DNA of 64,000 nucleotides from an uncultured Mycoplasmatota bacterium (GTDB taxonomy: Bacteria; Bacillota_I; Bacilli_A; RF39; UBA660). The notes below the pieces were generated by a model. That model ran no database searches and had not been told where the DNA came from. It worked only from the letters and a program-made list of their open reading frames with translations. Shown here one piece after another: positions 1 to 64,000 of the stretch. The stretch is taken from the NCBI GenBank assembly GCA_900546275.1, contig URCH01000003.1, forward strand, positions 37,991-101,990, written 5' to 3'. Position 1 is the stretch's first letter; each line of letters opens with the position of its first letter. The position numbers were made by a program, and so were the translations under genes.

Positions 1-762
1 ATGATATCCAGACAACCCACCGCCATTATACCCGCCAGCATTTTGTTTAATCGAAGTATCACTCTTACCCATACCTCCAACATAAACATATAATGTAGTA
101 TTTTGTTTTAAATATATAGTTCCCTTTGTGTAGGCTCCTTTTCCTCCTTGTATAGTTTCGGAATAAGAACCACCTTGAGCTCCCCATAATTCAACTTGAT
201 AATATGCATCGATTGGTGCGACAAAAGTTTGTACATCACCAGTATAATCAAATTCATATATTTTATTTAAAACATCGATTCTAAGAGTAGCATAAGTACC
301 ATCTTTAAAAGATACAACAATTCTATGATAACTTCCGCTATAATTGTTATTTATATATTTTATAAACTTTATCATTCCATTATCAAGTTGCGATAAATCA
401 GAGGCAACAGCAGATGTAACATCCTCACTTAATAATAATAATTGTTTTATTTCTAATTTTTCATATAATAATTTACACATTTTTACATCATTATAAGTTT
501 GTATATTACATTCTGTAATATCTAAATATTTATTTTGACTATTAGAAAGTAAATCAACAATATTGTTCTTAGCATCACTTTCTATAAAACTCTTAATTTC
601 ATTTGCTTTATATATTGATTCTACAGGATTATATTTTAATGTTTGGTAAAAACTATTATAAACGCTTCTAAACTGAGCATACATAAATATTAGAATACTA
701 AACACTATTGTAGACACTATTAAAACTTCAGTAATCATAAATCCTTTATTATTTTTTTGCAT
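1..762 (-). CDS. Prepilin-type N-terminal domain protein with C-terminal glycine-rich domain; 5' end present (ATG at 762), 3' end runs off the window
   Basis: Manual reverse-strand translation from 762 gives MQKNNKGFMITEVLIVSTIVFSIL..., a class III signal peptide with G-F-x-x-x-E and a hydrophobic helix. The C-terminal part, VELWGAQGGSYSETIQGGKGAYTKGTIYL...VGGMG...GGYNGGG, resembles the Gly_rich (PF12810-like) domain. It is not in the ORF track because it is truncated by the window edge. Confidence 0.6.
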   Translation of the reverse strand, partial: MQKNNKGFMITEVLIVSTIVFSILIFMYAQFRSVYNSFYQTLKYNPVESIYKANEIKSFIESDAKNNIVDLLSNSQNKYLDITECNIQTYNDVKMCKLLYEKLEIKQLLLLSEDVTSAVASDLSQLDNGMIKFIKYINNNYSGSYHRIVVSFKDGTYATLRIDVLNKIYEFDYTGDVQTFVAPIDAYYQVELWGAQGGSYSETIQGGKGAYTKGTIYLKQNTTLYVYVGGMGKSDTSIKQNAGGYNGGGLSGYH

Positions 763-860
763 AAAACAGGCCCCTTTATCTTGATATTATCATATTTCTA
801 TTATATAATATTTTTAGAATAAAGGCTAGTCCTTTAAGAGTAAAAAGGAGAGAAAACATT

Positions 861-2135
861 GTGATTAAAGTATTTGATTTTGAAAAAATGCCGGTTGTTG
901 AAATCGTTAATGATATATTAGTAGATGCTTCAAGAAGAGGTGCGAGTGATATTCACTTTGACCCACTTTCTGAATATATGAAAATAAGAATAAGAATCGA
1001 TGGAGCATTAATGGATTATGCAACTATACCAAATAGTATAAAGAAAAATCTTATAACTCGTATAAAAATAATAAGTGGAATGAACATAACAGAATCACGT
1101 CTACCACAAGATGGTGCAATAAAAACCACACTTCAAGACTTGAATTTAGACCTTCGTGTTTCTTCAATACCAACAAATGAAGGTGAAAAAATAGTTATAC
1201 GTATTTTAGACTATTCAAAAAGTTTAGCAGGACTTGAATCACTTGGTTTTAGTGAAGAAAATCTAAAAAAAGTTTTAAAAATGATTGAAGTTCCTAACGG
1301 TATAATATTGGTAACAGGTGCGACTGGTACTGGTAAATCTACTACTGTCTATTCAATAATACAAAAATTAAATCGTGAAGATACAAATATAATAACTGTA
1401 GAAGATCCAATCGAAATGGATATAGAAGGCGTTAACCAAATACAAACAAATAGTGAAATTGGTTTAACATTTGCAACTGCACTTCGTTCAATATTACGTC
1501 AAGACCCAAATATAATAATGGTTGGAGAAATTCGTGATACTGAAACTGCTAAAATAGCTGTTAGAGCTTCTATTACAGGACATTTAGTTTTATCAACACT
1601 ACATACTAACAACTCACTAAATACAATCGAACGTTTACTAGATATGGAAGTTGAAAGATACCTTCTTGCTAGTTCATTAACAGGAATTATATCACAGAAA
1701 TTGGCGCGTAAGCTTTGTAAGGAATGTGCTGAAAAAAGACCTACCAATGAATATGAGAAAAAATTATTAAAAAAAGTATTAGGTCGTGATATAGATTATG
1801 TATATACAACTGTTGGATGTGAAAAATGTGGAAATGGATATCATGGAAGAGTTGCTATACATGAAGTATTAATGATTAATCAAGAAATTAAAGATGCATT
1901 AAGTGCAAATATTCCAAGAGAAAAATTAAGAGAATTAGTTTACAAATCAGATGTTACTACCCTACTTCAAGATGGCCTTGAAAAAGTTGTAGCTGGTGAA
2001 ACAACAATTGAAGAAATATTAAAATTAATTGAACTTGATAATGATGAAAGATATGAAAGTACATCAGAATATGATTTAAAAACAGCAATAGATTTTACTA
2101 ATATATCTCATAAAGATAAAGAAAATATTAATTAA
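861..2135 (+). CDS. pilB: Type IV pilus assembly ATPase, PilB/GspE family
   Basis: Walker A VTGATGTGKSTT. The Asp box, His box and a C-terminal tetracysteine motif (CKEC...CEKCGNGY) typical of GspE/PilB are present. Length is 424 aa. Confidence 0.9.
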   Translation: MIKVFDFEKMPVVEIVNDILVDASRRGASDIHFDPLSEYMKIRIRIDGALMDYATIPNSIKKNLITRIKIISGMNITESRLPQDGAIKTTLQDLNLDLRVSSIPTNEGEKIVIRILDYSKSLAGLESLGFSEENLKKVLKMIEVPNGIILVTGATGTGKSTTVYSIIQKLNREDTNIITVEDPIEMDIEGVNQIQTNSEIGLTFATALRSILRQDPNIIMVGEIRDTETAKIAVRASITGHLVLSTLHTNNSLNTIERLLDMEVERYLLASSLTGIISQKLARKLCKECAEKRPTNEYEKKLLKKVLGRDIDYVYTTVGCEKCGNGYHGRVAIHEVLMINQEIKDALSANIPREKLRELVYKSDVTTLLQDGLEKVVAGETTIEEILKLIELDNDERYESTSEYDLKTAIDFTNISHKDKENIN

Positions 2136-2156
2136 AAATAAGCATGATTATCATGC

Positions 2157-2930
2157 TTATTTTATTATTGTAAAAAAATCTAGTATTTGATTTATATCAA
2201 CTTTTGAAAACAATATAAGTATTGCACCCACTCCTAAAAATGGTCCAAATGGTAATATATGTTCTTTTTTTCTTAAACAAATTAGAAGTGCAACAGGAAG
2301 TCCTACTATTGCGCCAACAAAAATGGATATAAGAGCAAGAGGCCATCCTAAAACTAAACCATGAATTGCTAAAAGTTTTATATCTCCTCCACCCATCGAT
2401 TCTTTTTTAAATAAAAAATCTCCAAGCTTTTTAAGTAAGAACATAATAAATGAAGCAATAATTGCACTCATAATTCTATATAATAATATCTTATAACCAT
2501 ATATAAGGAATATTTCAATAATTAAAACTATTGCAAAAAATATTAAAACTTCATCTGAAATAATCATGAAATTATAATCACTAATAGTTATTATTAAAAT
2601 TAATGATATAAATGTTAAGGCAATTAGTAATTCGTAACTAAACCCAAATATTAAGAAAGCTAACATAAATAAAAGTCCAGACACAGTTTCAAATATTGGA
2701 TAAAACCATGAAATTTTTTGTTTACATTTACTACATTTTCCTCCTAAAAATAAAAATGAAAATATAGGAACAAGTTCCCATGGCATTAATTTATGATTGC
2801 AATTAGTGCAATGAGAACTTGGATATAATAATGATTCTCCCTTTGGTAACCTATAACCTACTACATTATAAAATGAACCTAACACAGTTCCAAAAAGGAA
2901 AAAGCAAAAAGCATAATAAATCGTCATCAT
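2157..2930 (-). CDS. pilD: Prepilin peptidase (A24 family, PilD/ComC)
   Basis: Polytopic membrane protein with an N-terminal Cys-rich segment (CTNC...CSKC) and a GGGDIKLL aspartyl-protease motif characteristic of A24 prepilin peptidases. Confidence 0.85.
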   Translation of the reverse strand: MMTIYYAFCFFLFGTVLGSFYNVVGYRLPKGESLLYPSSHCTNCNHKLMPWELVPIFSFLFLGGKCSKCKQKISWFYPIFETVSGLLFMLAFLIFGFSYELLIALTFISLILIITISDYNFMIISDEVLIFFAIVLIIEIFLIYGYKILLYRIMSAIIASFIMFLLKKLGDFLFKKESMGGGDIKLLAIHGLVLGWPLALISIFVGAIVGLPVALLICLRKKEHILPFGPFLGVGAILILFSKVDINQILDFFTIIK

Positions 2931-2939
2931 GTCAACTCC

Positions 2940-5081
2940 TTAAATTTGTTGTATTGTTTCATATAAACTAAACATTGGAATTACTATTGATAAAACAATT
3001 ACACCAACTATTGCAGTTAAGAAAACAAGTAATATTGGTTCCATTAATGTTTTAATTTTAGTAACCATATCTTTATGTAAGTCTTGATAGTATACAGAGA
3101 CTTTCTGCATCATTTCTGCTAATTGACCAGTACTTTCACCAGTCACCAACATCTCATATGCTGGAATTGGGAAAGCCCAATGATCCTTGAATGCCAAAGA
3201 TATTTTTTCACCCCTAGCAAGATTTGCAACCGTATCAACTATTATCATCTTATATATTTCATTATTAGTTATTTTATTTAATATATCCATACTATCAGTT
3301 ATATAAACATTATGAAATAATAAGGATGAAAAAGTTTTTGTAAGCATTGTAACTTCATTATATATTATTACATTTCCAATAACAGGTAAATGCATTAAGA
3401 ACCATTGCATTATAGTTCTAAATGGAGTTACTTTTTTATATAAAACAATTATTAATATAATAAATAAAACAATACCAAGTACAATAAATAATATATTTGC
3501 TTTAATAAAATCACTGACTGCTATTACAAATCTAGTAAACGCAGGGATCTTAGATGCATCCATTGATTCATACATTTTAACAAATTGTGGTACAACAAAT
3601 ATTAATATAAAAGTAATTACTACTATTGAAATAAAAAATACAATAGATGGATACATCATAGCATTAACCATTTGTTTTTTAGTTTGGTTTGCTTCGGTAT
3701 AATATTCAGCCATATCATCAAGTGACTCAGTTAATTCACCAGTTAATTCTGAAGCTTTAACCATATTTACCAATAATTTTGGAAATGTATTTCCTTGTTT
3801 TGCCATGGCGCTACTAAAACTTTCACCAGTTGATAAATCATATATCATTGTTCTAAATATATTTTTATATTTTTTTTGTTTATATTGTCTAGAAAGTATT
3901 TTTAATGCTTCAACTAAAGTAATACCTGCTTTTAAATAAGTAGATAATTGAGTTAAAAAGAATACTAAGTCTTTTGTTTTAAATTTTGGATTACCAGCTT
4001 CTCTATATAAATTCTGAATAAGCCAGTTAGTTTTTATACTATATACTTCATAACCTTCACTAAGTAAAAATGAGTGAACTTCTACTTTTGAATATGCAGC
4101 AAATCGTTCTTTAACTATTTTCCCTTCAGGATTTTTAGCTTCATATACATATACTATTTTATTTGCACTTTTTTCAGCGTCTTTTCCATCAAATTCAAGC
4201 ATTAGAGCTTGTCTATTTATATCTCTTTTGTTTCTTGCATTCTTAACAAATGATATATTATAAAATGCATTTTTAATCTTTTTACCAATAAGAGAAGGTA
4301 TTGTAGGAAGCATTTTAAAGAAAGCAGCAAGTTTTTGACTAGAAGTCATTTGATTTCTTTGTTTCTTTAGTTCTTCTTTTGCTTGTCTAACTTTTTCTTT
4401 TTCTAATTTTCTTTCTTCTTGTTCTTCAAGTTTTTTTCTAAGTTTTTCTTCTCTTAATTTTTCTTTTTCTAATTCTTTTGCAGTTTGTTTCTCTAACTTT
4501 TCTTTTTTTAATTTTTCTTTTTCTTCTTGTTTTTTTATTCTTTGTAAATACTTATCATCATTTTGTTTTAATAATTTTCTTTGTTCACGTAATTCTTCTT
4601 TTCTTAATCTTTTTTCTTCTCTAGCTTTTTCTCTTTTAGCAATTAGTTCATTCTTTTTTTGAATTCTTTCTTGTTGTTTTAAAAGTTTTTCTGCTTGTAA
4701 TTTTTCTTTTTTCTCTTTTCTTAATAATTTTCTTTGTTCATATAATTCTTCTTTTTTTAATCTTTTTTCTTCTCTTATTTTTTCTTTTTTAGCAATTAAT
4801 TCATTTTTTCTTTGAATTCTTTCTTGTTTTCTTAAAGTTTTTTCGGCATTATCGACATTATCAACATTATGTTTTTTATTTTTTAATAACATTTTATATA
4901 AATAAATAAAAGGTGTTGCAATTAAATATAAAACATATAAAATTCCTTTTAATGAATACATAATAAATTTAAATATATTATAAAATACAAAAAGTAAACC
5001 TAGAAATGGATACTTTATAAATTTTAATATAGTTGACAAAATATTATTACTTTTATTCGCCATATATTCATGCACTCCCAT
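2940..5081 (-). CDS. pilC: Type IV pilus platform protein PilC/GspF with a ~300-aa N-terminal extension (TM helix plus K/E-rich coiled coil)
   Basis: The C-terminal ~400 aa carry two GspF-type domains, including the IVYVYEAKNPEGKIVKERF start-like motif and a polytopic membrane region. The N-terminus has one hydrophobic helix followed by a lysine/glutamate-rich repeat. The likely true start is the second Met (MANKS...), which is preceded by a GGGAG ribosome-binding site. Confidence 0.8.
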   Translation of the reverse strand: MGVHEYMANKSNNILSTILKFIKYPFLGLLFVFYNIFKFIMYSLKGILYVLYLIATPFIYLYKMLLKNKKHNVDNVDNAEKTLRKQERIQRKNELIAKKEKIREEKRLKKEELYEQRKLLRKEKKEKLQAEKLLKQQERIQKKNELIAKREKAREEKRLRKEELREQRKLLKQNDDKYLQRIKKQEEKEKLKKEKLEKQTAKELEKEKLREEKLRKKLEEQEERKLEKEKVRQAKEELKKQRNQMTSSQKLAAFFKMLPTIPSLIGKKIKNAFYNISFVKNARNKRDINRQALMLEFDGKDAEKSANKIVYVYEAKNPEGKIVKERFAAYSKVEVHSFLLSEGYEVYSIKTNWLIQNLYREAGNPKFKTKDLVFFLTQLSTYLKAGITLVEALKILSRQYKQKKYKNIFRTMIYDLSTGESFSSAMAKQGNTFPKLLVNMVKASELTGELTESLDDMAEYYTEANQTKKQMVNAMMYPSIVFFISIVVITFILIFVVPQFVKMYESMDASKIPAFTRFVIAVSDFIKANILFIVLGIVLFIILIIVLYKKVTPFRTIMQWFLMHLPVIGNVIIYNEVTMLTKTFSSLLFHNVYITDSMDILNKITNNEIYKMIIVDTVANLARGEKISLAFKDHWAFPIPAYEMLVTGESTGQLAEMMQKVSVYYQDLHKDMVTKIKTLMEPILLVFLTAIVGVIVLSIVIPMFSLYETIQQI
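4524..4840. repeat. ~150-bp tandem duplication inside pilC, encoding two copies of QERIQ(R/K)KNELIAK(K/R)EK(I/A)REEKRL(K/R)KEEL(Y/R)EQRKLL
   Basis: The DNA copies at ~4570-4690 and ~4721-4840 are about 90% identical with a ~151-153 bp period. The protein repeats are clear in the supplied translation. Confidence 0.7.
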
Positions 5082-5192
5082 TTCTACTCTAACATTATTA
5101 TTATAGCATAAAAATATATTTTGTAAAATATTTTTGTAAATAACTTAAAAAAAATAATAAATATTTAATTTATTAGTATTTATTACTTATAA

Positions 5193-5599
5193 TTAATCTT
5201 TTTTTCTTTTTTTATTCATTATATAACTAAATAGTTTTCTAAGTTCTGTTTTTGTTTGTGCATCCATTTTTATAAAGTTTAAACGTATTTGATATCCACT
5301 ATCAAACGATAATAATATAGCACCTGATGTTGCTTTAAAAAGAACTGCACCGGTTGAAATTGAATCATAAGGTATTATATGTATTTTTTGCTTTTACTTA
5401 TTGGATTACAATCAAAAAGTACCATTCTGTCATTAGTAAAAACTCCCCTATCACTTAATGTTTTATATGCCTTATATATTATTTCTCCTTCATCAACATA
5501 ATCCGTTACATATTTAGGTAAACTAGTTTTATCTATTTCTTTACTAAAATTAAAGTATTTTGTTAATTCTTTATATTTAACATATGCCATTTTCTTCAC
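5193..5599 (-). pseudogene. Bacterial PH-domain (bPH, YdbS/YdbT-like) protein interrupted by a frameshift
   Basis: The 74-aa ORF 5375-5599 ends ...CNPISKSKKYI*. The +2 frame continues in-register as IPYDSISTGAVLFKATSGAILLSFDSGYQIRLNFIKMDAQTKTELRKLFSYIMNKKRKKD*, the conserved core of bPH domains. The shift lies next to an A6 run (gcaaaaaatac). Confidence 0.5.
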
Positions 5600-5626
5600 A
5601 TCCTATTATAGGTATAACATAAAAAA

Positions 5627-5650
5627 GCATTTATACAATAGTATAAATGC
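5627..5650 (-). terminator. Rho-independent terminator downstream of the lepB remnant
   Basis: Perfect 10-bp inverted repeat GCATTTATAC-aata-GTATAAATGC. On the minus strand it is followed by TTTTTTAT. Confidence 0.5.
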
Positions 5651-5761
5651 AACTGACTACCATAGTACAACATATTGTACTTTAGGTTCTAGAGTTTTGC
5701 GTTATTACCTTTCAATAACTTTGCCTGTGATAATTTTATAAGATTTTAATTTAAATGTCAA

Positions 5762-6291
5762 TCATTTAACAATTTTTAATTTATTTAGTGGCCATAATCT
5801 TATCCATGCTTTACCAATTATATCTTCTTTTTTTATAAGTCCAAAATTTCTTCCATCCATAGAATTGTTTCTATTGTCTCCTAACACTAGATAATATCCT
5901 TCTGGAATAACATCATATCCAAGTTCTTTTATATCAAAATCATCTGTTGTTGTATCTATAAATTCTTCTTTTACAGGATTCCCATTTACATACATTACAT
6001 TATTATTATATGCAATATGTTCATTTGGAAGTCCTACAATTCTCTTAATTAATAATTTTTCGTCATACTTAAGAACACTACTTCATTTCTTTTAATTTCT
6101 CTAAATTTATATACTATTTTATTAACTATTAAAACATCCCCCTCTTTTAAAGTAGGGCTCATAGAGGGTCCAATAACTTGTTGAAATGATACAATGTATA
6201 TAACTATTATGAGTATAATTAAAATCATTATAATATATTTCAATGAATCTTTTAAAAATTCTTTAATATCACGAAAATCCATGACGATCAC
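5762..6291 (-). pseudogene. lepB: Signal peptidase I (LepB/SipS family), disrupted by a frameshift and three consecutive in-frame TAA codons
   Basis: The N-terminal ORF carries the TM helix and box B (GPSMSPTL). The C-terminal ORF carries box E (GDNRNNSMDGRNFG). Box D (LLIKRIVGLPNEHIA) is encoded between them in the C-terminal frame but is followed immediately by taa-taa-taa. The N-terminal part is in a different frame and ends ...KNY*. Confidence 0.65.
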
Positions 6292-6400
6292 CTATAGTTA
6301 GGTATAGCATAACTTTTAAATATTTAAAAGTTAAAACTACCAAAATATATTTTGTAAAATTTTAAGCTATAGCTCATATAATATTTTAGAGGTGTTATAA

Positions 6401-6760
6401 ATGAACTACTATTTTCCATATGGAATAACAGGCTATCCATATTTTAGTGTACCACGTACAAGTACAGGATTATTTAGTAGGATATTTAGAAATGGTATAA
6501 ACTGGAGTGGTATTTTAAATGGTACTCAACGAACATTAAATATTATTAATCAAACAATTCCTACTATAAAACAAATAACTCCTGTTGTAAGAAATGCGAA
6601 AACAATGTTTAAAGTTATGAATGAGTTTAAAAAAACAGATACTGTAAATAGTAATACAGTATCTACTAATAATGAAAGTACAAATAGTAACAATATAGAA
6701 AATATAAATACAGTAAATACAAATAATGTAGATAATGGTGGGCCTACATTCTTTGCTTAA
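6401..6760 (+). CDS. Hypothetical protein with an aromatic-rich N-terminus and an Asn/Thr-rich low-complexity tail
   Basis: ORF only; no recognisable domain. It could be a small secreted or spore-associated protein. Confidence 0.3.
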   Translation: MNYYFPYGITGYPYFSVPRTSTGLFSRIFRNGINWSGILNGTQRTLNIINQTIPTIKQITPVVRNAKTMFKVMNEFKKTDTVNSNTVSTNNESTNSNNIENINTVNTNNVDNGGPTFFA

Positions 6761-6772
6761 AAAAACTATTTT

Positions 6773-7396
6773 TTATAGTTCTTTTTTTATTATATTTAAT
6801 ATTTGAAGCTGTCTTTGTAATTTGTTTTCATCGTATTTAGTAATATTTTTTTCGATATTATTTTTTAACTCATTTAAATATTTAACATAAGTTTCATTTT
6901 TTTTAAGACTTAATATTGGACCTAACAACAACTCTTTTTCAGTATATTTTTTTAAACCTTTTTTAAATTTAATTATAATATAGTATTTATCTTCAAATAT
7001 AATTTCTTCATCTATTATAAAGTAACCTAACTTGCATACATTTTTTCTAAGTTCATATATATTTTTATTAGATTGACAAATTAAATTATCAATATTTTTT
7101 TTATTTATTATCTTAATTATATTTTTTGTACCCATACCACTTATTATAACTGTACTATCAGGTAAAATATTAATATTTTCAAGTCCATTATTTAAAATAA
7201 CTTTTACATTTGAATTATTTTTTTCAATGTTTTTTTTAGCTTTTAATACACATTCTTCACTTACATCTATTGCAATACAGTTTTTATTAAAATTATTTGA
7301 TAAATATATATCTAATAATGCATGATCACATCCTACATCATATACATTTTTTGTATCTACTAAGTTTGCAATTGTTTTTAATCTTTTAGATAACAT
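6773..7396 (-). CDS. trmK: tRNA (adenine22-N1)-methyltransferase TrmK (YqfN-like class I SAM-dependent methyltransferase)
   Basis: It lies immediately downstream of sigA, as in the B. subtilis dnaG-sigA-yqfN operon. SAM-binding motif VYDVGCDHALL. Length ~207 aa. Confidence 0.7.
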   Translation of the reverse strand: MLSKRLKTIANLVDTKNVYDVGCDHALLDIYLSNNFNKNCIAIDVSEECVLKAKKNIEKNNSNVKVILNNGLENINILPDSTVIISGMGTKNIIKIINKKNIDNLICQSNKNIYELRKNVCKLGYFIIDEEIIFEDKYYIIIKFKKGLKKYTEKELLLGPILSLKKNETYVKYLNELKNNIEKNITKYDENKLQRQLQILNIIKKEL

Positions 7397-8487
7397 TAGT
7401 CACCCATATAATCTTTTAGTTTTCTAGATCTTGATGGATGTCTAAGTTTTCTTAATGCTTTAGCCTCAATTTGTCTTATACGTTCTCTTGTTACACCAAA
7501 CATTTGACCAACTTCTTCAAGAGTTCTTGATTTTCCATCTTCAAGTCCAAATCTTAATCTTATTACTTTTTCTTCTCTTTCAGTAAGGGTTAATAAAACA
7601 TCAGCTATTTCATCTTTTAACATTTCATTTGTTGCATATTCTTCTGGACTCATATTTCTTTCATCTTTTATGAAATCACCTAAATGTGAATCATCTTCTT
7701 CGCCTATTGGTGTTTCTAAGCTTACAGGTTCTTGACTAATTTTATATATTTCACGTATTTTATCTATTGAAACATTCATTTTTTTAGCTAATTCTTGTTC
7801 AGTTGGTTCACGATTAAGTTCCAAAGTTAATTGTCTTTGAATACGAGCAAGTTTATTAATAGTTTCTACCATGTGAACTGGAACTCTTATTGTTCTTGCT
7901 TGATCTGCTATTGCTCTTGTTATAGCTTGTCTTATCCACCAAGTAGCATATGTAGAAAATTTATATCCTTTTGTAACATCAAATTTGTCTACTGCTTTCA
8001 TTAATCCTATATTACCTTCTTGAATTAAATCAAGAAATAACATTCCACGTCCAACATATCTTTTAGCTATACTAACAACTAAACGTAAATTTGCTTCTGC
8101 AAGAATTGTTTTAGCTTGTTCGTCACCTTCAAGTATTCTATCAGCTAAATCTAATTCTTCTTGCATTGTTAAAAGTTTTATTTGACCTATTTCTTTTAAA
8201 TACATTCTAACTGGGTCATTAATTGTTAAATCTTTTGTCAAAACTTCATCATCTAATAATAATTTGTCTCCATCATCTTCATTTGTTCCATCTTCGTTTG
8301 CATCTTCTGATACTATAGCTATATTATTTTCATTAAAGACGTTATATAAATCATCTAAGCTATCAGCATCTAAATCAAGACCTTTTAAACTAGAAGCTAA
8401 TTCTTCATAAGTTAAAAAACCTTTTTCTTTACCTTTTTTTACTAATTCTTGTTTTCTTTCTTCATAACCTTTTATTTCATTTATCAT
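7396..8487 (-). CDS. sigA: Primary RNA polymerase sigma factor SigA/RpoD
   Basis: Regions 1.2 through 4.2 are present ([53 protein letters not shown]). An acidic N-terminal region is also present. Confidence 0.95.
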
Positions 8488-8498
8488 AATATTTCTCC

Positions 8499-10268
8499 TT
8501 AATCTTGTTTTTTTAAATCTATAATTCTTTGTAATAATTTTGCTTTTTCTATAGGTGATAATTCATTATGTATTTTTTCACCTAAATTATTGCATTCTTT
8601 TTTTAAATTGAATTCATTAATTACATTTATGTAATCATCTATTTCATCTTGCGTAAATTCATCTTTCAAGCCTAAACTATTAATTTCACCTAACACATTA
8701 AGCAATTTTTCATTTTCACTTGACAAATGTGTAATAAAATCAGCTTCATTTATTCCATCAATTGAACTATTTCTTTTATAATAATAACTAATTTCATAAG
8801 CAAGTTTTCTATATTTTTCTGTTGGTATATAAGTAACCTTTCTATCGTATGCTTTAATTACACTAGGACTTTTTAACATATAATATATTAAGTACATTTG
8901 TGCTTTTTCGTATTTAGTGTATTTTTTCCTTTCTTTTTTTTCTACATTTTGTATGTTTTTTTCAACTGGTTTTATTTTACTTTTTAATAAATCTATATCT
9001 ATACCTGATTCATTACTTATTTTTTGTAGTGTTAATTCTTTTAATATATCATCATCAATTTTATTTAACTCCTCAATAACACTATTAATATAATTAGCTT
9101 TTTCTATATTGTTATTAAAGTTTTTGCCTTTTTTTAAGTACATTAATTTAAAGTCCATTACATTAATTGGATTATTTAATTTATATTCAAATCTTTCTTT
9201 TCCATATTTTTTTATATAATCGTCTGGATCTAAATCTTCTTCCAATCTAATTATTTTAGGAATTATTCCCATACTATTTAATTCAGTTGAACATGAAAAT
9301 GTAGCTTTTGCTCCTGCATCATCACCGTCAAAACATAAAATTATATTTTTTGCCATTCTTTTTATCAAATTAGCTTGAGTTTTTGTAACAGAAGTTCCCA
9401 TAGTAGCAACTACATTTTTAATTCCAACAGAATACAATCTAATAACATCCATGAACCCTTCAACTATTATTATTTGATCTTTTTTTCTAGCTTCATCTTT
9501 TGCTCTGTGATAATTATATAAAAGTTCCCCTTTTTTAAATATTTCTGTTTCCATTGTATTTATATATTTGGAATCTTTTTCACCATTATATATTCTACCA
9601 CTATATCCAACTATATTACCTTTAGTATCATAAAGGGGAAACATTATCCTGTTATAATAGATATCTGTATATCCTCTATCTCTTTTTACAACTAACCCGC
9701 TTTTAATCATGTTTTCTTTACTGTATTTTTTATTTGTAAGTAATCTTACCAACATAGTATCATCTTTTAAGGCTAGTCCAATTTGAAATTCTTTTATTAT
9801 TTCATCATCTATTTTTCTTGAATGTAGATATTCTTTAGCTTTTTTACCTTCAACTGTATTTATATTATTTTGATAAAATTTTGTGCTTATATCATATATA
9901 TCATATAATTCTTGGTTAGGTACTATTTTATTTTGTATTTTTCCAATGTTAACGCTTATACCAGCATAATCTGCAACTGTCTTTAATGCTTCTCTAAATG
10001 ATATATTTTGATAATCTTGAATAAATTTAAATACATTTCCTGTTGCTCCACAAGTAAAGCATGTATAAATCTGTTTTTCCTTAGAAACACTCATACTTGG
10101 AGAATGGTCATCGTGAAATGGACATACACCAAAGTAATTTTTACCTTTTTGTGTTAATGGAATATATTTAGATATTATATCTACAATATCTACACTACTT
10201 CTAATATTACTTATTTCCTCGTTTGTTAAAATGTCCATATACCACACCCTAATAATAATATACGACAA
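8499..10268 (-). CDS. dnaG: DNA primase DnaG
   Basis: Zinc-ribbon [13 protein letters not shown]...CFTCG, a TOPRIM domain (EGFMDV, DGDDAG) and a C-terminal helicase-interaction domain. The true start is probably the internal Met (MDILTNEEI...). Confidence 0.95.
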
Positions 10269-10340
10269 AAATTTCCAATTTCCTTTTTTTTATTCATTTT
10301 TTTTAATATTTTAACCATATTATTTAATAGAGGTGATTTT

Positions 10341-10883
10341 TTGAGTTTAAAAAAAATAAAAATAATATCAATTTTTGGTATTTTTGCTTTAAATTTTATT
10401 AGTCATTTTTTATATGAATGGATGCCAAATACCTTATTTTCAATATTTTTTCCTGTAAATGAAAGTATATTCGAACATATGAAAATGATTTCTACTTCAA
10501 TTCTTATATATAGTATTATAGAATATATAATTTTAAAGAAAACAAAAACTAATTATAACAATTATTTATTTAGTATATTTATATCTTGTATAGGAAATAT
10601 TATTATTTTTCTAATTATGTATTTACCTATATATTATAAAATTGGAGAAAAACTTATATTAACTATAATATTGTTATTTATATCAATTGTTATTACAGAA
10701 TTTATTTCATATAAAATTCTATGTACTAAAAAAAACTATACTTGGTTAAATATAGCTTCTTTGTTAATGATTATTATTTTATATATAATTTTTGGATATT
10801 TAACATATAATCCAATAATTTGTCCGTTATTTTTTGATCCATTAAATGAAAAATATGGAATAAATAACTACTTAATTACATAA
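10341..10883 (+). CDS. Hypothetical polytopic membrane protein
   Basis: Five or six predicted hydrophobic helices. No family recognised. Confidence 0.35.
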   Translation: MSLKKIKIISIFGIFALNFISHFLYEWMPNTLFSIFFPVNESIFEHMKMISTSILIYSIIEYIILKKTKTNYNNYLFSIFISCIGNIIIFLIMYLPIYYKIGEKLILTIILLFISIVITEFISYKILCTKKNYTWLNIASLLMIIILYIIFGYLTYNPIICPLFFDPLNEKYGINNYLIT

Positions 10884-11879
10884 TTATTTTACTATCCAAG
10901 CGGTAGGTAAATAACGCAATGTTGAAACATTATTAATAATTTTACCATTTTCATATAAAATAGAAGATCCACCACCATCTAGGTTTGCAGCATTATAAGC
11001 ATTGTAACGTGTAAATATATTTATTAGTTCTTGCATATCAACACCAACACTTGAACTACTTCTACCATCAACTACTAAAAGTAGAACGATACCATCTTTT
11101 CTTTGCGCAATTGCAGTTCTTGGTGCGATACCCCAACCGCCATTACCTTTTACTTCTGCTGGTTTTCCATTTACAATTAAATATGGCCCAAACTCTACTG
11201 CATCACGTATACCTTTACTTATTGCTTCTTCAGGTGTACCACTATAAAGCATCAAAATGTTATCATTAGTAAATCCTATAAAGTTTCCCTTAGAGCCAGT
11301 TGTCCAAATAGCTTTACCATCTTTTATTACATTACCACAAGGTATACTTCCTTTTCCTACACTTCTACCATCCGAAAAACCATTAGCATTTATTCCCAAA
11401 ATAGCGTCATTATTTTTAATTATTTGATCTATTGGTTCTCCACCCCTACCAAAACGCCTGGCAGGAGCTAAAGATATTCTAGAAGGATCATATATTACTG
11501 CCATGTAGCCTTTATAATTACTTCCAGATACTTCTATTATTTTATATAAATCGTTACCTTCATCTTTTTTTAATATTTGTTCTTCATATATTGAATCATA
11601 AGTATCGCTTTCTTTTATATTTCCAACTTCAATTACACTAGCATCAGTAGATTCCCCACTAACCTTAACATAATTTCCTGAAGTTATTTTATTAATAGTT
11701 TTATCATTAAAAAATGTTCTAGCTAAATACTTATGTGATTTAGTTGTCATAGCTGATGTTACCCATAAATCTCTAAAATATGAAAAAGGGCCATACATTA
11801 AGAATAAACATACTATAGCGAAAAAATCTAAAACAATTAATAATATAGTTGTTTTTTTTATCTTTTTTTTAGTTGTCAT
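10884..11879 (-). CDS. Phosphodiester glycosidase family protein (NAGPA/DUF2233-like), membrane-anchored
   Basis: N-terminal TM helix. The C-terminal region with GINANGFSD...NLDGGGSS motifs is typical of phosphodiester glycosidase-like proteins. Confidence 0.55.
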   Translation of the reverse strand: MTTKKKIKKTTILLIVLDFFAIVCLFLMYGPFSYFRDLWVTSAMTTKSHKYLARTFFNDKTINKITSGNYVKVSGESTDASVIEVGNIKESDTYDSIYEEQILKKDEGNDLYKIIEVSGSNYKGYMAVIYDPSRISLAPARRFGRGGEPIDQIIKNNDAILGINANGFSDGRSVGKGSIPCGNVIKDGKAIWTTGSKGNFIGFTNDNILMLYSGTPEEAISKGIRDAVEFGPYLIVNGKPAEVKGNGGWGIAPRTAIAQRKDGIVLLLVVDGRSSSSVGVDMQELINIFTRYNAYNAANLDGGGSSILYENGKIINNVSTLRYLPTAWIVK

Positions 11880-11883
11880 TTTA

Positions 11884-13170
11884 TTACCTCAATTCAAATG
11901 GATAACTTTCATCACCCATACCACCTTTTACTTCTGCTTTATTATCTAAATAAATAACTGGTTTAATACCTGATTCATAACTAATGAAATTATAGAATAA
12001 TGAGTTATTTTCATTTAATACAGGTATTGTATTATCATCAGTAACAGAACTTAATAAATACATATTTATATTTTGTGTTACAAAAATATCACCAACAGTT
12101 AATAATCCAACATAAGCATTAACTTTTTCATTATATAATTCTTCTAAATCATATGTATCAAATTTTCCAATGTAGAAATCTCCCTTTTTCAAATACTTTT
12201 TATCTTTTAAAGTATTATAGAATGTATGATTTAGGTAATAAGCTATTCCTGTACTATCATTTAAATTATAATAATTATATTTTTTAGAATATATTTTTTT
12301 AATTTCTTCATCATTAAGTTTTAATGGAGTAGATAAAACAACTTTAACACTTGTTTCATCTTTTGAAACTACTTTCCAAGTATATCCACTGTAATCAATA
12401 TAACTACCAAGTTCTATCTCACTTAAAGTATCGACTGGTTCATTAGATATGATATATGGAGAGCTTTTAGTACCATTTCCATATATATACTCTATATCAT
12501 TTAATACTATAACAGGTCTAACTCCATATATATGATTATTTGAATCTGTTTTTAAACCACCATTATCAAATACATACCAAGGTTCACTCCCATTTAAAGC
12601 TGAAAGCCAAAAATATGTATTATTATTTAAATAACTATTATTCGCACCTGCATCTATATAATCATTCATTGATAATAATGAAACATAATTTTTACTATTA
12701 TTACAATCAGATTTTTCTATTTTATCTACATTATTAACACAAGAATCAAATTCAGTAATAAATGAGTCAGGTTGCGTTAAATTGGATTTAAAGGTAGAAT
12801 TTAACCATTTAATTACATTCGATTCATCATAATTTTTTCCAAATGGTAAAACTGTAACGTTTTCATCGGAAACCAATTTTATTTTTCCATCATCAACTGA
12901 AACAATTCTCCATAAAATTCCTGAGTATGAAACATAATTATTTTCAACTAAATCTTTTAATATATATTTATTATCATTATATAAATAATTTTCTTTTTTT
13001 AAACTATTAATAATTTTAGTTGAAAGCATTCCATTATCAATTAATGAATTAGCCTTTTGTTCTTTCATATAATTATAAACAAGTCTAAAACTAAAGAATA
13101 TAAATAAAGAACTTAAAAAAATCACACTACAAAATCTAAATATTTTTTCTTTTTTTATTACCCTTTTCAT
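11884..13170 (-). CDS. Membrane-anchored hypothetical surface protein with G[IV][RK]PVI-motif repeats (DUF6273-like)
   Basis: N-terminal TM helix. Internal motifs GVRPVIVL and GIKPVIYL. The same motif also closes the pilin-like protein at 39241-40332. Confidence 0.4.
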   Translation of the reverse strand: MKRVIKKEKIFRFCSVIFLSSLFIFFSFRLVYNYMKEQKANSLIDNGMLSTKIINSLKKENYLYNDNKYILKDLVENNYVSYSGILWRIVSVDDGKIKLVSDENVTVLPFGKNYDESNVIKWLNSTFKSNLTQPDSFITEFDSCVNNVDKIEKSDCNNSKNYVSLLSMNDYIDAGANNSYLNNNTYFWLSALNGSEPWYVFDNGGLKTDSNNHIYGVRPVIVLNDIEYIYGNGTKSSPYIISNEPVDTLSEIELGSYIDYSGYTWKVVSKDETSVKVVLSTPLKLNDEEIKKIYSKKYNYYNLNDSTGIAYYLNHTFYNTLKDKKYLKKGDFYIGKFDTYDLEELYNEKVNAYVGLLTVGDIFVTQNINMYLLSSVTDDNTIPVLNENNSLFYNFISYESGIKPVIYLDNKAEVKGGMGDESYPFELR

Positions 13171-13206
13171 AACTTACTCCTTTAATACAAGTTAAAAAGT
13201 AAAAAA

Positions 13207-14277
13207 CTATTTTTTACTTTTTTTATCTTCTTTCATATCATCTATTATTTCTGAAATATCAGATTTGAAATATTTAACAGTAGTAACTGCAATTATTGAT
13301 AATGGAAGCGCTAAAATAATTCCTACCATACCAAATAATAACCCACCTGCAAATATTGCAAGTATTATCAATAATGGATGAATTTCATTAGATTTTCCAT
13401 ATACAAGTGGACTTATAACATTACCATCAAGAACAGATAATACTGCAACTGCTATTAATGTTTTTATAAAAAGTGCTGGACTAACAACAAAAGCAGTAAC
13501 CAAAGCAATAACATTAGTAAATATTCCTCCAAAATAAGGTACAAGTGATGCTACTGAAGCCATAAATCCTAAAAGTAGTGCATTAGGATGTCCTACTATA
13601 AAGAATGCAAATGAATACAAGAAGAAATTAATTATTAAAATTTTCATAAATCCAATCAAATATTTTTTCATTTGATCATCTAATAATTTAATATATCTAA
13701 ATGCTTTTTTAGATTTTTTCTTAACAATAACTTTAACTTCATTTCTTATTTTATCCATATCAATTAAGAAATATATAGCTGCCGATAAACATACTAAAGC
13801 TGCTGATAAGACACCAAGTGAAACTCCTATAAAGTTAATTGCTCCATTAGATACATAGTTACCAAGATCCGCTAAAATATTTGTAAATGTATCGTTTAAA
13901 GTTTGTTGAATGCTACCGAAATTTAAATCATATGTTGATGAAATTTCTTTAAAAAATGATATTATTCCAGTAAACAAGCTAGATAATTGTCCAAATAATA
14001 ATGGCCCTGCTATTATTATAATAGAAGCTAAAAGTCCAAGGACTACTAAAACAACTATTAATATACTTAACCATTTAGGAAATCCTTTATCTCTTAAAAA
14101 TCTAACACATGGATTAAGTGCATATGCAATTATAAATGCAAAGAAAAATGGTGCTATTATGGTTATTATCTTTGCAAGTATTCCTATCCATAATCCACTT
14201 GTTTGATACATTAAAAATACAATAAGTACAAATAGCGCTACATTAATCAATTTAAAATCAAGTTTATTTTTTATCAT
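13207..14277 (-). CDS. AI-2E family transporter (PerM/YhhT-like)
   Basis: Eight predicted TM helices with the characteristic spacing and conserved G/P pattern of UPF0118/AI-2E permeases. Confidence 0.8.
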   Translation of the reverse strand: MIKNKLDFKLINVALFVLIVFLMYQTSGLWIGILAKIITIIAPFFFAFIIAYALNPCVRFLRDKGFPKWLSILIVVLVVLGLLASIIIIAGPLLFGQLSSLFTGIISFFKEISSTYDLNFGSIQQTLNDTFTNILADLGNYVSNGAINFIGVSLGVLSAALVCLSAAIYFLIDMDKIRNEVKVIVKKKSKKAFRYIKLLDDQMKKYLIGFMKILIINFFLYSFAFFIVGHPNALLLGFMASVASLVPYFGGIFTNVIALVTAFVVSPALFIKTLIAVAVLSVLDGNVISPLVYGKSNEIHPLLIILAIFAGGLLFGMVGIILALPLSIIAVTTVKYFKSDISEIIDDMKEDKKSKK

Positions 14278-14280
14278 ATT

Positions 14281-14718
14281 TTACCTACTTTCTAAAATTA
14301 TTGTAACAGGTCCATCATTAATACTTTCTACTTCCATATCTTCACCAAACACACCTGTTGATACTTGAAGATATTTACTTAATTTTTCATTAAATAAATC
14401 ATAAAGTTTAATTGCTTCATCTGACTTTAATGCATTTACATAACTAGGTCTTCTTCCTTTTTTAGTATCTGCATATAAGGTAAATTGTGAAACAGATAAT
14501 ATTTGTTTGTTTAATTCTAAAGCTGATTTATTCATTACATTATTATTATCATTAAATATTCTTAAATTTATTATTTTATCTACCATATAATCTATATCTT
14601 TTATACTATCTTCATATGTAAAACCCACAAGTACAAGTAATCCTTCGTTTATACTTCCAACTATTTTTTTATTTATTTTTACACTTGCACTTTTACATCT
14701 TGTTACAACTGTTTTCAT
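14281..14718 (-). CDS. dtd: D-aminoacyl-tRNA deacylase
   Basis: Motifs SQFTLYAD and NDGPVTI, ~145 aa. A 4-nt overlap with relA reproduces the relA-dtd operon. Confidence 0.9.
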   Translation of the reverse strand: MKTVVTRCKSASVKINKKIVGSINEGLLVLVGFTYEDSIKDIDYMVDKIINLRIFNDNNNVMNKSALELNKQILSVSQFTLYADTKKGRRPSYVNALKSDEAIKLYDLFNEKLSKYLQVSTGVFGEDMEVESINDGPVTIILESR

Positions 14719-16886
14719 CCAATACTCCTTTGTACATCAACAACATGATTTAAAGTTTTAACTTCATTTATAAATTTAAGTAATTTATCTTTATTATCTA
14801 CTAATATTGTTATACTATAAATTGTTATATCATTATTATTTACTGTTCTTATACTTTTAACAGGTATATTAGATGAATTTGATTTTGAAATTATGTTAAG
14901 TAATATATCTTTATCATTTTTAGTATAAACTAAAATAGTTGCAGGATATTTTTTACTAGTAACTGGATTCCAATATACATTGATTAATCTTTCTTTTAAA
15001 TTAATTACATTTGAACAATTAATTTTATGTACTGAAATTCCTTTTCCTTTAGTAATATATCCAATTATTTTTTCACCAGGCACAGGTTTACAACATGAAG
15101 CAATATTTGTTTTTATGCTTGGAATACCTTCTACATAAATATCAGATGCTCCTACTTTAATATCTTTTATTTTATTATTAGTAGCATCTTTTAATATTTT
15201 TTCATTTTTTGTTTCTGATTCATTATAAATAATGTTATATACAGTTGAAGGTAAAATTTTATTATTAGAAAAATTAATATATAATTCTTTAATATCTTTT
15301 ATTTTTAATTCTTGTTTTATTTTTTTTACATTTTCAGGGCTTAAAAATTCATTAAAGCTGATTTTTCTTTTTCTTAATTCTTTTTGTAATATTTCTTCAC
15401 CTTGTCTAATATTTTCATCTTTATCAAGTTTATTAAAGAAAGCTCTTATTTTATTTCTTGCTTGTGGAGTTTTAACTATATTTAACCATTCATAGTTAGG
15501 TCCCATAGAATTTTTATTAGTATTTATTTTTACAACATCGTCATCTTTTAATTCATAATTAATTGGAACCAACATTTCATTTACAATAGCGCCTACCATA
15601 TGATCTCCAACATCACTATGTACTCTATAGGCAAAATCTATTGGAGTTGCACCTTTTGGAAGTTCTATTACATCTCCTTTAGGTGTGAATACATATATTA
15701 AATCTCTAAAAGAATCTTCTTTTACTGATTCAACAAAGTTTTTATCATCTGTTGCTTCTTCTCTCATTTCCATTATTGTTCTAAAGAATTGTAATTTTTG
15801 TTCCATTTCTTGATGCATATCTGCTTTTATATTACTTCCATGTTCCTTATAAGACCAATGTGATGCAATTCCATTTTCAGCTACTCTATCCATTTCATAT
15901 GTTCTAATTTGTATTTCAAATAAATAACCATCTATCCCAAATACTGTTGTATGAAGTGATTGATACATATTACTTTTTGGCATAGCAATATAATCTTTAA
16001 ATCTTTTAGGAATTGGTCTATATTTTGAATGTATGTATCCAAGAGCTTGGTAACATTCCCCTACTGTATCTACAAAAACTCTTAAAGCAAGTAAATCATA
16101 AATATCATTGAATTTTTTACCTTTATCCATTTTTTTATAAATACTAAATATACTTTTTGCTCTTCCTTTTATTTCATGTTTTATATTATTTTCATCAAGT
16201 ATTTTGCTTATATTATCTTTCATTTCTGATACAATAGCTTCTCTTTCAGCTTTTGTTTTATTTAGTTTTTCTGCTATATCAAAATAAATATCAGGTTTAT
16301 AATATCTAAGTGATAAATCTTCTAGTTCAGATTTAATTTTATTCATTCCAAGTCTATGAGCAATAGGAATTAATATATCTAATGTTTCTTTTGCTTTTTC
16401 TTTTTGCTTTTCCTTAGGTAATACGTAAAGTGTTCTCATATTATGAAGACGATCTGCAAGTTTTACAATAATAACTCTAACATCTTCTGAAAGGCCAACT
16501 AATATTTTTCTATGATTTGCAAGCATAGCTTCAGTAGCACCTTTAAAATTAAGTTTATTTATTTTTGTAACACCTTCCACTAATGACGTAATGTTTTCTC
16601 CAAATTCTTTTACCATTTCTTCTTTTGGAACACCACAATCTTCTAAAACATCGTGAAGAAGTGCAGCACACAAACACTCATAGTCTGCATATATCTCAGT
16701 TAATATTAAAGCTACATTTAATGGGTGAATTATATAATCTTCGCCAGTACGTCTTTTTTGACCAAAGTGTTTTTCATAAGCATATTTATATGCTTTAGTA
16801 ATCATTTTTAATTCTTCTTCATTATCTATATATGAACTTACTGCTTTATATAAAACATCATATGTTATATTGTCATGTTTTTTCAT
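14715..16886 (-). CDS. relA: Bifunctional (p)ppGpp synthetase/hydrolase RelA/SpoT (Rel)
   Basis: HD hydrolase motif (HRLHNMRTL, HD...ED), synthetase domain (YQSLHTTV), TGS and ACT domains. Length 723 aa. Confidence 0.95.
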   Translation of the reverse strand: MKKHDNITYDVLYKAVSSYIDNEEELKMITKAYKYAYEKHFGQKRRTGEDYIIHPLNVALILTEIYADYECLCAALLHDVLEDCGVPKEEMVKEFGENITSLVEGVTKINKLNFKGATEAMLANHRKILVGLSEDVRVIIVKLADRLHNMRTLYVLPKEKQKEKAKETLDILIPIAHRLGMNKIKSELEDLSLRYYKPDIYFDIAEKLNKTKAEREAIVSEMKDNISKILDENNIKHEIKGRAKSIFSIYKKMDKGKKFNDIYDLLALRVFVDTVGECYQALGYIHSKYRPIPKRFKDYIAMPKSNMYQSLHTTVFGIDGYLFEIQIRTYEMDRVAENGIASHWSYKEHGSNIKADMHQEMEQKLQFFRTIMEMREEATDDKNFVESVKEDSFRDLIYVFTPKGDVIELPKGATPIDFAYRVHSDVGDHMVGAIVNEMLVPINYELKDDDVVKINTNKNSMGPNYEWLNIVKTPQARNKIRAFFNKLDKDENIRQGEEILQKELRKRKISFNEFLSPENVKKIKQELKIKDIKELYINFSNNKILPSTVYNIIYNESETKNEKILKDATNNKIKDIKVGASDIYVEGIPSIKTNIASCCKPVPGEKIIGYITKGKGISVHKINCSNVINLKERLINVYWNPVTSKKYPATILVYTKNDKDILLNIISKSNSSNIPVKSIRTVNNNDITIYSITILVDNKDKLLKFINEVKTLNHVVDVQRSIG

Positions 16887-16896
16887 AAAAACTCTC

Positions 16897-17169
16897 CTAC
16901 TCTTCTAAATTTGGAATTCTTACTTCACGAGAAATTCTTTCCTTTACATATTCTTCAATAAAAATATTATCTGTATTTAATATATCTGAAACCATTTGAT
17001 ATAAAGATAAATTTGTTGCTTTAATCCATTTTGTTTCTTTAAAGTAATTCCATATATCTTCTTCTTTTACGTAATATATTCCAAGCCTTTTCATTTCTTC
17101 TCTTTTTGTTGTAAGTGCAGGTTTTACTCTTTCATACAATTCTTGCAAGCTATTAAATTTTATATCCAT
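16897..17169 (-). CDS. Putative post-transcriptional regulator (ComN/YrzD-like, 90 aa)
   Basis: Its size, the conserved EE(D)IW and SDI motifs, and its position upstream of relA (as yrzD lies near apt-relA in Bacillus) suggest the ComN family. This is inferred from remembered similarity only. Confidence 0.4.
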   Translation of the reverse strand: MDIKFNSLQELYERVKPALTTKREEMKRLGIYYVKEEDIWNYFKETKWIKATNLSLYQMVSDILNTDNIFIEEYVKERISREVRIPNLEE

Positions 17170-17247
17170 ATGGTCCTCCTAATAATAAAGTTTTATTATT
17201 TACATATATATTATATATGAAAAGTAAATAATTTTAAAGGAGAAATT

Positions 17248-18543
17248 ATGAAAAAAAGTAAATTTGTCAAATCTACTCTTATATTGATTGTTGGTGGTTT
17301 CATAACAAAAATTTTAGGAATGATTATTAAAATCGTGATGACAAGACTAGTTGGTACAGAAGGTATTGGAATATATATGATTTTATCGCCTACTTTTATG
17401 TTATTAATCGCACTTGCACAACTAGGTCTTCCAATAGCAATTTCAAAACTTGTTTCAGAAGATAAAAGAAATAATAAAGTTTTAGTTGCTTCTGCATTTC
17501 CTATAACTATCGTGGTAAATGTTTTAATTATTATCTTTTTATTTATATTTGGAAAAACACTTGCGAATAATTTACTACATGAACCAAGAGTATATCTAGG
17601 AATTTTATCAATTGGTTTTGTTTTGCCATTTATAAGTATATCTAGTATTATAAGAGGATATTTTTTTGGTAAACAAAAAATGTTTCCTCATGTTATTTCA
17701 AATATTTCAGAAGATATTGTAAGATTAATTGTTTTAATAGTTGGGATTCCTATTTTTTTAAAGTATGGAATTGAAGTAACTATTATGTTTATAGTACTTT
17801 CTAACATAGCAAGTGAACTTACTTCAATAATTATATTTTTCTTCTTTTTACCTAAAAAATTCAAAATTAGAAAAGAAGACATTAAACCTAACAAGGATAA
17901 TTTAAGAGAAATTCTTTCTATTAGTTTACCAACTACAAGTTCTAGAATAATTGGTAGTATTGGTTACTTTTTAGAACCAATTATACTTAGTTTTACACTA
18001 TTATTAGTTGGATACTCAAATGATTTTATAGTAAATGAATATGGAATAATTAATGGTTATGTTATGCCTCTTGTATTAATACCTTCTTTTTTTACAATGG
18101 CTATATCACAAGCACTTATACCAACACTTAGTTATAGTTATTCAAATAAGCAATATGATTATTCAAAAAAGAAAATAAAACAAGCTATTTTATTTTCTTT
18201 AATAATTGGTATTCCATCAACCATTATATTAGTTTTATTTCCATCTTTACTTTTAAAAATCGTTTATAATACAACAAGTGGAGTAAATTATATAAAAGTC
18301 ATTGCTCCTATATGTTTATTTCACTACATACAAGCTCCTTTAAGTAGTAGTTTACAAGCAATTGGAAAAGTAAAACAAGCTATGTATGGAACTTTAATTG
18401 CAATGTTCTTAAGAACTTTAGCTTTATTTGTTTTCTCACTTTTTAAAATAGGAATGTGGAGTCTTATTATAGCTACTTCGATAAATATTTTGTTTGTAAC
18501 TTTTTATGACATGTATAATGTAAAAAAATCTTTTAAATTATAA
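17248..18543 (+). CDS. MOP-superfamily polysaccharide/lipid II flippase (SpoVB/YtgP/MurJ-like)
   Basis: Fourteen TM helices. N-terminal pattern ILIVGGFITKILGMIIKIVMTRLVG typical of SpoVB/MurJ-type polysaccharide biosynthesis proteins. Confidence 0.7.
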   Translation: MKKSKFVKSTLILIVGGFITKILGMIIKIVMTRLVGTEGIGIYMILSPTFMLLIALAQLGLPIAISKLVSEDKRNNKVLVASAFPITIVVNVLIIIFLFIFGKTLANNLLHEPRVYLGILSIGFVLPFISISSIIRGYFFGKQKMFPHVISNISEDIVRLIVLIVGIPIFLKYGIEVTIMFIVLSNIASELTSIIIFFFFLPKKFKIRKEDIKPNKDNLREILSISLPTTSSRIIGSIGYFLEPIILSFTLLLVGYSNDFIVNEYGIINGYVMPLVLIPSFFTMAISQALIPTLSYSYSNKQYDYSKKKIKQAILFSLIIGIPSTIILVLFPSLLLKIVYNTTSGVNYIKVIAPICLFHYIQAPLSSSLQAIGKVKQAMYGTLIAMFLRTLALFVFSLFKIGMWSLIIATSINILFVTFYDMYNVKKSFKL

Positions 18544-19167
18544 AACATCTTGTTTTTTTATTATAAAGGTTTTTTCTTTTGTATAAAATGCATAAAAAAC
18601 ATTATTTAAATCTATATTATTTTTCTCTAATATTAAATTAAGCCATTTTTCATTTTTTTTGATTTCTTTTAAAACACTATAATCTATTTGACCATCTAGT
18701 ATTAGTGGTAATGGATAGTTTTTTTCTTCTTTAAAAACAGATAATTTCCCATTATTTTCTAAAACTGCATAGTTTACATCTTCGATATTCATAATTCCCT
18801 GTTCTCTAAGTTGACTTACTAAATCATCTAAACTATATCTTAATTTTACCATTTCTTTAAAATTAAGTTTTCCATTTTTTATAATAACAGCTGGTTTACC
18901 ATCTAATATGTTTCTAAGTTTACTACTTTTAAGACCAAAAAATCCAAATATTACTTGAACTACTACTAAACAAAGAATTGGTATAACTGATACTAAAATA
19001 GATCCATCATACTCTTCTATAGACAATGCTGCAAGTTCTGCTATTAAGATTGATACAATTAAATCTACAATTCCAAGTTTACCAACTTCTTTTTTACCCA
19101 TTATTCTATATACTAAGATTATAAAAAAATATAAAAACAATGTTTTTGAAATTATTTTTAAATACAT
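18538..19167 (-). CDS. DUF421 (YetF/YrbG-like) membrane protein
   Basis: Three N-terminal TM helices followed by a soluble YetF-type C-terminal domain. Confidence 0.65.
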   Translation of the reverse strand: MYLKIISKTLFLYFFIILVYRIMGKKEVGKLGIVDLIVSILIAELAALSIEEYDGSILVSVIPILCLVVVQVIFGFFGLKSSKLRNILDGKPAVIIKNGKLNFKEMVKLRYSLDDLVSQLREQGIMNIEDVNYAVLENNGKLSVFKEEKNYPLPLILDGQIDYSVLKEIKKNEKWLNLILEKNNIDLNNVFYAFYTKEKTFIIKKQDVL

Positions 19168-19241
19168 GTTATCACCTTTTTTTATTATGATAATAAGAAT
19201 AAAAAAATATTCAATTAATATATTTAATTAGGAGGATATAT

Positions 19242-19613
19242 ATGGAATATATTAAAAAACTTGGAATTTCTTTTATTTTTTCACTATCATTTTTAATTGG
19301 TTTAACTTTTATTTTTTCTTCTCTTTATTATATAAATTTTATAGGTAATGGTTTATTTAAATTTATAAAAATATTAATACCTATTATTTCTATATTTATT
19401 GGTAGTTTTATAATAGGAAAAAAATCTAATTCTAAAGGATGGCTTGAAGGATTAAAATTTGGTTCTATGATAATTTTATTATTGTTCTTAATAAGCATTA
19501 TTTTTTTTAGAAGCGAATTAAGTGCTAAAGTAATATTATATTACTTAATACTTCTTCTTACTTCTAGCCTTTCTTCAATGATAGGTATTAATTTTAAAGC
19601 AGTTGACAAATAG
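19242..19613 (+). CDS. Small four-helix membrane protein (TIGR04086/YrzE-like)
   Basis: 123 aa. Four hydrophobic helices with a KSNSKGWLEGLKFG loop. Confidence 0.45.
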   Translation: MEYIKKLGISFIFSLSFLIGLTFIFSSLYYINFIGNGLFKFIKILIPIISIFIGSFIIGKKSNSKGWLEGLKFGSMIILLLFLISIIFFRSELSAKVILYYLILLLTSSLSSMIGINFKAVDK

Positions 19614-19637
19614 AATTTATATTATATAATAATAAAC

Positions 19638-20387
19638 GTGATTTTTATGAAAGAAGTATATTTTAAAAGAAACGAAATTAAATATTTAATACCAATATTT
19701 GTAGATAAAGGTATAGAACATGATAGATATTTATATACTATTGATGACAAAAATTATGTTATAAATTTATTTAAAGATAATGATATAAATATAATAAAAA
19801 GAAAAGTTTATAAACTAGAAAAATTAAATGAATACAAATTTTCTAAAAATATTATAATTCCTGATGGCATTGTATATATAGACAAAACACCTTCTGGTTT
19901 CACTACAGAACTATTAAAAAAAAGTGTACCTTTTAATGATCATGCTTTTGATAGTACAAAGAATAAAATAAAGTTACTTTTAAAAGCTAAAGAATTGATA
20001 TTAGAATTGAATAATCAAAATATAATTCATTCTGATATTGGTGTACATAATTTTATAGTTAAAAATAACACACCTTATTTATTAGATATGATAAGTTGTG
20101 AATTTGATGAATTTAAAAATACTAATCAAAATGCTTTTTATTCATATTATAAAAAAAGAATTGGTAAAATAGATGAATATTTTGATATATATTCATTTAA
20201 TGCAATGACATATGGATTTTTAAATAAAATTGCCGGATTTAAAATAATTGATAATATAATTGAGGGTAATAATACAATACTTAAAAATAAAGAAATTACT
20301 GAAATGTATTATAATTTATTATTATTCAAAAATAAATACAATGATGATTTTATAATAGATCATATAAAACAAAAAAAGATCAAATGA
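19638..20387 (+). CDS. Hypothetical protein with a protein-kinase-like catalytic loop
   Basis: The motif IIHSDIGVHNFIV matches the HxDxxxxN catalytic loop of kinase-like phosphotransferases (CotS/APH-like). The remainder is unassigned. Confidence 0.3.
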   Translation: MIFMKEVYFKRNEIKYLIPIFVDKGIEHDRYLYTIDDKNYVINLFKDNDINIIKRKVYKLEKLNEYKFSKNIIIPDGIVYIDKTPSGFTTELLKKSVPFNDHAFDSTKNKIKLLLKAKELILELNNQNIIHSDIGVHNFIVKNNTPYLLDMISCEFDEFKNTNQNAFYSYYKKRIGKIDEYFDIYSFNAMTYGFLNKIAGFKIIDNIIEGNNTILKNKEITEMYYNLLLFKNKYNDDFIIDHIKQKKIK

Positions 20388-20393
20388 TCTTTT

Positions 20394-20957
20394 TTATTTT
20401 ACAACACCACTTAAAAGGGTACATTTGTTAGAACTATTAGAGAATGTTCCATTAATATAACTTCCATCTTCACTCGCCCATGTATATTTAGTTGAATAGC
20501 TACTCTTTTCAACTATAACACCATCAACATTTCCTAGATATGTTTTAAATTCATCATATGTAATTCCACTTTTTACTTTATCTTTTAATTCATTATATTT
20601 AGAAAAATCAACATTTTTAATAGCTATTTTACTTTTATCTATATCCAATTTAATTGTTCCTTTTGTGCTTGAATAATAAGCTACTTCAATTCCGACATCT
20701 TCTGATAATTTCCAATAATATTTATTATATTTTTCATCAATTAATTCGCCATTTATACCAATTATATTATTGATTTCTTCTACTGTATTTTCAACATTTA
20801 TTTGTTTAATGCATTCAACTGCTTTACATTTACCTTTTGTTTTTTCTTCTGCTTTATTTTCATTATTATCTGTTTTTTCAACTTCTTTATTACCACATCC
20901 TGTAAATAAACTTAAAGTAAGAACGCTACATATAAAACCAAATATTATTTTTTTCAT
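20394..20957 (-). CDS. Lipoprotein of unknown function
   Basis: Lipobox LSLFTGCGN after a signal peptide, then a K/E-rich linker. It is the last gene of the tgt-led co-directional string. Confidence 0.5.
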   Translation of the reverse strand: MKKIIFGFICSVLTLSLFTGCGNKEVEKTDNNENKAEEKTKGKCKAVECIKQINVENTVEEINNIIGINGELIDEKYNKYYWKLSEDVGIEVAYYSSTKGTIKLDIDKSKIAIKNVDFSKYNELKDKVKSGITYDEFKTYLGNVDGVIVEKSSYSTKYTWASEDGSYINGTFSNSSNKCTLLSGVVK

Positions 20958-20980
20958 TTTTTCTCCTCTTTCTATAAAAA

Positions 20981-21274
20981 CTAAAATAATTCATCAATAG
21001 TTGTTACATCTTCATTTATTAATGAAACAAATACGGGAATATTATAACCTGAAAACATTTTTACTATATCATTAACATTTTTTAAAAACAAATCTTCTTT
21101 ATAAATAATTAGTTGTTTAATATTTTTTATTCCATAAGACTTTAATAATTCAATATTTTTTTTTATCAATTCATAATTACATGATAAATTAAGTGCCGTA
21201 TCATATCCAAGTTCATCAATTATTTCATCAACTTCTTGTTCATTTAAACCAATATTATATAAATCTTTTATCAT
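20981..21274 (-). CDS. Hypothetical 97-aa helical protein (cassette member 3)
   Basis: Overlaps the upstream ORF by 20 nt. Leu-rich ~30-aa helical repeat character. No recognised domain. Confidence 0.4.
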   Translation of the reverse strand: MIKDLYNIGLNEQEVDEIIDELGYDTALNLSCNYELIKKNIELLKSYGIKNIKQLIIYKEDLFLKNVNDIVKMFSGYNIPVFVSLINEDVTTIDELF

Positions 21275-22970
21275 ATATTTTTGCCTCCAAATTTATTTTT
21301 TTTACGCAAGAAATTACATTATTTAATTCTTCTTGTTTTAGCATTGTATTAAATGTAACTATATAAATTAATAAATCTTCATTAATTTTTACACCTTCAG
21401 AGTTAAAAACTTGTAAATATCTTATAACTTTATTTCTCGATATAATTACACCATTAAAATTGTATATCAAATTGTTATCATTATCTAAAAACAAACTATC
21501 AAGTTGTTCAATAATTCCACTGCTGTAATTTAAACCAAATAAATTTGTGTTTTCATTTATTAATTTTAAATAATAATTTTCTTGTTCACTTTCATATTTA
21601 ACAGCATTATATAACCCATATGTATCTTCTTTTTTATTTCCAAAATTTGAAGTTGAAGTCGTAAATTCACCCATTAAAACTCTCTTTGTAATACCATTTT
21701 TAGCATTCATATATTTAAATGGATTTATTCCATTAGAAATAGCATATTTAACTCTATAAAAGTTAATATCAGAACAACTTAATCTAGATATATTATCAGA
21801 AATATACTCATAACATCCACATTCTATAGCATTATCAAGTCTTTCTAAAAGCAAATCATCTCTCGATCTAAAAACATGAAAACTAATCATATCAGATGTT
21901 TTATTTTCAAAAATATTTATACCATATTTTCTTAATATTAAATCTGCATGTGACGCAGAATGACTAAAGAAACTACTACATTTAAGAAAAACAGTAGAAG
22001 GATTTAAATTGTGTTGGTGTAAAAATTCAATATTCTTAAAAAATGTATTGTTTAACCCCACTCTATGATTCTTATTGATAACTTTTTTCTTCGCATTATT
22101 TTTTTTGACTCTTCCTTCAAAAAACGTATTTTTTATTCTTGGAATTAAAATAGTTGGATAAAGTTTTAAAAGTTCTAAAATATTGTTTTCTTCACATTCT
22201 TGTACGGTTTTTTCAATTATTTCAGAATTTGAATGAACTAAAATATTTATTAAGACTTCATATTTATTAAATAAAAATTCCAAATTATTTAATTTCATTG
22301 TTTCCAAGTTATTTTCTATTTTGTTATAATTTCCATTTGTTTTAAGATAATTAATTAATTCACCACTTATTTTATTATAATCTATATCATACTTACTGAA
22401 AATAGGAATTAATAATTCATCTTCTAATAAAACATTTTCTTGTAATGATTGAGTTTTTGTATATATTAATTCATTATAATTATTTACGTGTAAAAACAAA
22501 TTTATCTTTTTATTTAAAGATATATTTTCATTATTTAAAAGTTCATTTATAAAATCAAATTCATCTATTATTTCCTCTTGATCTTTTATTTTTTCAATTA
22601 ATAATTCAATATTAAATATTTCATTTTCAAGTTGCATTATTAAGTCTTTATCATTAGTTTCTTTTAATTTATTTATTTGATTTTTTAATAAATTAATGCA
22701 ATTAATTTGTTTGTCATCAAATCCAACATCAATTATAACTTTCTTTACACTATCATCTAATAAAAAGTAGTTGTTTAAAAATTCTAATGTTTCTTTGTCA
22801 AATTTAAATTCAAATGTTTGACAAAGTTTATTAAATAAATTGTAATCTAAAAAAAGAATATTTTCTAAATCACATTTTTTTAATAAATTATTTTTTTCAT
22901 TAATTTGTTTCATAATTTTGTTATCATTTTCTAAACGAAAGTTCAAATAATTTAATAATTCATTTCCCAT
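21255..22970 (-). CDS. Hypothetical 571-aa protein (cassette member 2)
   Basis: N-terminal half is coiled-coil/Asn-rich. C-terminal half has Cys/His-containing segments (CSSFFSHSASHAD, ECGCYEYISDNISRLSCSD). No known family recognised. Confidence 0.45.
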   Translation of the reverse strand: MGNELLNYLNFRLENDNKIMKQINEKNNLLKKCDLENILFLDYNLFNKLCQTFEFKFDKETLEFLNNYFLLDDSVKKVIIDVGFDDKQINCINLLKNQINKLKETNDKDLIMQLENEIFNIELLIEKIKDQEEIIDEFDFINELLNNENISLNKKINLFLHVNNYNELIYTKTQSLQENVLLEDELLIPIFSKYDIDYNKISGELINYLKTNGNYNKIENNLETMKLNNLEFLFNKYEVLINILVHSNSEIIEKTVQECEENNILELLKLYPTILIPRIKNTFFEGRVKKNNAKKKVINKNHRVGLNNTFFKNIEFLHQHNLNPSTVFLKCSSFFSHSASHADLILRKYGINIFENKTSDMISFHVFRSRDDLLLERLDNAIECGCYEYISDNISRLSCSDINFYRVKYAISNGINPFKYMNAKNGITKRVLMGEFTTSTSNFGNKKEDTYGLYNAVKYESEQENYYLKLINENTNLFGLNYSSGIIEQLDSLFLDNDNNLIYNFNGVIISRNKVIRYLQVFNSEGVKINEDLLIYIVTFNTMLKQEELNNVISCVKKINLEAKIYDKRFI

Positions 22971-22972
22971 AA

Positions 22973-24418
22973 TTATATCTTCCTTTCATTTGTATTTGAC
23001 AAGCAACTACTTTCTAAATTTTTTAACATTTCATTTTGATTTTCAACAAATAATTCTACTTTTTCTTCATATTTTTTCTTTTCATCAGTAGTTAATTGTT
23101 CATATTTTTGAGGTTGAATCTGTAAAAAATTCAATATCTCATCAATATAATCTGAATTGTCATAACATGTTTTTAAAGCTTTTTCAAAATTAAGCTTTTT
23201 ATCTTGTGGAGTACTCTTACATACACCAAACACTATAATAGCATGGTTAATATTTTCATATTTTTTAACATACTTGCCAAAATTTACTCCAAATCTAGAT
23301 AAAATAATTCTATTACTTCCATTCTTTATTTCTTTAACCATATATTTTTGCAAAAACTCTTTACTATAATTATCAGTTTTTAACTTATGAGGTTCTAACG
23401 AATCATATTCCTTTGGTAACATAGTGATAACTGACTTCATTTTTCCAATTGTATTAATACAGCTTGCTGGCATTTCATTTTCTAAGGTAGAATGGCCATT
23501 TTCACCTAAAAATATTAATAAAGTTTTAGCTTCTTTGTCATAAAAATTATCTTTCTTACTTTCTTCTATACTTGTTAATCTATAGTATAAATCATTAGCT
23601 TTATCTACAACATCTAATAACTCTTGATAATATTCATCTAAAGGTTCACCTAACAAACAAGCAGTTTCTAACGAGTCATAACATATTTTTAATTTTTTTT
23701 GAATTTCTATAACCTCACTAAAATCAGAAGAAGAAATATTTTTGCTATATCTGTACCCTTGTGTAATATAATAATCAAAATTTTCTCTTAGTATTTTTGC
23801 TTCATTTAAACATTCTCTACACATATCAGGAATTTCGTTTTCTGCGAATTCTTCTTTTTCCTCTATAAAATCTTCTTTTATTTCAGTTTTAATTAAATTA
23901 TCTTCTTTTGACTTTATTACATTTTTTAAATAATTAGCATTATCTTTTGCAAGTTCCATTGTTAATTCATATTGCATATTCTCATCACAATTTAATGAAT
24001 TTATTATTAAATCTATTTCATTGTTTGAAATAAATCTTTTAGAATGTTCATTTAAGATAGTTATTGTTTTTTTCTTATTTAAAATAATACTATTTAATTT
24101 TTCATATTGCAATTCTAGTTGATGTTTCTGATCTTTAATTGTATCTATAATTTTGTTAATTTTTTCTTTTATCCTTTTTATTTGCCCGGAAAATACATTT
24201 GCATCTAATTTTGGAAGTGTTTTTATTAAATTTAATAACTCAATTTTATCGTTTTCATTTAGATAACTAAAATTTTCCAATTTTACTTCATCTAACTCAT
24301 CAGCTTGATACATTTTAATAAATTTATTCAATGAATTTATTTCATTAATTATCTGTCTTAGTTGTGCTAATATATCATCTATTTGAGCCTTAGAGTTTTC
24401 TATTAATTTTTCTATCAT
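22973..24418 (-). CDS. Hypothetical 481-aa protein with a long N-terminal coiled coil (cassette member 1)
   Basis: Its stop is 2 nt from the downstream start, and its start is 2 nt after the tgt stop. Contains a CRECLNEAK segment and a C-terminal alpha/beta-looking region. No known family recognised. Confidence 0.45.
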   Translation of the reverse strand: MIEKLIENSKAQIDDILAQLRQIINEINSLNKFIKMYQADELDEVKLENFSYLNENDKIELLNLIKTLPKLDANVFSGQIKRIKEKINKIIDTIKDQKHQLELQYEKLNSIILNKKKTITILNEHSKRFISNNEIDLIINSLNCDENMQYELTMELAKDNANYLKNVIKSKEDNLIKTEIKEDFIEEKEEFAENEIPDMCRECLNEAKILRENFDYYITQGYRYSKNISSSDFSEVIEIQKKLKICYDSLETACLLGEPLDEYYQELLDVVDKANDLYYRLTSIEESKKDNFYDKEAKTLLIFLGENGHSTLENEMPASCINTIGKMKSVITMLPKEYDSLEPHKLKTDNYSKEFLQKYMVKEIKNGSNRIILSRFGVNFGKYVKKYENINHAIIVFGVCKSTPQDKKLNFEKALKTCYDNSDYIDEILNFLQIQPQKYEQLTTDEKKKYEEKVELFVENQNEMLKNLESSCLSNTNERKI

Positions 24419-24419
24419 T

Positions 24420-25544
<1,125 letters not shown>

Positions 25545-25581
25545 TTATAATTATATAATAATATATATATAAAAACAAGAT

Positions 25582-25609
25582 TTGACAAATTTATTTTTTT
25601 TTGTATAAT
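25582..25609 (+). promoter_or_regulatory. Near-consensus sigma-A promoter for the 25638-27349 operon
   Basis: TTGACA (25582-25587), a 16-nt spacer, then TGTATAAT (25602-25609). Confidence 0.55.
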
Positions 25610-25637
25610 ATATTGCATATCTGAAAGGGGAACGTTT

Positions 25638-26168
25638 ATGAAAATAAATTTAAATGCAATTGTTACAAGAGAGCAATTGGAAAAAATGGGAATCGAAAAG
25701 TATATGGAGATTTCAAAAAAAGGAAAAATGGAAAGAAATTATATAATTGATCATATTCCAACTATAACTGAAAATATATTACCAAAAAAAGCTCATGAGA
25801 TTTCTTTTACTTCTGCAAGAAATAAAGAACTTTCTAATATGGAAAAGAACATATTAACTTCTTTAATTACATATTCTAACAGTGAAACTTTTTGTAATTA
25901 TTTAAGTCAAGAATTTAGTAAAGATGAATTAATTCAAATTTCAAAAATTTTAACTAAATATGTGAATATAACAAAAACTTGTAGAATATTTAATAAGGAT
26001 GTTAACTTAGATTTAAGTATATTTGATCCTATTATTTCTAGAGCTGATTTAATTCACGGATTTACAGTTCCAAGTATTTATTTAAATAGATTAAATGGAA
26101 TTTTGGTATATGAAAGTGAATTATTAGATAATGAACTATCTAAAAAGAAAGAATTAATAATTAGATAA
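25638..26168 (+). CDS. Hypothetical protein
   Basis: ORF with GGGGA ribosome-binding site. No domain recognised. Co-transcribed with the ThyA-like gene. Confidence 0.4.
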   Translation: MKINLNAIVTREQLEKMGIEKYMEISKKGKMERNYIIDHIPTITENILPKKAHEISFTSARNKELSNMEKNILTSLITYSNSETFCNYLSQEFSKDELIQISKILTKYVNITKTCRIFNKDVNLDLSIFDPIISRADLIHGFTVPSIYLNRLNGILVYESELLDNELSKKKELIIR

Positions 26169-26221
26169 GCCTTTAATGGCTTTTTCTTTTTGTTTATGAT
26201 ACAATTATTACAGGTGATAAT

Positions 26222-27349
26222 ATGATAGATATAGATGGAAAAAAATATGAAATAAATAGAAAAACTGCTATTGTAACTAACTGGGATAAAATTTATTGTA
26301 ACATATTAAAAAGAATATTAAAAAAAGGAGAATTGTGCAAAAACAGAACAGGAATTGATACTTTATCTATTGAAGGAGTATATTTTAAATTAGATGTTGG
26401 TAAATCTTTTCCTATTCTTGAAACAAAAAAAGTAGCACTTGCTAATACAATTACAGAACTACTTTGGATATATCAAGCACAAACTAATGATGTAAAATGG
26501 CTTCATGATAGACAAAATCATATATGGGATGACTGGATGATAGATGATGATGGTATATATCGTATATATGAACCATATATTAATGAAAATAAAAAAAATA
26601 TTGTAAAAGTAAAAGACATATATGGAAATGATACTAATCTAACTGCTAGTAGTTTAAAGGAAAATAGAACCATAAAAGAAGCTATTTACTATGGACCTGA
26701 ATATGCTCATACCATTGGTACTGCTTATGGATATGTCGTTAAAGAAACAAAAGAATTTGATAATGTATTATATTCATTAAAAAATAATCCTACAAGTAGA
26801 AGAAATGTTGTATCATTAAGACAAGCTAATTTACTTAAAACTGGTGTATTAGAACCTTGTGTATGGGCAAGTACATATAAAGTTTCTAATGGAAAATTAA
26901 ATATTAATGTAGATGTAAGAAGTAATGATATGCCGATTGGCAATCCATTCAATGTAACACAATATGCAATTTTACTTAGTTTACTTGCAAAAGTATCTAA
27001 TTTAGAAGTTGGTAATTTAAACTGGACGATATCTGATTGTCATATATATGTTAATCAATTAGAACAAATTAAACTACAATTAAGTAGATTTGATAAATTA
27101 TTAAAATGGGAAAGTTTTATAAAAAATAATGATGATAAAGAAATAATTAAAGAATATAAAAAAATATTAGAAGGTTCTGATATTGAAGAATTAATGACAT
27201 TAAAGCACCTTATTACAAGAGAAAATCCAGAACTTTATTTAAGCAACAAAGATAATTTTTATGAATTTGATAATAAAAAAGAAAATGAAGATATAAAAGT
27301 TTTAAAATATAAGTCATTACCATATATAAAAATGCCAGTAGCCCAATAA
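26222..27349 (+). CDS. Thymidylate synthase (ThyA) family protein with insertions and an ~80-aa C-terminal extension
   Basis: Conserved ThyA residues are present: KNRTG (Arg21), ELLWIY...IWDDW folate-binding segment, SRRNVVSL (Arg126'/127'), EPC (catalytic Cys), RSND (Arg166), NPFNV (Asn177, uracil-specific) and SDCHIY (His207/Tyr209). The His after the catalytic Cys is replaced by Val. Length is 375 aa versus the usual 264-320. Confidence 0.7.
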   Translation: MIDIDGKKYEINRKTAIVTNWDKIYCNILKRILKKGELCKNRTGIDTLSIEGVYFKLDVGKSFPILETKKVALANTITELLWIYQAQTNDVKWLHDRQNHIWDDWMIDDDGIYRIYEPYINENKKNIVKVKDIYGNDTNLTASSLKENRTIKEAIYYGPEYAHTIGTAYGYVVKETKEFDNVLYSLKNNPTSRRNVVSLRQANLLKTGVLEPCVWASTYKVSNGKLNINVDVRSNDMPIGNPFNVTQYAILLSLLAKVSNLEVGNLNWTISDCHIYVNQLEQIKLQLSRFDKLLKWESFIKNNDDKEIIKEYKKILEGSDIEELMTLKHLITRENPELYLSNKDNFYEFDNKKENEDIKVLKYKSLPYIKMPVAQ

Positions 27350-27386
27350 AAAAAGCGCTGTTAAAGCGTTTTTATTTTGTTTTTAT
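27347..27386. terminator. Bidirectional terminator-like hairpin between convergent genes
   Basis: AAAAAGCGCtgttaaaGCGTTTTTATTTTGTTTTT. A short GC stem flanked by A and T runs. Confidence 0.4.
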
Positions 27387-27442
27387 ATTCACATCAATAA
27401 CCCAATGGTATCTTCTTTTATTTAAATTCTGTAACATATATA

Positions 27443-28324
27443 TTATAATCCAAGAAATTTATAAAATCCCTTTTTTATTTTTTTCTCTTTTTTATTATTA
27501 CTTGATTTTGCTTCTTCAAGTGAGCACATATAATCCAAATATTCTCTATCACACTTATCTAAATCTTTGTTTGTAGCTTCAGGATTATTTAAATAATCGA
27601 AATAGACACCTAACTTAATTTCATTGTTATCTTCATATCGATTACTTATAAGATCTGTTAAAACTTGTTTTTTTTCTTCTGCATCTACACAATTATGTAT
27701 ACTTGCTAAATTTATTAATATAATATTAATTTCAAGAGAAATTTCAAAATTAGAAAAATCATTTTGTGAATTTAATTTTTTTATTTCATAAAGACATTTA
27801 TACAAATTTGCTCCTTTTACATCTTTTGCAAATAAATATATATATTCAGCATCATTTGTTTCTATTATCGCATTTTCTAGTTTTTCTATGTTTGCTCCTT
27901 TTATATAACGAGCAAAATTATATATATTTTTAGCATTTTTTATTTCTATTATTGCATTTTCTAATTTTTCTTTATTTGTATTTATTGTTATACGAGCAAA
28001 ATTAAATAAAATAAATGCATTTTTCATATTTATTACTGCGTCTTCTAATTTTTGTATATTTACACCTTCTATATTATCTATTAATGCCCCAATACATACT
28101 TCATTATTAGTTTCTATTACTTTATTTTCTAAATTCTCTAAGTCTATATAATTTATAAACTCTTAGTCATCTTTAATCAAAGAAATAAAATTAACAACAT
28201 CATACATCAAATAATCACTACTAAAGGCATTTTTCATTAGAATTTCTGTTTGCCTTAAATTACTTTTTTCTTTAGCGTTTAAAAAAGCTTTTATTTTTTC
28301 ATTTAATTCTTTATTATTCAACAT
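27443..28324 (-). pseudogene. 33-aa helical-repeat protein interrupted by a single in-frame TAA
   Basis: Reverse translation from ATG at 28324 reads MLNNKELNEKIKAFLNAKEK...SLIKDD*EFINYIDLENLENKVIETNNEVCIGALIDNIEGVNIQKLEDAVINMKNAFILFNFARITIN.... It joins in-frame with the listed 194-aa ORF. The repeat unit (F/Y)A(R/K)xIKGANIEKLENAIIE is visible on both sides of the stop. Confidence 0.5.
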
Positions 28325-28406
28325 AATTTATTCTCCTTTTTTTCCAATTATTCTAATATATTATATAAATATTTTCAATAAAACTAATAACAAAAAAACT
28401 AGTTAA

Positions 28407-29747
28407 TTAACTAGCATCCTTTATAATCAAAGCATCCTTTATTTTTTCTAGATGCATTCCTCTAGAACCTTTAAGTAATATACAACAATCTGTAATATTT
28501 AAATCACTTAAAAATGTAATAACTTCTTCACTTGTATTAAAGCTTGAACAATTAACATATTTATTTATTAATTTCATATTTGTGCCTACTGTAATAACAG
28601 AAATATTATTTTTAATCTTATACTTTTTTAAAAATCGTCCTATTTTTAAATGGATTTTTTTTGAATAACTACCAAGTTCTAGAATATCACCTAATATAAT
28701 TATTTTTTTATCTTTAAAATTTTTAATCATATTTAAAGAACTTATTAATGATTCATAACTAGAATTATAACAATCATCAACCAAAATTATATTATCTTTT
28801 AATAATAAAATATTATTTCTTCCTGAAATTTGTTCAAACGTACTAATACGTTCTATTATATCTTCTATACTCATTCCATAAATTAAGCTTGTTTTAATAA
28901 CAAGTAATATATTGTTAATTAATGAACTGTTTGGAATATTAAATTTTATATTATAATTCTTATTTTTATAAATTATTGAAAAGAATAAATGTTCATATGT
29001 AGTAATTACATTATATACTTTAAACTCATTTATATTATATACAATATTATTTTTATTTTTTTTAATTTTCTTTAAATATTTATCTTTATTATTTAATAAC
29101 AATATACCATCATTAAGACCATCTGTTATTTCAAGTTTGGCTTTTAAAATATTTTTTTGACTTTTCAAATATCCAATATGTGAAGTTCCTATATTAGTTA
29201 TAATACATGTGTTTGGTAAAACCATTTTTGATAAATTACTTATTTCATTTAAATGATTCATACCCATTTCTAAAATTATTAAATTATAAATTTCATTTAA
29301 ATTAAAAATCGTCATAGGAACACCTATATTATTGTTATAATTTTTTTTAGTATATAATATTTTATATTTTTCATTTAATACATGATATAGTAATTCTTTA
29401 GTAGTAGTTTTTCCCACACTACCTGTGATTGCTATTAAAGGAATATTTATATATTTAAGTCGTATATAATTTGAAAGAGTTCCCATAAATGATATAGTAT
29501 CATCTACTTTTATTACTAAAACATCTGATGTGACAATAACATCTTTACTTACAATAATACAGCTACATTTATTTTCTATTTCCTTTATATAATTATGTCC
29601 ATCATCGTTTTTGCCTTTTATACATATAAATATATCATTTATTTCAACTTTTCTAGAATCTATTTGAATATTACCTATCTTTTGATCTAATATATTTCCA
29701 TTTATAATTTCACCATTACTTATTTTTAATATATCATGTAAATTCAC
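28407..29747 (-). CDS. murF: UDP-N-acetylmuramoyl-tripeptide--D-alanyl-D-alanine ligase
   Basis: MurF N-terminal domain (IDSRKVEINDIFICIKGKNDDGH) and Mur ligase P-loop GSVGKTTTKE. Confidence 0.8.
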   Translation of the reverse strand: MNLHDILKISNGEIINGNILDQKIGNIQIDSRKVEINDIFICIKGKNDDGHNYIKEIENKCSCIIVSKDVIVTSDVLVIKVDDTISFMGTLSNYIRLKYINIPLIAITGSVGKTTTKELLYHVLNEKYKILYTKKNYNNNIGVPMTIFNLNEIYNLIILEMGMNHLNEISNLSKMVLPNTCIITNIGTSHIGYLKSQKNILKAKLEITDGLNDGILLLNNKDKYLKKIKKNKNNIVYNINEFKVYNVITTYEHLFFSIIYKNKNYNIKFNIPNSSLINNILLVIKTSLIYGMSIEDIIERISTFEQISGRNNILLLKDNIILVDDCYNSSYESLISSLNMIKNFKDKKIIILGDILELGSYSKKIHLKIGRFLKKYKIKNNISVITVGTNMKLINKYVNCSSFNTSEEVITFLSDLNITDCCILLKGSRGMHLEKIKDALIIKDAS

Positions 29748-29749
29748 AC

Positions 29750-30340
29750 CTATTCCCCCTTACATGACTCTATAAAACTATCAAGTAATTGTTTTGATAC
29801 TATATCATATGAAATCATTGATTCGGGGTGCCACTGTACTCCTATAATATATTTTTTGTTTGGCACTTCAATTGCTTCAATAACATTATCTTGTGAATAT
29901 GCAGATATTTTTAAATCAGTATTTGATAACTTATATTTATGCCTACTATTAACCTTAATTTTAGAACGATTTAATATTTTAAAAATTTTTGATGATGAGT
30001 CTATGTTTACAAAATGATAATCACTTTTTGAATAATGATTATCAACTAGTTCCAAATTTCCATTAAAATATTTACCTAAACTTTGCATACCCATACATAT
30101 TCCAAGAAGAGATAAATCAAATTCATAAGCATACTTTATTACTAAAAAATCAATTGTTTCATAATCACCACCTGGTAATATAAAACCATCACAAAGTTTT
30201 AACAAAGAAATATCATAATTTATTAATGGAATAATTCTTACATTTTCAAGTATTAAATAATCACAAAGTTTTTTATTAAAAACATATACATCATTATTTT
30301 CAGTCTTATCTATTCTACATACAACTCCTATAGTTATCAT
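29750..30340 (-). CDS. Class I glutamine amidotransferase (gamma-glutamyl hydrolase/PuuD-like)
   Basis: GICMGMQ nucleophile elbow and GVQWHPE motif. Confidence 0.7.
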   Translation of the reverse strand: MITIGVVCRIDKTENNDVYVFNKKLCDYLILENVRIIPLINYDISLLKLCDGFILPGGDYETIDFLVIKYAYEFDLSLLGICMGMQSLGKYFNGNLELVDNHYSKSDYHFVNIDSSSKIFKILNRSKIKVNSRHKYKLSNTDLKISAYSQDNVIEAIEVPNKKYIIGVQWHPESMISYDIVSKQLLDSFIESCKGE

Positions 30341-30409
30341 AAAAAATCACCTATTTTATTGTATGCGACAAATAAAAATAGAATAAAAAAATATCAATTA
30401 AATGATATT

Positions 30410-30628
30410 TTAGTCCATATATTTACTCATTGATTTCATCATTTGATTAACTTGTTTTTGACTAGGTGTTCTACCCATTTGAGTCATCATAGCTTTAATC
30501 ATTTGTTCATTAATAGGTGGATTTTTCTTTAAATATTTTTTCATATAATTACGAGCTATAAAAAATCCTATAACTCCACCTGCTATTAATCCTACTAATA
30601 TTTTTAATATATCTAAAAATAATTCCAT
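30410..30628 (-). CDS. yneF: UPF0154 family small membrane protein (YneF-like)
   Basis: 72 aa. N-terminal TM helix [16 protein letters not shown] followed by a basic helix. Conserved neighbourhood with sirA and lexA. Confidence 0.7.
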
Positions 30629-30679
30629 TTTATTGCCTCCTAACTTACATTTTACTAAAATTAAGCAAATATTACAAGT

Positions 30680-31099
30680 CTATATTAATGTATATTTGTT
30701 TTTTATTACAATATGCTCATCTAACCAAAAATAGTCTTCATTTTTAAAATCAACTACAAAAATACACATATTACTTGAATATATACTTCCCATGGATTTT
30801 GGATAATTCATATTTGTATTATATAAAATACAAGAATTTTTAATTGTTACTAATGATTCTTCTTTTGTTTCATTTATTAAAAATTTATCATTATTTATTT
30901 TTATATATTCAAAAAAACAGTTTTCTACTTGTTTTTTTGGTATTCTATCACATATTTGATTGAAAAGAGAAACACCATATGATAAATTTTCTTTTTTTAA
31001 TTTATATAAATTTTCTAAAGTTTTATATAATACATAAGAATTGTTTTTATATACTAGGTAAAATTCTTTTCTTATGTTAAAAAGATAGTATTTTCTCAA
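30680..31099 (-). CDS. sirA: Sporulation inhibitor of replication SirA-like (YneE/DUF2522)
   Basis: N-terminus MRKYYLFNIRKEF resembles SirA MERHYYTYLIKEEF. Size 139 aa. It sits between yneF and lexA as in Bacillus. Confidence 0.5.
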   Translation of the reverse strand: MRKYYLFNIRKEFYLVYKNNSYVLYKTLENLYKLKKENLSYGVSLFNQICDRIPKKQVENCFFEYIKINNDKFLINETKEESLVTIKNSCILYNTNMNYPKSMGSIYSSNMCIFVVDFKNEDYFWLDEHIVIKNKYTLI

Positions 31100-31172
31100 A
31101 AAGTATCACCTTTATTTATTTTATAATTTATTATTAGCTTTTTTTGTCAAAAAATGTTTAAAATAAAAATAG

Positions 31173-31316
31173 TTATATAGTATTAAGAGCTACATAACTA
31201 TTTTCAATCTTATAACTTTCTTCCATTCTAACAGTTCCAATAGCATTAACATATGTAACTCCTAAGAATACCAATATAAATAATATTATTCCTTTACTTT
31301 TAATCATTTCTCTCAT
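31173..31316 (-). CDS. Unannotated 47-aa single-pass membrane protein divergent from lexA (candidate SOS-induced division inhibitor, YneA/SosA analogue)
   Basis: Reverse translation gives MREMIKSKGIILFILVFLGVTYVNAIGTVRMEESYKIENSYVALNTI*. A GAAGGAGAG ribosome-binding site lies 8 nt upstream. It was not in the ORF track, presumably because it is below the size cutoff. Confidence 0.4.
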   Translation of the reverse strand: MREMIKSKGIILFILVFLGVTYVNAIGTVRMEESYKIENSYVALNTI

Positions 31317-31350
31317 ACTATCTCTCCTTCACTAAAATAAGTTTATCACA

Positions 31351-31391
31351 AACAATTGTTCGTGTCAATTGTAATTACAAACATTTGTTTG
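31351..31391. promoter_or_regulatory. Two LexA (Cheo/SOS-box-like) palindromes in the lexA / small-ORF divergent promoter region
   Basis: AAACAATTGTTCG (31351-31363) and CAAACATTTGTTTG (31378-31391). Both fit the GAAC-N4-GTTC dyad with one or two mismatches. The second overlaps a TTGACT -35 (31390-31395). A -10 TAAACT is at 31413-31418. lexA uses a GTG start with an AAGGAGG ribosome-binding site. Confidence 0.55.
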
Positions 31392-31442
31392 ACTTTTTGT
31401 AAAAATAATGTTAAACTGTAAATGTAATAAAGGAGGTTACTT

Positions 31443-32060
31443 GTGAAAGAATTAACAAAACGACAAAATGAAATTCTTACATACATAAAAAAATATATGG
31501 TATCACATGGATACCCACCCACTATTAGAGAAATTGGAGCTGATCTTGGCGTATCATCACCTGCTACTATACATGCACATTTAGCTAATCTAGAAAGTAA
31601 AGGTTTTATTAAAAAAGAAGATACAAAAAATAGAGCTATTGAATTACTTGTAGAAAATGAATATGCTATAAAAGATGAGGAAGTAGTTTCTGTACCTTTA
31701 CTTGGTAAAATAACAGCAGGTAGTCCTATCGAAGCAATTGAAAGACCTGATGAATATTTTTCATTACCAGCTTACTTAATTCCAAATAACAAAGAAGTTT
31801 TTACTCTTCTTGTAAGTGGTACAAGTATGATTAATGCAGGAATATTAGATGGAGATATAGTTATAGTAGAAAGAAGAAACAGTGCGAGAAATGGTGAAAT
31901 AGTAGTCGCTATGACTGATGAAAATGAAGTTACTTTAAAAACATTCTATAAAGAATCAGGATATTTTAGATTACAACCTGAAAATGATACTATGGATCCA
32001 ATAATATTAAATAATGTTACAATATTGGGTAAAGCAATCGGATTATATAGAAAATTATAA
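31443..32060 (+). CDS. lexA: SOS repressor LexA
   Basis: N-terminal winged HTH (GYPPTIREIGADLGVSSPATIHAHL) and C-terminal S24 peptidase with Ser (GTSM) and Lys (TLKTF region). Confidence 0.95.
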   Translation: MKELTKRQNEILTYIKKYMVSHGYPPTIREIGADLGVSSPATIHAHLANLESKGFIKKEDTKNRAIELLVENEYAIKDEEVVSVPLLGKITAGSPIEAIERPDEYFSLPAYLIPNNKEVFTLLVSGTSMINAGILDGDIVIVERRNSARNGEIVVAMTDENEVTLKTFYKESGYFRLQPENDTMDPIILNNVTILGKAIGLYRKL

Positions 32061-32082
32061 AAAAAGGCAAATAAGTTATAAC

Positions 32083-34056
32083 TTATTTGCTTTTATTTTC
32101 TTTTATTTTATCAATAACTATATTTACTATGAAGAATACAACAAATATTAAACCAACTATTAATAAGTTTTGTAAAAGTAAAGAACTTTCAATTGAAACT
32201 ATAGTTTCTTTTATTAATTTTACAGTATATGTCATTGGTAAAATTGGGTTTAGGAATCTAAATCCTTTAGTTACTGTTTCTATTGGGAATGTACCACCTG
32301 ATGCTGCAAGTTGTAATACCAATATAATAAGTGCTACAAACTTACCTATATCACCAAAATTCATTATTAAGAATTCAATAATTGCTAAGAAACAATTTGA
32401 AACTAACACAATTACAAAGTAATATAAGAATATATTTGTAATACTAAAATCTAATAAGATTTGAAGTAAGAATGCTAATAAAACGCCAGACAATGTTGCA
32501 AGTCCATGATATGCAAGTGTTCTTTTAACTCTTTTTTCTGAATCAATTCCAAGTAATCCAAATCTTTCGTTTTTGTCATAGTAAAGAACTATAAACATCA
32601 TTAAACTTCCTACCCATAAAGCAATAGAAATGAATAATGGAGCAAATGCAGTACCATAACTTGATATTTCATTTACTGTTTTAGTTTCTATATTAACAGG
32701 TTCTTTAGCATATTCGGATAAAGAATCTACTTTTTTTAATTCCTCTTTTGTTTCAGATATTTTATTATCTAATTCTTTTTTAGCACTTGAAACGCTACTA
32801 TTTAATGTAACAGTACCATTTTCTAAAGTTGTAATTCCTGTATAAAGTGAAGTTGAACCTTCATTTAATTTATATAATCCATCTGTTAATGAACTTATTC
32901 CAGAATTTAAAGTTGTAAGTGATTCTATTGATTTTTCAGTTGCTTGTTTTTTTGCACTTGTTGCAACACTCTTAGCTACATTTTCACTAACTGTATTTGC
33001 AGTTTGTACTGAAGCAGTATAAGAAGCTTCAACAGCTGTATTATATATAGACATATATAGTATACTAGAAGAATCATTTAATTGACTTACTAAAGTATCT
33101 AATTGTATATATGAATTACAATAATTTTTTAAAGCTTCATTAACTGTTGAACTACTACAATAAGCTTTTACATCTGTAACACCATATGCAGATAATTGAT
33201 TAAGTAATCCTTGTTCTATTTGTTTCATTTTTGCTTGATATGTTGATTTAACTGAAGCAACTGCTTTAACACCTATTACTTTTTTATAATCATCAGTAAA
33301 TGTAGAGTTTACACTTCCATTAACTTGTTTTTTTATTGTATTAAGTGTTGCATTATCGATTGCTGCTGTATTATCATTTTTTAAACTTTCAATTGAAGCA
33401 CTAAGTTTATCATTAATAGTTTTACTACCATTATAAGCACTTTCTATTCCTGATTTTAATGTTTCAGTACCTGTTTTAATTTCAGTTACTCCATTTTTTA
33501 ATTTATTTGTTCCTTCTAACAAATTTCCAAAACCATCACTTATAGTATTTAAACTATCTGGAACTTCTTTTAGTTTATCTTCTAAAGAAGCAATGATTCC
33601 TGAATTTATTTCATTATCTAAACTTTTTTCAGCTGTTATAACAACTGTATTAATTATTTGACTAGATAAATAATTTGATTTTTGATTTGGAGAATATGTA
33701 ATTGTAGGATGTACTTTTTCTACTTCTCCTGCACTTTCTATATTCTTTGAAAAATCTGATGGAATATTAATAACTGCATAGTATTTGCCATCGTTAAGAC
33801 CATCTGTTGCATCTTTTTCATTAACTACGTCTAGTTTTAATTTTTTAGAATCTTTAATACTGTTAACTAATGATTCACCTTTTTCTCCTTCGTCACTATT
33901 TATAATTGCTACTGGTAAATTATCGATGTTACCTTCACCATATGGATTCCAGTAAGCTTTCAAATAGAAAAAACTGTACATAAAAGGTATTATTAATACT
34001 GCACATATTATAATGTTTCTAAATAATTTGTTTTCTTTTGCTTTTTTCTTTTTCAT
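32083..34056 (-). CDS. YhgE/Pip domain membrane protein (phage infection protein-like)
   Basis: N-terminal TM helix, a long extracellular coiled-coil or low-complexity Ser/Thr-rich region, and a C-terminal ABC-2-like six-TM domain. Confidence 0.8.
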   Translation of the reverse strand: MKKKKAKENKLFRNIIICAVLIIPFMYSFFYLKAYWNPYGEGNIDNLPVAIINSDEGEKGESLVNSIKDSKKLKLDVVNEKDATDGLNDGKYYAVINIPSDFSKNIESAGEVEKVHPTITYSPNQKSNYLSSQIINTVVITAEKSLDNEINSGIIASLEDKLKEVPDSLNTISDGFGNLLEGTNKLKNGVTEIKTGTETLKSGIESAYNGSKTINDKLSASIESLKNDNTAAIDNATLNTIKKQVNGSVNSTFTDDYKKVIGVKAVASVKSTYQAKMKQIEQGLLNQLSAYGVTDVKAYCSSSTVNEALKNYCNSYIQLDTLVSQLNDSSSILYMSIYNTAVEASYTASVQTANTVSENVAKSVATSAKKQATEKSIESLTTLNSGISSLTDGLYKLNEGSTSLYTGITTLENGTVTLNSSVSSAKKELDNKISETKEELKKVDSLSEYAKEPVNIETKTVNEISSYGTAFAPLFISIALWVGSLMMFIVLYYDKNERFGLLGIDSEKRVKRTLAYHGLATLSGVLLAFLLQILLDFSITNIFLYYFVIVLVSNCFLAIIEFLIMNFGDIGKFVALIILVLQLAASGGTFPIETVTKGFRFLNPILPMTYTVKLIKETIVSIESSLLLQNLLIVGLIFVVFFIVNIVIDKIKENKSK

Positions 34057-34068
34057 TATAAACCCTCC

Positions 34069-34614
34069 CTATTTAATTAATCCATTTTTTAGTATAGAAG
34101 TAATTTCTTTAGCAACTTTTTCTTCATTAATTTCTTCTCCATACTCAAATAAAACTGTTACAAATACTTTATATATTACAAATGCTGTTAAATCTACATC
34201 GCATTCTATAATATCACCTTTATTTATTTCTTCTGTTAATACATCTTTAATATATTTAATAATATCATCATCATATAGTTTTAAAAATGAAATATTTTGT
34301 AAATCATTTTTATCTTTTATTAAATTTCTTACTATTCCACTTTCTTTTCTAACTTTTAACATAACGATAATACTATTAGATAAATTATCTATAAAAGAAC
34401 CTTTTTTCTTTTGTTTTTCTATTTTGTTTTTTATATCTAATAGTTCTTCTTCTATAAAGTATTTAAATAGTTCTTCTTTGTCTTTAAAGTAAGAATAAAT
34501 TGTTTTTTTTGTAACATTTGCTTGTTTTGCAAGTTCATCCATTGACACTTTTTTATAGCCATATGAATTAAATAATTTTCGTGCTTCTTCAATTATTACA
34601 TCTTTTTTATTCAT
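34069..34614 (-). CDS. TetR/AcrR family transcriptional regulator
   Basis: N-terminal HTH YGYKKVSMDELAKQANVTKKTIYSYF. Confidence 0.85.
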   Translation of the reverse strand: MNKKDVIIEEARKLFNSYGYKKVSMDELAKQANVTKKTIYSYFKDKEELFKYFIEEELLDIKNKIEKQKKKGSFIDNLSNSIIVMLKVRKESGIVRNLIKDKNDLQNISFLKLYDDDIIKYIKDVLTEEINKGDIIECDVDLTAFVIYKVFVTVLFEYGEEINEEKVAKEITSILKNGLIK

Positions 34615-34629
34615 ATTAAAGCCTCCTAT

Positions 34630-34695
34630 ACTACTATACCAACTAGGTATACCAGTATAGTATATGCTTCTTGTAGAATTTTGTCAAGTTTTTTT
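34630..34695 (-). promoter_or_regulatory. Promoter plus palindromic operator of the tetR-yhgE operon
   Basis: On the minus strand: TTGACA (complement of 34682-34687), a 17-nt spacer, then TATACT, followed by the dyad TATACCaactaGGTATA overlapping the transcript start. Confidence 0.4.
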
Positions 34696-34708
34696 AAATA
34701 AAATAAAA

Positions 34709-34733
34709 AAATTACTAACATAATTAGTAATTT
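34709..34733 (-). terminator. Rho-independent terminator of the pilin-like gene
   Basis: AAATTACTAA-cataa-TTAGTAATTT hairpin. On the minus strand it is followed by TTTTTTTATTTTATTT. Confidence 0.6.
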
Positions 34734-34745
34734 TTATATAACATT

Positions 34746-35615
34746 TTAATCATTTACTACTGTTATTACTCTTTTTGCATTAGTTGTATTTCCTGATGGA
34801 TCTTTTGCTGTATAAAGTATAACATGCTTGCCTGGTACGTTACTTAATGAAGATACATTAGTAACCTTAATACCTATATTTGAATTATCAATAGCATATA
34901 CTCCTTTGTTAACATAAGATCCATTAAGTTCTGATACCTTTACGATATTATCTTCTGGAAAATATATTACAGGTGGAATTGTATCTCTTACAACAACAGT
35001 TCTTATGTTTGTAGTAGTTAATCCCTTATCAGTGACAGAATATATTAATTTATATGTTCCTAACTTTGAAGTATCAATTTTTTCCCCCTCATTATCATTT
35101 AATTTAATTTGAGGAGGATTCAGTGTCAAAGGACTACCTGTATTTGAATATGCTGTACCGCCTTTTTCTACATATTCTGTATTTATTTCAACATATTCTA
35201 CATAATTACCATTTAATCTAATAACAGGTGCATTCTCATTATTTTCTGTACTTTCTTCTTCTAAATCTATTATGTTTACATCATAACTATAAGAATTATT
35301 TTCTCTTGATATAACAACAGTGGATTCATTGGAAATTGTTAATTTTGTTTTAGCATTTATCATTTTTATTGGTAAAAGACCTTTTCTTTTTAGTTCTCCT
35401 ACATAAAGCGTAATACTTTGTTTATCAGGTATAACAACATATTCTTTTATTACCATATCTTTTGCGGCAGCTACTATTTGTTCTTTTTGAAGATTGAAAG
35501 CTTTTTCTTCTGATTTTCTTATATTATCCGTAACTAAAGGAAACGTAATAGCAAAAATCGCTCCAAGAATTATTATAACAGCCAGTAATTCTACTAAAGT
35601 AAATCCTTTCTTCAT
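34746..35615 (-). CDS. Type IV pilin-like protein with two C-terminal Ig-like (DUF5011-type) domains
   Basis: Class III signal peptide MKKGFTLVELLAVIIILG. The C-terminal repeats ...YVE(K/N)G(G)(T/V)YA(Y/I)(S/D)N... TY(K/-)LIY(S/T)(V/A)(T/K)D are DUF5011-like. Confidence 0.7.
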   Translation of the reverse strand: MKKGFTLVELLAVIIILGAIFAITFPLVTDNIRKSEEKAFNLQKEQIVAAAKDMVIKEYVVIPDKQSITLYVGELKRKGLLPIKMINAKTKLTISNESTVVISRENNSYSYDVNIIDLEEESTENNENAPVIRLNGNYVEYVEINTEYVEKGGTAYSNTGSPLTLNPPQIKLNDNEGEKIDTSKLGTYKLIYSVTDKGLTTTNIRTVVVRDTIPPVIYFPEDNIVKVSELNGSYVNKGVYAIDNSNIGIKVTNVSSLSNVPGKHVILYTAKDPSGNTTNAKRVITVVND

Positions 35616-35691
35616 ATTATACCTACTTTCTTTAATAATTATAACAAACTAGGATTTTTTTTACAATATAAAACACATATAAAATATGTGC

Positions 35692-35985
35692 TTATCTATT
35701 TTCTTCTATCCAAGAATTAATCATTTCAAGTGGTATATAACCATTTTTTTTAGAAATCATTTTACCATTTTTAAATATCATTAAAGTTGGTACACTCATG
35801 ATTGCATATTGTTTGCAAAGGTTTGGTGATTCATCTACATCTACTTTTACTATTTTAACATCTTTTATTTGATCTAAAACTAAAGAAAGCATTTTACAAG
35901 GACCACACCAAGTTGCAAAAAAATCCACTAAAACAAAATCTTCATTAACTACTTCATTAAAATTATTATCATTAGCTATTATCAT
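35692..35985 (-). CDS. trxA: Thioredoxin
   Basis: WCGPCK active site. Length 97 aa. Confidence 0.9.
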   Translation of the reverse strand: MIIANDNNFNEVVNEDFVLVDFFATWCGPCKMLSLVLDQIKDVKIVKVDVDESPNLCKQYAIMSVPTLMIFKNGKMISKKNGYIPLEMINSWIEENR

Positions 35986-36712
35986 TATTATTCACCCTAT
36001 ATTTATTTAATATTTCTATTAACCTTTCTTGATTATTTGTTTTTATTTTTCCTTTTTCTACTAATCTATCTGCTGATTGTACGGAAATAATATTATATTT
36101 TAAGAACAAATCTAATGTATCTAAATTAAAATCATCAGAACTTGTACTAGAATTATAATTATCTTTTAGTTCAATAAATTCATTCATAACAGATACTGTG
36201 TTATCAGCAAATTTATTTAAAATCGGAGTATTATTAAGTATTACATTTTTAAATTTTGATTCTTGTAATAATTGGACATTAAATATTGGTAATGAAATTA
36301 TATATAAAACTATAAATACTATTATATAATTTTGGACTAACCCAACTACAGCTCCACCAATTTTAGATGGTATACTTAATACTACAGTGGCTGCAAGTAT
36401 TTTTTCAAATAATGATGTTACTATTAGCAATACTTTAAGTACAATCATAAATAAAGCAAGTAAAACTAGGAACGCAATTAATTCATATAAAGCTATATTT
36501 AGTACAGTCATTCCTTTAAATATTCCATCAAAATTAAAGAATGGTAAATTATTATATAAAACACTAGCTAAGCCATTTTTAAATAAGAAAGCCAAAACAA
36601 CCGCAACTATAAAACCTAAAGTCTTTACAACTGACTTAGTAAATCCTCTTTTAAAACCTAACACAGCTCCAAACAAGACTATAATAATTATAGCTACATC
36701 TACTACATTCAT
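35972..36712 (-). CDS. cvpA: CvpA family membrane protein
   Basis: N-terminal pattern DVAIIIIVLFGAVLGFKRGF and four TM helices typical of CvpA. Confidence 0.7.
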   Translation of the reverse strand: MNVVDVAIIIIVLFGAVLGFKRGFTKSVVKTLGFIVAVVLAFLFKNGLASVLYNNLPFFNFDGIFKGMTVLNIALYELIAFLVLLALFMIVLKVLLIVTSLFEKILAATVVLSIPSKIGGAVVGLVQNYIIVFIVLYIISLPIFNVQLLQESKFKNVILNNTPILNKFADNTVSVMNEFIELKDNYNSSTSSDDFNLDTLDLFLKYNIISVQSADRLVEKGKIKTNNQERLIEILNKYRVNNNDNS

Positions 36713-36791
36713 AAACTACCTCCTATTAAATTATATTATAAATATAAAAAAAAATAAAGTAATTTGTTTTCTTTTATGGTAAAATAAAAAT

Positions 36792-37748
36792 GTGGAGGTT
36801 ATTATGACTATAACATTAAAAGTAAGTGATAACACTAAGAAAAAAATGATTGAATATTTTGAAGATAAAAAAAGAGAAAAGACACCTCAGTATGCTGTTT
36901 TTCAAGCAGATGAAGCTGATACAGTAGTTACTTTATATGAGTCTGGAAAAGCAGTTTTTCAAGGAATTTCTGCTGATATAGATGCGAATATGTGGAAAGA
37001 AGTTGAATCTCATTTAAATCCTAACAAGAAAATAGATATAACTAATAGTGAAAACAAAAAGAAAAAAGAAGAAGCAAAAAAAGATCCTAAAGTTTACTAT
37101 TGTAATTCAATTGGTTCTGATGAAGTAGGAACTGGTGATTACTTTGGTCCAATTGTTGTTACTGCATCTTTTGTTTCAAAAGAAAATATACCTTTTCTAG
37201 AAGAATTAGGCGTTAGAGATTCTAAAAAACTAACTGATGAAAAAATATTAGAGATTGTTCCTAAATTAATCAAAGTTATTCCATATGAAAGTATAATTCT
37301 TTCTAACAAGGAATACAATGAAAAATACAGTCATAATATTAATATGAACAAAATAAAGGCTATTATGCATAATAAAGTTCTATCAAAAGTTAAAAATAAA
37401 AACTTTAACTATGATTATATTGTAGTAGATCAATTCGCACAACCATATGTATATTTTAATTACTTAAAAGAAAGTACAAATGTTATAAGAAATATTACAT
37501 TTATAACTAAAGCTGAAGATAAATGTTTAAGTGTTGCTTGTTCTTCTATAATTAGTAGATATATTTTTTTAAAGGAATTTGATAAATTAAGTAAAAATCT
37601 AAATCTTTTACTTCTTAAGGGAGCAAGTGATAAAGTCGATGAAATAGGAGTTAAAATTGTTAATAAATATGGATTTGATAAATTAAATGAAATTGCTAAG
37701 TTAAACTTTAAAAATACTGAAAAGATTAAAGAATTAATTTCAAAATAA
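36792..37748 (+). CDS. rnhC: Ribonuclease HIII
   Basis: N-terminal DUF3378-type domain and an RNase HII-fold catalytic motif IGSDEVGTGDYFGPIVV. Confidence 0.85.
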   Translation: MEVIMTITLKVSDNTKKKMIEYFEDKKREKTPQYAVFQADEADTVVTLYESGKAVFQGISADIDANMWKEVESHLNPNKKIDITNSENKKKKEEAKKDPKVYYCNSIGSDEVGTGDYFGPIVVTASFVSKENIPFLEELGVRDSKKLTDEKILEIVPKLIKVIPYESIILSNKEYNEKYSHNINMNKIKAIMHNKVLSKVKNKNFNYDYIVVDQFAQPYVYFNYLKESTNVIRNITFITKAEDKCLSVACSSIISRYIFLKEFDKLSKNLNLLLLKGASDKVDEIGVKIVNKYGFDKLNEIAKLNFKNTEKIKELISK

Positions 37749-37768
37749 AACAGACAAAAGTCTGTTTT
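37749..37768. terminator. Bidirectional terminator hairpin (rnhC / murC convergent pair)
   Basis: AACAGACaaaaGTCTGTT followed by a T-run. Confidence 0.5.
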
Positions 37769-39093
37769 TAATTTATACCTAGTTTTTCTTTTAATAATTT
37801 TTCATATCTTTCCTGTAATAAATATATTTCTTTACTACTCATAAATAGTATTACTGCATTATCATACTCAAGTAACTTTTCTTCCATACCCTGCTCTATA
37901 TATTCACCATTATCTAATTTATCAATTATAGTATAAGGTGTTATACCAGGATAATCGTTTGGGTCTTCTCTATCATAATTAATATCCATTACATAAGCTT
38001 TATCAGCTAAATTAAGGGCTTTGGCAAAATCGTCTGCGAATTCTTGTACTCTAGAAAAAGTATGTGCCTTAAATACAGCAATTATTTTTTTATCTGGGTA
38101 CTTTTGTCGTGCAGCTTTAATTGTTACCTTTACTTCTGTTGGATGATGTGCATAATCATCTACAGTAACTATATTTCCAATGAACTTTTCTTTAAATCTT
38201 CTTTCAGCACCTTTAAACGTTTTAAGTGATTTAGCAACTTCTTTTGAATCCATTCTTTCATAATGACATACAGCAATTACAGCAAGTGCATTAAGAAGCA
38301 TATGTTTTCCATAAAGTGGTAAATCAAAGTGTCCATAATACTCATCTTCGATAAATACATCAAATTCTGTACCATCATTCCTATACTCAACATTTCTTGC
38401 TTGAATATCATTATCATCCTCTAAACCGTAATAATATATTTGAGGATTAACTTGTAATGTATGCATATATGGATCATCACCACAGGCTATAACCATTTTT
38501 GAAGCTTTATTAGCAAATTCATTATAAGCACTTATTATGTCATCTATTCCTTTAAAATAATCAGTATGATCTAAATCAATATTTGTTATTATAACATATT
38601 CTGGTTCATAAGCTAGAAAATGTCTTCTATATTCACATGATTCAAGCACAAATTTTTTGCTTTCTTTATTTGCTTTTCCTACTCCATCACCTATTATATA
38701 ACTACAACCAACTGTGTCTTCCAAAACTTTACTTAGCATTGCAGTAGTAGTAGTTTTTCCATGACATCCTGATATACAAATCGTTTCAAATTTCTTTGTT
38801 AATTTTCCAAGCATCTCTTGATATTCATATATTTCAAGTCCCATTTGATTTGCTTTTATTAATTCTGGATGAACATTTAATTTTAAAGCTGGAGAATATA
38901 CAACTATAGTATTTTTATCCATTGCATCATTAGGCCCTGTGTAAATTTTTATGTTACGCGCAACTAATTTATCTTCTGTAAACCTATGATCTTTGGCATC
39001 GTCGTAACCTATTACTTCGTAACCTAAATCATTTAAAAAAAGTGCAAGAGCACTCATTCCAGCTCCTTTTATACCTGCTAAATAATATTTCAT
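37768..39093 (-). CDS. murC: UDP-N-acetylmuramate--L-alanine ligase
   Basis: N-terminal GIKGAGMSALA, P-loop GCHGKTTTT and the DLDH motif. Confidence 0.85.
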   Translation of the reverse strand: MKYYLAGIKGAGMSALALFLNDLGYEVIGYDDAKDHRFTEDKLVARNIKIYTGPNDAMDKNTIVVYSPALKLNVHPELIKANQMGLEIYEYQEMLGKLTKKFETICISGCHGKTTTTAMLSKVLEDTVGCSYIIGDGVGKANKESKKFVLESCEYRRHFLAYEPEYVIITNIDLDHTDYFKGIDDIISAYNEFANKASKMVIACGDDPYMHTLQVNPQIYYYGLEDDNDIQARNVEYRNDGTEFDVFIEDEYYGHFDLPLYGKHMLLNALAVIAVCHYERMDSKEVAKSLKTFKGAERRFKEKFIGNIVTVDDYAHHPTEVKVTIKAARQKYPDKKIIAVFKAHTFSRVQEFADDFAKALNLADKAYVMDINYDREDPNDYPGITPYTIIDKLDNGEYIEQGMEEKLLEYDNAVILFMSSKEIYLLQERYEKLLKEKLGIN

Positions 39094-39211
39094 ATCATTA
39101 CTCTCCTTAAAACATTTTATGTAGTCAAGATCAATATATTACTATCGTTACATACTACATATAGTATATAATTTTTAGATGTATAAAGTCAATTATGGAA
39201 ATAAAAGTTTT

Positions 39212-39234
39212 AAAAAAAATAGTCTAAGACTATT
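39212..39234 (-). terminator. Terminator hairpin downstream of the pilin-like gene
   Basis: AATAGTCtaaGACTATT. On the minus strand it is followed by an 8-nt T-run. Confidence 0.5.
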
Positions 39235-39240
39235 TTCAAA

Positions 39241-40332
39241 TTATTTAAATAATGATTGTGAAACTGTTATAACTGGTCTAATACCAAATGAAAGTGACAT
39301 ATAAACTGTATTTTCTGAAATTCTACCAGAATTATCTATAGCCCAAGCCGAAACTTGTGAATTAACACCAGCACTCTTTGTACTTGTCCAATACCCATAA
39401 ACTGATGCACCCATCTCAAACGAATCGTTAAATTCATTATTGCAGCCATTTTTAACACAACCTTTTGTATAATCAAATAACCAAGAATATTTACTTTCAC
39501 CCTTAGCTTTTGCAACTTGAGTTTGCCAATCTTTAACCGTACTACCTTTTCCATCTAAATAAAAATATTCAGACTCATTTTTAGAACTCCAATTTATTTT
39601 ACTATCTGCACCTACTATATGTGCAATTTCATCTGCTGTAATAAGTCTAGATTGTTGTTGCCAACTACTTTCTATGACTAAATCATCCAATTCCTTTTGT
39701 GCGCCGTTCATTCCATCAGAAACATTATTTGTAATATTCCAAGCAACATATTTAGTGGTATTGTGATCAAGTATCATTGTATAACTTTTATTATCATTTA
39801 TTTTATATACATACCATTTCATACATCCAGTTTTTGTTCCTGTTTCACTTGTTGAATTTGAAGAATCACATTTTTTAGTAAAATCAGTAGGGTCCAAATA
39901 AACAACTGCTTTATATGTTTTATCATTATTATTCAATTCCTCTATAGTTGGACCATATATGTCATTACAATCATCACTAATTTTTTTAGATTTTCCATCT
40001 ACATATTCAATTTTTTTACCGTCTATACAAAAAATTGCTGATTTAACATAACCATTATTTACATTATATATTCCATTTGTTGGTTTTGTTCCACTAACTT
40101 CTGGATTTAAATAATCATAAGAGTATACTCCATTAGATATTTCATCTTTATCTACCATACCTTTTAATATTTTATTTTCTATTGCCTTTACATATCCTGT
40201 AGAGCTTTGTTCTGCAGCACCTACTCTTGAGTTATCTATAACTTTAAGCACAATTGGGGTTGCGATTAATGCAATGATAGCTAATATTACTATGACAGCT
40301 AATAATTCTACTAATGTAAAACCTTTTTTCAT
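39241..40332 (-). CDS. Type IV pilin-like protein with a large C-terminal passenger domain ending in a GIRPVI motif
   Basis: Class III signal peptide MKKGFTLVELLAVIVILAIIALIA. C-terminus ...SLSFGIRPVITVSQSLFK. Confidence 0.65.
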   Translation of the reverse strand: MKKGFTLVELLAVIVILAIIALIATPIVLKVIDNSRVGAAEQSSTGYVKAIENKILKGMVDKDEISNGVYSYDYLNPEVSGTKPTNGIYNVNNGYVKSAIFCIDGKKIEYVDGKSKKISDDCNDIYGPTIEELNNNDKTYKAVVYLDPTDFTKKCDSSNSTSETGTKTGCMKWYVYKINDNKSYTMILDHNTTKYVAWNITNNVSDGMNGAQKELDDLVIESSWQQQSRLITADEIAHIVGADSKINWSSKNESEYFYLDGKGSTVKDWQTQVAKAKGESKYSWLFDYTKGCVKNGCNNEFNDSFEMGASVYGYWTSTKSAGVNSQVSAWAIDNSGRISENTVYMSLSFGIRPVITVSQSLFK

Positions 40333-40452
40333 TTTATCACTCCTTTAGTATGTTTACATTTAAATAATATCATAATCAAAAAAAGCTTTCAATAAGAACT
40401 TAAATATATATTTATAAGTTTACATTAGTTATTACAAAAAAAGTTATATTTA

Positions 40453-42273
40453 TTATAACTTATTTTCAAAACCACTTCTTTTAAATAATTTTTCTAAATC
40501 ATAATTTGAATAAAATATAATTGTGGGTCTGCCATGTGGACAATTAAATGGATTATCACATTTTCTCAAATCATTTATTAAACTTTCCATTTCTTCCATA
40601 GTAATATTCATATTTGCTTTAATAGCCATTTTACACGATAACATAGTTGCTATTTTTTCATTAAATTTAACTATTGAAAAATCTTTTTCTTTTTGAAGTA
40701 TAACTTCTATTATTTTCCTTGTTTGTTCTTGTTCATAGTTTTTAAGAAGCCAAGTTGGATGAGCTTTTACTATAATTGAATTTATTCCAAATTCTTCTAT
40801 TTTAAAGCCAATATTTCTAAGTAAATCTAAATTTTCTTTAAGTAAAACAAATTCATCATTTGAAAATTCAAGTGTCATAGGTATTAATAAATCTATTGAA
40901 CTTTGTGTAGGATTTCCAAGTTTTTCTTTATACATTTCATAATTTACTCTTTCTTTTGCTGCATGTTGATCTATCATATACATACCTTTTTCATTTTGGC
41001 AGATTATATATGTACCATGCACTAATCCTACAGGATATAATTCTGGAAGCCTATTTTCTTTTTCTACTTCTTCTTGTTCTATAAAGCTATCATTTATAAC
41101 AAGTGTTTCAGGTTCGTTTGCATATATATTTTCACTAGTTAATTCATCGTTTGAATCAAATAAATTAAATTTAGTTTCACTTTTATATTCAGTTTGAACA
41201 TCTTTAACTCTATCCAAATCTAGTTTGATTTCTTCATATATTTTTTTAGGTTCAACTTCTTCTTTATTTACTTCTATATGTGGAATCAAATTTCTTTTGT
41301 GTAACTTTTCTTTTATCATGTTGCTTATTAATGAAGTAAGTTCCTCTAATTTAGAAAATTTTATATCCATCTTAGTTGGATGAATATTTACATCAACTAA
41401 TATTGGATCTACTGTTATACTAAGAACAACTATAGGGTATCTATTATCAGGTTTAAATGAATGATAACTATCATTTATAATTCTATTTATTTCAGCATTT
41501 TTTACAACTCTGTTATTTACAAGTGTAATCATATTTGTCCTACTAGAACGATGAACCTCCGGTAGACTTATATATCCTTCTACTATATAATCAGCATTTT
41601 CTGCATTTACTTTTATCATTTTTTTAGCAACTTCTACACCATATATATCTTTTATTGTCTTAAGTAAATTTGATGAACCATCAGTTGTTAACAAAATATT
41701 TCCATTATTTATTAAAGTAAAACGTATGTCAGGATGAGAAAGTGATAATTTATTTATATACTCCGTCACATTTGCAAGTTCAGTATATAGACTTTTCATA
41801 TGCTTTAAACGTGCAGGTGTATTATAAAATAAGTTTCTTACTGAAATTGATGTGCCTTTTTTTGAATCAGATGGTTTTACTTCCAATATTTTACCACCAC
41901 TTATTTCAACAATTGTACCAACTTCACCAGTTGATGTTTTAAGTGTTACATTACTAACACTGCATATTGCTGCTAAAGCCTCTCCTCTAAATCCTAGTGT
42001 TTCTATATGATATAAATCATCTTCACATCTTATTTTACTTGTTGCATGTCGTGAAAAAGCTAATACAGCATCATCTTTATCCATCCCTTTTCCGTTATCC
42101 GTAATTTTAATTTCTTTTGTTCCTGCATCTGTTAATTCAACTTTAATTTCATTTGCCCCTGCATCAATACTATTTTCTACTAATTCTTTTACTACTGATG
42201 AGCATCTTTCAACAACTTCACCAGCAGCTATTTTATTTGCAAGTAATTCATCCATTACTTTTATTACTGCCAT
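40453..42273 (-). CDS. mutL: DNA mismatch repair protein MutL
   Basis: GHKL ATPase motifs (ELVENSIDAG, DNGKGM, GFRGEAL) and a C-terminal dimerisation/endonuclease domain. Confidence 0.95.
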   Translation of the reverse strand: MAVIKVMDELLANKIAAGEVVERCSSVVKELVENSIDAGANEIKVELTDAGTKEIKITDNGKGMDKDDAVLAFSRHATSKIRCEDDLYHIETLGFRGEALAAICSVSNVTLKTSTGEVGTIVEISGGKILEVKPSDSKKGTSISVRNLFYNTPARLKHMKSLYTELANVTEYINKLSLSHPDIRFTLINNGNILLTTDGSSNLLKTIKDIYGVEVAKKMIKVNAENADYIVEGYISLPEVHRSSRTNMITLVNNRVVKNAEINRIINDSYHSFKPDNRYPIVVLSITVDPILVDVNIHPTKMDIKFSKLEELTSLISNMIKEKLHKRNLIPHIEVNKEEVEPKKIYEEIKLDLDRVKDVQTEYKSETKFNLFDSNDELTSENIYANEPETLVINDSFIEQEEVEKENRLPELYPVGLVHGTYIICQNEKGMYMIDQHAAKERVNYEMYKEKLGNPTQSSIDLLIPMTLEFSNDEFVLLKENLDLLRNIGFKIEEFGINSIIVKAHPTWLLKNYEQEQTRKIIEVILQKEKDFSIVKFNEKIATMLSCKMAIKANMNITMEEMESLINDLRKCDNPFNCPHGRPTIIFYSNYDLEKLFKRSGFENKL

Positions 42274-42329
42274 ACTATCACCTACTATTTTAATTACATA
42301 TATATTTTAGCATTTTTTATTTTTTTTCA

Positions 42330-43025
42330 CTATATCTTTTTTATTAGTTGTTTAAAGGTTTTTATCTCATATGTAGGTATATAACATGTATCATTTACTA
42401 TACCTTTCTTGTTATACCAACATGTATCTATACCATATAAATTTCCACCCTTTATATCAGAATGTAATGAGTCTCCTATTATTAATACTTCTTCTTTATT
42501 TTTTAAGTTTAACTTTTTAAATAAATAATCATAATATTCTATAGATGATTTTGAATAGCCACAATCTTGTGCTGATACAATATCTAAAACAATATGTAAT
42601 ATTTTTATTTGTTGTAGTTTTTTTATAGCTTGTTTTCTATTTCCATTTGTTGAAATAATAATATCTGAAAATTTATTTAAAAGAATTAAGTTATTATCAT
42701 AATTTTCTGTTTTTTTTACTTTTTCTGCTAACATACTTTCATAATATAAATACATTTTATAAGCAAAATTATAATTAATATCAAAAAAGCTTTTAATTAG
42801 CTCTATCCTTAATAATTCAATTTTATCTATTGAAGAAATATTTGAATTCTCATTTTTTTCTTTGGTTATATTTTCCCAATAATAAAGCTCATATTTTTTA
42901 AAATCTTCATATGTTAAATTTGTTTTAAATTTAAATTTTTTTAACATTTGATTAAATGCATAACTTGTTGAATAATCATATTCTATTAATGTATCATCTA
43001 TATCCAATAATAAATATTTATACAT
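42330..43025 (-). CDS. HAD-superfamily hydrolase
   Basis: Motif I LLDIDDTLIEY and a C-terminal GDSLHSDIKGG motif. Confidence 0.6.
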   Translation of the reverse strand: MYKYLLLDIDDTLIEYDYSTSYAFNQMLKKFKFKTNLTYEDFKKYELYYWENITKEKNENSNISSIDKIELLRIELIKSFFDINYNFAYKMYLYYESMLAEKVKKTENYDNNLILLNKFSDIIISTNGNRKQAIKKLQQIKILHIVLDIVSAQDCGYSKSSIEYYDYLFKKLNLKNKEEVLIIGDSLHSDIKGGNLYGIDTCWYNKKGIVNDTCYIPTYEIKTFKQLIKKI

Positions 43026-43033
43026 ATTTCCCC

Positions 43034-44800
43034 CTAGTTATTCAAATTATTTAAAAAATTTTTTAAGTTTTTTGAAACATTCATAGGAAGTATTTCAGAT
43101 AATTCTTCTATAGAAGCCTGTTTCATTTTTGAAATAGTTTTGTATTTTTTTATAAGCAGATTCCTTCTCTTTTGACCTATTCCCTCAATATTATCAAGTA
43201 TTCCTTCTAATGAACCTTTACTCCTAATTTGTTTATGATAATTTATTGTATAGTTATGTACTTCATCTTGCATTCTTTCTAAGTAATAAAATAAATTACT
43301 TTTTTTATTAATTTTTATTTCTTCTATTGGATCGTTTGCAAGTAAAGCCGATGTTGCATGTTTATCATCTTTTTTTAAACCTATTACTTTTATATTTAAA
43401 TTAAGTGATTTTATAACTTCACGTGCTACATGCATCTGTCCTATACCACCATCCACTATTATTAAATCAGGTCGTTCTAAATTATCTTTTAATACTCTAA
43501 AATATCTTCTATAAATTACTTCTCTCATTGTATTATAATCATCATTTTTATCAAAACTTATTTTAAACTTTCTATAATCGTTTTTACTTGGAATACCATT
43601 TTTATATACTACCATACCTGAAACGTTGTAATTTCCAAAAAGATTTGAATTATCAAATAATTCTATTCTATCTAATTTTTCTAGTTTTAATATATTTTTT
43701 AATTCTTCATTTGCTTGATATGTTCTTTGTTCATTTTTTTCTATTAAATCAAACTCTTCATTAAGTGCGATTTCTGCATTCTCATTTGCCATTTTTATTA
43801 AATTTAATTTTTCTCCTTTTAATGGAACTCTAACATTTACTTTAAGAAATGATTCTAGTAATTCTTGATTTGCTTCACTAGGTACAAGTATTTCTTTTGG
43901 AAGTATTACTCCGCTTTGATAAAAATTAGCTATATAACGTGTTAATTCCTCATCTTCATTATCTATTAGTGGAAATATTGATTTATGTCTTTCAAGTATT
44001 TTACCACTTCTTATAAAAAATACTTGTATACTAATATATCCTTTATTAACATAAAAACCAAATATATCTCTATCTATATTATCTTTTATTTCTACTTTTT
44101 GTTTTTTTAATGTAATATTTATATAATCAAGTAATTCTTTTAATTCTTGAGCTTTTTCAAATCTTAAATTGTCACTTTCTGTTTTCATTTCTTTTTTTAT
44201 TTCTTCTATTACTTCAGAATCATCACCTCTTAAAAATTTTATTATATCTGTTTTCATGTCTTTAATTTTTTCTTCATCTATAGTATTTGTACAATAACCT
44301 AGGCATTGACCTATGTGATAATAAAGGCAAGGTTTTTTATTATAAGTTTTACATTTTCTAAGTGGATATATTCTATTTAATAATTCAACTGTTTTTTTAG
44401 CAGCATACACATTTGGATATGGTCCATATAAATTGTTATGATTTTTTTTTCTATTTACATTTCTAACTACAAGTAATCTAGGAACCTTTTCGTTTGTAAG
44501 TTCAATATATGGATAGCTTTTATCATCTCTTAATAATATATTATATTTAGGATCATATTTTTTTATTAAATTAAGTTCTAGTATTAATGATTCTGTTTCA
44601 CTACCAACTACTATATATTCAAAATCAACTATTTCACTTACTAGTTTTCCTGTTTTTCCAGTATGTGTTCCTCTAAAATATGAACTAAGTCTATTTTTTA
44701 ATTTTTTTGCTTTACCAACATATATTATTACATTATCTTTATTTTTCATTAAGTAACATCCAGGTTTGTTTGGTACTAATGAAAGTTTTTCTTTTATCAT
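43034..44800 (-). CDS. uvrC: Excinuclease ABC subunit C
   Basis: GIY-YIG domain (GCYLMKN...IIYVGKAKKLKNR), UvrBC interaction region, RNase H-like endonuclease domain and a C-terminal HhH. Confidence 0.95.
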   Translation of the reverse strand: MIKEKLSLVPNKPGCYLMKNKDNVIIYVGKAKKLKNRLSSYFRGTHTGKTGKLVSEIVDFEYIVVGSETESLILELNLIKKYDPKYNILLRDDKSYPYIELTNEKVPRLLVVRNVNRKKNHNNLYGPYPNVYAAKKTVELLNRIYPLRKCKTYNKKPCLYYHIGQCLGYCTNTIDEEKIKDMKTDIIKFLRGDDSEVIEEIKKEMKTESDNLRFEKAQELKELLDYINITLKKQKVEIKDNIDRDIFGFYVNKGYISIQVFFIRSGKILERHKSIFPLIDNEDEELTRYIANFYQSGVILPKEILVPSEANQELLESFLKVNVRVPLKGEKLNLIKMANENAEIALNEEFDLIEKNEQRTYQANEELKNILKLEKLDRIELFDNSNLFGNYNVSGMVVYKNGIPSKNDYRKFKISFDKNDDYNTMREVIYRRYFRVLKDNLERPDLIIVDGGIGQMHVAREVIKSLNLNIKVIGLKKDDKHATSALLANDPIEEIKINKKSNLFYYLERMQDEVHNYTINYHKQIRSKGSLEGILDNIEGIGQKRRNLLIKKYKTISKMKQASIEELSEILPMNVSKNLKNFLNNLNN

Positions 44801-44825
44801 GCTATCACCTCATTTTTGTTAATGC

Positions 44826-46001
44826 TTAATACATTTTAATTACAAATAATAATATTATTATAAATATAGAAATAGTTATTATATTATTTTTAATAAAATT
44901 TATTAGTGAAAAATTTACATCTTCATCTAATACTACATCTACTTTTTTATATATTTTATTTTTATATGATATATCTATATATCCTATTTTTGTATCTTTT
45001 TTCATACCATAGTTTAACTTTTCTATACCATTATAATTAATTTTAATTTCATTTTTATCATAATCGTTTGGCAAATATAATAATATTGGTTCTTTTGCTT
45101 TTATTTTTTTTACAGTTTTTGGATCGTTTTTTATTTTTAATTCTACTAAGGTATCATCTTTTTTTATTATTTCTTGATATTTATAATTTTGAAAATAATA
45201 ATTATATATATTTATTGCATCTTTTACATGATTGCTACCATTTATATCTGCATTTGTAGTAACTAATAAATATTTTATATTATTGTTTCCATCAAGTGCT
45301 ATAGAAGCTAAACATCTACCTGCACCATATGTAAATCCAGTTTTACCACCTAATATATAGTTAACACTTGAATCTATAGAAGTTGCTATAGAAAATACTG
45401 TACTATAAACAGTTTTTGATTTATCTTTAAATGTATACGATTTAGAAAAAAATATTTCTTTAAATTTTTCATTTTTCATAGCCTCATTTAATAATATAGC
45501 AACTTCATCTACTGTAGAATGTTGTTTTTCATCATCTAAACCTATTGGATTTTCAAAAACTGTATTTTTTAAATTTAGTTGTTGAGCCTTTTTATTCATT
45601 AATTTAACAAAGTCTTCTTCATTTCCTGATATAGAATATGTAAGTCCTCGTACTGCATCTGCTCCACTAGCTAAAAAAGCTGCATATAATAAATCGTTAT
45701 ATGTTACATTTTGATTTTCTTTTAATCCAACAACTGCTAAATTTTGTTCTCTTAAACCTGAAAGCATATTTGATGTAATAGTAACATTTTTATCATAATC
45801 TGAAATATTTTCTATTGCAACTAAAACAGTCATTATTTTAGTAAGACTTGCTATGCTTGTTACTTGATCTTTATTTTTTTCAAATACTACTGTATTATCA
45901 TTTAAATTATACATTACGGCATTTTTACTATTTATATCAAGTCCATATGTATTTGATATAAATGTAATAAACGTTACAAATAATAAAATTATTTTTTTCA
46001 T
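44826..46001 (-). CDS. Serine-type D-Ala-D-Ala carboxypeptidase (DacB/PBP5-like)
   Basis: Signal peptide, SLTKIMT (SxxK), an SGN-like motif and a KTG motif (GKTGFT). C-terminal TM anchor. Confidence 0.8.
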   Translation of the reverse strand: MKKIILLFVTFITFISNTYGLDINSKNAVMYNLNDNTVVFEKNKDQVTSIASLTKIMTVLVAIENISDYDKNVTITSNMLSGLREQNLAVVGLKENQNVTYNDLLYAAFLASGADAVRGLTYSISGNEEDFVKLMNKKAQQLNLKNTVFENPIGLDDEKQHSTVDEVAILLNEAMKNEKFKEIFFSKSYTFKDKSKTVYSTVFSIATSIDSSVNYILGGKTGFTYGAGRCLASIALDGNNNIKYLLVTTNADINGSNHVKDAINIYNYYFQNYKYQEIIKKDDTLVELKIKNDPKTVKKIKAKEPILLYLPNDYDKNEIKINYNGIEKLNYGMKKDTKIGYIDISYKNKIYKKVDVVLDEDVNFSLINFIKNNIITISIFIIILLFVIKMY

Positions 46002-46159
46002 ATTTTCTCCATTTACATTTTTATTTAATATTACTAAATTAATTATACTCTATATAAGATAATTTTTATAAGTTATGTAAAAAAGTTTACTTGTAAATCA
46101 AAATTATCTTTTAATTAAATGATATTCATTTCATTTAATTTTAAAGCTAAAAGATTAAA

Positions 46160-46666
46160 TTAAATGTTTGTATTATATTCAATACATTTTTCTTCTAATA
46201 ATTTAAAATTGCAACACCTTTTTGCAATACTTTCATTTAAAGTACCATTAATATATTTATCATATAACTTTTTAGATCTACCATATAACTTATCATCATT
46301 ACGATTTAACCAAAATATTTGTTCCTTTAACATTTTAGTATATTTTTCTTCAGTTTTAGTTAAACATTCTTTATCTAAATCTAATTTGATAATATTTTTA
46401 TTTGTTACAGGTAACATATTATTAAAGTTAATTGCTCCCAAATCACCATTTGCAATTTTCAAAAAATCTAATGTTGTTTTCATAGTTTTATGTTTTGGTT
46501 TAGGACTTGATAACGGGGCAAAATATTTACAATCATTAACTTCAAATAGTACACCAATAAATGGTCTTAATTCTTTTTTATCATAATTATATGGAACTCT
46601 TTTATCAAATTGTCTTAAATAATCACAATATTTTGAATCCAGTCTAACTAAAATCAAGCTTTCCAT
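46160..46666 (-). CDS. toxN: Type III toxin-antitoxin toxin, ToxN/AbiQ family endoribonuclease
   Basis: Family-typical N-terminus ...YxxYLxxFDKRVP...RPFIGVLFEV...KYFAPLSSPKPKH. Length 168 aa. GAGGGTG ribosome-binding site. Immediately preceded by terminator and tandem repeats. Confidence 0.75.
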   Translation of the reverse strand: MESLILVRLDSKYCDYLRQFDKRVPYNYDKKELRPFIGVLFEVNDCKYFAPLSSPKPKHKTMKTTLDFLKIANGDLGAINFNNMLPVTNKNIIKLDLDKECLTKTEEKYTKMLKEQIFWLNRNDDKLYGRSKKLYDKYINGTLNESIAKRCCNFKLLEEKCIEYNTNI

Positions 46667-46710
46667 AGCATCACCCTCGAAAAATATTATATACTAAAAA
46701 ACAAAATAAA

Positions 46711-46730
46711 ACTAGAGTTTGCTCTCTAGT
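46711..46730 (-). terminator. Intrinsic terminator between the antitoxin repeats and toxN
   Basis: ACTAGAG-tttgct-CTCTAGT 7-bp stem. On the minus strand it is followed by TTTTATTTTGTTTTTT. Confidence 0.6.
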
Positions 46731-46733
46731 CTC

Positions 46734-46837
46734 TTTTTTAAGTTCACTGTTATGGCCGGAATCGCCACTTTTTTAAGTTCCTGTTAAAGCCGGAATCGCT
46801 TCTTTTTTAAGTTCCTCTTATAGTGGGAATCACTAGC
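46734..46837 (-). ncRNA. toxI: ToxI-like type III antitoxin RNA: three tandem 34-35-nt repeats
   Basis: Minus-strand units are gctagtgattcccactataagaggaacttaaaaaa, gaagcgattccggctttaacaggaacttaaaaaa and gtggcgattccggccataacagtgaacttaaaaaa. A candidate -10 TATAAT lies on the minus strand at 46871-46866. The units are GC-rich islands in an AT-rich intergenic region. Confidence 0.65.
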
Positions 46838-46994
46838 TTTTTTTGTGCTACTATGTAGCATTATTATTATATGCATAAATGCACAACATAATCACTTATG
46901 TGCCAATAATATACCATAAATATATTAAAATGTCTAGTTTTCTCAAAAAAGTTTTATATTTTTTTATTATATAAAATAAAATTCAAATATGTTT

Positions 46995-47583
46995 TTATAT
47001 ATCCCCAGTATATATTTTTTTCATTATTAAGTTAACACTTGATACTACAACATTTGATGTGCCTTCTTCACCCAATATATCAACTGTAGCTTGTAGAATT
47101 GTTGCTTCTTCAAATCTGAAAAGTATAGTTTGGGAAAAGCTCATTTGTTTTCCATCTCCGGCCTCTAATTTAAATACAGTATCTTTAAGTGCTGCCCCTT
47201 CACCTGTTTTAATGTAAAAAGTTGCACCATGTGTATCGTCTGCTTTTTCTATTAGACCTGAAAAAGTAATTTCATAAATTCCTGGTTGTACTTCTATTTG
47301 ACTTTCACTTGGTAAAGAAAAATATGGAGATACGCTAGGAATAAACCAAGTATTTTCAAGATTCATTTCACCAGATATAACTGAATCTTGAAAACTTGTA
47401 AAAAATATACCCTCGTTTGAAGATACAGCAATGGGCCCAATTGGCCCTTGCATTCCTTGAGGGCCTGTCATACCCGTTGGACATTGAGGTCAAGTTGGTC
47501 CAACTGTTTGATATTCCAGCACATAATAATTTATTTCTAAGTTTTATATTTTCTTCCAATTCTTGATATTTATCTAAAGACAT
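46995..47583 (-). pseudogene. BclA-like collagen-repeat (exosporium/surface) protein with a frameshift and interrupted GXX triplets
   Basis: The N-terminal ORF (MSLDKYQELEENIK...) and the C-terminal ORF (MTGPQGMQGPIGP... plus a BclA_C/C1q-like globular domain) are in different frames. Upstream in the C-terminal frame reads VGPT*PQCPTGMTGPQ, where TGA and TGT occupy Gly positions of the GXX repeat. Confidence 0.5.
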
Positions 47584-47650
47584 AAAAAAATACCTCCTAT
47601 CATAATATATAAGAAAGTATTTTTATTGTATAAATCAAATGTTTGATATA

Positions 47651-48649
47651 TTATTTATTTTTTAATATAAAATTATATGAATCTTTACACATTTCTTCAA
47701 TAGTTTTAGTCGTTTTAAAATTTAGCTCTTTTAATGCATAAGATGTATCTGCATAACATGCATCAATATCTCCAGGTCTTCTATTTGTAATTTTATATTT
47801 TACATCTATATTATTTACTTTAGAAAATGCATTTACAAGTTCTAAAACACTGTAACCTTTTCCAGTACCTAAGTTATATGCATCACAAATATTTTCTTTT
47901 AATATTTTTTCTATTGCTTTTATATGTCCATTAGCTAGATCAACAACATGTATGTAATCTCTTACACCTGTTCCATCAATGGTGTTATAATCATTACCAA
48001 ATATATTTAAGCATTCCAATTCTTTGTTAGCTACTTTTACAATATATGGCATTAAATTATTTGGTATATCATTTGGATTTTCTCCAAGTAATCCTGATGG
48101 ATGTGCACCTATAGGATTAAAATATCTAAGTATAGCTATACTCCATGTATTATCTGATTTATATAAATCTCTTAGTATTCCTTCAATCATTAATTTTGTT
48201 GTTCCATATGGGTTAGTTGTTGAAAGTGGAAAATCTTCTTTAATGGGTAATGAATTAGGTTTACCATAAACAGTCGCACTAGATGAAAAAGCTATTTTTT
48301 TGCAATTATATTCATTCATAACTTCTAATAAAGAAAGGGTTGAATCTATATTATTTCTATAATACATAAGTGGTTTTTTTACTGATTCTCCAACAGCTTT
48401 GTATCCAGCAAAATGTATAACGGCATTTATTCGATTTTCACTAAATATTTTATTTAATATTTGCTTATCACAGACATCTCCTTCGTAAAATTTAAAATCT
48501 TTTTTTGTTATTGTTTTTATTTTTTCAATAACATCTTTTTTAGAATTTGAAAAGTTATCTATTACTACAACTTCATAATTATTATTTAAAAGCTCAACAA
48601 CAGTATGGCTTCCAATATATCCAGTTCCACCAGTCACTAATATTTTCAT
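47651..48649 (-). CDS. galE: UDP-glucose 4-epimerase
   Basis: Rossmann motif VTGGTGYIGSH, the YxxxK catalytic dyad region and 332 aa. Confidence 0.9.
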   Translation of the reverse strand: MKILVTGGTGYIGSHTVVELLNNNYEVVVIDNFSNSKKDVIEKIKTITKKDFKFYEGDVCDKQILNKIFSENRINAVIHFAGYKAVGESVKKPLMYYRNNIDSTLSLLEVMNEYNCKKIAFSSSATVYGKPNSLPIKEDFPLSTTNPYGTTKLMIEGILRDLYKSDNTWSIAILRYFNPIGAHPSGLLGENPNDIPNNLMPYIVKVANKELECLNIFGNDYNTIDGTGVRDYIHVVDLANGHIKAIEKILKENICDAYNLGTGKGYSVLELVNAFSKVNNIDVKYKITNRRPGDIDACYADTSYALKELNFKTTKTIEEMCKDSYNFILKNK

Positions 48650-48657
48650 AATACCTC

Positions 48658-49722
48658 CTATAAATTATCAATTTGATCTTTTAAAGTATGAACTTTATTT
48701 AAACTTTCTTTTTTACCAATTATAATTAAATTGTCAGAATCTATACAAAAAATATCTTCAACATCCAATAATACAATCTTTTTATTATTGCAATAAACTA
48801 TATTATTATTTGAATCGATTATTTGAACATTCCCTTTAACAATATTATTATTTTCATCTTTTGGTAGATAACGTTCAATCGAATTCCAAGTACCAATATC
48901 ATCCCAACCAATATTAGTAGGTATTGTATATACATTTTTTGATTTTTCCATAATTGCATAGTCAATTGATATTTTTGTACAATCGTTATATGCCTTATTC
49001 AAAAATTCATAATATTTTGGATTTGAAAAATCTGGTAAATTTATTAGCAAATTATACTCATTTGGTATATTAACTTTACATTCTTCTAGCATATTTTTAA
49101 CATTAAAAATGAACATTCCAGCATTCCACAAATATTTTTTACTTTGATAATATTCATTTGCTAATTCCAAATTTGGTTTTTCAACAAACTTAGAAACCTT
49201 TAATACTTTACTACTGCCTGGTTCAAATTTTATATATCCATAACCAGTTTCAGCTCTCGTAGGTTCTATTCCTATAGTAACAATTGCGTTTGTATTATTA
49301 TTTACAAACTCATTGGCCAAAACTATATCATTTATAAATTTTTCTTCATTTTTTATATAACTGTCTGAAGAAATACAAACAACATTTGCATTTTTATAAA
49401 TGTTCTTAATATATATGGTAGACAGCAAAATACATGGTGCAGTATTCTTAGAACAAGGCTCAGTTATAATATTTAAATCTTTTATATCAGGTATTTGTTT
49501 TTTTATTTTATCTATATAATCATAATTTGTTATTATAAATATTCTATCACTAGGAATCAATTTATTGATTCTTTCATATGTCATTTGCAACATAGATTTT
49601 TCATTTAACAGCGATAAAAATTGTTTTGGATTGTCAGATGTAGACTGAGGCCAAAATCTAGTACCAATCCCACCTGCCATTATTAAGGCACATAACATAC
49701 TATTTCTCCTTCTTTTTAACAA
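48658..49722 (-). CDS. manC: Mannose-1-phosphate guanylyltransferase (NTP-transferase domain only)
   Basis: LIMAGGIGTRFWP nucleotide-binding motif. Length 354 aa. No cupin/PMI domain. Confidence 0.75.
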   Translation of the reverse strand: MLKRRRNSMLCALIMAGGIGTRFWPQSTSDNPKQFLSLLNEKSMLQMTYERINKLIPSDRIFIITNYDYIDKIKKQIPDIKDLNIITEPCSKNTAPCILLSTIYIKNIYKNANVVCISSDSYIKNEEKFINDIVLANEFVNNNTNAIVTIGIEPTRAETGYGYIKFEPGSSKVLKVSKFVEKPNLELANEYYQSKKYLWNAGMFIFNVKNMLEECKVNIPNEYNLLINLPDFSNPKYYEFLNKAYNDCTKISIDYAIMEKSKNVYTIPTNIGWDDIGTWNSIERYLPKDENNNIVKGNVQIIDSNNNIVYCNNKKIVLLDVEDIFCIDSDNLIIIGKKESLNKVHTLKDQIDNL

Positions 49723-50446
49723 ATGATGGTTTTCCGTTTATATATTTAAAGAAACCAAACGAATAAATTATTCTCTTAAATCTTGCTTTATTAAATTGTT
49801 TAAATAGACGATATATTCCTTCTAATCCCAATTTACTGATTTTTTCTGGTGCTCTTTTAATTTTACCAGAAACGAAGTCAACAGTTCCACCACTTCCAAT
49901 AGCAAATTTAACACCTAACTGTGTCAATTCTTTTAAATTATCTCTCATAAAGAATTCCTGTTTTGGAGCACCAAATCCGACAAAAATTATATCTGGTTTT
50001 GACTTTTTTATATGAGACATACAATCATCTACAAATTTTTTAGAAAATGGATAATCTTCATATGAAGGTGAATAGCCATCTGCTTTTATTCCATATTTTT
50101 CCTTTACATTTACTACTGCCTGGGCATTTGAATCTTCTTTTCCCCCCAAGAAGTACAATTTCATGTTATTTTTTTTCGCATATTCACAAAAATCATATAC
50201 AATTTCACTGCCAGATAATTTTTCTACTTTTTTAAATTTCTTATCTTTTAATCTAGCAAATTTTAATGGAACTTGTCCATCTATAGTAGCATAATTAGAA
50301 TTAACAAAATCATACAAATCTTTATTAGTATTTGCCAATCTAATAATCTGTGCATTTAATGTTACAATACACTTAGTTTTTTCATTATCTATTTCAAATA
50401 AATCTTTTTTATTTTTAATATTTATATTTAAATTACAATATTTCAT
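49700..50446 (-). CDS. WecB/TagA/CpsF family (GT26) glycosyltransferase
   Basis: Family-like motifs TIDGQVPLKFARL and FLGGKED. Confidence 0.7.
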   Translation of the reverse strand: MKYCNLNINIKNKKDLFEIDNEKTKCIVTLNAQIIRLANTNKDLYDFVNSNYATIDGQVPLKFARLKDKKFKKVEKLSGSEIVYDFCEYAKKNNMKLYFLGGKEDSNAQAVVNVKEKYGIKADGYSPSYEDYPFSKKFVDDCMSHIKKSKPDIIFVGFGAPKQEFFMRDNLKELTQLGVKFAIGSGGTVDFVSGKIKRAPEKISKLGLEGIYRLFKQFNKARFKRIIYSFGFFKYINGKPSFVKKKEK

Positions 50447-50538
50447 AACTCTATCATAATGAAATTATATTTCATTATACCTCCCTTACCATATAAAAAT
50501 TAAGATTTTTTATACTATAATAATCTTTTCCAATTATA

Positions 50539-51957
50539 TTAAAATCTAAAATATATAAATGGATTAAAATTTGAACTTATTAAATACATAACGCAAACAA
50601 GAAATAACCCCAAATAAACTGCATTTAAAGCATAATTTAATATTGGCTTTTTAATGCATAAATTTTCTATTTTCTTATATATAGGAAACATAAATAAAAT
50701 AGATGGAATAATAAACAAAATTGGAATAATTAAATTATTGCTTGCGAATATTTCAATATAATTAGTAGAAGAAAAATCAAATAATTTTTTTATAAAGTAA
50801 AATACTTCACTTATATTTTCAACTCTAAAAATTACCCAGCCTATAATTATTAATATAATGGAATATAACCAACGTACAACTGAAGGCCACTTATCAATAA
50901 ACTTCTTTAAAAATATTTTTTCTAATATAAGCAAAAAGCAGAAATACAAGCCCCATATAATAAAATTCCAACTAGCGCCGTGCCATAAACCAGTCAAGGC
51001 CCAAACAACTAATAGATTCAAAATCCACCTAAATTTGCTAACCCTATTACCTCCTAATGGAATATACACATAATCCCTAAACCAACTAGAAAGAGAAATA
51101 TGCCATCTTCTCCAAAATTCAGTAATAGATCTTGATATATATGGATAATTAAAGTTTTCCAAAAAATGAAATCCAAAAATTTGACCTAACCCAATTGCCA
51201 TATCACTATATCCACTAAAATCATAATATATTTGCAAAGAATATGCAATAGCACCAAGCCAAATTATTGAACTACCATATCCTGATTGATGTATATATGA
51301 ATTATCAAATATAAAATCAGCAAGTAACGCAACATTATTAGCTAAAATAATTTTTTTAGATAATCCAATTATAAATCTTTTTACTCCAGAGATAATGTCG
51401 TTTAAATTTTCTTTTCTGTTTTCTAATTCGTCTTGTACAGTTTCGTATCTAACAATTGGACCAGCAACTAATTGAGGAAACAAAGTCACATACAATGACA
51501 AATCAAGAATATTTTTTTGTACAGGTATCTTTTTTCTATAGACATCAATTATATATGATAATATTTGAAATGTATAAAAACTTATACCTATAGGTAAAAC
51601 TATCGCTTTAATTGATATATTTAATTTAAATATATTATTAATATTATCAACTATAAAATTAGCGTATTTGAAATATATTAAATTTCCAATAATAAGGATT
51701 AAACTCAATATAAAAGTAATATTTTTCAAAAGAGTTTTATTTTTAGTTTCTAATTTGTCTATTAATATCCCTGCAATATATGAAATTAATATCACTAAAA
51801 ACATTAAAAATATATATTTTGGTTCTCCCCAAGCGTAAAACAATATTGAAAACAACAGTAAAATGAAATTTCTATACCATCTTTTTTTTAATAAAAAATA
51901 TAGAAAAAGTAATAATGGTAAAAAAGCAAATATAAATGTTAAACTACTAAACAGCAT
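50539..51957 (-). CDS. MBOAT family O-acyltransferase (AlgI/DltB-like)
   Basis: Polytopic membrane protein with the conserved His region ...WRRWHISLSSWFRDYVYIPLGGN.... Confidence 0.85.
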   Translation of the reverse strand: MLFSSLTFIFAFLPLLLFLYFLLKKRWYRNFILLLFSILFYAWGEPKYIFLMFLVILISYIAGILIDKLETKNKTLLKNITFILSLILIIGNLIYFKYANFIVDNINNIFKLNISIKAIVLPIGISFYTFQILSYIIDVYRKKIPVQKNILDLSLYVTLFPQLVAGPIVRYETVQDELENRKENLNDIISGVKRFIIGLSKKIILANNVALLADFIFDNSYIHQSGYGSSIIWLGAIAYSLQIYYDFSGYSDMAIGLGQIFGFHFLENFNYPYISRSITEFWRRWHISLSSWFRDYVYIPLGGNRVSKFRWILNLLVVWALTGLWHGASWNFIIWGLYFCFLLILEKIFLKKFIDKWPSVVRWLYSIILIIIGWVIFRVENISEVFYFIKKLFDFSSTNYIEIFASNNLIIPILFIIPSILFMFPIYKKIENLCIKKPILNYALNAVYLGLFLVCVMYLISSNFNPFIYFRF

Positions 51958-51959
51958 TG

Positions 51960-53177
51960 TTATACCTCCATATCAAAATCTTGAGATCTGTAAAAATCAA
52001 TATTTCCAATCAACAAAGTTTTGTTTATATTGTTCTTTTTTATATATTCGAGATAATTAAATTTTTTCCCAAATTGTCTTTCATAATGTCTTAAATCGAT
52101 TGAAAATGTTTTATTGTAATGAGTTGATATCAATTTAAGAATTGCATTATCATAAGATTCGCCTATTATCAAAATATTTTCTTTTGTTGGATTATTATAG
52201 TCAAAAATGATTTCTGCTCCATCTCCTCCATAATATGAGGCATAATTAATACTATTACCAGCGAATTGATTTTGAGAGCCATAATCATCTACTTTTTCAC
52301 CATTCAAATAAGTAATGTGGTCAGGGAAATCAAATACATATGCGCAAAAATCTTCTTTATATATATAACTTGCACCTGTCATACTAGCTTTTGATCCTAA
52401 AAACTTACCAGAACTACATTTTGTATCAATAGGTTTAATAATATTGTCCAAATTTAATATTTTAGCCAATTCGGTATAAGCTTTATATGAGCCTTTATAA
52501 TTCCAATGATGATCAGTTTTATAAAAATAATTTTGAAATTCATTAAAATTATTTATTTGAAATACATTAAAATTACTTTTATTCGATATATTTTCATGTA
52601 TATAATTTGATATATTTGTTTTTTCATTATTTTTAAAATTAATATCAGTATCTTTTTCTATATAATATGTATATACTGGGATTGGACTTTTATTAATTAA
52701 ATTATTAATATTATTAATCCTATAGCTAAATGAAGAATTATCATCAGATAAATATACAGGATCATAAACAAAGTTTCCTTCACATCCAAAAGTAGTTAAA
52801 GCTGAAGTTACTTTAATATAATTATTATTACAATAATCTTTAAGAATTACTTTTGAAAATGTAGCATTTATATAATTAGTAGAAAAATTATAAATCTTTT
52901 TAATTTTTGATGACATTAAAAGTTGATCAGACAAAGCAAGCTCAAACGACTGTTGAAATTCACCTGAATTAATTGTTTTAACTGTTGGCTTAGTAAAATA
53001 ATATGCACTTCTATTTTCATAATTATTTATATTTTTTTTAAAAAACACGAAACTCATTATTCCAACAAATACTATTATTATTAAAAAAAACAAAAACAAA
53101 AAATCATAAAACATACATTTTTTTATGACACAAAAATTAGTACGGTTTTCTTTTATTTTTTTCTTCACAATACCCAC
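51960..53177 (-). CDS. DHHW family protein (MBOAT partner, AlgX/PatB-like)
   Basis: Eponymous motif YKTDHHWNYKGSYKAY. N-terminal signal anchor. Adjacent to MBOAT. Confidence 0.75.
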   Translation of the reverse strand: MGIVKKKIKENRTNFCVIKKCMFYDFLFLFFLIIIVFVGIMSFVFFKKNINNYENRSAYYFTKPTVKTINSGEFQQSFELALSDQLLMSSKIKKIYNFSTNYINATFSKVILKDYCNNNYIKVTSALTTFGCEGNFVYDPVYLSDDNSSFSYRINNINNLINKSPIPVYTYYIEKDTDINFKNNEKTNISNYIHENISNKSNFNVFQINNFNEFQNYFYKTDHHWNYKGSYKAYTELAKILNLDNIIKPIDTKCSSGKFLGSKASMTGASYIYKEDFCAYVFDFPDHITYLNGEKVDDYGSQNQFAGNSINYASYYGGDGAEIIFDYNNPTKENILIIGESYDNAILKLISTHYNKTFSIDLRHYERQFGKKFNYLEYIKKNNINKTLLIGNIDFYRSQDFDMEV

Positions 53178-53237
53178 ATCCTATACACAACCATTATAAC
53201 AAAAAAAATATATATTTAAAATATATATTTTGAATTT

Positions 53238-54194
53238 TTATTTAATAAACCAAATTACTTTTGCAAATAAAGAATTAAAATGTTTTAAATAAAAATTTTT
53301 AAAAGTTATTTTCCTTAAATATTTGTTTTTCTTGTAGTTTGGAAACTTTTTGTTTACATTTTGCCTAGCCAATTCAACACCATATATATACTTTTTTTTA
53401 TCATTTGTTTTAGATAATCCTTTAATCATTGTAGCATATATATGTCTAACATATGAATATTCCAATTCATAATAATACTCATTAAATAAATTATTTTCTT
53501 TATAAAAATTAATCAACCCATTAAAATTATATATATAATCAAATATTTTATCATTAAAAGTACTAGATATTGCTCCTTGTCTTTGAACATATTGATAAAA
53601 AGGTTTATTAATTACTCCAATACTATCTGCATACGGCAAAATTCTATACATAAATTCTACATCTTCATACCAAATTCCTTTTTTAAATTGAAATTTATTT
53701 ATAAGTGATTTCTTGTATATCTTATTCCAAGCAGTAGGATAGATATTTATCATTTTATCTTTTATTTGTTTTTTATTTAGTAAATCTTTTGTTACATTGC
53801 AAGAACAAAACTTTATTTTTTCGTCATAAACATAATTAAGGTCACACATTACAATATCAAAATCAGACGATATAGCTTTTTCATACATAACCTCAAACAT
53901 TTTTTCATCGACATAGTCATCACTATCTACAAATGCAATATACTTACCAGTAGCATACTTCAATCCATAATTTCTAGCATCAGATAATCCCCCATTTTCT
54001 TTTATATAAGATTTTATTAGTTTTGGATATTTTACTTTAAATTCATCGATTATTTGCTGAGAATTATCCTTGGTACCATCATTTACAATTATGATTTCTA
54101 TATCTTTTAATGTTTGATTTACCAAACTATTTAAACATTTTTTTAAATATTTTTCTACATTATATACTGGAACAATTACACTAATCTTTATCAT
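53238..54194 (-). CDS. Family 2 glycosyltransferase
   Basis: SVIVPVYN...VNDGTKD...FVDSDD (DXD) motifs. Confidence 0.85.
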   Translation of the reverse strand: MIKISVIVPVYNVEKYLKKCLNSLVNQTLKDIEIIIVNDGTKDNSQQIIDEFKVKYPKLIKSYIKENGGLSDARNYGLKYATGKYIAFVDSDDYVDEKMFEVMYEKAISSDFDIVMCDLNYVYDEKIKFCSCNVTKDLLNKKQIKDKMINIYPTAWNKIYKKSLINKFQFKKGIWYEDVEFMYRILPYADSIGVINKPFYQYVQRQGAISSTFNDKIFDYIYNFNGLINFYKENNLFNEYYYELEYSYVRHIYATMIKGLSKTNDKKKYIYGVELARQNVNKKFPNYKKNKYLRKITFKNFYLKHFNSLFAKVIWFIK

Positions 54195-55692
54195 CTAAAA
54201 CACCACTATCTTTTCTTATATCAACTAAAATCATACCACAAACCATGCTCATTATAAACATATATAACCATGAATCAAATGAATTACCACTTAAGTAAGA
54301 AACAGCAAAAGCTAAAACTATTGTTACTGGAAGTAATGCTTTTTCGAGTGTCATATTAATAAAAGCCTTTTTAAAACCTAAAAATGCAATTATTAGATAT
54401 GGAAGTAAGTAAATAATTATACCAAAAATTCCAAGTGTATAATATTGCCACAATATATCATTTTCTAAATAAACCTTTGAATTATGTAAATTAGTTCTTC
54501 CTATACCAAATAATTCATCAAAATTAGCTTTATTCAAAATAGAAACACGTTTTATAATTAATGCCTGTATTTTCCTTCCGTCATCTTTCTTTTCAAATTC
54601 TAACTTTCCATAATTCAACCAAAATTCAACATCGCTTTCACATTTATAATTATCGCTGAAATACACCAGTTGGTAACCATATATATTATACTTCTTTCTA
54701 ATTAGGTTGCATACATTTACTTTTTCTTCATCATTCATATTTTCATCATAATCAATTTTTATAGATGGATCATTATTATTTTCAATGTTAGCATTACCAG
54801 CATTATTACCAGCATATTTATTTCTATTTGCGCCAGGAGAAAAAAACATTAAAACAACACTAACAAACAAAACAATAAAATATTTTATAAAAAAATTAAT
54901 ACTAAACTTTTGTTTTTTCATAAAAATCGAAAGGAAATAGAATAAAACATACCCCGCTTCTATTATTAACCAAATGTAAGTTCCGACTCTAGTCCCCAAC
55001 ATCATACTGCAGATGTTTAATAAGGTTATAATAAAAAGTAATTTAGAATTTTTATATTTGAAATAACAATAATTAACTAAAGAAATCATAATCGCTAATG
55101 TAGCGCCTAAAGGATTGGCCTGATAAAATATACCTTTAACTCCTATTTTTTCGTAAGGAACAGTAACAAATATTCCTTTAAACCAATCTAAAATACTGTA
55201 CATAGAATATTCTTGCTTACCACCATAAGATAGAATTGAAAATCCAAATAAACTAGGAATTATAATCATAAGTATTATTTCAATAGCAAGAATAGTAATT
55301 ACTATTTTGTTTATTTTAAAATTTTTGAGCACATAATATGAAATAAAAATAAATAATAAAGGAACAAACATTTTCATCAAATATGATATTTCTCCCATTA
55401 ATGAAAATGTTTTTGAAAGTGAAACTACATTAAAATTATTTGAAACTGATATATGTAAAATTGAATATATTACATTAATAAAAACAAACAGAAAAAAATA
55501 TTTATATTTATTATCCCATCTTTTAAAGCATAATACGAACAAAATTAATACTAAAAATGTCCTTATTATTGTTGAAATAGACAAACCAAAGAATTTATAA
55601 TTGTCCATATATAAATAATATATTTCTAAAAATGGATGTAATACTATAAATATAATATATAAATATAAAATTAATTTATTTTCTTTTTTCAT
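54181..55692 (-). CDS. Wzy/O-antigen ligase-like polytopic membrane protein (putative polymerase)
   Basis: More than ten TM helices with a large periplasmic loop. Sits between glycosyltransferases in the locus. Confidence 0.5.
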   Translation of the reverse strand: MKKENKLILYLYIIFIVLHPFLEIYYLYMDNYKFFGLSISTIIRTFLVLILFVLCFKRWDNKYKYFFLFVFINVIYSILHISVSNNFNVVSLSKTFSLMGEISYLMKMFVPLLFIFISYYVLKNFKINKIVITILAIEIILMIIIPSLFGFSILSYGGKQEYSMYSILDWFKGIFVTVPYEKIGVKGIFYQANPLGATLAIMISLVNYCYFKYKNSKLLFIITLLNICSMMLGTRVGTYIWLIIEAGYVLFYFLSIFMKKQKFSINFFIKYFIVLFVSVVLMFFSPGANRNKYAGNNAGNANIENNNDPSIKIDYDENMNDEEKVNVCNLIRKKYNIYGYQLVYFSDNYKCESDVEFWLNYGKLEFEKKDDGRKIQALIIKRVSILNKANFDELFGIGRTNLHNSKVYLENDILWQYYTLGIFGIIIYLLPYLIIAFLGFKKAFINMTLEKALLPVTIVLAFAVSYLSGNSFDSWLYMFIMSMVCGMILVDIRKDSGVLDDKD

Positions 55693-55701
55693 ATTTTCAC
55701 C

Positions 55702-56865
55702 TTACTTTATTAATGAATAAAATTCATTCATCTTAACATCATTTTTACAACTATAATTTTCTAAATTTTTTTCAAATTTTTTCATTTTGTCTTTTTCAGT
55801 CAATACTTTTTTTAATCCTTGATAAATAGATTCTTCATCGTTATTTACAATAATACCATATTTTCCATCATCTAACAAATATTTTGTTCCAGCAACTTCT
55901 GTTGTAAAAACTGGTTTGCCTAACACAAGCGACTCCGAAATAACAGTTGGCATTCCCTCGTATCTAGAAACTAGTAAAGTAAAGTCACCTTTTAGAAAAT
56001 ACGGATATGGATTATTTCTTTTTCCCAATAGAATTAAACTATTTTCAACATGATTTTTGCTAATTTCGTTCAATAACATTTCTTTATCTATTCCATCCCC
56101 AATAATATATACTTTAAATTTAAAACCATCATCAATTAGTTTTTTATGAATTGGTACATATCTATCATAACCTTTTTGATAATCAAGTCTACCTACTGAA
56201 ATAATATTAATTACATCATTATCAAAATCCTCATCAGGAATTGTTTCTTTTGACTTTAATATAATTTCACTTTCATTTATAATATTTAAAATCACTTTAG
56301 GTTCATTATCTAAATTATAATATTTTCTAAAAGCGATTGCTGCTTCTTTTGATACGGAAACATTAGTATTTATTAAACTCAAAGCTTTTTTCATTGTACG
56401 CAAATATTTTGAAGATGAATTAATAGTTGTAACATCAACATGATTCCAATTTATTTTATTAGCTGAGTCTCCAAAAGCACAAAACAAAGTACAAAAACCA
56501 TCATTATAAGAAATTTCATTATCATATTTTCTAAATAATGTTTTTTTTCTTTCTTTAATAATTTTATATTTAATTAATCCAGTTTTAATAAGAAAAGAAA
56601 AATATATTTTTTTTAATGCTTTTAAATACATTTTATTTTTAATTAATTGCTTAAATGAGGAATCTACAACATCAAATGTTTTCGTTCCCTTAATTATATT
56701 TACATCCTTTGGAATTAAATTTTTCATATCACCATGATAATGTAAAACAAGCAAATCGATTTCATAATTTGAATAATCTATTTTGGAAAGTAAATTAGAA
56801 AGGACCTTTGAAACTCCACCCATAACTAGACCATCCATCACAAATAAAATATTCTTTTTTTTCAT
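55702..56865 (-). CDS. Family 4 (GT-B) glycosyltransferase
   Basis: C-terminal SRYEGMPTVISESLVLGKPVFTTEVAG (EX7E region). Confidence 0.8.
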   Translation of the reverse strand: MKKKNILFVMDGLVMGGVSKVLSNLLSKIDYSNYEIDLLVLHYHGDMKNLIPKDVNIIKGTKTFDVVDSSFKQLIKNKMYLKALKKIYFSFLIKTGLIKYKIIKERKKTLFRKYDNEISYNDGFCTLFCAFGDSANKINWNHVDVTTINSSSKYLRTMKKALSLINTNVSVSKEAAIAFRKYYNLDNEPKVILNIINESEIILKSKETIPDEDFDNDVINIISVGRLDYQKGYDRYVPIHKKLIDDGFKFKVYIIGDGIDKEMLLNEISKNHVENSLILLGKRNNPYPYFLKGDFTLLVSRYEGMPTVISESLVLGKPVFTTEVAGTKYLLDDGKYGIIVNNDEESIYQGLKKVLTEKDKMKKFEKNLENYSCKNDVKMNEFYSLIK

Positions 56866-57815
56866 AACTTACCTCCAAAAATAATTCTTAATAATTTTAT
56901 CTTATTATGAATAACTAAATAACACATGATTTTAAATTTTATTTTTTGCTTTTTAAAATACTTATTTTTATACCATAATGGAAATTTTTCTAACAAAATA
57001 TTCCTATTTTTCTTTATTAGTTCATCAGTATTGTTAAACTTTAAAAATCTCAATGTAGCACCATGTATTAAGTGTTCCAGATACATAAATTCTAATTCTT
57101 TATCAAAAGAGTTTGTATATTTTTTTGTATTATTTTCCAAATATTCCAAAGCAATATAAATATTTTCCAATTTTTCATTATATTTTTTTTGACGCATTGA
57201 GGAACCACCACGTATAATATAATTATATAGTGGAACTTTAATGTAGCCTATCTTATCAGTATAAAATGTAGTTAGTGGAATTGTAGCTAAATCTTCATAT
57301 ATATACCCTACCAAAAACTTGAAATTCTGTTGCTTCAAAATACTAGTTTTAAAAATTTTATTCCATGGGCAAGGATTTGATAAATAATAATTTATTTTTA
57401 TATTATCAGAATAAGGTTGGATAGAAAACTCACGTTTTTTTAAATCATCAATAACAGAGTAATAATCAAAACATAATATATCATCTTTAGTTTCACTTAT
57501 TTTTTCTACAAGTAAAGTTACTGCATCATCCTCTATATAATCATCACTATCTACAAACATCAAATAATCGCCTGTTGAAACATCAATACCAATATTTCTG
57601 CAATCGGCTTGTCCACTATTTTTTTTATCAATCAATACTAATCTATCATCTTTATGCTTATACTCATTGATTATCTGTAACGAATTATCAGTAGATCCAT
57701 CATTAATAATAATTAATTCGATATTTTTATATTTTTGATTTAATATACTATCCAAACATTTTTTTAAGTACTTTGAAGTATTATATACGGGTACTATAAT
57801 ACTAACCTTCACCAT
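56862..57815 (-). CDS. Family 2 glycosyltransferase
   Basis: VSIIVPVYN, INDGSTD and FVDSDD motifs. Confidence 0.85.
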   Translation of the reverse strand: MVKVSIIVPVYNTSKYLKKCLDSILNQKYKNIELIIINDGSTDNSLQIINEYKHKDDRLVLIDKKNSGQADCRNIGIDVSTGDYLMFVDSDDYIEDDAVTLLVEKISETKDDILCFDYYSVIDDLKKREFSIQPYSDNIKINYYLSNPCPWNKIFKTSILKQQNFKFLVGYIYEDLATIPLTTFYTDKIGYIKVPLYNYIIRGGSSMRQKKYNEKLENIYIALEYLENNTKKYTNSFDKELEFMYLEHLIHGATLRFLKFNNTDELIKKNRNILLEKFPLWYKNKYFKKQKIKFKIMCYLVIHNKIKLLRIIFGGKL

Positions 57816-57834
57816 AATATCATCCCAACTTTCA

Positions 57835-58785
57835 TTATTTTGAAGTAATAATCAAATATAATTTATAATTAAAAAACAAACAAATCTTTTTTATGAATCG
57901 TTTAATACTGTTTTGAGGAATATTTTTATATATTTTATTTTTCTTTAATAATTTGACATAATCTTTTTTTGTTTGACCAGAAAGTATATTAGTTTTTCTA
58001 ACTACAGAATCAGTTAAAAAAATCTTAACAATATCCTTTTCTTCATTTAATCCTTTTATTTGATTAATAATTGAAACTTCATTCAAATATAATTCTAAAA
58101 AATCAAATGCCTTTTTTCTATTTTTTTGTTCATCATTACAATTGATAATACTACCATCACGTTGAACATAATTCAAACCAATATAATCAATTGAAATTAT
58201 TTTTTCTGCTTTCATGATAATAAATGGAGTTAATCCAAAATCTTCATGATACTTTCCCTTAGAATACATAAACCTATTTTTGATAAAGAAGTCCCTTTTA
58301 TAAGCATATAACCATGCAGGTTCTATCATTTCATCAGTAAATATTGATTTAATTGCATTCAATTTTAATTCATTGCAAAAAGGTTTGCTTATATACTTAT
58401 GTAAAACTTTTCCATGTAAATTTACAGTTTGACAACTAAATTTTACAAGATCTGGTTCATTATTTTTCTTGATCTTAGCATTTATCTTTTCCAATAATCT
58501 GCTTTCAAAGTAATCATCTGAATCCAAAAATAAAATATAATCACCATTTGCTTTTTTTACTCCATAATTTCTTGCATCAGATAATCCACCATTTGTTTTT
58601 ATAAAAGAAATAAATCTTTTATCTTTAGACACAAACTTATCAATTATTTTTTGACTACCATCTTTAGAGCCATCGTTTACAATAATAACTTCATAATTAC
58701 CATATGTTTGATTTTCGACGCTTGATAGACACTTATCAATATAATCTTGTACATTATATACTGGTATAATAATGCTAAATTTCAT
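57835..58785 (-). CDS. Family 2 glycosyltransferase
   Basis: FSIIIPVYN, VNDGSKD and FLDSDD motifs. Confidence 0.85.
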   Translation of the reverse strand: MKFSIIIPVYNVQDYIDKCLSSVENQTYGNYEVIIVNDGSKDGSQKIIDKFVSKDKRFISFIKTNGGLSDARNYGVKKANGDYILFLDSDDYFESRLLEKINAKIKKNNEPDLVKFSCQTVNLHGKVLHKYISKPFCNELKLNAIKSIFTDEMIEPAWLYAYKRDFFIKNRFMYSKGKYHEDFGLTPFIIMKAEKIISIDYIGLNYVQRDGSIINCNDEQKNRKKAFDFLELYLNEVSIINQIKGLNEEKDIVKIFLTDSVVRKTNILSGQTKKDYVKLLKKNKIYKNIPQNSIKRFIKKICLFFNYKLYLIITSK

Positions 58786-60373
58786 GATATGTCTCCAAAA
58801 TTTTGTTATATCTTGAATTAGTCAACAATTTAATTTTTTGTTTTTTTGTAATTTCTGTCAAACCCTCTAGAATTGCTTCGTTCTTTTCATGTTCTTTATT
58901 TAATATATTATAATAATCTCCTTCATTATAACCATCAAAGCCTGCCAAAAAAACCTCGTTAGACATATTCAAATCAAATAATTTTAATAACATAAGTAAT
59001 GCATTATCAGACACAATTGAATTTCCGTTAAGATAATTTGAATATTCAATAATATAACAATTATCTAAATTTTTATAATTAATGTTAGATGTAATTAACA
59101 AAGGTTTGTTATAAACTTTATTTTCGCCAAATCTCTTGTTACTATTTATAAAAATCATATCAACATCATAATCTTCAGGAACAAAATTTACACTTATTAC
59201 AAAAGGAGATTCATTATGTATAAATCTTTTGATTTTTTCACTTTCATCTAAAATTCTTTTTCCTGGACCTAAAAGCAATACTTTTTTATTTCCTATTATC
59301 TCTCTTAGTTTTTTTATATCCTCAAAATCATTTACTTTTGTTTCTTGATAATCTATATATTTTTTTTCTATATATTCTTTATCAAAAATCATTTTTTTAT
59401 CTTCAGGAATACTTTTTAATATCTTACCTATTGTACTAATTGATAAAGTGTTCTTTTCAACTAAATATGAAGCATAATTTGGATGGCAACAATTAATAGC
59501 TGAAAAATAATATGGTAAAGAATAACCCCAACTATTTTTTCTATAAATAGAATATAAAACATCATCTATTATTTCAAATAAATAATCTGTATTATACTTA
59601 TAATTTTCTATTTTATTTAGTTGTCCTAAAAAAAGCTCAGTGTTAAGATTTCCAGCACCTCTCCCCATACCATAAATTGAAGAATCAATTATCATTTTAT
59701 CATTTCCATATTTTTTCAATAGCATCAAAGCATTAGAATAAGATAATTGCAAATTATTATGGGAATGAAATCCAATATTTATATTGCTATTTAAATTGTT
59801 CTTTGTTAAATCATAATATCTGACTAAATCTTCTGCATCCATTGATCCAAAACTATCTACAATATAAAATGCAAATGGATCAATTTCATTAGCTAGCATT
59901 ATTAATTGAACAAATTCCTCATCACTATAACTTAATGAAAGCATAGGTTGAAGAAAAACCTTATATCCTTTATCCTTTATTTGTTTTGATAACTTTAGTG
60001 CTTCAAATCTATCTTTTTTGTGAAAAGCTATTCTTATTCCACCTATTTTATTGTCTGCTTTCAACGATAAATCTGATACATTATATTCACCAAAATTCAT
60101 CATACAAACAGCTAGTCCCTTATAATCAGAAGGTATAAAACTATTAAATTCTTCTATAGTATTAAATTTAGTATGATTATCATCATATGTTTTTTTATTT
60201 GAAATAAATCCACATTCTATTATATCTATATTTGCTTTAGATAATTTATCAATTATTTTTTTTATATTTTCTTTTCCAAAATTCCAATCATTTATATATC
60301 CGCCATCTCTTAATGTACAATCCAAAACTTTAATATTATCCATTTTTCCTCCTTCTAAAATTATAAATTGCAT
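58775..60373 (-). CDS. HMGL-like (pyruvate carboxyltransferase / DmpG-type class II aldolase) domain fused to a C-terminal uncharacterised alpha/beta domain
   Basis: N-terminal motif VLDCTLRDGGY and metal-binding motif GFHSHNNLQL of the HMGL-like TIM barrel. The C-terminal ~170 aa (KKVLLLGPGK...FVISVN...) could be a Maf/DUF115-like Rossmann domain, but this is unverified. Confidence 0.55.
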   Translation of the reverse strand: MQFIILEGGKMDNIKVLDCTLRDGGYINDWNFGKENIKKIIDKLSKANIDIIECGFISNKKTYDDNHTKFNTIEEFNSFIPSDYKGLAVCMMNFGEYNVSDLSLKADNKIGGIRIAFHKKDRFEALKLSKQIKDKGYKVFLQPMLSLSYSDEEFVQLIMLANEIDPFAFYIVDSFGSMDAEDLVRYYDLTKNNLNSNINIGFHSHNNLQLSYSNALMLLKKYGNDKMIIDSSIYGMGRGAGNLNTELFLGQLNKIENYKYNTDYLFEIIDDVLYSIYRKNSWGYSLPYYFSAINCCHPNYASYLVEKNTLSISTIGKILKSIPEDKKMIFDKEYIEKKYIDYQETKVNDFEDIKKLREIIGNKKVLLLGPGKRILDESEKIKRFIHNESPFVISVNFVPEDYDVDMIFINSNKRFGENKVYNKPLLITSNINYKNLDNCYIIEYSNYLNGNSIVSDNALLMLLKLFDLNMSNEVFLAGFDGYNEGDYYNILNKEHEKNEAILEGLTEITKKQKIKLLTNSRYNKILETYHEI

Positions 60374-60995
60374 TAGCTATTTCAAAATCATCTGCTTCAT
60401 CTATATCAATTGCTTCTACTTTTGACACCACTTTCAAATAAGGATTATTACCTATCCTTCTATTCAATTCTAAAATAGTTTGTTTTGAATATACATAAAA
60501 TCCACTTGTTTCTGAATATATAAATGGTAAATCCTGAGTTCTAGGAATAGCAGATAAATTATAATTAAGAGGTTCACCATTTTTCCATAAAAATTCTTGA
60601 AGTAATTGAACTGAAAATGAAGAATCATATTCACCACTCAAAACGTGCTCAATGCCATCAGATATACTACTTTCAGTAATAAATGGAGCAGTAACATGAG
60701 CTAAAACATATAAATCTGAGTCAACTTTATTTGCAAAACTTTGTAAAATTTCATTCATTTTTGTAGTTGAACTATCTAGATTTTCACTTCTTTTTAAAAA
60801 TTTTATTCCATCAGGAATATAATCTTTTATTGTTTCGTTACTACAATAAACGTATATTTCATCTATTTTTTTTACTTTCTTTAGTGTATTTAACAGATAT
60901 GTACATAAAGGCTCTCCATTGTCAAATTTTTTAATATTCTTATTTTTTAGTCGCTCATTATTAAGTTTTATAGGGACTACTGCAACTACTTTCAT
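60336..60995 (-). CDS. Cytidylyltransferase (NeuA/KdsB/PseF CTP_transf_3 family)
   Basis: N-terminal AVVPIKLNNERLKNKN matches the acylneuraminate cytidylyltransferase signature (IPAR.GSK...NKN). Confidence 0.7.
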   Translation of the reverse strand: MKVVAVVPIKLNNERLKNKNIKKFDNGEPLCTYLLNTLKKVKKIDEIYVYCSNETIKDYIPDGIKFLKRSENLDSSTTKMNEILQSFANKVDSDLYVLAHVTAPFITESSISDGIEHVLSGEYDSSFSVQLLQEFLWKNGEPLNYNLSAIPRTQDLPFIYSETSGFYVYSKQTILELNRRIGNNPYLKVVSKVEAIDIDEADDFEIANAIYNFRRRKNG

Positions 60996-62086
60996 ATTTT
61001 TTCCTCCAAATCATTTAACATTTTACTTAGTTGTTTTTTATCAGAAACAACTTTTATATTGTTATCATTTCTACAAATATTTTGAAAAAATTTTTCAAAA
61101 TATTTTTCATGCATTATCAAAAATTTTCCTTTTAAAAGTTTATACAATAAAATAATCTTAGCATTATTATCAAAAATTGTTTTTGTATTAACTGCTGCTG
61201 AAGAACTTATTGTAAATAGAACTTTATCATCAAGATTGTTATTAATGCAAAATATTTCCCAAGAAACATTAGTATTTAAGAGTTTAATTTTAGAATTAGG
61301 AAATTGTTTTGTATTTCTTGGATGTCTTTTAACAATAAAATTTTCGTAACCAACACATTTTGCAATATCATCTATTAAATTCATATACTCATCAATATCA
61401 TCTATAAACTCGAAAGCTTCTTCGAAAAAAATATATTTTTCTTTGATAGTTAAACCTTTAAAATCAAAAGCATTGTTAATACTAGTAACTAAAGATTTAT
61501 TATTAACGTCGATTAATTCAATATTCTTTATATCTCTATTTGAATCTCCAACAAAAAGTTTTGGTCTATAAAAATACATATCATAATCAATATAACTTAA
61601 ATCACAATTATATATAAATTTAATTAATTTTGTATATTTTCCTTTTGTATATACTTTAGGTAATTCTCTTAAATAACTTATAACACCCTCTTCATATAAA
61701 TGGAATTTTATATTTTTATTTCTTTTACATTGATACTTATATATTTCATAAAAAATTTCATTATTATTAAAGAAAAATATTTCATCATATACGTCCAATT
61801 TCTCACCTAACATAATTTTAACATTTTTTGTATTATTAAAAATTTGTTTTATATTAGATGTTTTACTATTCTTATTTTTTGGTAACTTCGAACTATCTGC
61901 ATAATATACTTTATTAAAAACATCATTTAATTTTTTATTTTTATATAAATAATTCAAATATTTTGTTTTATCACTAACCATAATATCAACAACATCTATA
62001 TCTGATAAAAGTGTTTTTCTTAAATTTATAGAATTTAACAATTGATATAAAGTATGAACTATCATTAAAATTCTTTTATTTTTCAT
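60992..62086 (-). CDS. Putative GT52-like (lipooligosaccharide sialyltransferase Lst-type) glycosyltransferase
   Basis: The segment IVKRHPRNTKQF...LNTNVSWEIF resembles, from memory, the VAPHPRQTYG...LNSPYVIEDYI region of Neisseria Lst. It is adjacent to the cytidylyltransferase. Confidence 0.4.
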   Translation of the reverse strand: MKNKRILMIVHTLYQLLNSINLRKTLLSDIDVVDIMVSDKTKYLNYLYKNKKLNDVFNKVYYADSSKLPKNKNSKTSNIKQIFNNTKNVKIMLGEKLDVYDEIFFFNNNEIFYEIYKYQCKRNKNIKFHLYEEGVISYLRELPKVYTKGKYTKLIKFIYNCDLSYIDYDMYFYRPKLFVGDSNRDIKNIELIDVNNKSLVTSINNAFDFKGLTIKEKYIFFEEAFEFIDDIDEYMNLIDDIAKCVGYENFIVKRHPRNTKQFPNSKIKLLNTNVSWEIFCINNNLDDKVLFTISSSAAVNTKTIFDNNAKIILLYKLLKGKFLIMHEKYFEKFFQNICRNDNNIKVVSDKKQLSKMLNDLEEKI

Positions 62087-63624
62087 TATACTACCACCTT
62101 TTTCTTAAAAATTTTACTTTTTATCATAATTATAAATTGATCTCTTTCTGTTTTGTTAAATAAAACAATAAAGTTTATTATTAATCCAATTACGCCAGAA
62201 ATTCCACATATAGCAATTAAGTAAAGCCAATTTGTTATTTTGAAAATACTACCAATAAAAGTAAAACAAACTATTAATAATACTGAAGAAAAAAGACATT
62301 TAAAAATGGTAGGATAAAAAGTTTTTTTAGATATATTTAAGCACTTGGAAGCATATATAGGTGTAAATGTCAAATTTTTAATAGTTCCAACCAATATACT
62401 AATTCCTGCAATAGCATATATACCTAAATTAGTAAATTTTAAAACAAAAAATAATAATAATACATTCAAGAAACCTAAACATATAGTAACAATTGAATTT
62501 ACTTTTAATTTATTGGTAATTGTAAAAGTATCAAATAAACTATTTATTGCAGCTGAAACAATTCCTCCGGCAATTGTTATAACTGTTAAATGATATATTA
62601 ATAATACATTTTGATTAGGTAACCACAAATTAATAAATTGATATCCAAATGCAATCAATCCACAAATAACAATATTAGAAAAAAAAGTTGTTAATTTCAT
62701 TGAAAAAATCATTTCTTTTACAAAAGCGGAAATATTATTTTTTGCATAGTGAATTGTAAGTTGAGGTTGAAACACAGCAGTAACAGTACAAATTAAGTTA
62801 TTTACAATAGTAGATAATGTTTTTGCTACAGCTAACTGTCCCATAGCAACAGAATCTATAAAAATATTACTTAATAACAAGTCCAAGCCATCAGATAATA
62901 TTTGACCCAATTTCGTAATTGTATTCCAAATCCCTGAAGCAATAATTTGAACTACTTTTTTAAAATCATAATATATTTTTTTTATCTTAATATTTGGTAA
63001 TAATTTTTTAGTATATATAATATTAAAAATCAAAACATATAATGAGGAAATACAAGTTGCAACACCTATAAATGAAACTGAGGTTCCTAAAAATGAAAAG
63101 AACAAAATTAAAAATACAACCCTTATAATATTGGACTCTAAATTTCTAAGTGAACTGATATCCAATCTATTTGCAGCATATGTCGAAACGGAAAACACCG
63201 AGTTCATAATTCCTATAAAAAAATTTATAAAAACCAATAAAAATAGGATTTTAACGTCATTTGTAATAAATGTAGGAATTGAAATAAACTTATCCAAAAA
63301 TATTACACATATTATTGATGGAATAAGTAAAATTAAAGATAAAAAAGCATTTGCTGCAAAAATAGATGTAAAATATTTGTTTGCCTCTTCAATATTATCT
63401 TGATGTATATATATTGTAATATATCTCCCAGCCATAGAATTTAAAGCGATTGTAAGCAATGAAGCATAATTAACAAAATTATTTGCTAATGAAATAAAAC
63501 CGTATGCTTCAACTCCTACATTTTCAGTAACATAAGGGGTCAAGAAAAAGCTTATTCCCAAATTAATAACAAACATCATCAATGATAAAAACATATTTAT
63601 TGATAATCTTTTTTTATTAGTCAT
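62086..63624 (-). CDS. MOP-family oligosaccharide flippase (Wzx-like)
   Basis: 512 aa, ~14 TM helices and a typical Wzx N-terminus. Confidence 0.8.
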   Translation of the reverse strand: MTNKKRLSINMFLSLMMFVINLGISFFLTPYVTENVGVEAYGFISLANNFVNYASLLTIALNSMAGRYITIYIHQDNIEEANKYFTSIFAANAFLSLILLIPSIICVIFLDKFISIPTFITNDVKILFLLVFINFFIGIMNSVFSVSTYAANRLDISSLRNLESNIIRVVFLILFFSFLGTSVSFIGVATCISSLYVLIFNIIYTKKLLPNIKIKKIYYDFKKVVQIIASGIWNTITKLGQILSDGLDLLLSNIFIDSVAMGQLAVAKTLSTIVNNLICTVTAVFQPQLTIHYAKNNISAFVKEMIFSMKLTTFFSNIVICGLIAFGYQFINLWLPNQNVLLIYHLTVITIAGGIVSAAINSLFDTFTITNKLKVNSIVTICLGFLNVLLLFFVLKFTNLGIYAIAGISILVGTIKNLTFTPIYASKCLNISKKTFYPTIFKCLFSSVLLIVCFTFIGSIFKITNWLYLIAICGISGVIGLIINFIVLFNKTERDQFIIMIKSKIFKKKVVV

Positions 63625-64000
63625 TATTGTTGCTCCTTTTTTTTAGTATTTCAACAAAACCATCATAGTATTTTTCTAAAGTGAATTTTTTAGACTGTTT
63701 TACACTTTCATTAGACATACTTGCTTTTTTTTCTTTATCATTATATAAACTATCAATAGCGGAAGAAATATTATCTACTAAATTATCATTTCGTTCTAAT
63801 AAAATTGCGTTCTTAGATGTTACTTGTTCAACAATTCCTCCAGAATACGTTGAAATAATTGGTAAACCGCTTGCCATAGCCTCTAAAACAGATAAAGGAA
63901 ATGCGTCCTCACATAATGACGGTGCCACAAATACATCAGCTATATTGTAATATTTATAAATTTCAGTATTTGGAACATAACCTGTAAAAACGACATCCTG
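63617..64000 (-). CDS. Family 4 glycosyltransferase, C-terminal part only (gene continues beyond the window end)
   Basis: Motif CEDAFPLSVLEAMASGLPIIST (E-X7-E). The reading frame stays open to position 64000 (...QDVVFTGYVPNTEIYKYYNIADVFVAPS). Confidence 0.75.
   Translation of the reverse strand, partial: QDVVFTGYVPNTEIYKYYNIADVFVAPSLCEDAFPLSVLEAMASGLPIISTYSGGIVEQVTSKNAILLERNDNLVDNISSAIDSLYNDKEKKASMSNESVKQSKKFTLEKYYDGFVEILKKRSNNND

Follow-up and report, generated by a model that had tools for sequence, protein, structure and literature searches.

A ToxIN/AbiQ-family type III toxin-antitoxin locus from an uncultured bacterium of the gut

The locus at 46157..46968 on the minus strand of the window, a 64,000-nucleotide stretch of DNA from an uncultured Mycoplasmatota bacterium, is by its sequence a genuine and complete type III toxin-antitoxin module of the ToxIN/AbiQ family, and it is very probably functional. 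Read on its own strand, the module runs from a promoter through RNA repeats and a terminator to the toxin gene toxN. All the features by which Blower et al. (2012; PMC3401426) recognize such loci were found here, including the short palindromic repeat (the terminator) between array and toxin gene and the -35/-10 promoter that they prefer. The assignment is supported by these locus features together with family HMMs, relatives of solved structure, active-site residues, covariation in the RNA, and a repeat array in 77 of 81 homologous loci (the window and 80 loci from other species). An earlier sequence-only reading had proposed such an arrangement of promoter, repeats, terminator and toxN, and the HMMs, structural relatives, active site and comparative loci bear it out; its open reading frame, repeats, terminator and TATAAT box all lie where it had placed them. 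Protein family membership, locus architecture, RNA conservation and covariation, and purifying selection were shown by the analysis. The family is well known and the find is an ordinary one, to which the spread of the cassette among many uncultured gut Bacilli adds detail.

The toxin gene (46160..46666, minus strand) encodes a protein of 168 amino acids, which PF13958, the PADLOC AbiQ model and PDB relatives place in the ToxN/AbiQ family of endoribonucleases; its translation contains the segments FDKRVP, RPFIGVLFEV and KYFAPLSSPK. The search against PF13958 (ToxN_toxin), which had been proposed as a check on the first assignment, gave a match with E=4e-49 and 167 bits against a cut-off of 25, and the match covered profile positions 3-159 of 159, that is, its full length. 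PF13958 was the sole Pfam match at E<=1, and membership of the CptN or TenpN families was not found; no NCBIfam model matched either the ToxN protein or the neighbouring ORF. The PADLOC AbiQ model matched at 3.5e-41, and in the PDB the protein matched 4ATO (1.4e-22), 2XD0 (1.2e-19), 7D8O (4e-18) and 4GLK (9e-14), so that its fold is settled by homology to four solved structures. Residues R34, G38, P51-L52, S53, S54, K56, Y109 and Q116 align with Lys33/Arg, Gly37, Pro50-Leu51, Thr52, Ser53, Lys55, Tyr110 and Gln117, which are catalytic or hold the RNA (PMC8860590; residue roles also in PMC5086642); the reference numbering (Lys/Arg33, Thr/Ser52, Ser53, Lys55, Tyr110, Gln117) is that of ToxN_Pa/Ec. 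In an alignment of 10 sequences that includes ToxN_Bt and AbiQ, R34, S54, Y109 and Q116 are invariant, while K56 is kept in at least 90% and position S53 is Ser or Thr among relatives. A ribosome-binding site, GAGGGTGA (46671..46678, minus strand), lies 4 nt before the ATG, and its consensus GAAGGTGAT is conserved across loci.

Upstream of the toxin gene, Tandem Repeats Finder reported a single array (46733-46843; period 34, 3.2 copies, 84% matches, score 148), which comprises three ToxI-like units on the minus strand. Unit 1 (GCTAGTGATTCCCACTATAAGAGGAACTTAAAAAA, 35 nt, 46803..46837) is of the type GCTAGTG...C...G-A-GGAAC, unit 2 (GAAGCGATTCCGGCTTTAACAGGAACTTAAAAAA, 34 nt, 46769..46802) of the type GAAGCG...G...C-A-GGAAC, and unit 3 (GTGGCGATTCCGGCCATAACAGTGAACTTAAAAAA, 35 nt, 46734..46768) of the type G[T/C]GGCG...G...C-AG-T-GAAC. 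Each unit terminates in GAACTTAAAAAA, and one unit passes directly into the next without a spacer. Runs of six or seven A border all three, compatible with the specificities known from the nearest toxins (A/AAAA and A/AAA); the first run, AAAAAAA (46838..46844, minus strand), is the predicted ToxN processing site that would free the 5' end of unit 1. When searched against the whole 64-kb window, a covariance model of 108 related units recovered the three units only, at 53.6 (unit 1), 56 (unit 2) and 46.5 bits (unit 3) and with E values from 3e-9 to 1e-11; the next best match scored 17 bits (E 0.06). The units are thus absent elsewhere in the window, and the concern that they might be a scattered generic repeat falls away there. 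A fixed-spacing pattern search recovered unit 3 alone, because the units differ in spacing.

Across the homologous loci, units of 34-38 nt delimited by A-runs were present in 77 of 81, and three was the commonest number (54/81). The earlier suggestion that three repeats is low and may mark a distinct subfamily did not hold: three is normal for this branch, in which ToxI_Bt has 2.9 copies and AntiQ 2.8 (PMC5086642), and the unit is homologous to AntiQ. No other part of the cassette is as well conserved as the array. By position, the identity of the array across species was 89-98% (at least 93% in 12 of 13 loci) versus 64-85% at third codon positions, and all 14 conspecific contigs carried exactly these three units.

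The comparison of units supports a fold in which each would form an H-type pseudoknot, made of a stem S1, a helix between the loop and a downstream tract, a 1-nt bulge and an X:Y pair. In 108 distinct units, 91.9% of cells were paired, versus 79.1% in shuffles (none of 500 attained the observed value) and 25-50% with slid partners. The pairs that covary in these 108 units are 4-16 (GC 59, AU 46), 6-14 (UA 55, CG 47, UG 5; the adjoining G7 is invariant) and 13-26 (GC 57, CG 40, AU 3, GU 3, UA 1). A rule of a 4-bp loop-tract helix followed by the 1-nt bulge and the X:Y pair was obeyed by 90 of 111 family units (shuffles: mean 13.6, maximum 23) and by 13 of 16 distant units, including the three ToxI_Bt units and AntiQ (shuffles: mean 2.1, maximum 6). 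At least nine complementary tetramer pairs occupy the loop-tract helix across the family, ToxI_Bt included. A wobble strand test was mildly supportive, with 12 G.U against 3 A.C in well-paired positions, column pair 3-17 being ambiguous. In unit 3, one extra base within the GGAA tract interrupts the pseudoknot helix.

We also scanned positions 46000-47100 with Rfam release 15 (4227 models), and no family attained its threshold; at E<=10 there were chance-level matches only (CRISPR-DR39, snR39, CyaR), none of them meaningfully on the repeats. The CRISPR-DR39 match (20 bits; gathering score 39) falls within toxN and on the plus strand, off the repeats. As to the proposed search of the unit against known antitoxin RNAs, homology to AntiQ was found, and a matching Rfam family was not. 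Since ToxI sequences differ between systems, the absent Rfam match does not weigh against type III membership.

Transcription of the module would start at promoter P1 (46908..46936, minus strand), which a consensus scan identified from a -35 box TAGACA (46936-46931), a 17-nt spacer and an extended -10 box TGgTATATT (46916-46908), about 65 nt upstream of unit 1. The motif T[ATG]GAC[AT]-17-(TG)nTATATT is a conserved upstream block in the multi-locus alignment, and a regular expression found it in 58 of 81 loci. The sequence-only reading had instead taken as candidate promoter a TATAAT box, which is indeed present at 46871-46866, 29 nt ahead of unit 1, but it has a poor -35 and falls within a conserved leader; the promoter element shared across loci is TAGACA-17-TGgTATATT. 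This leader (46845..46907, minus strand) is rich in hairpins, for which compensatory stem variants occur in the leader alignment. The 5'-terminal hairpin HP1 (46903-46881) has the stem variants ACATAA/TTATGT, ACTTAA/TTAAGT, GCATAA/TTATGC and GTAAGA/TCTTAC; a small hairpin, HP2, runs into the GCATATAAT box (the TATAAT at 46871-46866); and HP3, GCTAC-ATA-GTAGC (46859-46847), varies as GCTAC/GTAGC, GCTAT/ATAGC, GCAAC/GTTGC and GCC/GGC, all on the minus strand. The TATAAT may act as a second promoter or as an element of the RNA, and the leader as a whole would serve to stabilize the 5' end, to provide a second promoter, or both.

Between array and toxN lies an intrinsic terminator (46696..46733, minus strand), called by the scan and present in the minimum-free-energy fold of the precursor. 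Its stem ACTAGAG/CTCTAGT (46730-46711) with the loop AGCAAA is followed by TTTTATTTTGTTTTTT, which confirms the hairpin terminator reported earlier at 46711-46730. The region held 3 terminator-like sites against 0.2 expected from shuffles, and a hairpin with a T-run follows the last A-run in all 79 of the 79 loci with an array. Downstream of the terminator is a further conserved box, TATATAAT (46686..46693, minus strand), which 38 of 51 aligned loci share, at one fixed position, as TAYAAT. The box may drive toxN as a promoter with a -10 only, or it may be an AU-rich element that acts in translation; if it is an active promoter, the ratio of RNA to toxin is not fixed by the terminator alone. 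In a stronger form of this idea, toxN would be expressed mainly from this box and the array also from the internal GCATATAAT promoter, so that the ratio would be set by promoter strengths and not by read-through. We regard this arrangement as possible, though on the unlikely side. Both boxes are positionally conserved across loci and both are absent from the AbiQ and ToxIN_Bt loci, and many host records are labelled 'uncultured Tenericutes/Mycoplasma/Bacilli'; among promoter elements of Mollicutes the -10 box dominates. However, neither box has a recognizable -35, the promoter scan called neither, and TATAAT-like strings are common at about 24% GC. Moreover, a start about 7 nt past the TATATAAT box would leave almost no 5' UTR before the ribosome-binding site, and loci with a short leader lack the first box and still have the array.

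In the mechanism that we propose, a constitutive sigma-70-type promoter (46936-46908) would yield a transcript that opens with the protective 5' hairpin leader, crosses the three units of 34-35 nt and mostly halts at the intrinsic terminator (46733-46696). Read-through would supply a smaller quantity of toxN mRNA, to which the internal -10 box may contribute. ToxN, acting as a sequence-specific endoribonuclease, would cut the precursor at the A-runs bordering every unit. Each freed unit would then fold into the H-type pseudoknot, with an S1 of 3-5 bp, the loop TTCC paired with the downstream GGAA, the 1-nt bulge and the X:Y pair. The single-stranded tails of a unit would fill the active sites of two ToxN molecules and so close an inactive ring of RNA and protein, whose stoichiometry is most likely the 3:3 of ToxIN_Pa, ToxIN_Bt and ToxIN_Ec. 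If transcription of the locus collapsed, as in phage infection, the RNA would no longer be replenished, and free ToxN would cleave A-rich RNAs and arrest the cell. Cleavage at the A-runs, the stoichiometry of the complex, toxicity, neutralization and the anti-phage outcome are carried over here from characterized relatives; resistance to phages through death or arrest of infected cells is proposed by analogy with ToxIN_Pa and AbiQ only.

The cassette of about 810 bp (46157..46968, minus strand) is the sole segment homologous to the loci of other species. When window positions 43000-50000 were compared with the 80 other loci by blastn, all alignments fell within about 46968..46157, and a tblastn search with five flanking proteins gave no matches in these loci. 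Mobility of the cassette is supported, since its homology to 80 other species breaks off at its two borders. Horizontal acquisition, as the earlier reading had it, is plausible on this ground, and not for the GC content and neighbours then invoked. The neighbours encode MutL, HAD, UvrC and Dac on one side and GalE, an NTP-transferase, WecG and MBOAT on the other. GC content is 0.17-0.33 throughout, without a distinct block that would mark a compositional island; with housekeeping neighbours and an unremarkable GC profile, the supposed defence island was not upheld. No pre-insertion site was recovered: contigs with an identical Dac all carry toxIN, and the next-nearest Dac homologues (55-58% identity) sit in unrelated contexts. 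The only candidate for terminal repeats or a target-site duplication was a 77% AT-rich pair of 30-mers (46160-46189 and 46954-46983), which we judged to be due to chance. As for a phage vector, none was identified: IMG/VR contained only distant relatives at 37-47% identity, and GenBank phages relatives at 31-42%.

This setting bears on what the module is for. It might work and yet serve the selfish maintenance or stabilization of the cassette or its neighbourhood, by post-segregational killing, rather than abortive infection. We consider this rather unlikely as the actual role, although several observations fit it: the locus is chromosomal, among housekeeping genes, with no further defence genes among the 10 neighbours tested; every conspecific contig examined has it at one and the same site, with the array unchanged; the cassette has spread across many species into unrelated contexts; and ToxIN_Bt is known to stabilize a plasmid (PMC4615649). 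On the other hand, abortive infection is the role of the best-studied relatives, ToxIN_Pa and AbiQ, some of the copies found in other species adjoin helicase or defence-like genes, and phages carry distant relatives. The two roles are not mutually exclusive, and type III systems can be bifunctional (PMC5086642). A defence role for the module is no better supported than a selfish or stabilizing one, because the locus sits among housekeeping genes.

A further question is whether the three units are copies of one antitoxin or distinct, non-interchangeable RNAs, each held at its own array position. The latter is quite unlikely in our judgement, but it fits the association of unit types with positions and the 89-98% conservation of each unit across species. 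Among the 54 three-unit loci, the unit-1 type (GCTAGTG) occupies position 1 in 44, the GAAG type position 2 in 22, and the type with the GGAA insertion position 3 in 17. S1 probabilities in the natural array were 0.90/0.80/0.88, and of the artificial homomeric arrays two were worse and one was equal, a comparison that covers nested pairs only and is suggestive at most. If the units were distinct, the array could encode a heteromeric ring of RNAs in a set order, or could prescribe the order in which folding and processing take place, and would not be a simple dosage array; together with the structured leader and the -10-only boxes, the gut-Bacilli clade could then run a control circuit unlike the ToxIN paradigm.

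That the locus is a decaying relic, with an inactive toxin or non-working repeats, is very improbable. The adjacent gene is a pseudogene in this strain, and the interrupted GGAA tract of unit 3 could be taken as damage; however, that variant is itself kept at position 3 in the 17 loci noted above, and the array is the best-conserved cassette segment. The toxN reading frame is intact and of full length with conserved active-site residues, and the identical protein is present in 239 blocks of the sequence collection. With a dN/dS of 0.02-0.10 at dS 0.41-1.15, toxN is under very strong purifying selection. There is a negligible chance that the repeats have nothing to do with toxN and are an intergenic repeat of a generic kind, a CRISPR-like array or a site where a protein binds the DNA: the sub-threshold cmscan match nearby is off the repeats, the units occur only beside toxN, in the window as well as in 77 of 81 loci, they have no spacers, compensatory changes preserve their pairing as RNA, and they are homologous to AntiQ and ToxI_Bt.

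The module leaves the knowledge of how type III systems work unchanged. Its RNA half does escape protein-only annotation, as had been anticipated, and exact coordinates are now given for promoter, leader, units, terminator and toxin. From 111 distinct units and 80 other species, an AbiQ/ToxI_Bt-type pseudoknot was derived by sequence alone; since Rfam has no family matching the RNA, this result could be the starting point of a covariance model with which to search for antitoxins of the kind. In conclusion, one compact ToxIN cassette of about 810 bp occurs widely among the uncultured Bacilli and "Tenericutes" lineages of human and animal guts, where it bears on phage-host dynamics in poorly known gut bacteria.

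Among known systems, AbiQ/AntiQ of Lactococcus lactis (pSRQ900 type; read here from pUCCL632E, locus L083) shares the order of promoter, about three repeats of 35-36 nt, terminator and toxin. The AntiQ unit GCGGTGAATCTCCACCATCAAGTGAGAATCAAAAAA is visibly homologous to the family consensus GCGGTGATTCCCACCATAAGAGGAACTTAAAAAA; common to both are the A-run boundary, the stem GGTG/CACC, the loop-tract helix, the 1-nt bulge and the X:Y pair. The active-site residue is Ser, like Ser51 of AbiQ, but protein identity is only about 36-38%, and the loop-tract helix is TTCC:GGAA here versus TCTC:GAGA in AntiQ. The units of AntiQ are almost alike (96%), but those of the present array differ, with 65-74% identity to the reference unit. 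The AbiQ locus also lacks the 65-nt leader and the -10 box after the terminator, and it is borne on a plasmid of a dairy bacterium, while the present one lies on the chromosome of an uncultured bacterium from the gut.

ToxIN_Bt of Bacillus thuringiensis pAW63 (PDB 4ATO; read from plasmid CP043231, locus L081) is the best PDB match (E=1.4e-22). Its units are of 34 nt, in 2.9 copies, and like those here are bounded by A-runs; these fit the A/AAAA specificity. The three ToxI_Bt units are also non-identical, the changes in their loop-tract helix are compensatory (ACCT:AGGT, ACTC:GAGT, GCCT:AGGC), and all three satisfy the rule of helix, bulge and X:Y pair. The solved structure shows an H-type pseudoknot whose tails are single-stranded, assembled into a 3:3 triangle; the fold proposed here comes from comparison of sequences. 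Protein identity is about 29-31% and the unit sequence is otherwise dissimilar; ToxIN_Bt is plasmid-borne, with a demonstrated role in plasmid retention, and has no long leader, unlike the present locus.

ToxIN_Pa of Pectobacterium atrosepticum pECA1039 (PDB 2XD0/2XDD) and ToxIN_Ec (7D8O) belong to the same Pfam family and fold class, and share with the present module the active-site motif A-P-L-[T/S]-S-P-K and the logic of repeats, terminator and toxN. They differ in having 36-nt units in 5.5 copies, cleaved at AA/AU or GAAAU and not at a pure A-run, in an unrelated RNA sequence and in their Gram-negative hosts. The 3:3 triangular assembly is known for ToxIN_Pa, ToxIN_Bt and ToxIN_Ec; the three-unit mode here is compatible with such an assembly and is not evidence for it. 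CptIN and TenpIN follow the same principle of tandem RNA repeats, a terminator and an endoribonuclease toxin, with toxins of different families; unlike the units described here, those of CptI are longer and form a 2:2 complex.

The locus is best explained as a working type III toxin–antitoxin system of the ToxIN/AbiQ type, judging by the family of its toxin, the layout of the locus, covariation in the RNA and the selection acting on it. Its toxN ORF (46666..46160, minus strand, 168 aa) contains the motifs quoted in the sequence-only reading. That reading had proposed the type III identity and a Pfam search as its check; the match covered the entire ToxN_toxin profile (E=4e-49), and the identity stood, given also the locus architecture and the solved toxins that matched the protein, namely ToxN_Bt 4ATO (1.4e-22), ToxN_Pa 2XD0 (1.2e-19), ToxN_Ec 7D8O (4e-18) and AbiQ 4GLK (9e-14). 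The PADLOC AbiQ model also matched (3.5e-41), and every feature by which Blower et al. 2012 define a type III locus was found. The positions previously assigned to the ORF, three repeats, terminator and TATAAT box were all correct.

We aligned ToxN with ToxN_Bt and AbiQ, with one homologue from a Fusobacterium plasmid and three carried by phages, and with three family members. Positions R34, G38, P51, L52, S54, Y109 and Q116 were invariant, K56 was kept in at least 90% of sequences, and S53 was either Ser or Thr. R34, G38, P51-L52, S53, S54, K56, Y109 and Q116 correspond to Lys/Arg33, Gly37, Pro50-Leu51, Thr52, Ser53, Lys55, Tyr110 and Gln117 of the E. coli ToxIN structure, a set that serves catalysis or RNA holding (PMC8860590); in AbiQ, the ToxN threonine is replaced by Ser51 (PMC5086642). 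Against homologues with 80–98% amino-acid identity, dN/dS was 0.02–0.10 and dS 0.41–1.15. The profile and structure matches, the conserved active-site residues and the low dN/dS together mark toxN as an intact endoribonuclease gene of the ToxN/AbiQ family under strong constraint. The copies in two other species (L001, L002) encode proteins 97–98% identical to ToxN, with a synonymous divergence of 0.60–0.65 and dN/dS of 0.02, a constraint unusually strong for a small toxin. A Leu/Phe/Ser-rich 140-aa ORF lies antisense and wholly within toxN (46164-46586, plus strand) and most likely represents a shadow ORF within AT-rich coding sequence. The annotated ToxN/AbiQ-family protein of Fusobacterium polymorphum plasmid pKKCOM1330A (L082, 574-1446) is 290 aa long, and its ~120-aa Lys/Glu-rich C-terminal extension after the ToxN domain has no counterpart among the other aligned sequences.

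Tandem Repeats Finder reported a single array upstream of toxN (46733-46843, period 34, 3.2 copies, 84% matches). On the minus strand, a 7-A run (46844-46838) precedes ToxI-like units 1 (46837-46803, GCTAGTGATTCCCACTATAAGAGGAACTTAAAAAA), 2 (46802-46769, GAAGCGATTCCGGCTTTAACAGGAACTTAAAAAA) and 3 (46768-46734, GTGGCGATTCCGGCCATAACAGTGAACTTAAAAAA). No Rfam model covers this repeat RNA. Scanning one genome per species yielded 80 loci with ToxN relatives at 60–98% identity, nearly all in MAGs of uncultured gut "Bacilli", "Tenericutes" or "Erysipelotrichaceae" sampled from human, rabbit, ruminant and chicken hosts. Almost all of these toxN relatives had tandem arrays upstream (period 34–38, 2.2–4.7 copies). 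With units delimited by A-runs and the window included, units were present in 77/81 loci, and three was the modal number (54/81). In one locus (L043), blastn found repeat-like matches downstream of toxN as well (~3558-3642), which may mark a further array or the beginning of another locus in tandem.

The fold of the units was assessed by scoring an explicit structure on an alignment of 108 distinct units. Paired cells amounted to 91.9%, compared with 79.1% in shuffles (0/500 reached the observed value) and 25–50% with slid partners. Within stem S1, pair 4-16 was GC in 59 units and AU in 46, while pair 6-14 was UA in 55, CG in 47 and UG in 5. The X:Y pair 13-26, in which X follows GATTCC and Y stands two positions ahead of GGAA, was GC in 57, CG in 40, AU in 3, GU in 3 and UA in 1. 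Its neighbour G7 never varied while this pair covaried; therefore, the partner of X is Y rather than G7. The loop-tract helix TTCC:GGAA was almost invariant within the gut clade, but it covaried in the wider family and also between the units of individual arrays: TCTC:GAGA in AntiQ; ACCT:AGGT, ACTC:GAGT and GCCT:AGGC in the three ToxI_Bt units; CCTC:GAGG and CCCC:GGGG in one wider-family locus (L100); and CCAC:GTGG, TCCC:GGGA and CCCC:GGGG in another (L102). A motif-agnostic rule requiring a Watson-Crick helix of 4 bp together with a 1-nt bulge and an X:Y pair was satisfied by 90/111 family units (shuffles: mean 13.6, max 23) and by 13/16 distant units, including all those of ToxI_Bt (shuffles: mean 2.1, max 6). 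The covariation thus points to an H-type pseudoknot with single-stranded tails, as in crystallised ToxI RNAs. In those RNAs a guanine is interdigitated between the two stems (PMC5086642), and G7 is by analogy a candidate for it.

When the window cassette was compared per position with 13 loci in other species, the array including its A-runs was 89–98% identical (at least 93% in 12/13), compared with 87–98% for codon positions 1+2, 84–97% for the terminator, 71–94% for the leader and 64–85% for third codon positions. The array is thus the most constrained part of the cassette. The three window units differ from one another (65–74% identity to a reference unit) yet the array is highly identical across species; therefore, each unit is conserved as itself. 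Unit types likewise tended to stay in place: among the 54 three-unit loci, the GCT[A/G]GTG type occupied the first position in 44, the GAAG type the second in 22, and the type whose GGAA tract holds an extra base the third in 17; only 4 arrays were perfectly homogeneous. Under nested-only folding, S1 probabilities were 0.90/0.80/0.88 in the natural array, and of the artificial homomeric arrays two were worse and one equal, a modelling result that hints that non-identical stems may lower mispairing between units.

The conserved promoter P1 (TAGACA...TGgTATATT, 46936-46908, minus strand) lies ~65 nt upstream of unit 1, with the consensus T[A/T/G]GAC[A/T]-17-(TG)nTATATT(A) across loci. The leader between P1 and the first repeat (46845-46907, minus strand) is conserved, modular and hairpin-rich, with an equivalent region in the 80 other loci. 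Most loci have a hairpin at the extreme 5' end, with many compensatory variants, and a small hairpin overlapping a strongly conserved GCATATAAT box; an optional third hairpin stands directly ahead of the first A-run. Each of the three hairpins shows compensatory stem changes. Short-leader loci retain the first hairpin alone, which argues for P1 as the universal promoter. The sequence-only reading had put forward the TATAAT of the GCATATAAT box (46871-46866) as a candidate promoter element; it is there, but the conserved promoter is P1, and the box may act as an RNA element or as a second promoter that lacks a -35. Directly after the array, the terminator hairpin ACTAGAG-AGCAAA-CTCTAGT (46730-46711, minus strand) carries a T-rich tail; it is one of three terminator-like sites in the region (0.2 expected from shuffles), is nearly invariant in sequence and follows the last A-run in 79/79 loci with an array. 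The stretch from the terminator to the toxN RBS (GAGGGTGA, before the ATG) contains a TATATAAT box (46693-46686, minus strand) whose position is fixed. As a rival control model, this box could be toxN's own promoter: TAYAAT occurs there in 38/51 aligned loci, with no recognisable -35. A further reading, in which the three units (each conserved at its own position), the structured leader and the additional -10 boxes specify an assembly in fixed order or another form of control, seems improbable. Under the ToxIN/AbiQ-type reading, P1 would yield a leader-array RNA, most of which would end at the terminator; ToxN would cleave it at the A-runs, and each unit would fold as a pseudoknot locking ToxN in an inactive ring of presumed stoichiometry. 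Loss of the RNA supply would free the RNase, with toxicity and phage defence as the predicted outcome.

The suggestion of a defence island found no support: genes for MutL, a HAD hydrolase, UvrC and the D-Ala-D-Ala carboxypeptidase Dac lie downstream, a hypothetical gene and those for GalE, a nucleotidyl transferase, WecG/TagA and an MBOAT protein lie upstream, and the GC profile has no island. Nucleotide homology to all 80 other-species loci did not extend beyond window ~46968..46157. Of five flanking proteins, none recurred beside any of these copies, whose flanks were diverse (GNAT, XRE regulator, RecG, NUDIX, helicases, MurF, UvrA) and showed no integrase or transposase. Dac had no relative between 58% and 98% identity among 5.8 billion proteins, whereas ToxN relatives formed a continuum from 70 to 98%. 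The homology boundaries, diverse flanks and this contrast indicate that the ~810-bp cassette probably moves between lineages. The transfers were not very recent, since dS was 0.4–0.65 even against 98%-identical proteins. Within the species, ToxN with exactly this sequence was present in 239 collection blocks, each time in the same context, and 14/14 conspecific contigs examined shared the window's set of three units. An empty site, terminal repeats at the cassette ends and a phage vector were sought and not found.

The gene adjoining the cassette (46995-47583, minus strand) is a pseudogene in the window strain. Compared with an intact 197-aa conspecific allele (e.g. L085, 5079-5672), which has a short collagen-like G-x-x tract (GPTGPQGPTGMTGSQGMQGSIGP), it lacks 5 bp (TAGGC) and has gained a stop through a G-to-T change; in other conspecific contigs the gene reads as 34+158 aa or as 152 aa. 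The two window fragments (158 aa, 71 aa) had no Pfam match, and the 158-aa one had none in NCBIfam. In five conspecific contigs (L085, L086, L089, L090, L091), uvrC and the HAD hydrolase gene are separated by an additional gene for a 289-aa KilA-N-domain protein (~9916-10786), which is absent from the window (site ~43025-43034), L084, L087 and L088; this is a small strain-level insertion polymorphism.

The ToxN/AbiQ type III family is already known, and NCBI already lists related MAG proteins under the name "type III toxin-antitoxin system ToxN/AbiQ family toxin"; in the literature we searched, neither this gut clade of toxIN nor its RNA was described. Unlike the window family, the loci of AbiQ and ToxIN_Bt lack a hairpin-rich leader of this kind. 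The ToxI_Bt array is likewise heterogeneous, so unit heterogeneity is not unique to the window family, and the AntiQ unit of AbiQ is visibly homologous to the ToxI-like unit described here.

Follow-up and report, generated by a model that had tools for sequence, protein, structure and literature searches.

Introduction

Sialic-acid-type modules combine a PEP-dependent synthase (NeuB, PF03102 type), a CMP-synthetase (NeuA) and a sialyltransferase, as in the CMP-Neu5Ac, CMP-Leg and CMP-Pse modules and in NeuB-NeuA-NeuS of polysialic acid. The Kdo pathway (KdsA-KdsC-KdsB, with a DAHP_synth_1-type KdsA) and the Bacteroides Kdn-9-P synthase and phosphatase follow a logic of condensation, dephosphorylation and CMP activation. 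Pyruvate aldol condensations are thermodynamically weak biosynthetic steps. The pyruvate aldolases DmpG, BphI and HsaF are catabolic and are found with an acylating aldehyde dehydrogenase. RhiG of rhizocticin biosynthesis condenses phosphonoacetaldehyde, an aldehyde, with a pyruvate-derived unit. PMC8942020 presents RhiG as an HMGL-like aldolase whose step follows phosphonopyruvate decarboxylase. The PF01973/DUF115 fold is that of MptE (archaeal 6-hydroxymethyl-dihydropterin pyrophosphokinase), the Maf flagellin glycosyltransferases and WaaZ; Maf-type MptE-like transferases reportedly use CMP-nonulosonic acids and CMP-Kdo (bioRxiv 10.1101/2020.06.03.131540; PMC11339370). Here, a conserved, uncharacterised cassette is analysed that probably makes a sialic-acid-like sugar acid and attaches it in a surface polysaccharide. 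No published description of the cassette was found.

Results

The window (the whole stretch of DNA analysed, 64,000 nt) carried the three neighbouring minus-strand ORFs of the original prediction: a transferase (60992-62086; 364 aa), a cytidylyltransferase (60336-60995; 219 aa) and a fusion ORF (58775-60373; 532 aa) comprising an HMGL-like aldolase and a C-terminal domain. A Wzx-type flippase gene (62086-63624, minus strand; 512 aa; PF01943 E 4e-6, slightly under the cut-off) lay directly upstream in the same operon and overlapped the transferase start by 1 nt. Overlaps between neighbouring genes ranged from 1 to 11 nt, and the cytidylyltransferase gene was translationally coupled to both flanking genes. 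The true start of the fusion is almost certainly M11 (ATG at 60343, giving 522 aa), because AGGAGG precedes this ATG, the overlap with the cytidylyltransferase stop is then 8 nt, and the start agrees with all homologue N-termini and with a 522 aa database gene call.

The remainder of the Wzx/Wzy-type polysaccharide locus (47651..58785, minus strand) lay downstream of the cassette and was annotated by Pfam scans. In transcription order it comprised GT2, GT2, GT4, Wzy-like polymerase, GT2, DHHW/AlgX-like, MBOAT O-acyltransferase, WecG/TagA-type GT, ManC-like nucleotidyltransferase and GalE-like epimerase/dehydratase genes, with no NeuB, KdsA, HAD or PEP-mutase-type enzyme among them. Neither a cassette-type HAD phosphatase nor transporter or lyase genes were present in the window's locus, and neither an acetaldehyde dehydrogenase partner nor amino-acid pathway genes were present near the fusion. 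Identical contigs from gut metagenomes showed the same gene order.

The cytidylyltransferase was assigned to the NeuA/KdsB/PseF family, as predicted, by its match to CTP_transf_3 (PF02348; 71.7 bits, cut-off 22.6), and is a predicted CMP-ulosonic acid synthetase. Its top NCBIfam match was PseF (66.5 bits against a cut-off of 205.7), followed by KdsB models, and its closest PDB relatives were the CMP-sialic acid synthetases 9t4z (E 3e-10) and 1qwj (E 1e-7), then KdsB 2y6p.

The transferase itself had no Pfam match; PF07388 (polyST) was matched by 22 of the 40 members of its family. Its AF2 model (pLDDT 92) was of the GT-B, bacterial sialyltransferase type, with a GT38 polysialyltransferase as top structural match. 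Both sialyltransferase motifs, HP and D/E-D/E-G, were carried, within KRHPR (61316-61330, minus strand) and YEEG (61685-61696, minus strand; Y131-E-E-G134), respectively. K253 was invariant and H255-P256-R257 almost so across 40 relatives, and G134 was almost invariant among relatives. The sialyltransferase likeness and the HPR segment of the original prediction therefore stood up to testing, but the resemblance to GT52 did not, since the protein is nearer to GT38 polysialyltransferases and GT80.

The aldolase part of the fusion (59339..60343, minus strand; ORF residues 11-345) was a class II metal-dependent DmpG-type TIM barrel with a helical subdomain. The predicted pyruvate aldolase barrel with DCTLRDGG and HSHN was upheld by the score of the fusion ORF against HMGL-like PF00682 (67.4 bits, cut-off 29), by the LDCTLRDGGY motif (60296-60325, minus strand; residues 17-26) and the HSHNN metal motif (59753-59767, minus strand; residues 203-207), and by the metal/pyruvate ligands R22, D23, H203 and H205, which were unchanged across 30 homologues. 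The nearest families were the DmpG-type 4-hydroxy-2-oxovalerate aldolases (NF006049, E 2.4e-27; TIGR03217, E 8.5e-25), which ranked before LeuA, CimA, HCS and HMG-CoA lyase; the fusion scored well under the equivalog cut-offs of every named enzyme. Grouping with the amino-acid enzymes LeuA and CimA, raised beforehand as an alternative, was not borne out, the DmpG-type profile scoring 95.9 bits against 38.5 for LeuA/CimA (E 1e-13 against 3e-4 in a second comparison). The catalytic His of DmpG/BphI (TLRDG-x-H) was replaced by an invariant Tyr26; the acid/base chemistry is therefore expected to be unlike that of DmpG/BphI.

The extra alpha/beta domain anticipated at the fusion C-terminus (58775..59338, minus strand; ORF residues 346-532 plus stop) was recovered as ~190 added residues in an AF2 model (pLDDT 86.7). 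It had been left unassigned, and is assignable to the MptE/DUF115-like nucleotide-binding fold, a check that had itself been proposed. Its nearest solved structure was a pyrophosphokinase and no transferase, and by hhalign it matched stand-alone PF01973 proteins from related loci, presumed transferases, at 91.9% probability. GPGKR (59255-59269) and LAGFDGY (58928-58948) motifs were located on the minus strand, and the glycine loop G-x-G-P-S was altered to (A/G)-P-G-(K/S)-(S/R).

NeuB and KdsA homologues were sought by phmmer (E <= 1e-3) with N. meningitidis NeuB (validated against 1xuu, E 4e-237) and E. coli KdsA as queries. None was detected in six-frame translations of the 64-kb window and 88 fetched loci, and none lay 10 kb or less from the fusion gene across 78 related loci, which represent many phyla. 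The 10 kb past the window end likewise held no NeuB- or KdsA-type synthase; the locus begins there with WecA-like and GT4 genes, preceded by unrelated genes. The apparent lack of a PEP-dependent synthase thus extended to these 10 kb, where the canonical synthase raised beforehand as an alternative was not found.

Related loci were found in Clostridia, Bacilli, Bacteroidales, Fusobacterium, Melainabacteria, Treponema, Helicobacteraceae, Alphaproteobacteria and Acholeplasmataceae, and the fusion family comprised at least 7,978 protein clusters, and species-representative genomes gave at least 590 matches. A cytidylyltransferase was present in 67 of 78 related loci, and in 59 it was directly upstream (position -1) of the fusion; this pairing also appeared in database gene calls for Paenibacillus, Roseburia and one further genome. 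Insertion of a stray aldolase was rejected because this pairing is conserved across phyla. Of the 78 loci, 56 had stand-alone GT38-like, 'HP-long' polyST-like or MptE-like genes, which with few exceptions were on the same strand and lay at a median distance of 1.2-2.7 kb; the MptE-like ones were PF01973 members with a weak match to the Kdo transferase WaaZ. KdsC/Kdn-9-P-phosphatase-family HAD genes were present in 6 related loci (TIGR01670 137 bits, cut-off 107), a tight HAD_2 family at +1 in 21, and KDG/KDGal-kinase-like PfkB genes in 5.

Discussion

Judged from sequence, a PEP-independent route in which pyruvate and an aldose (phosphate) yield a 3-deoxy-2-ulosonic acid that is turned into a CMP-sugar and passed to the repeat unit is somewhat favoured. 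The unconventional, pyruvate-dependent ulosonic acid route of the original prediction is supported by the aldolase falling outside the amino-acid enzymes and by the lack of a canonical synthase beside the window; the activity we infer. The conserved pairing with a cytidylyltransferase also speaks for it, as do stand-alone neighbours of the types expected to use CMP-ulosonates, and the KdsC-family and KDG/KDGal-kinase-like genes of related loci, which hint at ulosonate chemistry. The cassette would act as the donor-sugar module of a Wzx/Wzy-type locus, making, activating and transferring a sialic-acid/Kdo-like acid. Pyruvate would be held at the Arg-Asp...His-x-His metal site, and its enolate would add to an aldose, free or phosphorylated, at the aldehyde; the resulting 4-hydroxy-2-oxo acid would be a 3-deoxy-2-ulosonic acid. 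The MptE-like domain may be a nucleotide-dependent helper beside the aldol step, most likely an ATP-dependent enzyme of kinase/pyrophosphokinase type that readies the aldose substrate. A dedicated HAD phosphatase, present in many relatives, could strip the product phosphate and so drive the reversible aldol reaction forward; no such phosphatase accompanies the window's cassette, so this phosphorylation/dephosphorylation scheme is incomplete here. The Tyr in place of the catalytic His, the scores below the equivalog cut-offs and the weak thermodynamics of pyruvate aldol condensation likewise count against the favoured route. By family, the CTP_transf_3 enzyme would make a CMP-glycoside of the free acid, from which the GT38-like enzyme would move the acid onto the lipid-linked repeat unit; Wzx would flip this unit and Wzy would polymerise it.

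A less likely alternative is that the fusion tailors a sugar already linked to a cytidine nucleotide. The MptE-like domain would bind the CMP/CDP, and the aldolase would attach a pyruvate-derived three-carbon unit to the bound sugar at a keto or aldehyde group, so that an acidic sugar with a branch or a longer chain results. All contexts found involve cytidine nucleotides: where CTP_transf_3 is missing, in a minority of loci, the fusion sits among RfbF/RfbG/RfbH (CDP-4-keto-3,6-dideoxyhexose) genes with a YerE-like TPP enzyme and an SDR, or adjoins a TagD-like cytidylyltransferase. These contexts fit an enzyme acting on cytidine-nucleotide-linked substrates and count against the favoured route. 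The MptE/DUF115 fold binds nucleotides and serves enzymes with a nucleoside monophosphate leaving group, and an enzyme that modifies nucleotide sugars would need just such a union of nucleotide-binding module and catalytic barrel. However, in the majority context, the window included, no other gene of the locus could feed an acid to the CTP_transf_3 enzyme; the KdsC-type phosphatases and KDG-kinase-like genes suggest free acid (phosphate) intermediates; and no DmpG-type aldolase is known to us to act on a nucleotide sugar.

It is rather improbable that the C-terminal domain is itself a Maf/GT42-type glycosyltransferase using the CMP-acid; the pathway would then begin and end on the fusion, leaving the GT38-like enzyme to attach a second residue or lengthen an oligomer. 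The hhalign match to presumed transferases points this way, as do LAGFDGY, which may resemble the G-I-D-F-Y stretch in CstII, a GT42 enzyme, and four full-length loci that have a cytidylyltransferase but, over 10 kb, lack a stand-alone gene of sialyltransferase-like type. Of the 43 full-flank loci, however, 32 also have a sialyltransferase-like or MptE-like gene apart from the fusion, which would make a transferase within the fusion superfluous; the pyrophosphokinase relationship and the changed glycine loop also argue against it, and the domain is retained in minority loci with no CMP-synthetase. Scavenging of sialic acid or Kdo from host or diet, in the manner of Haemophilus influenzae, with the aldolase fusion catabolic, unrelated or of Claisen type (LeuA/CimA-like) and responsible for some other substituent, would suit a gut bacterium, and NeuA with a sialyltransferase but no NeuB occurs in scavengers, but it is very doubtful given that the aldolase and cytidylyltransferase genes are adjacent and translationally coupled in 59 of 78 loci, soil Bacillus and Paenibacillus among them, the lack of transporter, lyase, acetaldehyde dehydrogenase and amino-acid pathway genes, and the profile preference for DmpG-type enzymes.

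The proposed pyruvate-dependent route shares with the NeuB modules a CTP_transf_3 CMP-synthetase adjoining a GT-B transferase with HP and D/E-D/E-G, inside a surface polysaccharide locus. It differs in that a metal-dependent pyruvate aldolase-MptE-like fusion takes the place of the PF03102-type synthase, and in that the cytidylyltransferase scores well under the PseF, NeuA and KdsB equivalog cut-offs. The order of reactions would resemble that of the Kdo and Kdn-9-P pathways, whose phosphatase family adjoins the fusion in some related loci; unlike them, the cassette lacks KdsA, the window's locus lacks a phosphatase, and the predicted C1-C3 donor is pyruvate rather than PEP. The C-terminal domain departs from MptE, Maf and WaaZ in having no direct Pfam match and an altered glycine loop, and in being always fused to the aldolase. 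DmpG, BphI and HsaF are the top named sequence and structure relatives of the aldolase and have the same TIM barrel, R-D...H-x-H metal/pyruvate site and following helical subdomain, whereas the fusion has Tyr for the catalytic His, an additional MptE-like domain and a biosynthetic context with no dehydrogenase partner. RhiG, although part of a phosphonate pathway with PEP mutase and without cytidylyltransferase or sialyltransferase partners or an MptE-like fusion, provides a precedent for the biosynthetic use of a DmpG-like HMGL enzyme.

Gene organization of the locus

The window (G+C ~24%) carries a tightly packed minus-strand operon that runs from past position 64000 down to ~47651. Three adjacent minus-strand genes in this operon were recovered as the original prediction had described them: an ORF of 532 aa at 58775-60373 (HMGL-like, PF00682, 67.4 bits against a gathering cut-off of 29), one of 219 aa at 60336-60995 (CTP_transf_3, PF02348, 71.7 bits against 22.6) and one of 364 aa at 60992-62086 (no match in Pfam or NCBIfam). 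The first, an aldolase joined to an additional C-terminal domain, is referred to as the fusion, and the three genes together as the cassette. When the junction sequence was read, AGGAGG was located 6 nt upstream of an ATG at 60343 that overlaps the cytidylyltransferase stop codon (ATGGATAA). The N-termini of all aligned homologs begin at this position, and the gene as called in the database encodes 522 aa; the true start of the fusion is therefore M11 of the ORF (residue numbers below are those of the ORF). Overlaps of 1 to 11 nt between adjacent operon genes are compatible with translational coupling.

Upstream of the cassette, the window includes a Wzx flippase gene and, of a GT4 gene, the 3' end. 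Downstream, the glycosyltransferase genes comprise three GT2, one GT4 and one of WecG/TagA type; this part also encodes a Wzy-like polymerase, a GalE-like epimerase and a ManC-like nucleotidyltransferase. On the minus strand at 50539-53177, an MBOAT acyltransferase is paired with a DHHW/AlgX-like SGNH protein; the two likely O-acetylate the polysaccharide in the manner of AlgI/AlgJ-X or DltB/DltD systems. Outside the cassette, the window also contains a pilin-like N_methyl protein (39241-40332) and, just outside the polysaccharide locus, a minus-strand ToxN toxin gene (46160-46666, PF13958 E 4e-49) with 3.2 copies of a 34-nt tandem repeat (46733-46843) immediately before it. The ToxN gene and repeat (46160-46843) are arranged as in type III (ToxIN-like) toxin-antitoxin/abortive-infection systems, which have a repeat-RNA antitoxin.

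The fusion as a DmpG-like aldolase

The best named NCBIfam relatives of the fusion were DmpG-type 4-hydroxy-2-oxovalerate aldolases (NF006049 E 2.4e-27, TIGR03217 E 8.5e-25), whereas isopropylmalate, citramalate and homocitrate synthase models scored E 6e-10 or worse; the aldolase thus did not group with LeuA or CimA, the outcome that would have counted against the original interpretation. Searches of the PDB returned 3dxi first (E 1e-29; 'N-terminal domain of a putative aldolase BVU_2661 from Bacteroides vulgatus'), followed by DmpG-type aldolases at ~1e-13 to 1e-10 and CimA at 3e-4. 3dxi, the sole structure for the fusion family, is an unpublished structural-genomics entry. An AlphaFold model built from 30 homologs (pLDDT 86.7) was compared with the PDB by Foldseek; DmpG-type aldolases filled ranks 2-11 and also rank 13, with a single methylthioalkylmalate synthase chain between them at rank 12 and the remaining Claisen enzymes lower.

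The DmpG/BphI metal and pyruvate ligands (Arg-Asp of TLRDG, His-x-His) are present in the fusion as R22 and D23 (LDCTLRDGG) and H203 and H205 (HSHNN), all invariant in the 30 homologs and aligned with the corresponding motifs of DmpG-type enzymes (8ih7). The DmpG catalytic His after TLRDG-x, His21, is absent from the fusion and its 30 homologs, which have an invariant Tyr26 in its place ('tlrdggy' against 'tlrdgmh'). Scores also stayed well below equivalog level (TIGR03217 87.6 against 286 bits; NF006049 95.9 against 229 bits). Because of the Tyr-for-His replacement and these scores, the fusion was placed among DmpG-like pyruvate aldolases as a subfamily of its own, and not among DmpG orthologs. 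All locus genes belong to families other than the DmpF-type acylating acetaldehyde dehydrogenase, and no such partner was found there. Use of an HMGL-like aldolase in biosynthesis has precedent in RhiG (PMC8942020). A phosphonate pathway of the FrbC or RhiG type was rejected for the window, where every locus gene is accounted for and no PEP mutase or decarboxylase is present.

The C-terminal domain

The original prediction had left the fused domain unassigned. In isolation it matched zero Pfam families at E <= 10, PF01973 included, and a PDB search by Foldseek with the complete fusion model gave TIM-barrel matches only and nothing for this domain. Profile-profile alignment with stand-alone PF01973 (MptE-like) proteins of related loci (91.9% probability, E 6.9e-7) paired its GPGK(R/S) with GNGPS and its LAGFDG with LLGVDH, and a marginal HMM match to 8sd5 covers both motifs of the domain. 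On the strength of this alignment and the 8sd5 match, the domain, which has the common fold of MptE-like/DUF115 proteins and is homologous to them at the profile level, is now assigned as MptE/DUF115-like. Its closest structural relative is an ATP-dependent pyrophosphokinase. The aldolase and MptE-like halves were never found apart (80 proteins, 78 loci). A role as a Maf-like transferase is possible, and two reports give CMP-nonulosonic acids and CMP-Kdo as the donors of Maf-type MptE-like enzymes (bioRxiv 10.1101/2020.06.03.131540; PMC11339370); a nucleotide-sugar-binding role is likewise possible.

Cytidylyltransferase and transferase

The nearest solved relatives of the 219-aa protein were CMP-sialic acid synthetases (9t4z E 3e-10, 1qwj E 1e-7), and PDB matches also included 6ifd and KdsB 2y6p. 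No named specificity was reached at equivalog level in NCBIfam, where PseF scored best (66.5 against 205.7 bits) and KdsB models gave 19-38 bits against cut-offs of 155-281. By sequence, the protein is assigned to the CMP-ulosonate synthetase family without a named specificity.

The 364-aa protein had been called a GT52-like sialyltransferase. Four relatives were obtained by word-indexed search and 2,586 representatives by exhaustive profile search. The window protein itself gave no match to PF07388 (alpha-2,8-polysialyltransferase) even at E <= 10; 22 of 40 aligned family members match this family (best E 3.5e-16) and 1 of 40 matches GT52. A search of PDB sequences with the family was empty, and placement came from fold comparison only: the model (pLDDT 92) adopts a GT-B fold whose nearest structures are sialyltransferases. 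K253 is invariant in the family, and H255-P256-R257 and G134 are conserved at >=90%. H255-P256-R257 and YEEG at 131-134 correspond to the HP and D/E-D/E-G motifs common to GT38 polyST, GT52 and GT80 enzymes. Neither a Pfam match nor a closest structure of the protein pointed to GT52 (PF07922). The sialyltransferase-like character of the prediction was thus retained, but the protein is better described as GT38-like than as GT52-like. Of the domain assignments checked in Pfam, those to HMGL-like and CTP_transf_3 stood; neither the C-terminal domain nor the 364-aa protein gave a match.

Search for a canonical synthase

The NeuB query was the N. meningitidis sequence, checked against the PDB (1xuu, E 3.7e-237, full length), and it also picks up PseI and SpsE at ~1e-45. 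The KdsA query was that of E. coli (NC_000913.3). Neither query matched by phmmer at E <= 1e-3 in 7,603 six-frame pieces from the window and 88 fetched related loci. Contigs identical to the window contig occur in human-gut assemblies (GCA_964325785.1, GCA_902474385.1 and ENA metagenomes). In these, the locus opens past the window end with a Glycos_transf_4 (WecA-like) gene and the GT4 gene whose 3' end lies in the window, and is preceded by genes for unrelated ProRS, dockerin- and cadherin-like proteins; this gene order leaves no space for a hidden synthase. No NeuB/PseI/LegI or KdsA synthase was found encoded with the CMP-synthetase in the window, in the flank past the window end or in the 88 loci, as had been noted for the window. 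Just upstream of the locus, a fetched sequence of the same organism past the window end (L005, 2666-6267) carries genes for dockerin-/SH3-containing and cadherin-like surface proteins.

Conservation and gene neighborhood

The fusion family comprises at least 7,978 protein clusters (of 8,000 candidates scored, 7,978 reached E 1e-5), and the best 120 of these relatives are all 522-554 aa. At one genome per species, tblastn confirmed 590 of 600 pattern matches, a lower bound on the number of relatives, many of them from human and animal gut; carriers include Clostridia, Bacilli, Bacteroidales, Fusobacterium, Melainabacteria, Treponema, Helicobacteraceae, Alphaproteobacteria and Acholeplasmataceae. 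Among culturable carriers are Paenibacillus polymyxa, Gottfriedia acidiceleris DSM 18954, Proteocatella sphenisci DSM 23131, Anaeromicropila herbilytica TB5 and Eubacterium plexicaudatum ASF492, and NZ_AP024169.1 and CP180376.1 are examples of complete genomes with the cassette. Public databases annotate the fusion only in generic terms ('aldolase catalytic domain-containing protein', '4-hydroxy 2-oxovalerate aldolase' or 'HMG-CoA lyase'), and likewise the cytidylyltransferase.

For neighbor counts, ORFs were called and clustered in 78 loci and HMMs were built for recurrent clusters. A CTP_transf_3 gene lies directly upstream of the fusion in 59/78 loci and anywhere in the locus in 67/78. Stand-alone GT38-like, 'HP-long' polyST-like or MptE-like (PF01973, weak WaaZ match) genes occur in 56/78 loci (32/43 when only loci with full 10-kb flanks are counted), nearly all on the strand of the fusion at a median distance of 1.2-2.7 kb. 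A tight HAD_2 phosphatase family is found at +1 of the fusion in 21 of the 78 loci, a large HAD-containing protein in 18, a HAD of the KdsC/Kdn-9-P-phosphatase family (TIGR01670, 137 bits; cut-off 107) in six and a KDG/KDGal-kinase-like PfkB in five. Database gene calls give the same neighborhood in Paenibacillus, Roseburia and GCA_052307155.1. The recurrent partners of the fusion all belong to the chemistry of 2-keto-3-deoxy sugar acids and to transfer from CMP donors.

Two unannotated gene clusters often travel with the cassette, frequently side by side: c5 (~520 aa, polyST-like HP-motif segment, long C-terminal extension; 27 loci, e.g., L037 6868-8433) and c7 (~690 aa, weak HAD domain; 18 loci, e.g., L046 2992-5058). 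The 90%-identity cluster of one 531-aa fusion (P0070) also contains 330-340-aa 'sugar kinase / 2-dehydro-3-deoxygluconokinase' proteins of Ruminococcus bromii, probably a clustering artifact of the adjacent PfkB gene. In the window, a HAD gene at 42330-43025 was rejected as a cassette phosphatase; it gave zero match to the cassette-associated HAD HMM and sits between uvrC and mutL, outside the polysaccharide locus.

The CTP_transf_3 gene is missing in 10/43 full-flank loci. In one group (L069 6702-18166, L078 5911-16099, L084 7575-17973, and L083 and L088), the fusion stands amid a subset of RfbF, RfbG and RfbH (CDP-3,6-dideoxyhexose genes), a TPP enzyme resembling acetolactate synthase (YerE-like), a PgfS/ArnC-like GT2, an SDR, a HAD and a membrane protein whose sequence looks GtrA-like; L069 and L078 hold most of the RfbF/G/H-TPP set and L088 only the TPP enzyme and GT2. 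This context suggests a second, CDP-sugar-linked use of the fusion, possibly in a branched-chain sugar pathway. In L023 (9546-9992) and L039 (8486-8929), a TagD-like gene of the glycerol-3-phosphate cytidylyltransferase family replaces CTP_transf_3 at -1 or -2 of the fusion. L030, L036 and L049 follow neither pattern. Cluster c40, found at -1 where the cytidylyltransferase is missing, was rejected as a divergent cytidylyltransferase (hhalign 0.1%) and on inspection of its sequence looks like a GtrA-type membrane protein. Except in a few loci, then, the fusion adjoins cytidylyltransferase or CDP-sugar genes, and these are not always CMP-ulosonate genes. This neighborhood is the main support for the rival explanation that the fusion acts on nucleotide-linked sugars.

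Proposed pathway and implications

The reading in which the aldolase serves as the synthase of the cassette is the one towards which we lean, by a little. Pyruvate would bind the metal site, and attack of its enolate on the aldehyde group of a free or phosphorylated aldose would yield a 3-deoxy-2-ulosonic acid, which the CTP_transf_3 enzyme would convert to its CMP-glycoside. The GT38-like enzyme would then transfer the acid to an undecaprenyl-linked repeat unit, to be flipped by Wzx and polymerized by Wzy. Gene fusions usually unite consecutive steps, and the MptE-like domain would most likely act just before the aldol step. Together with the pyrophosphokinase relative and the recurrent adjacent phosphatases, this suggests an order of phosphorylation, condensation and dephosphorylation, which would supply driving force that pyruvate has less of than PEP. 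The mammalian GNE kinase, NANS and NANP follow a phosphorylate, condense and dephosphorylate route, to which the proposed order would be analogous. This sequence with the MptE-like domain is the weakest part of the proposal; the window locus is without a cassette-type phosphatase.

The broader claim is held tentatively, as possible rather than probable: that the cassette represents a very widespread, undescribed, PEP-independent route to CMP-3-deoxy-2-ulosonic acids, in which a fusion with an ATP-using MptE-like domain replaces NeuB or KdsA and (de)phosphorylation of the sugar partner provides the driving force. No description of an HMGL-aldolase and cytidylyltransferase cassette was found by full-text literature searches. 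The sialic-acid-like and Kdo-like sugars that bacteria display on their surfaces shape colonization, immune recognition and the attachment of phages, and are usually predicted through NeuB or KdsA homologs. If the route exists, it could yield an acidic sugar so far unrecognized in surface glycans, with gut Lachnospiraceae, Ruminococcaceae and Bacteroidales, and also Bacillus and Paenibacillus, as candidate hosts, and NeuB-based surveys for sialic-acid-like sugars would miss it. Were a CMP-ulosonic acid made from pyruvate, genome mining would have overlooked a whole class of acidic surface glycans, ulosonic acid synthesis would gain a new biocatalyst and the function of the structural-genomics orphan PDB 3dxi would be explained.

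The interpretation of the module as sialic-acid-like and without a NeuB-type synthase survives all tests run, with two corrections, a GT38-like transferase and an MptE-like extra domain. Compared with known nucleotide-activated ulosonic acid pathways, the cassette is predicted from its sequences to carry out the same kind of biosynthesis with a different synthase architecture.
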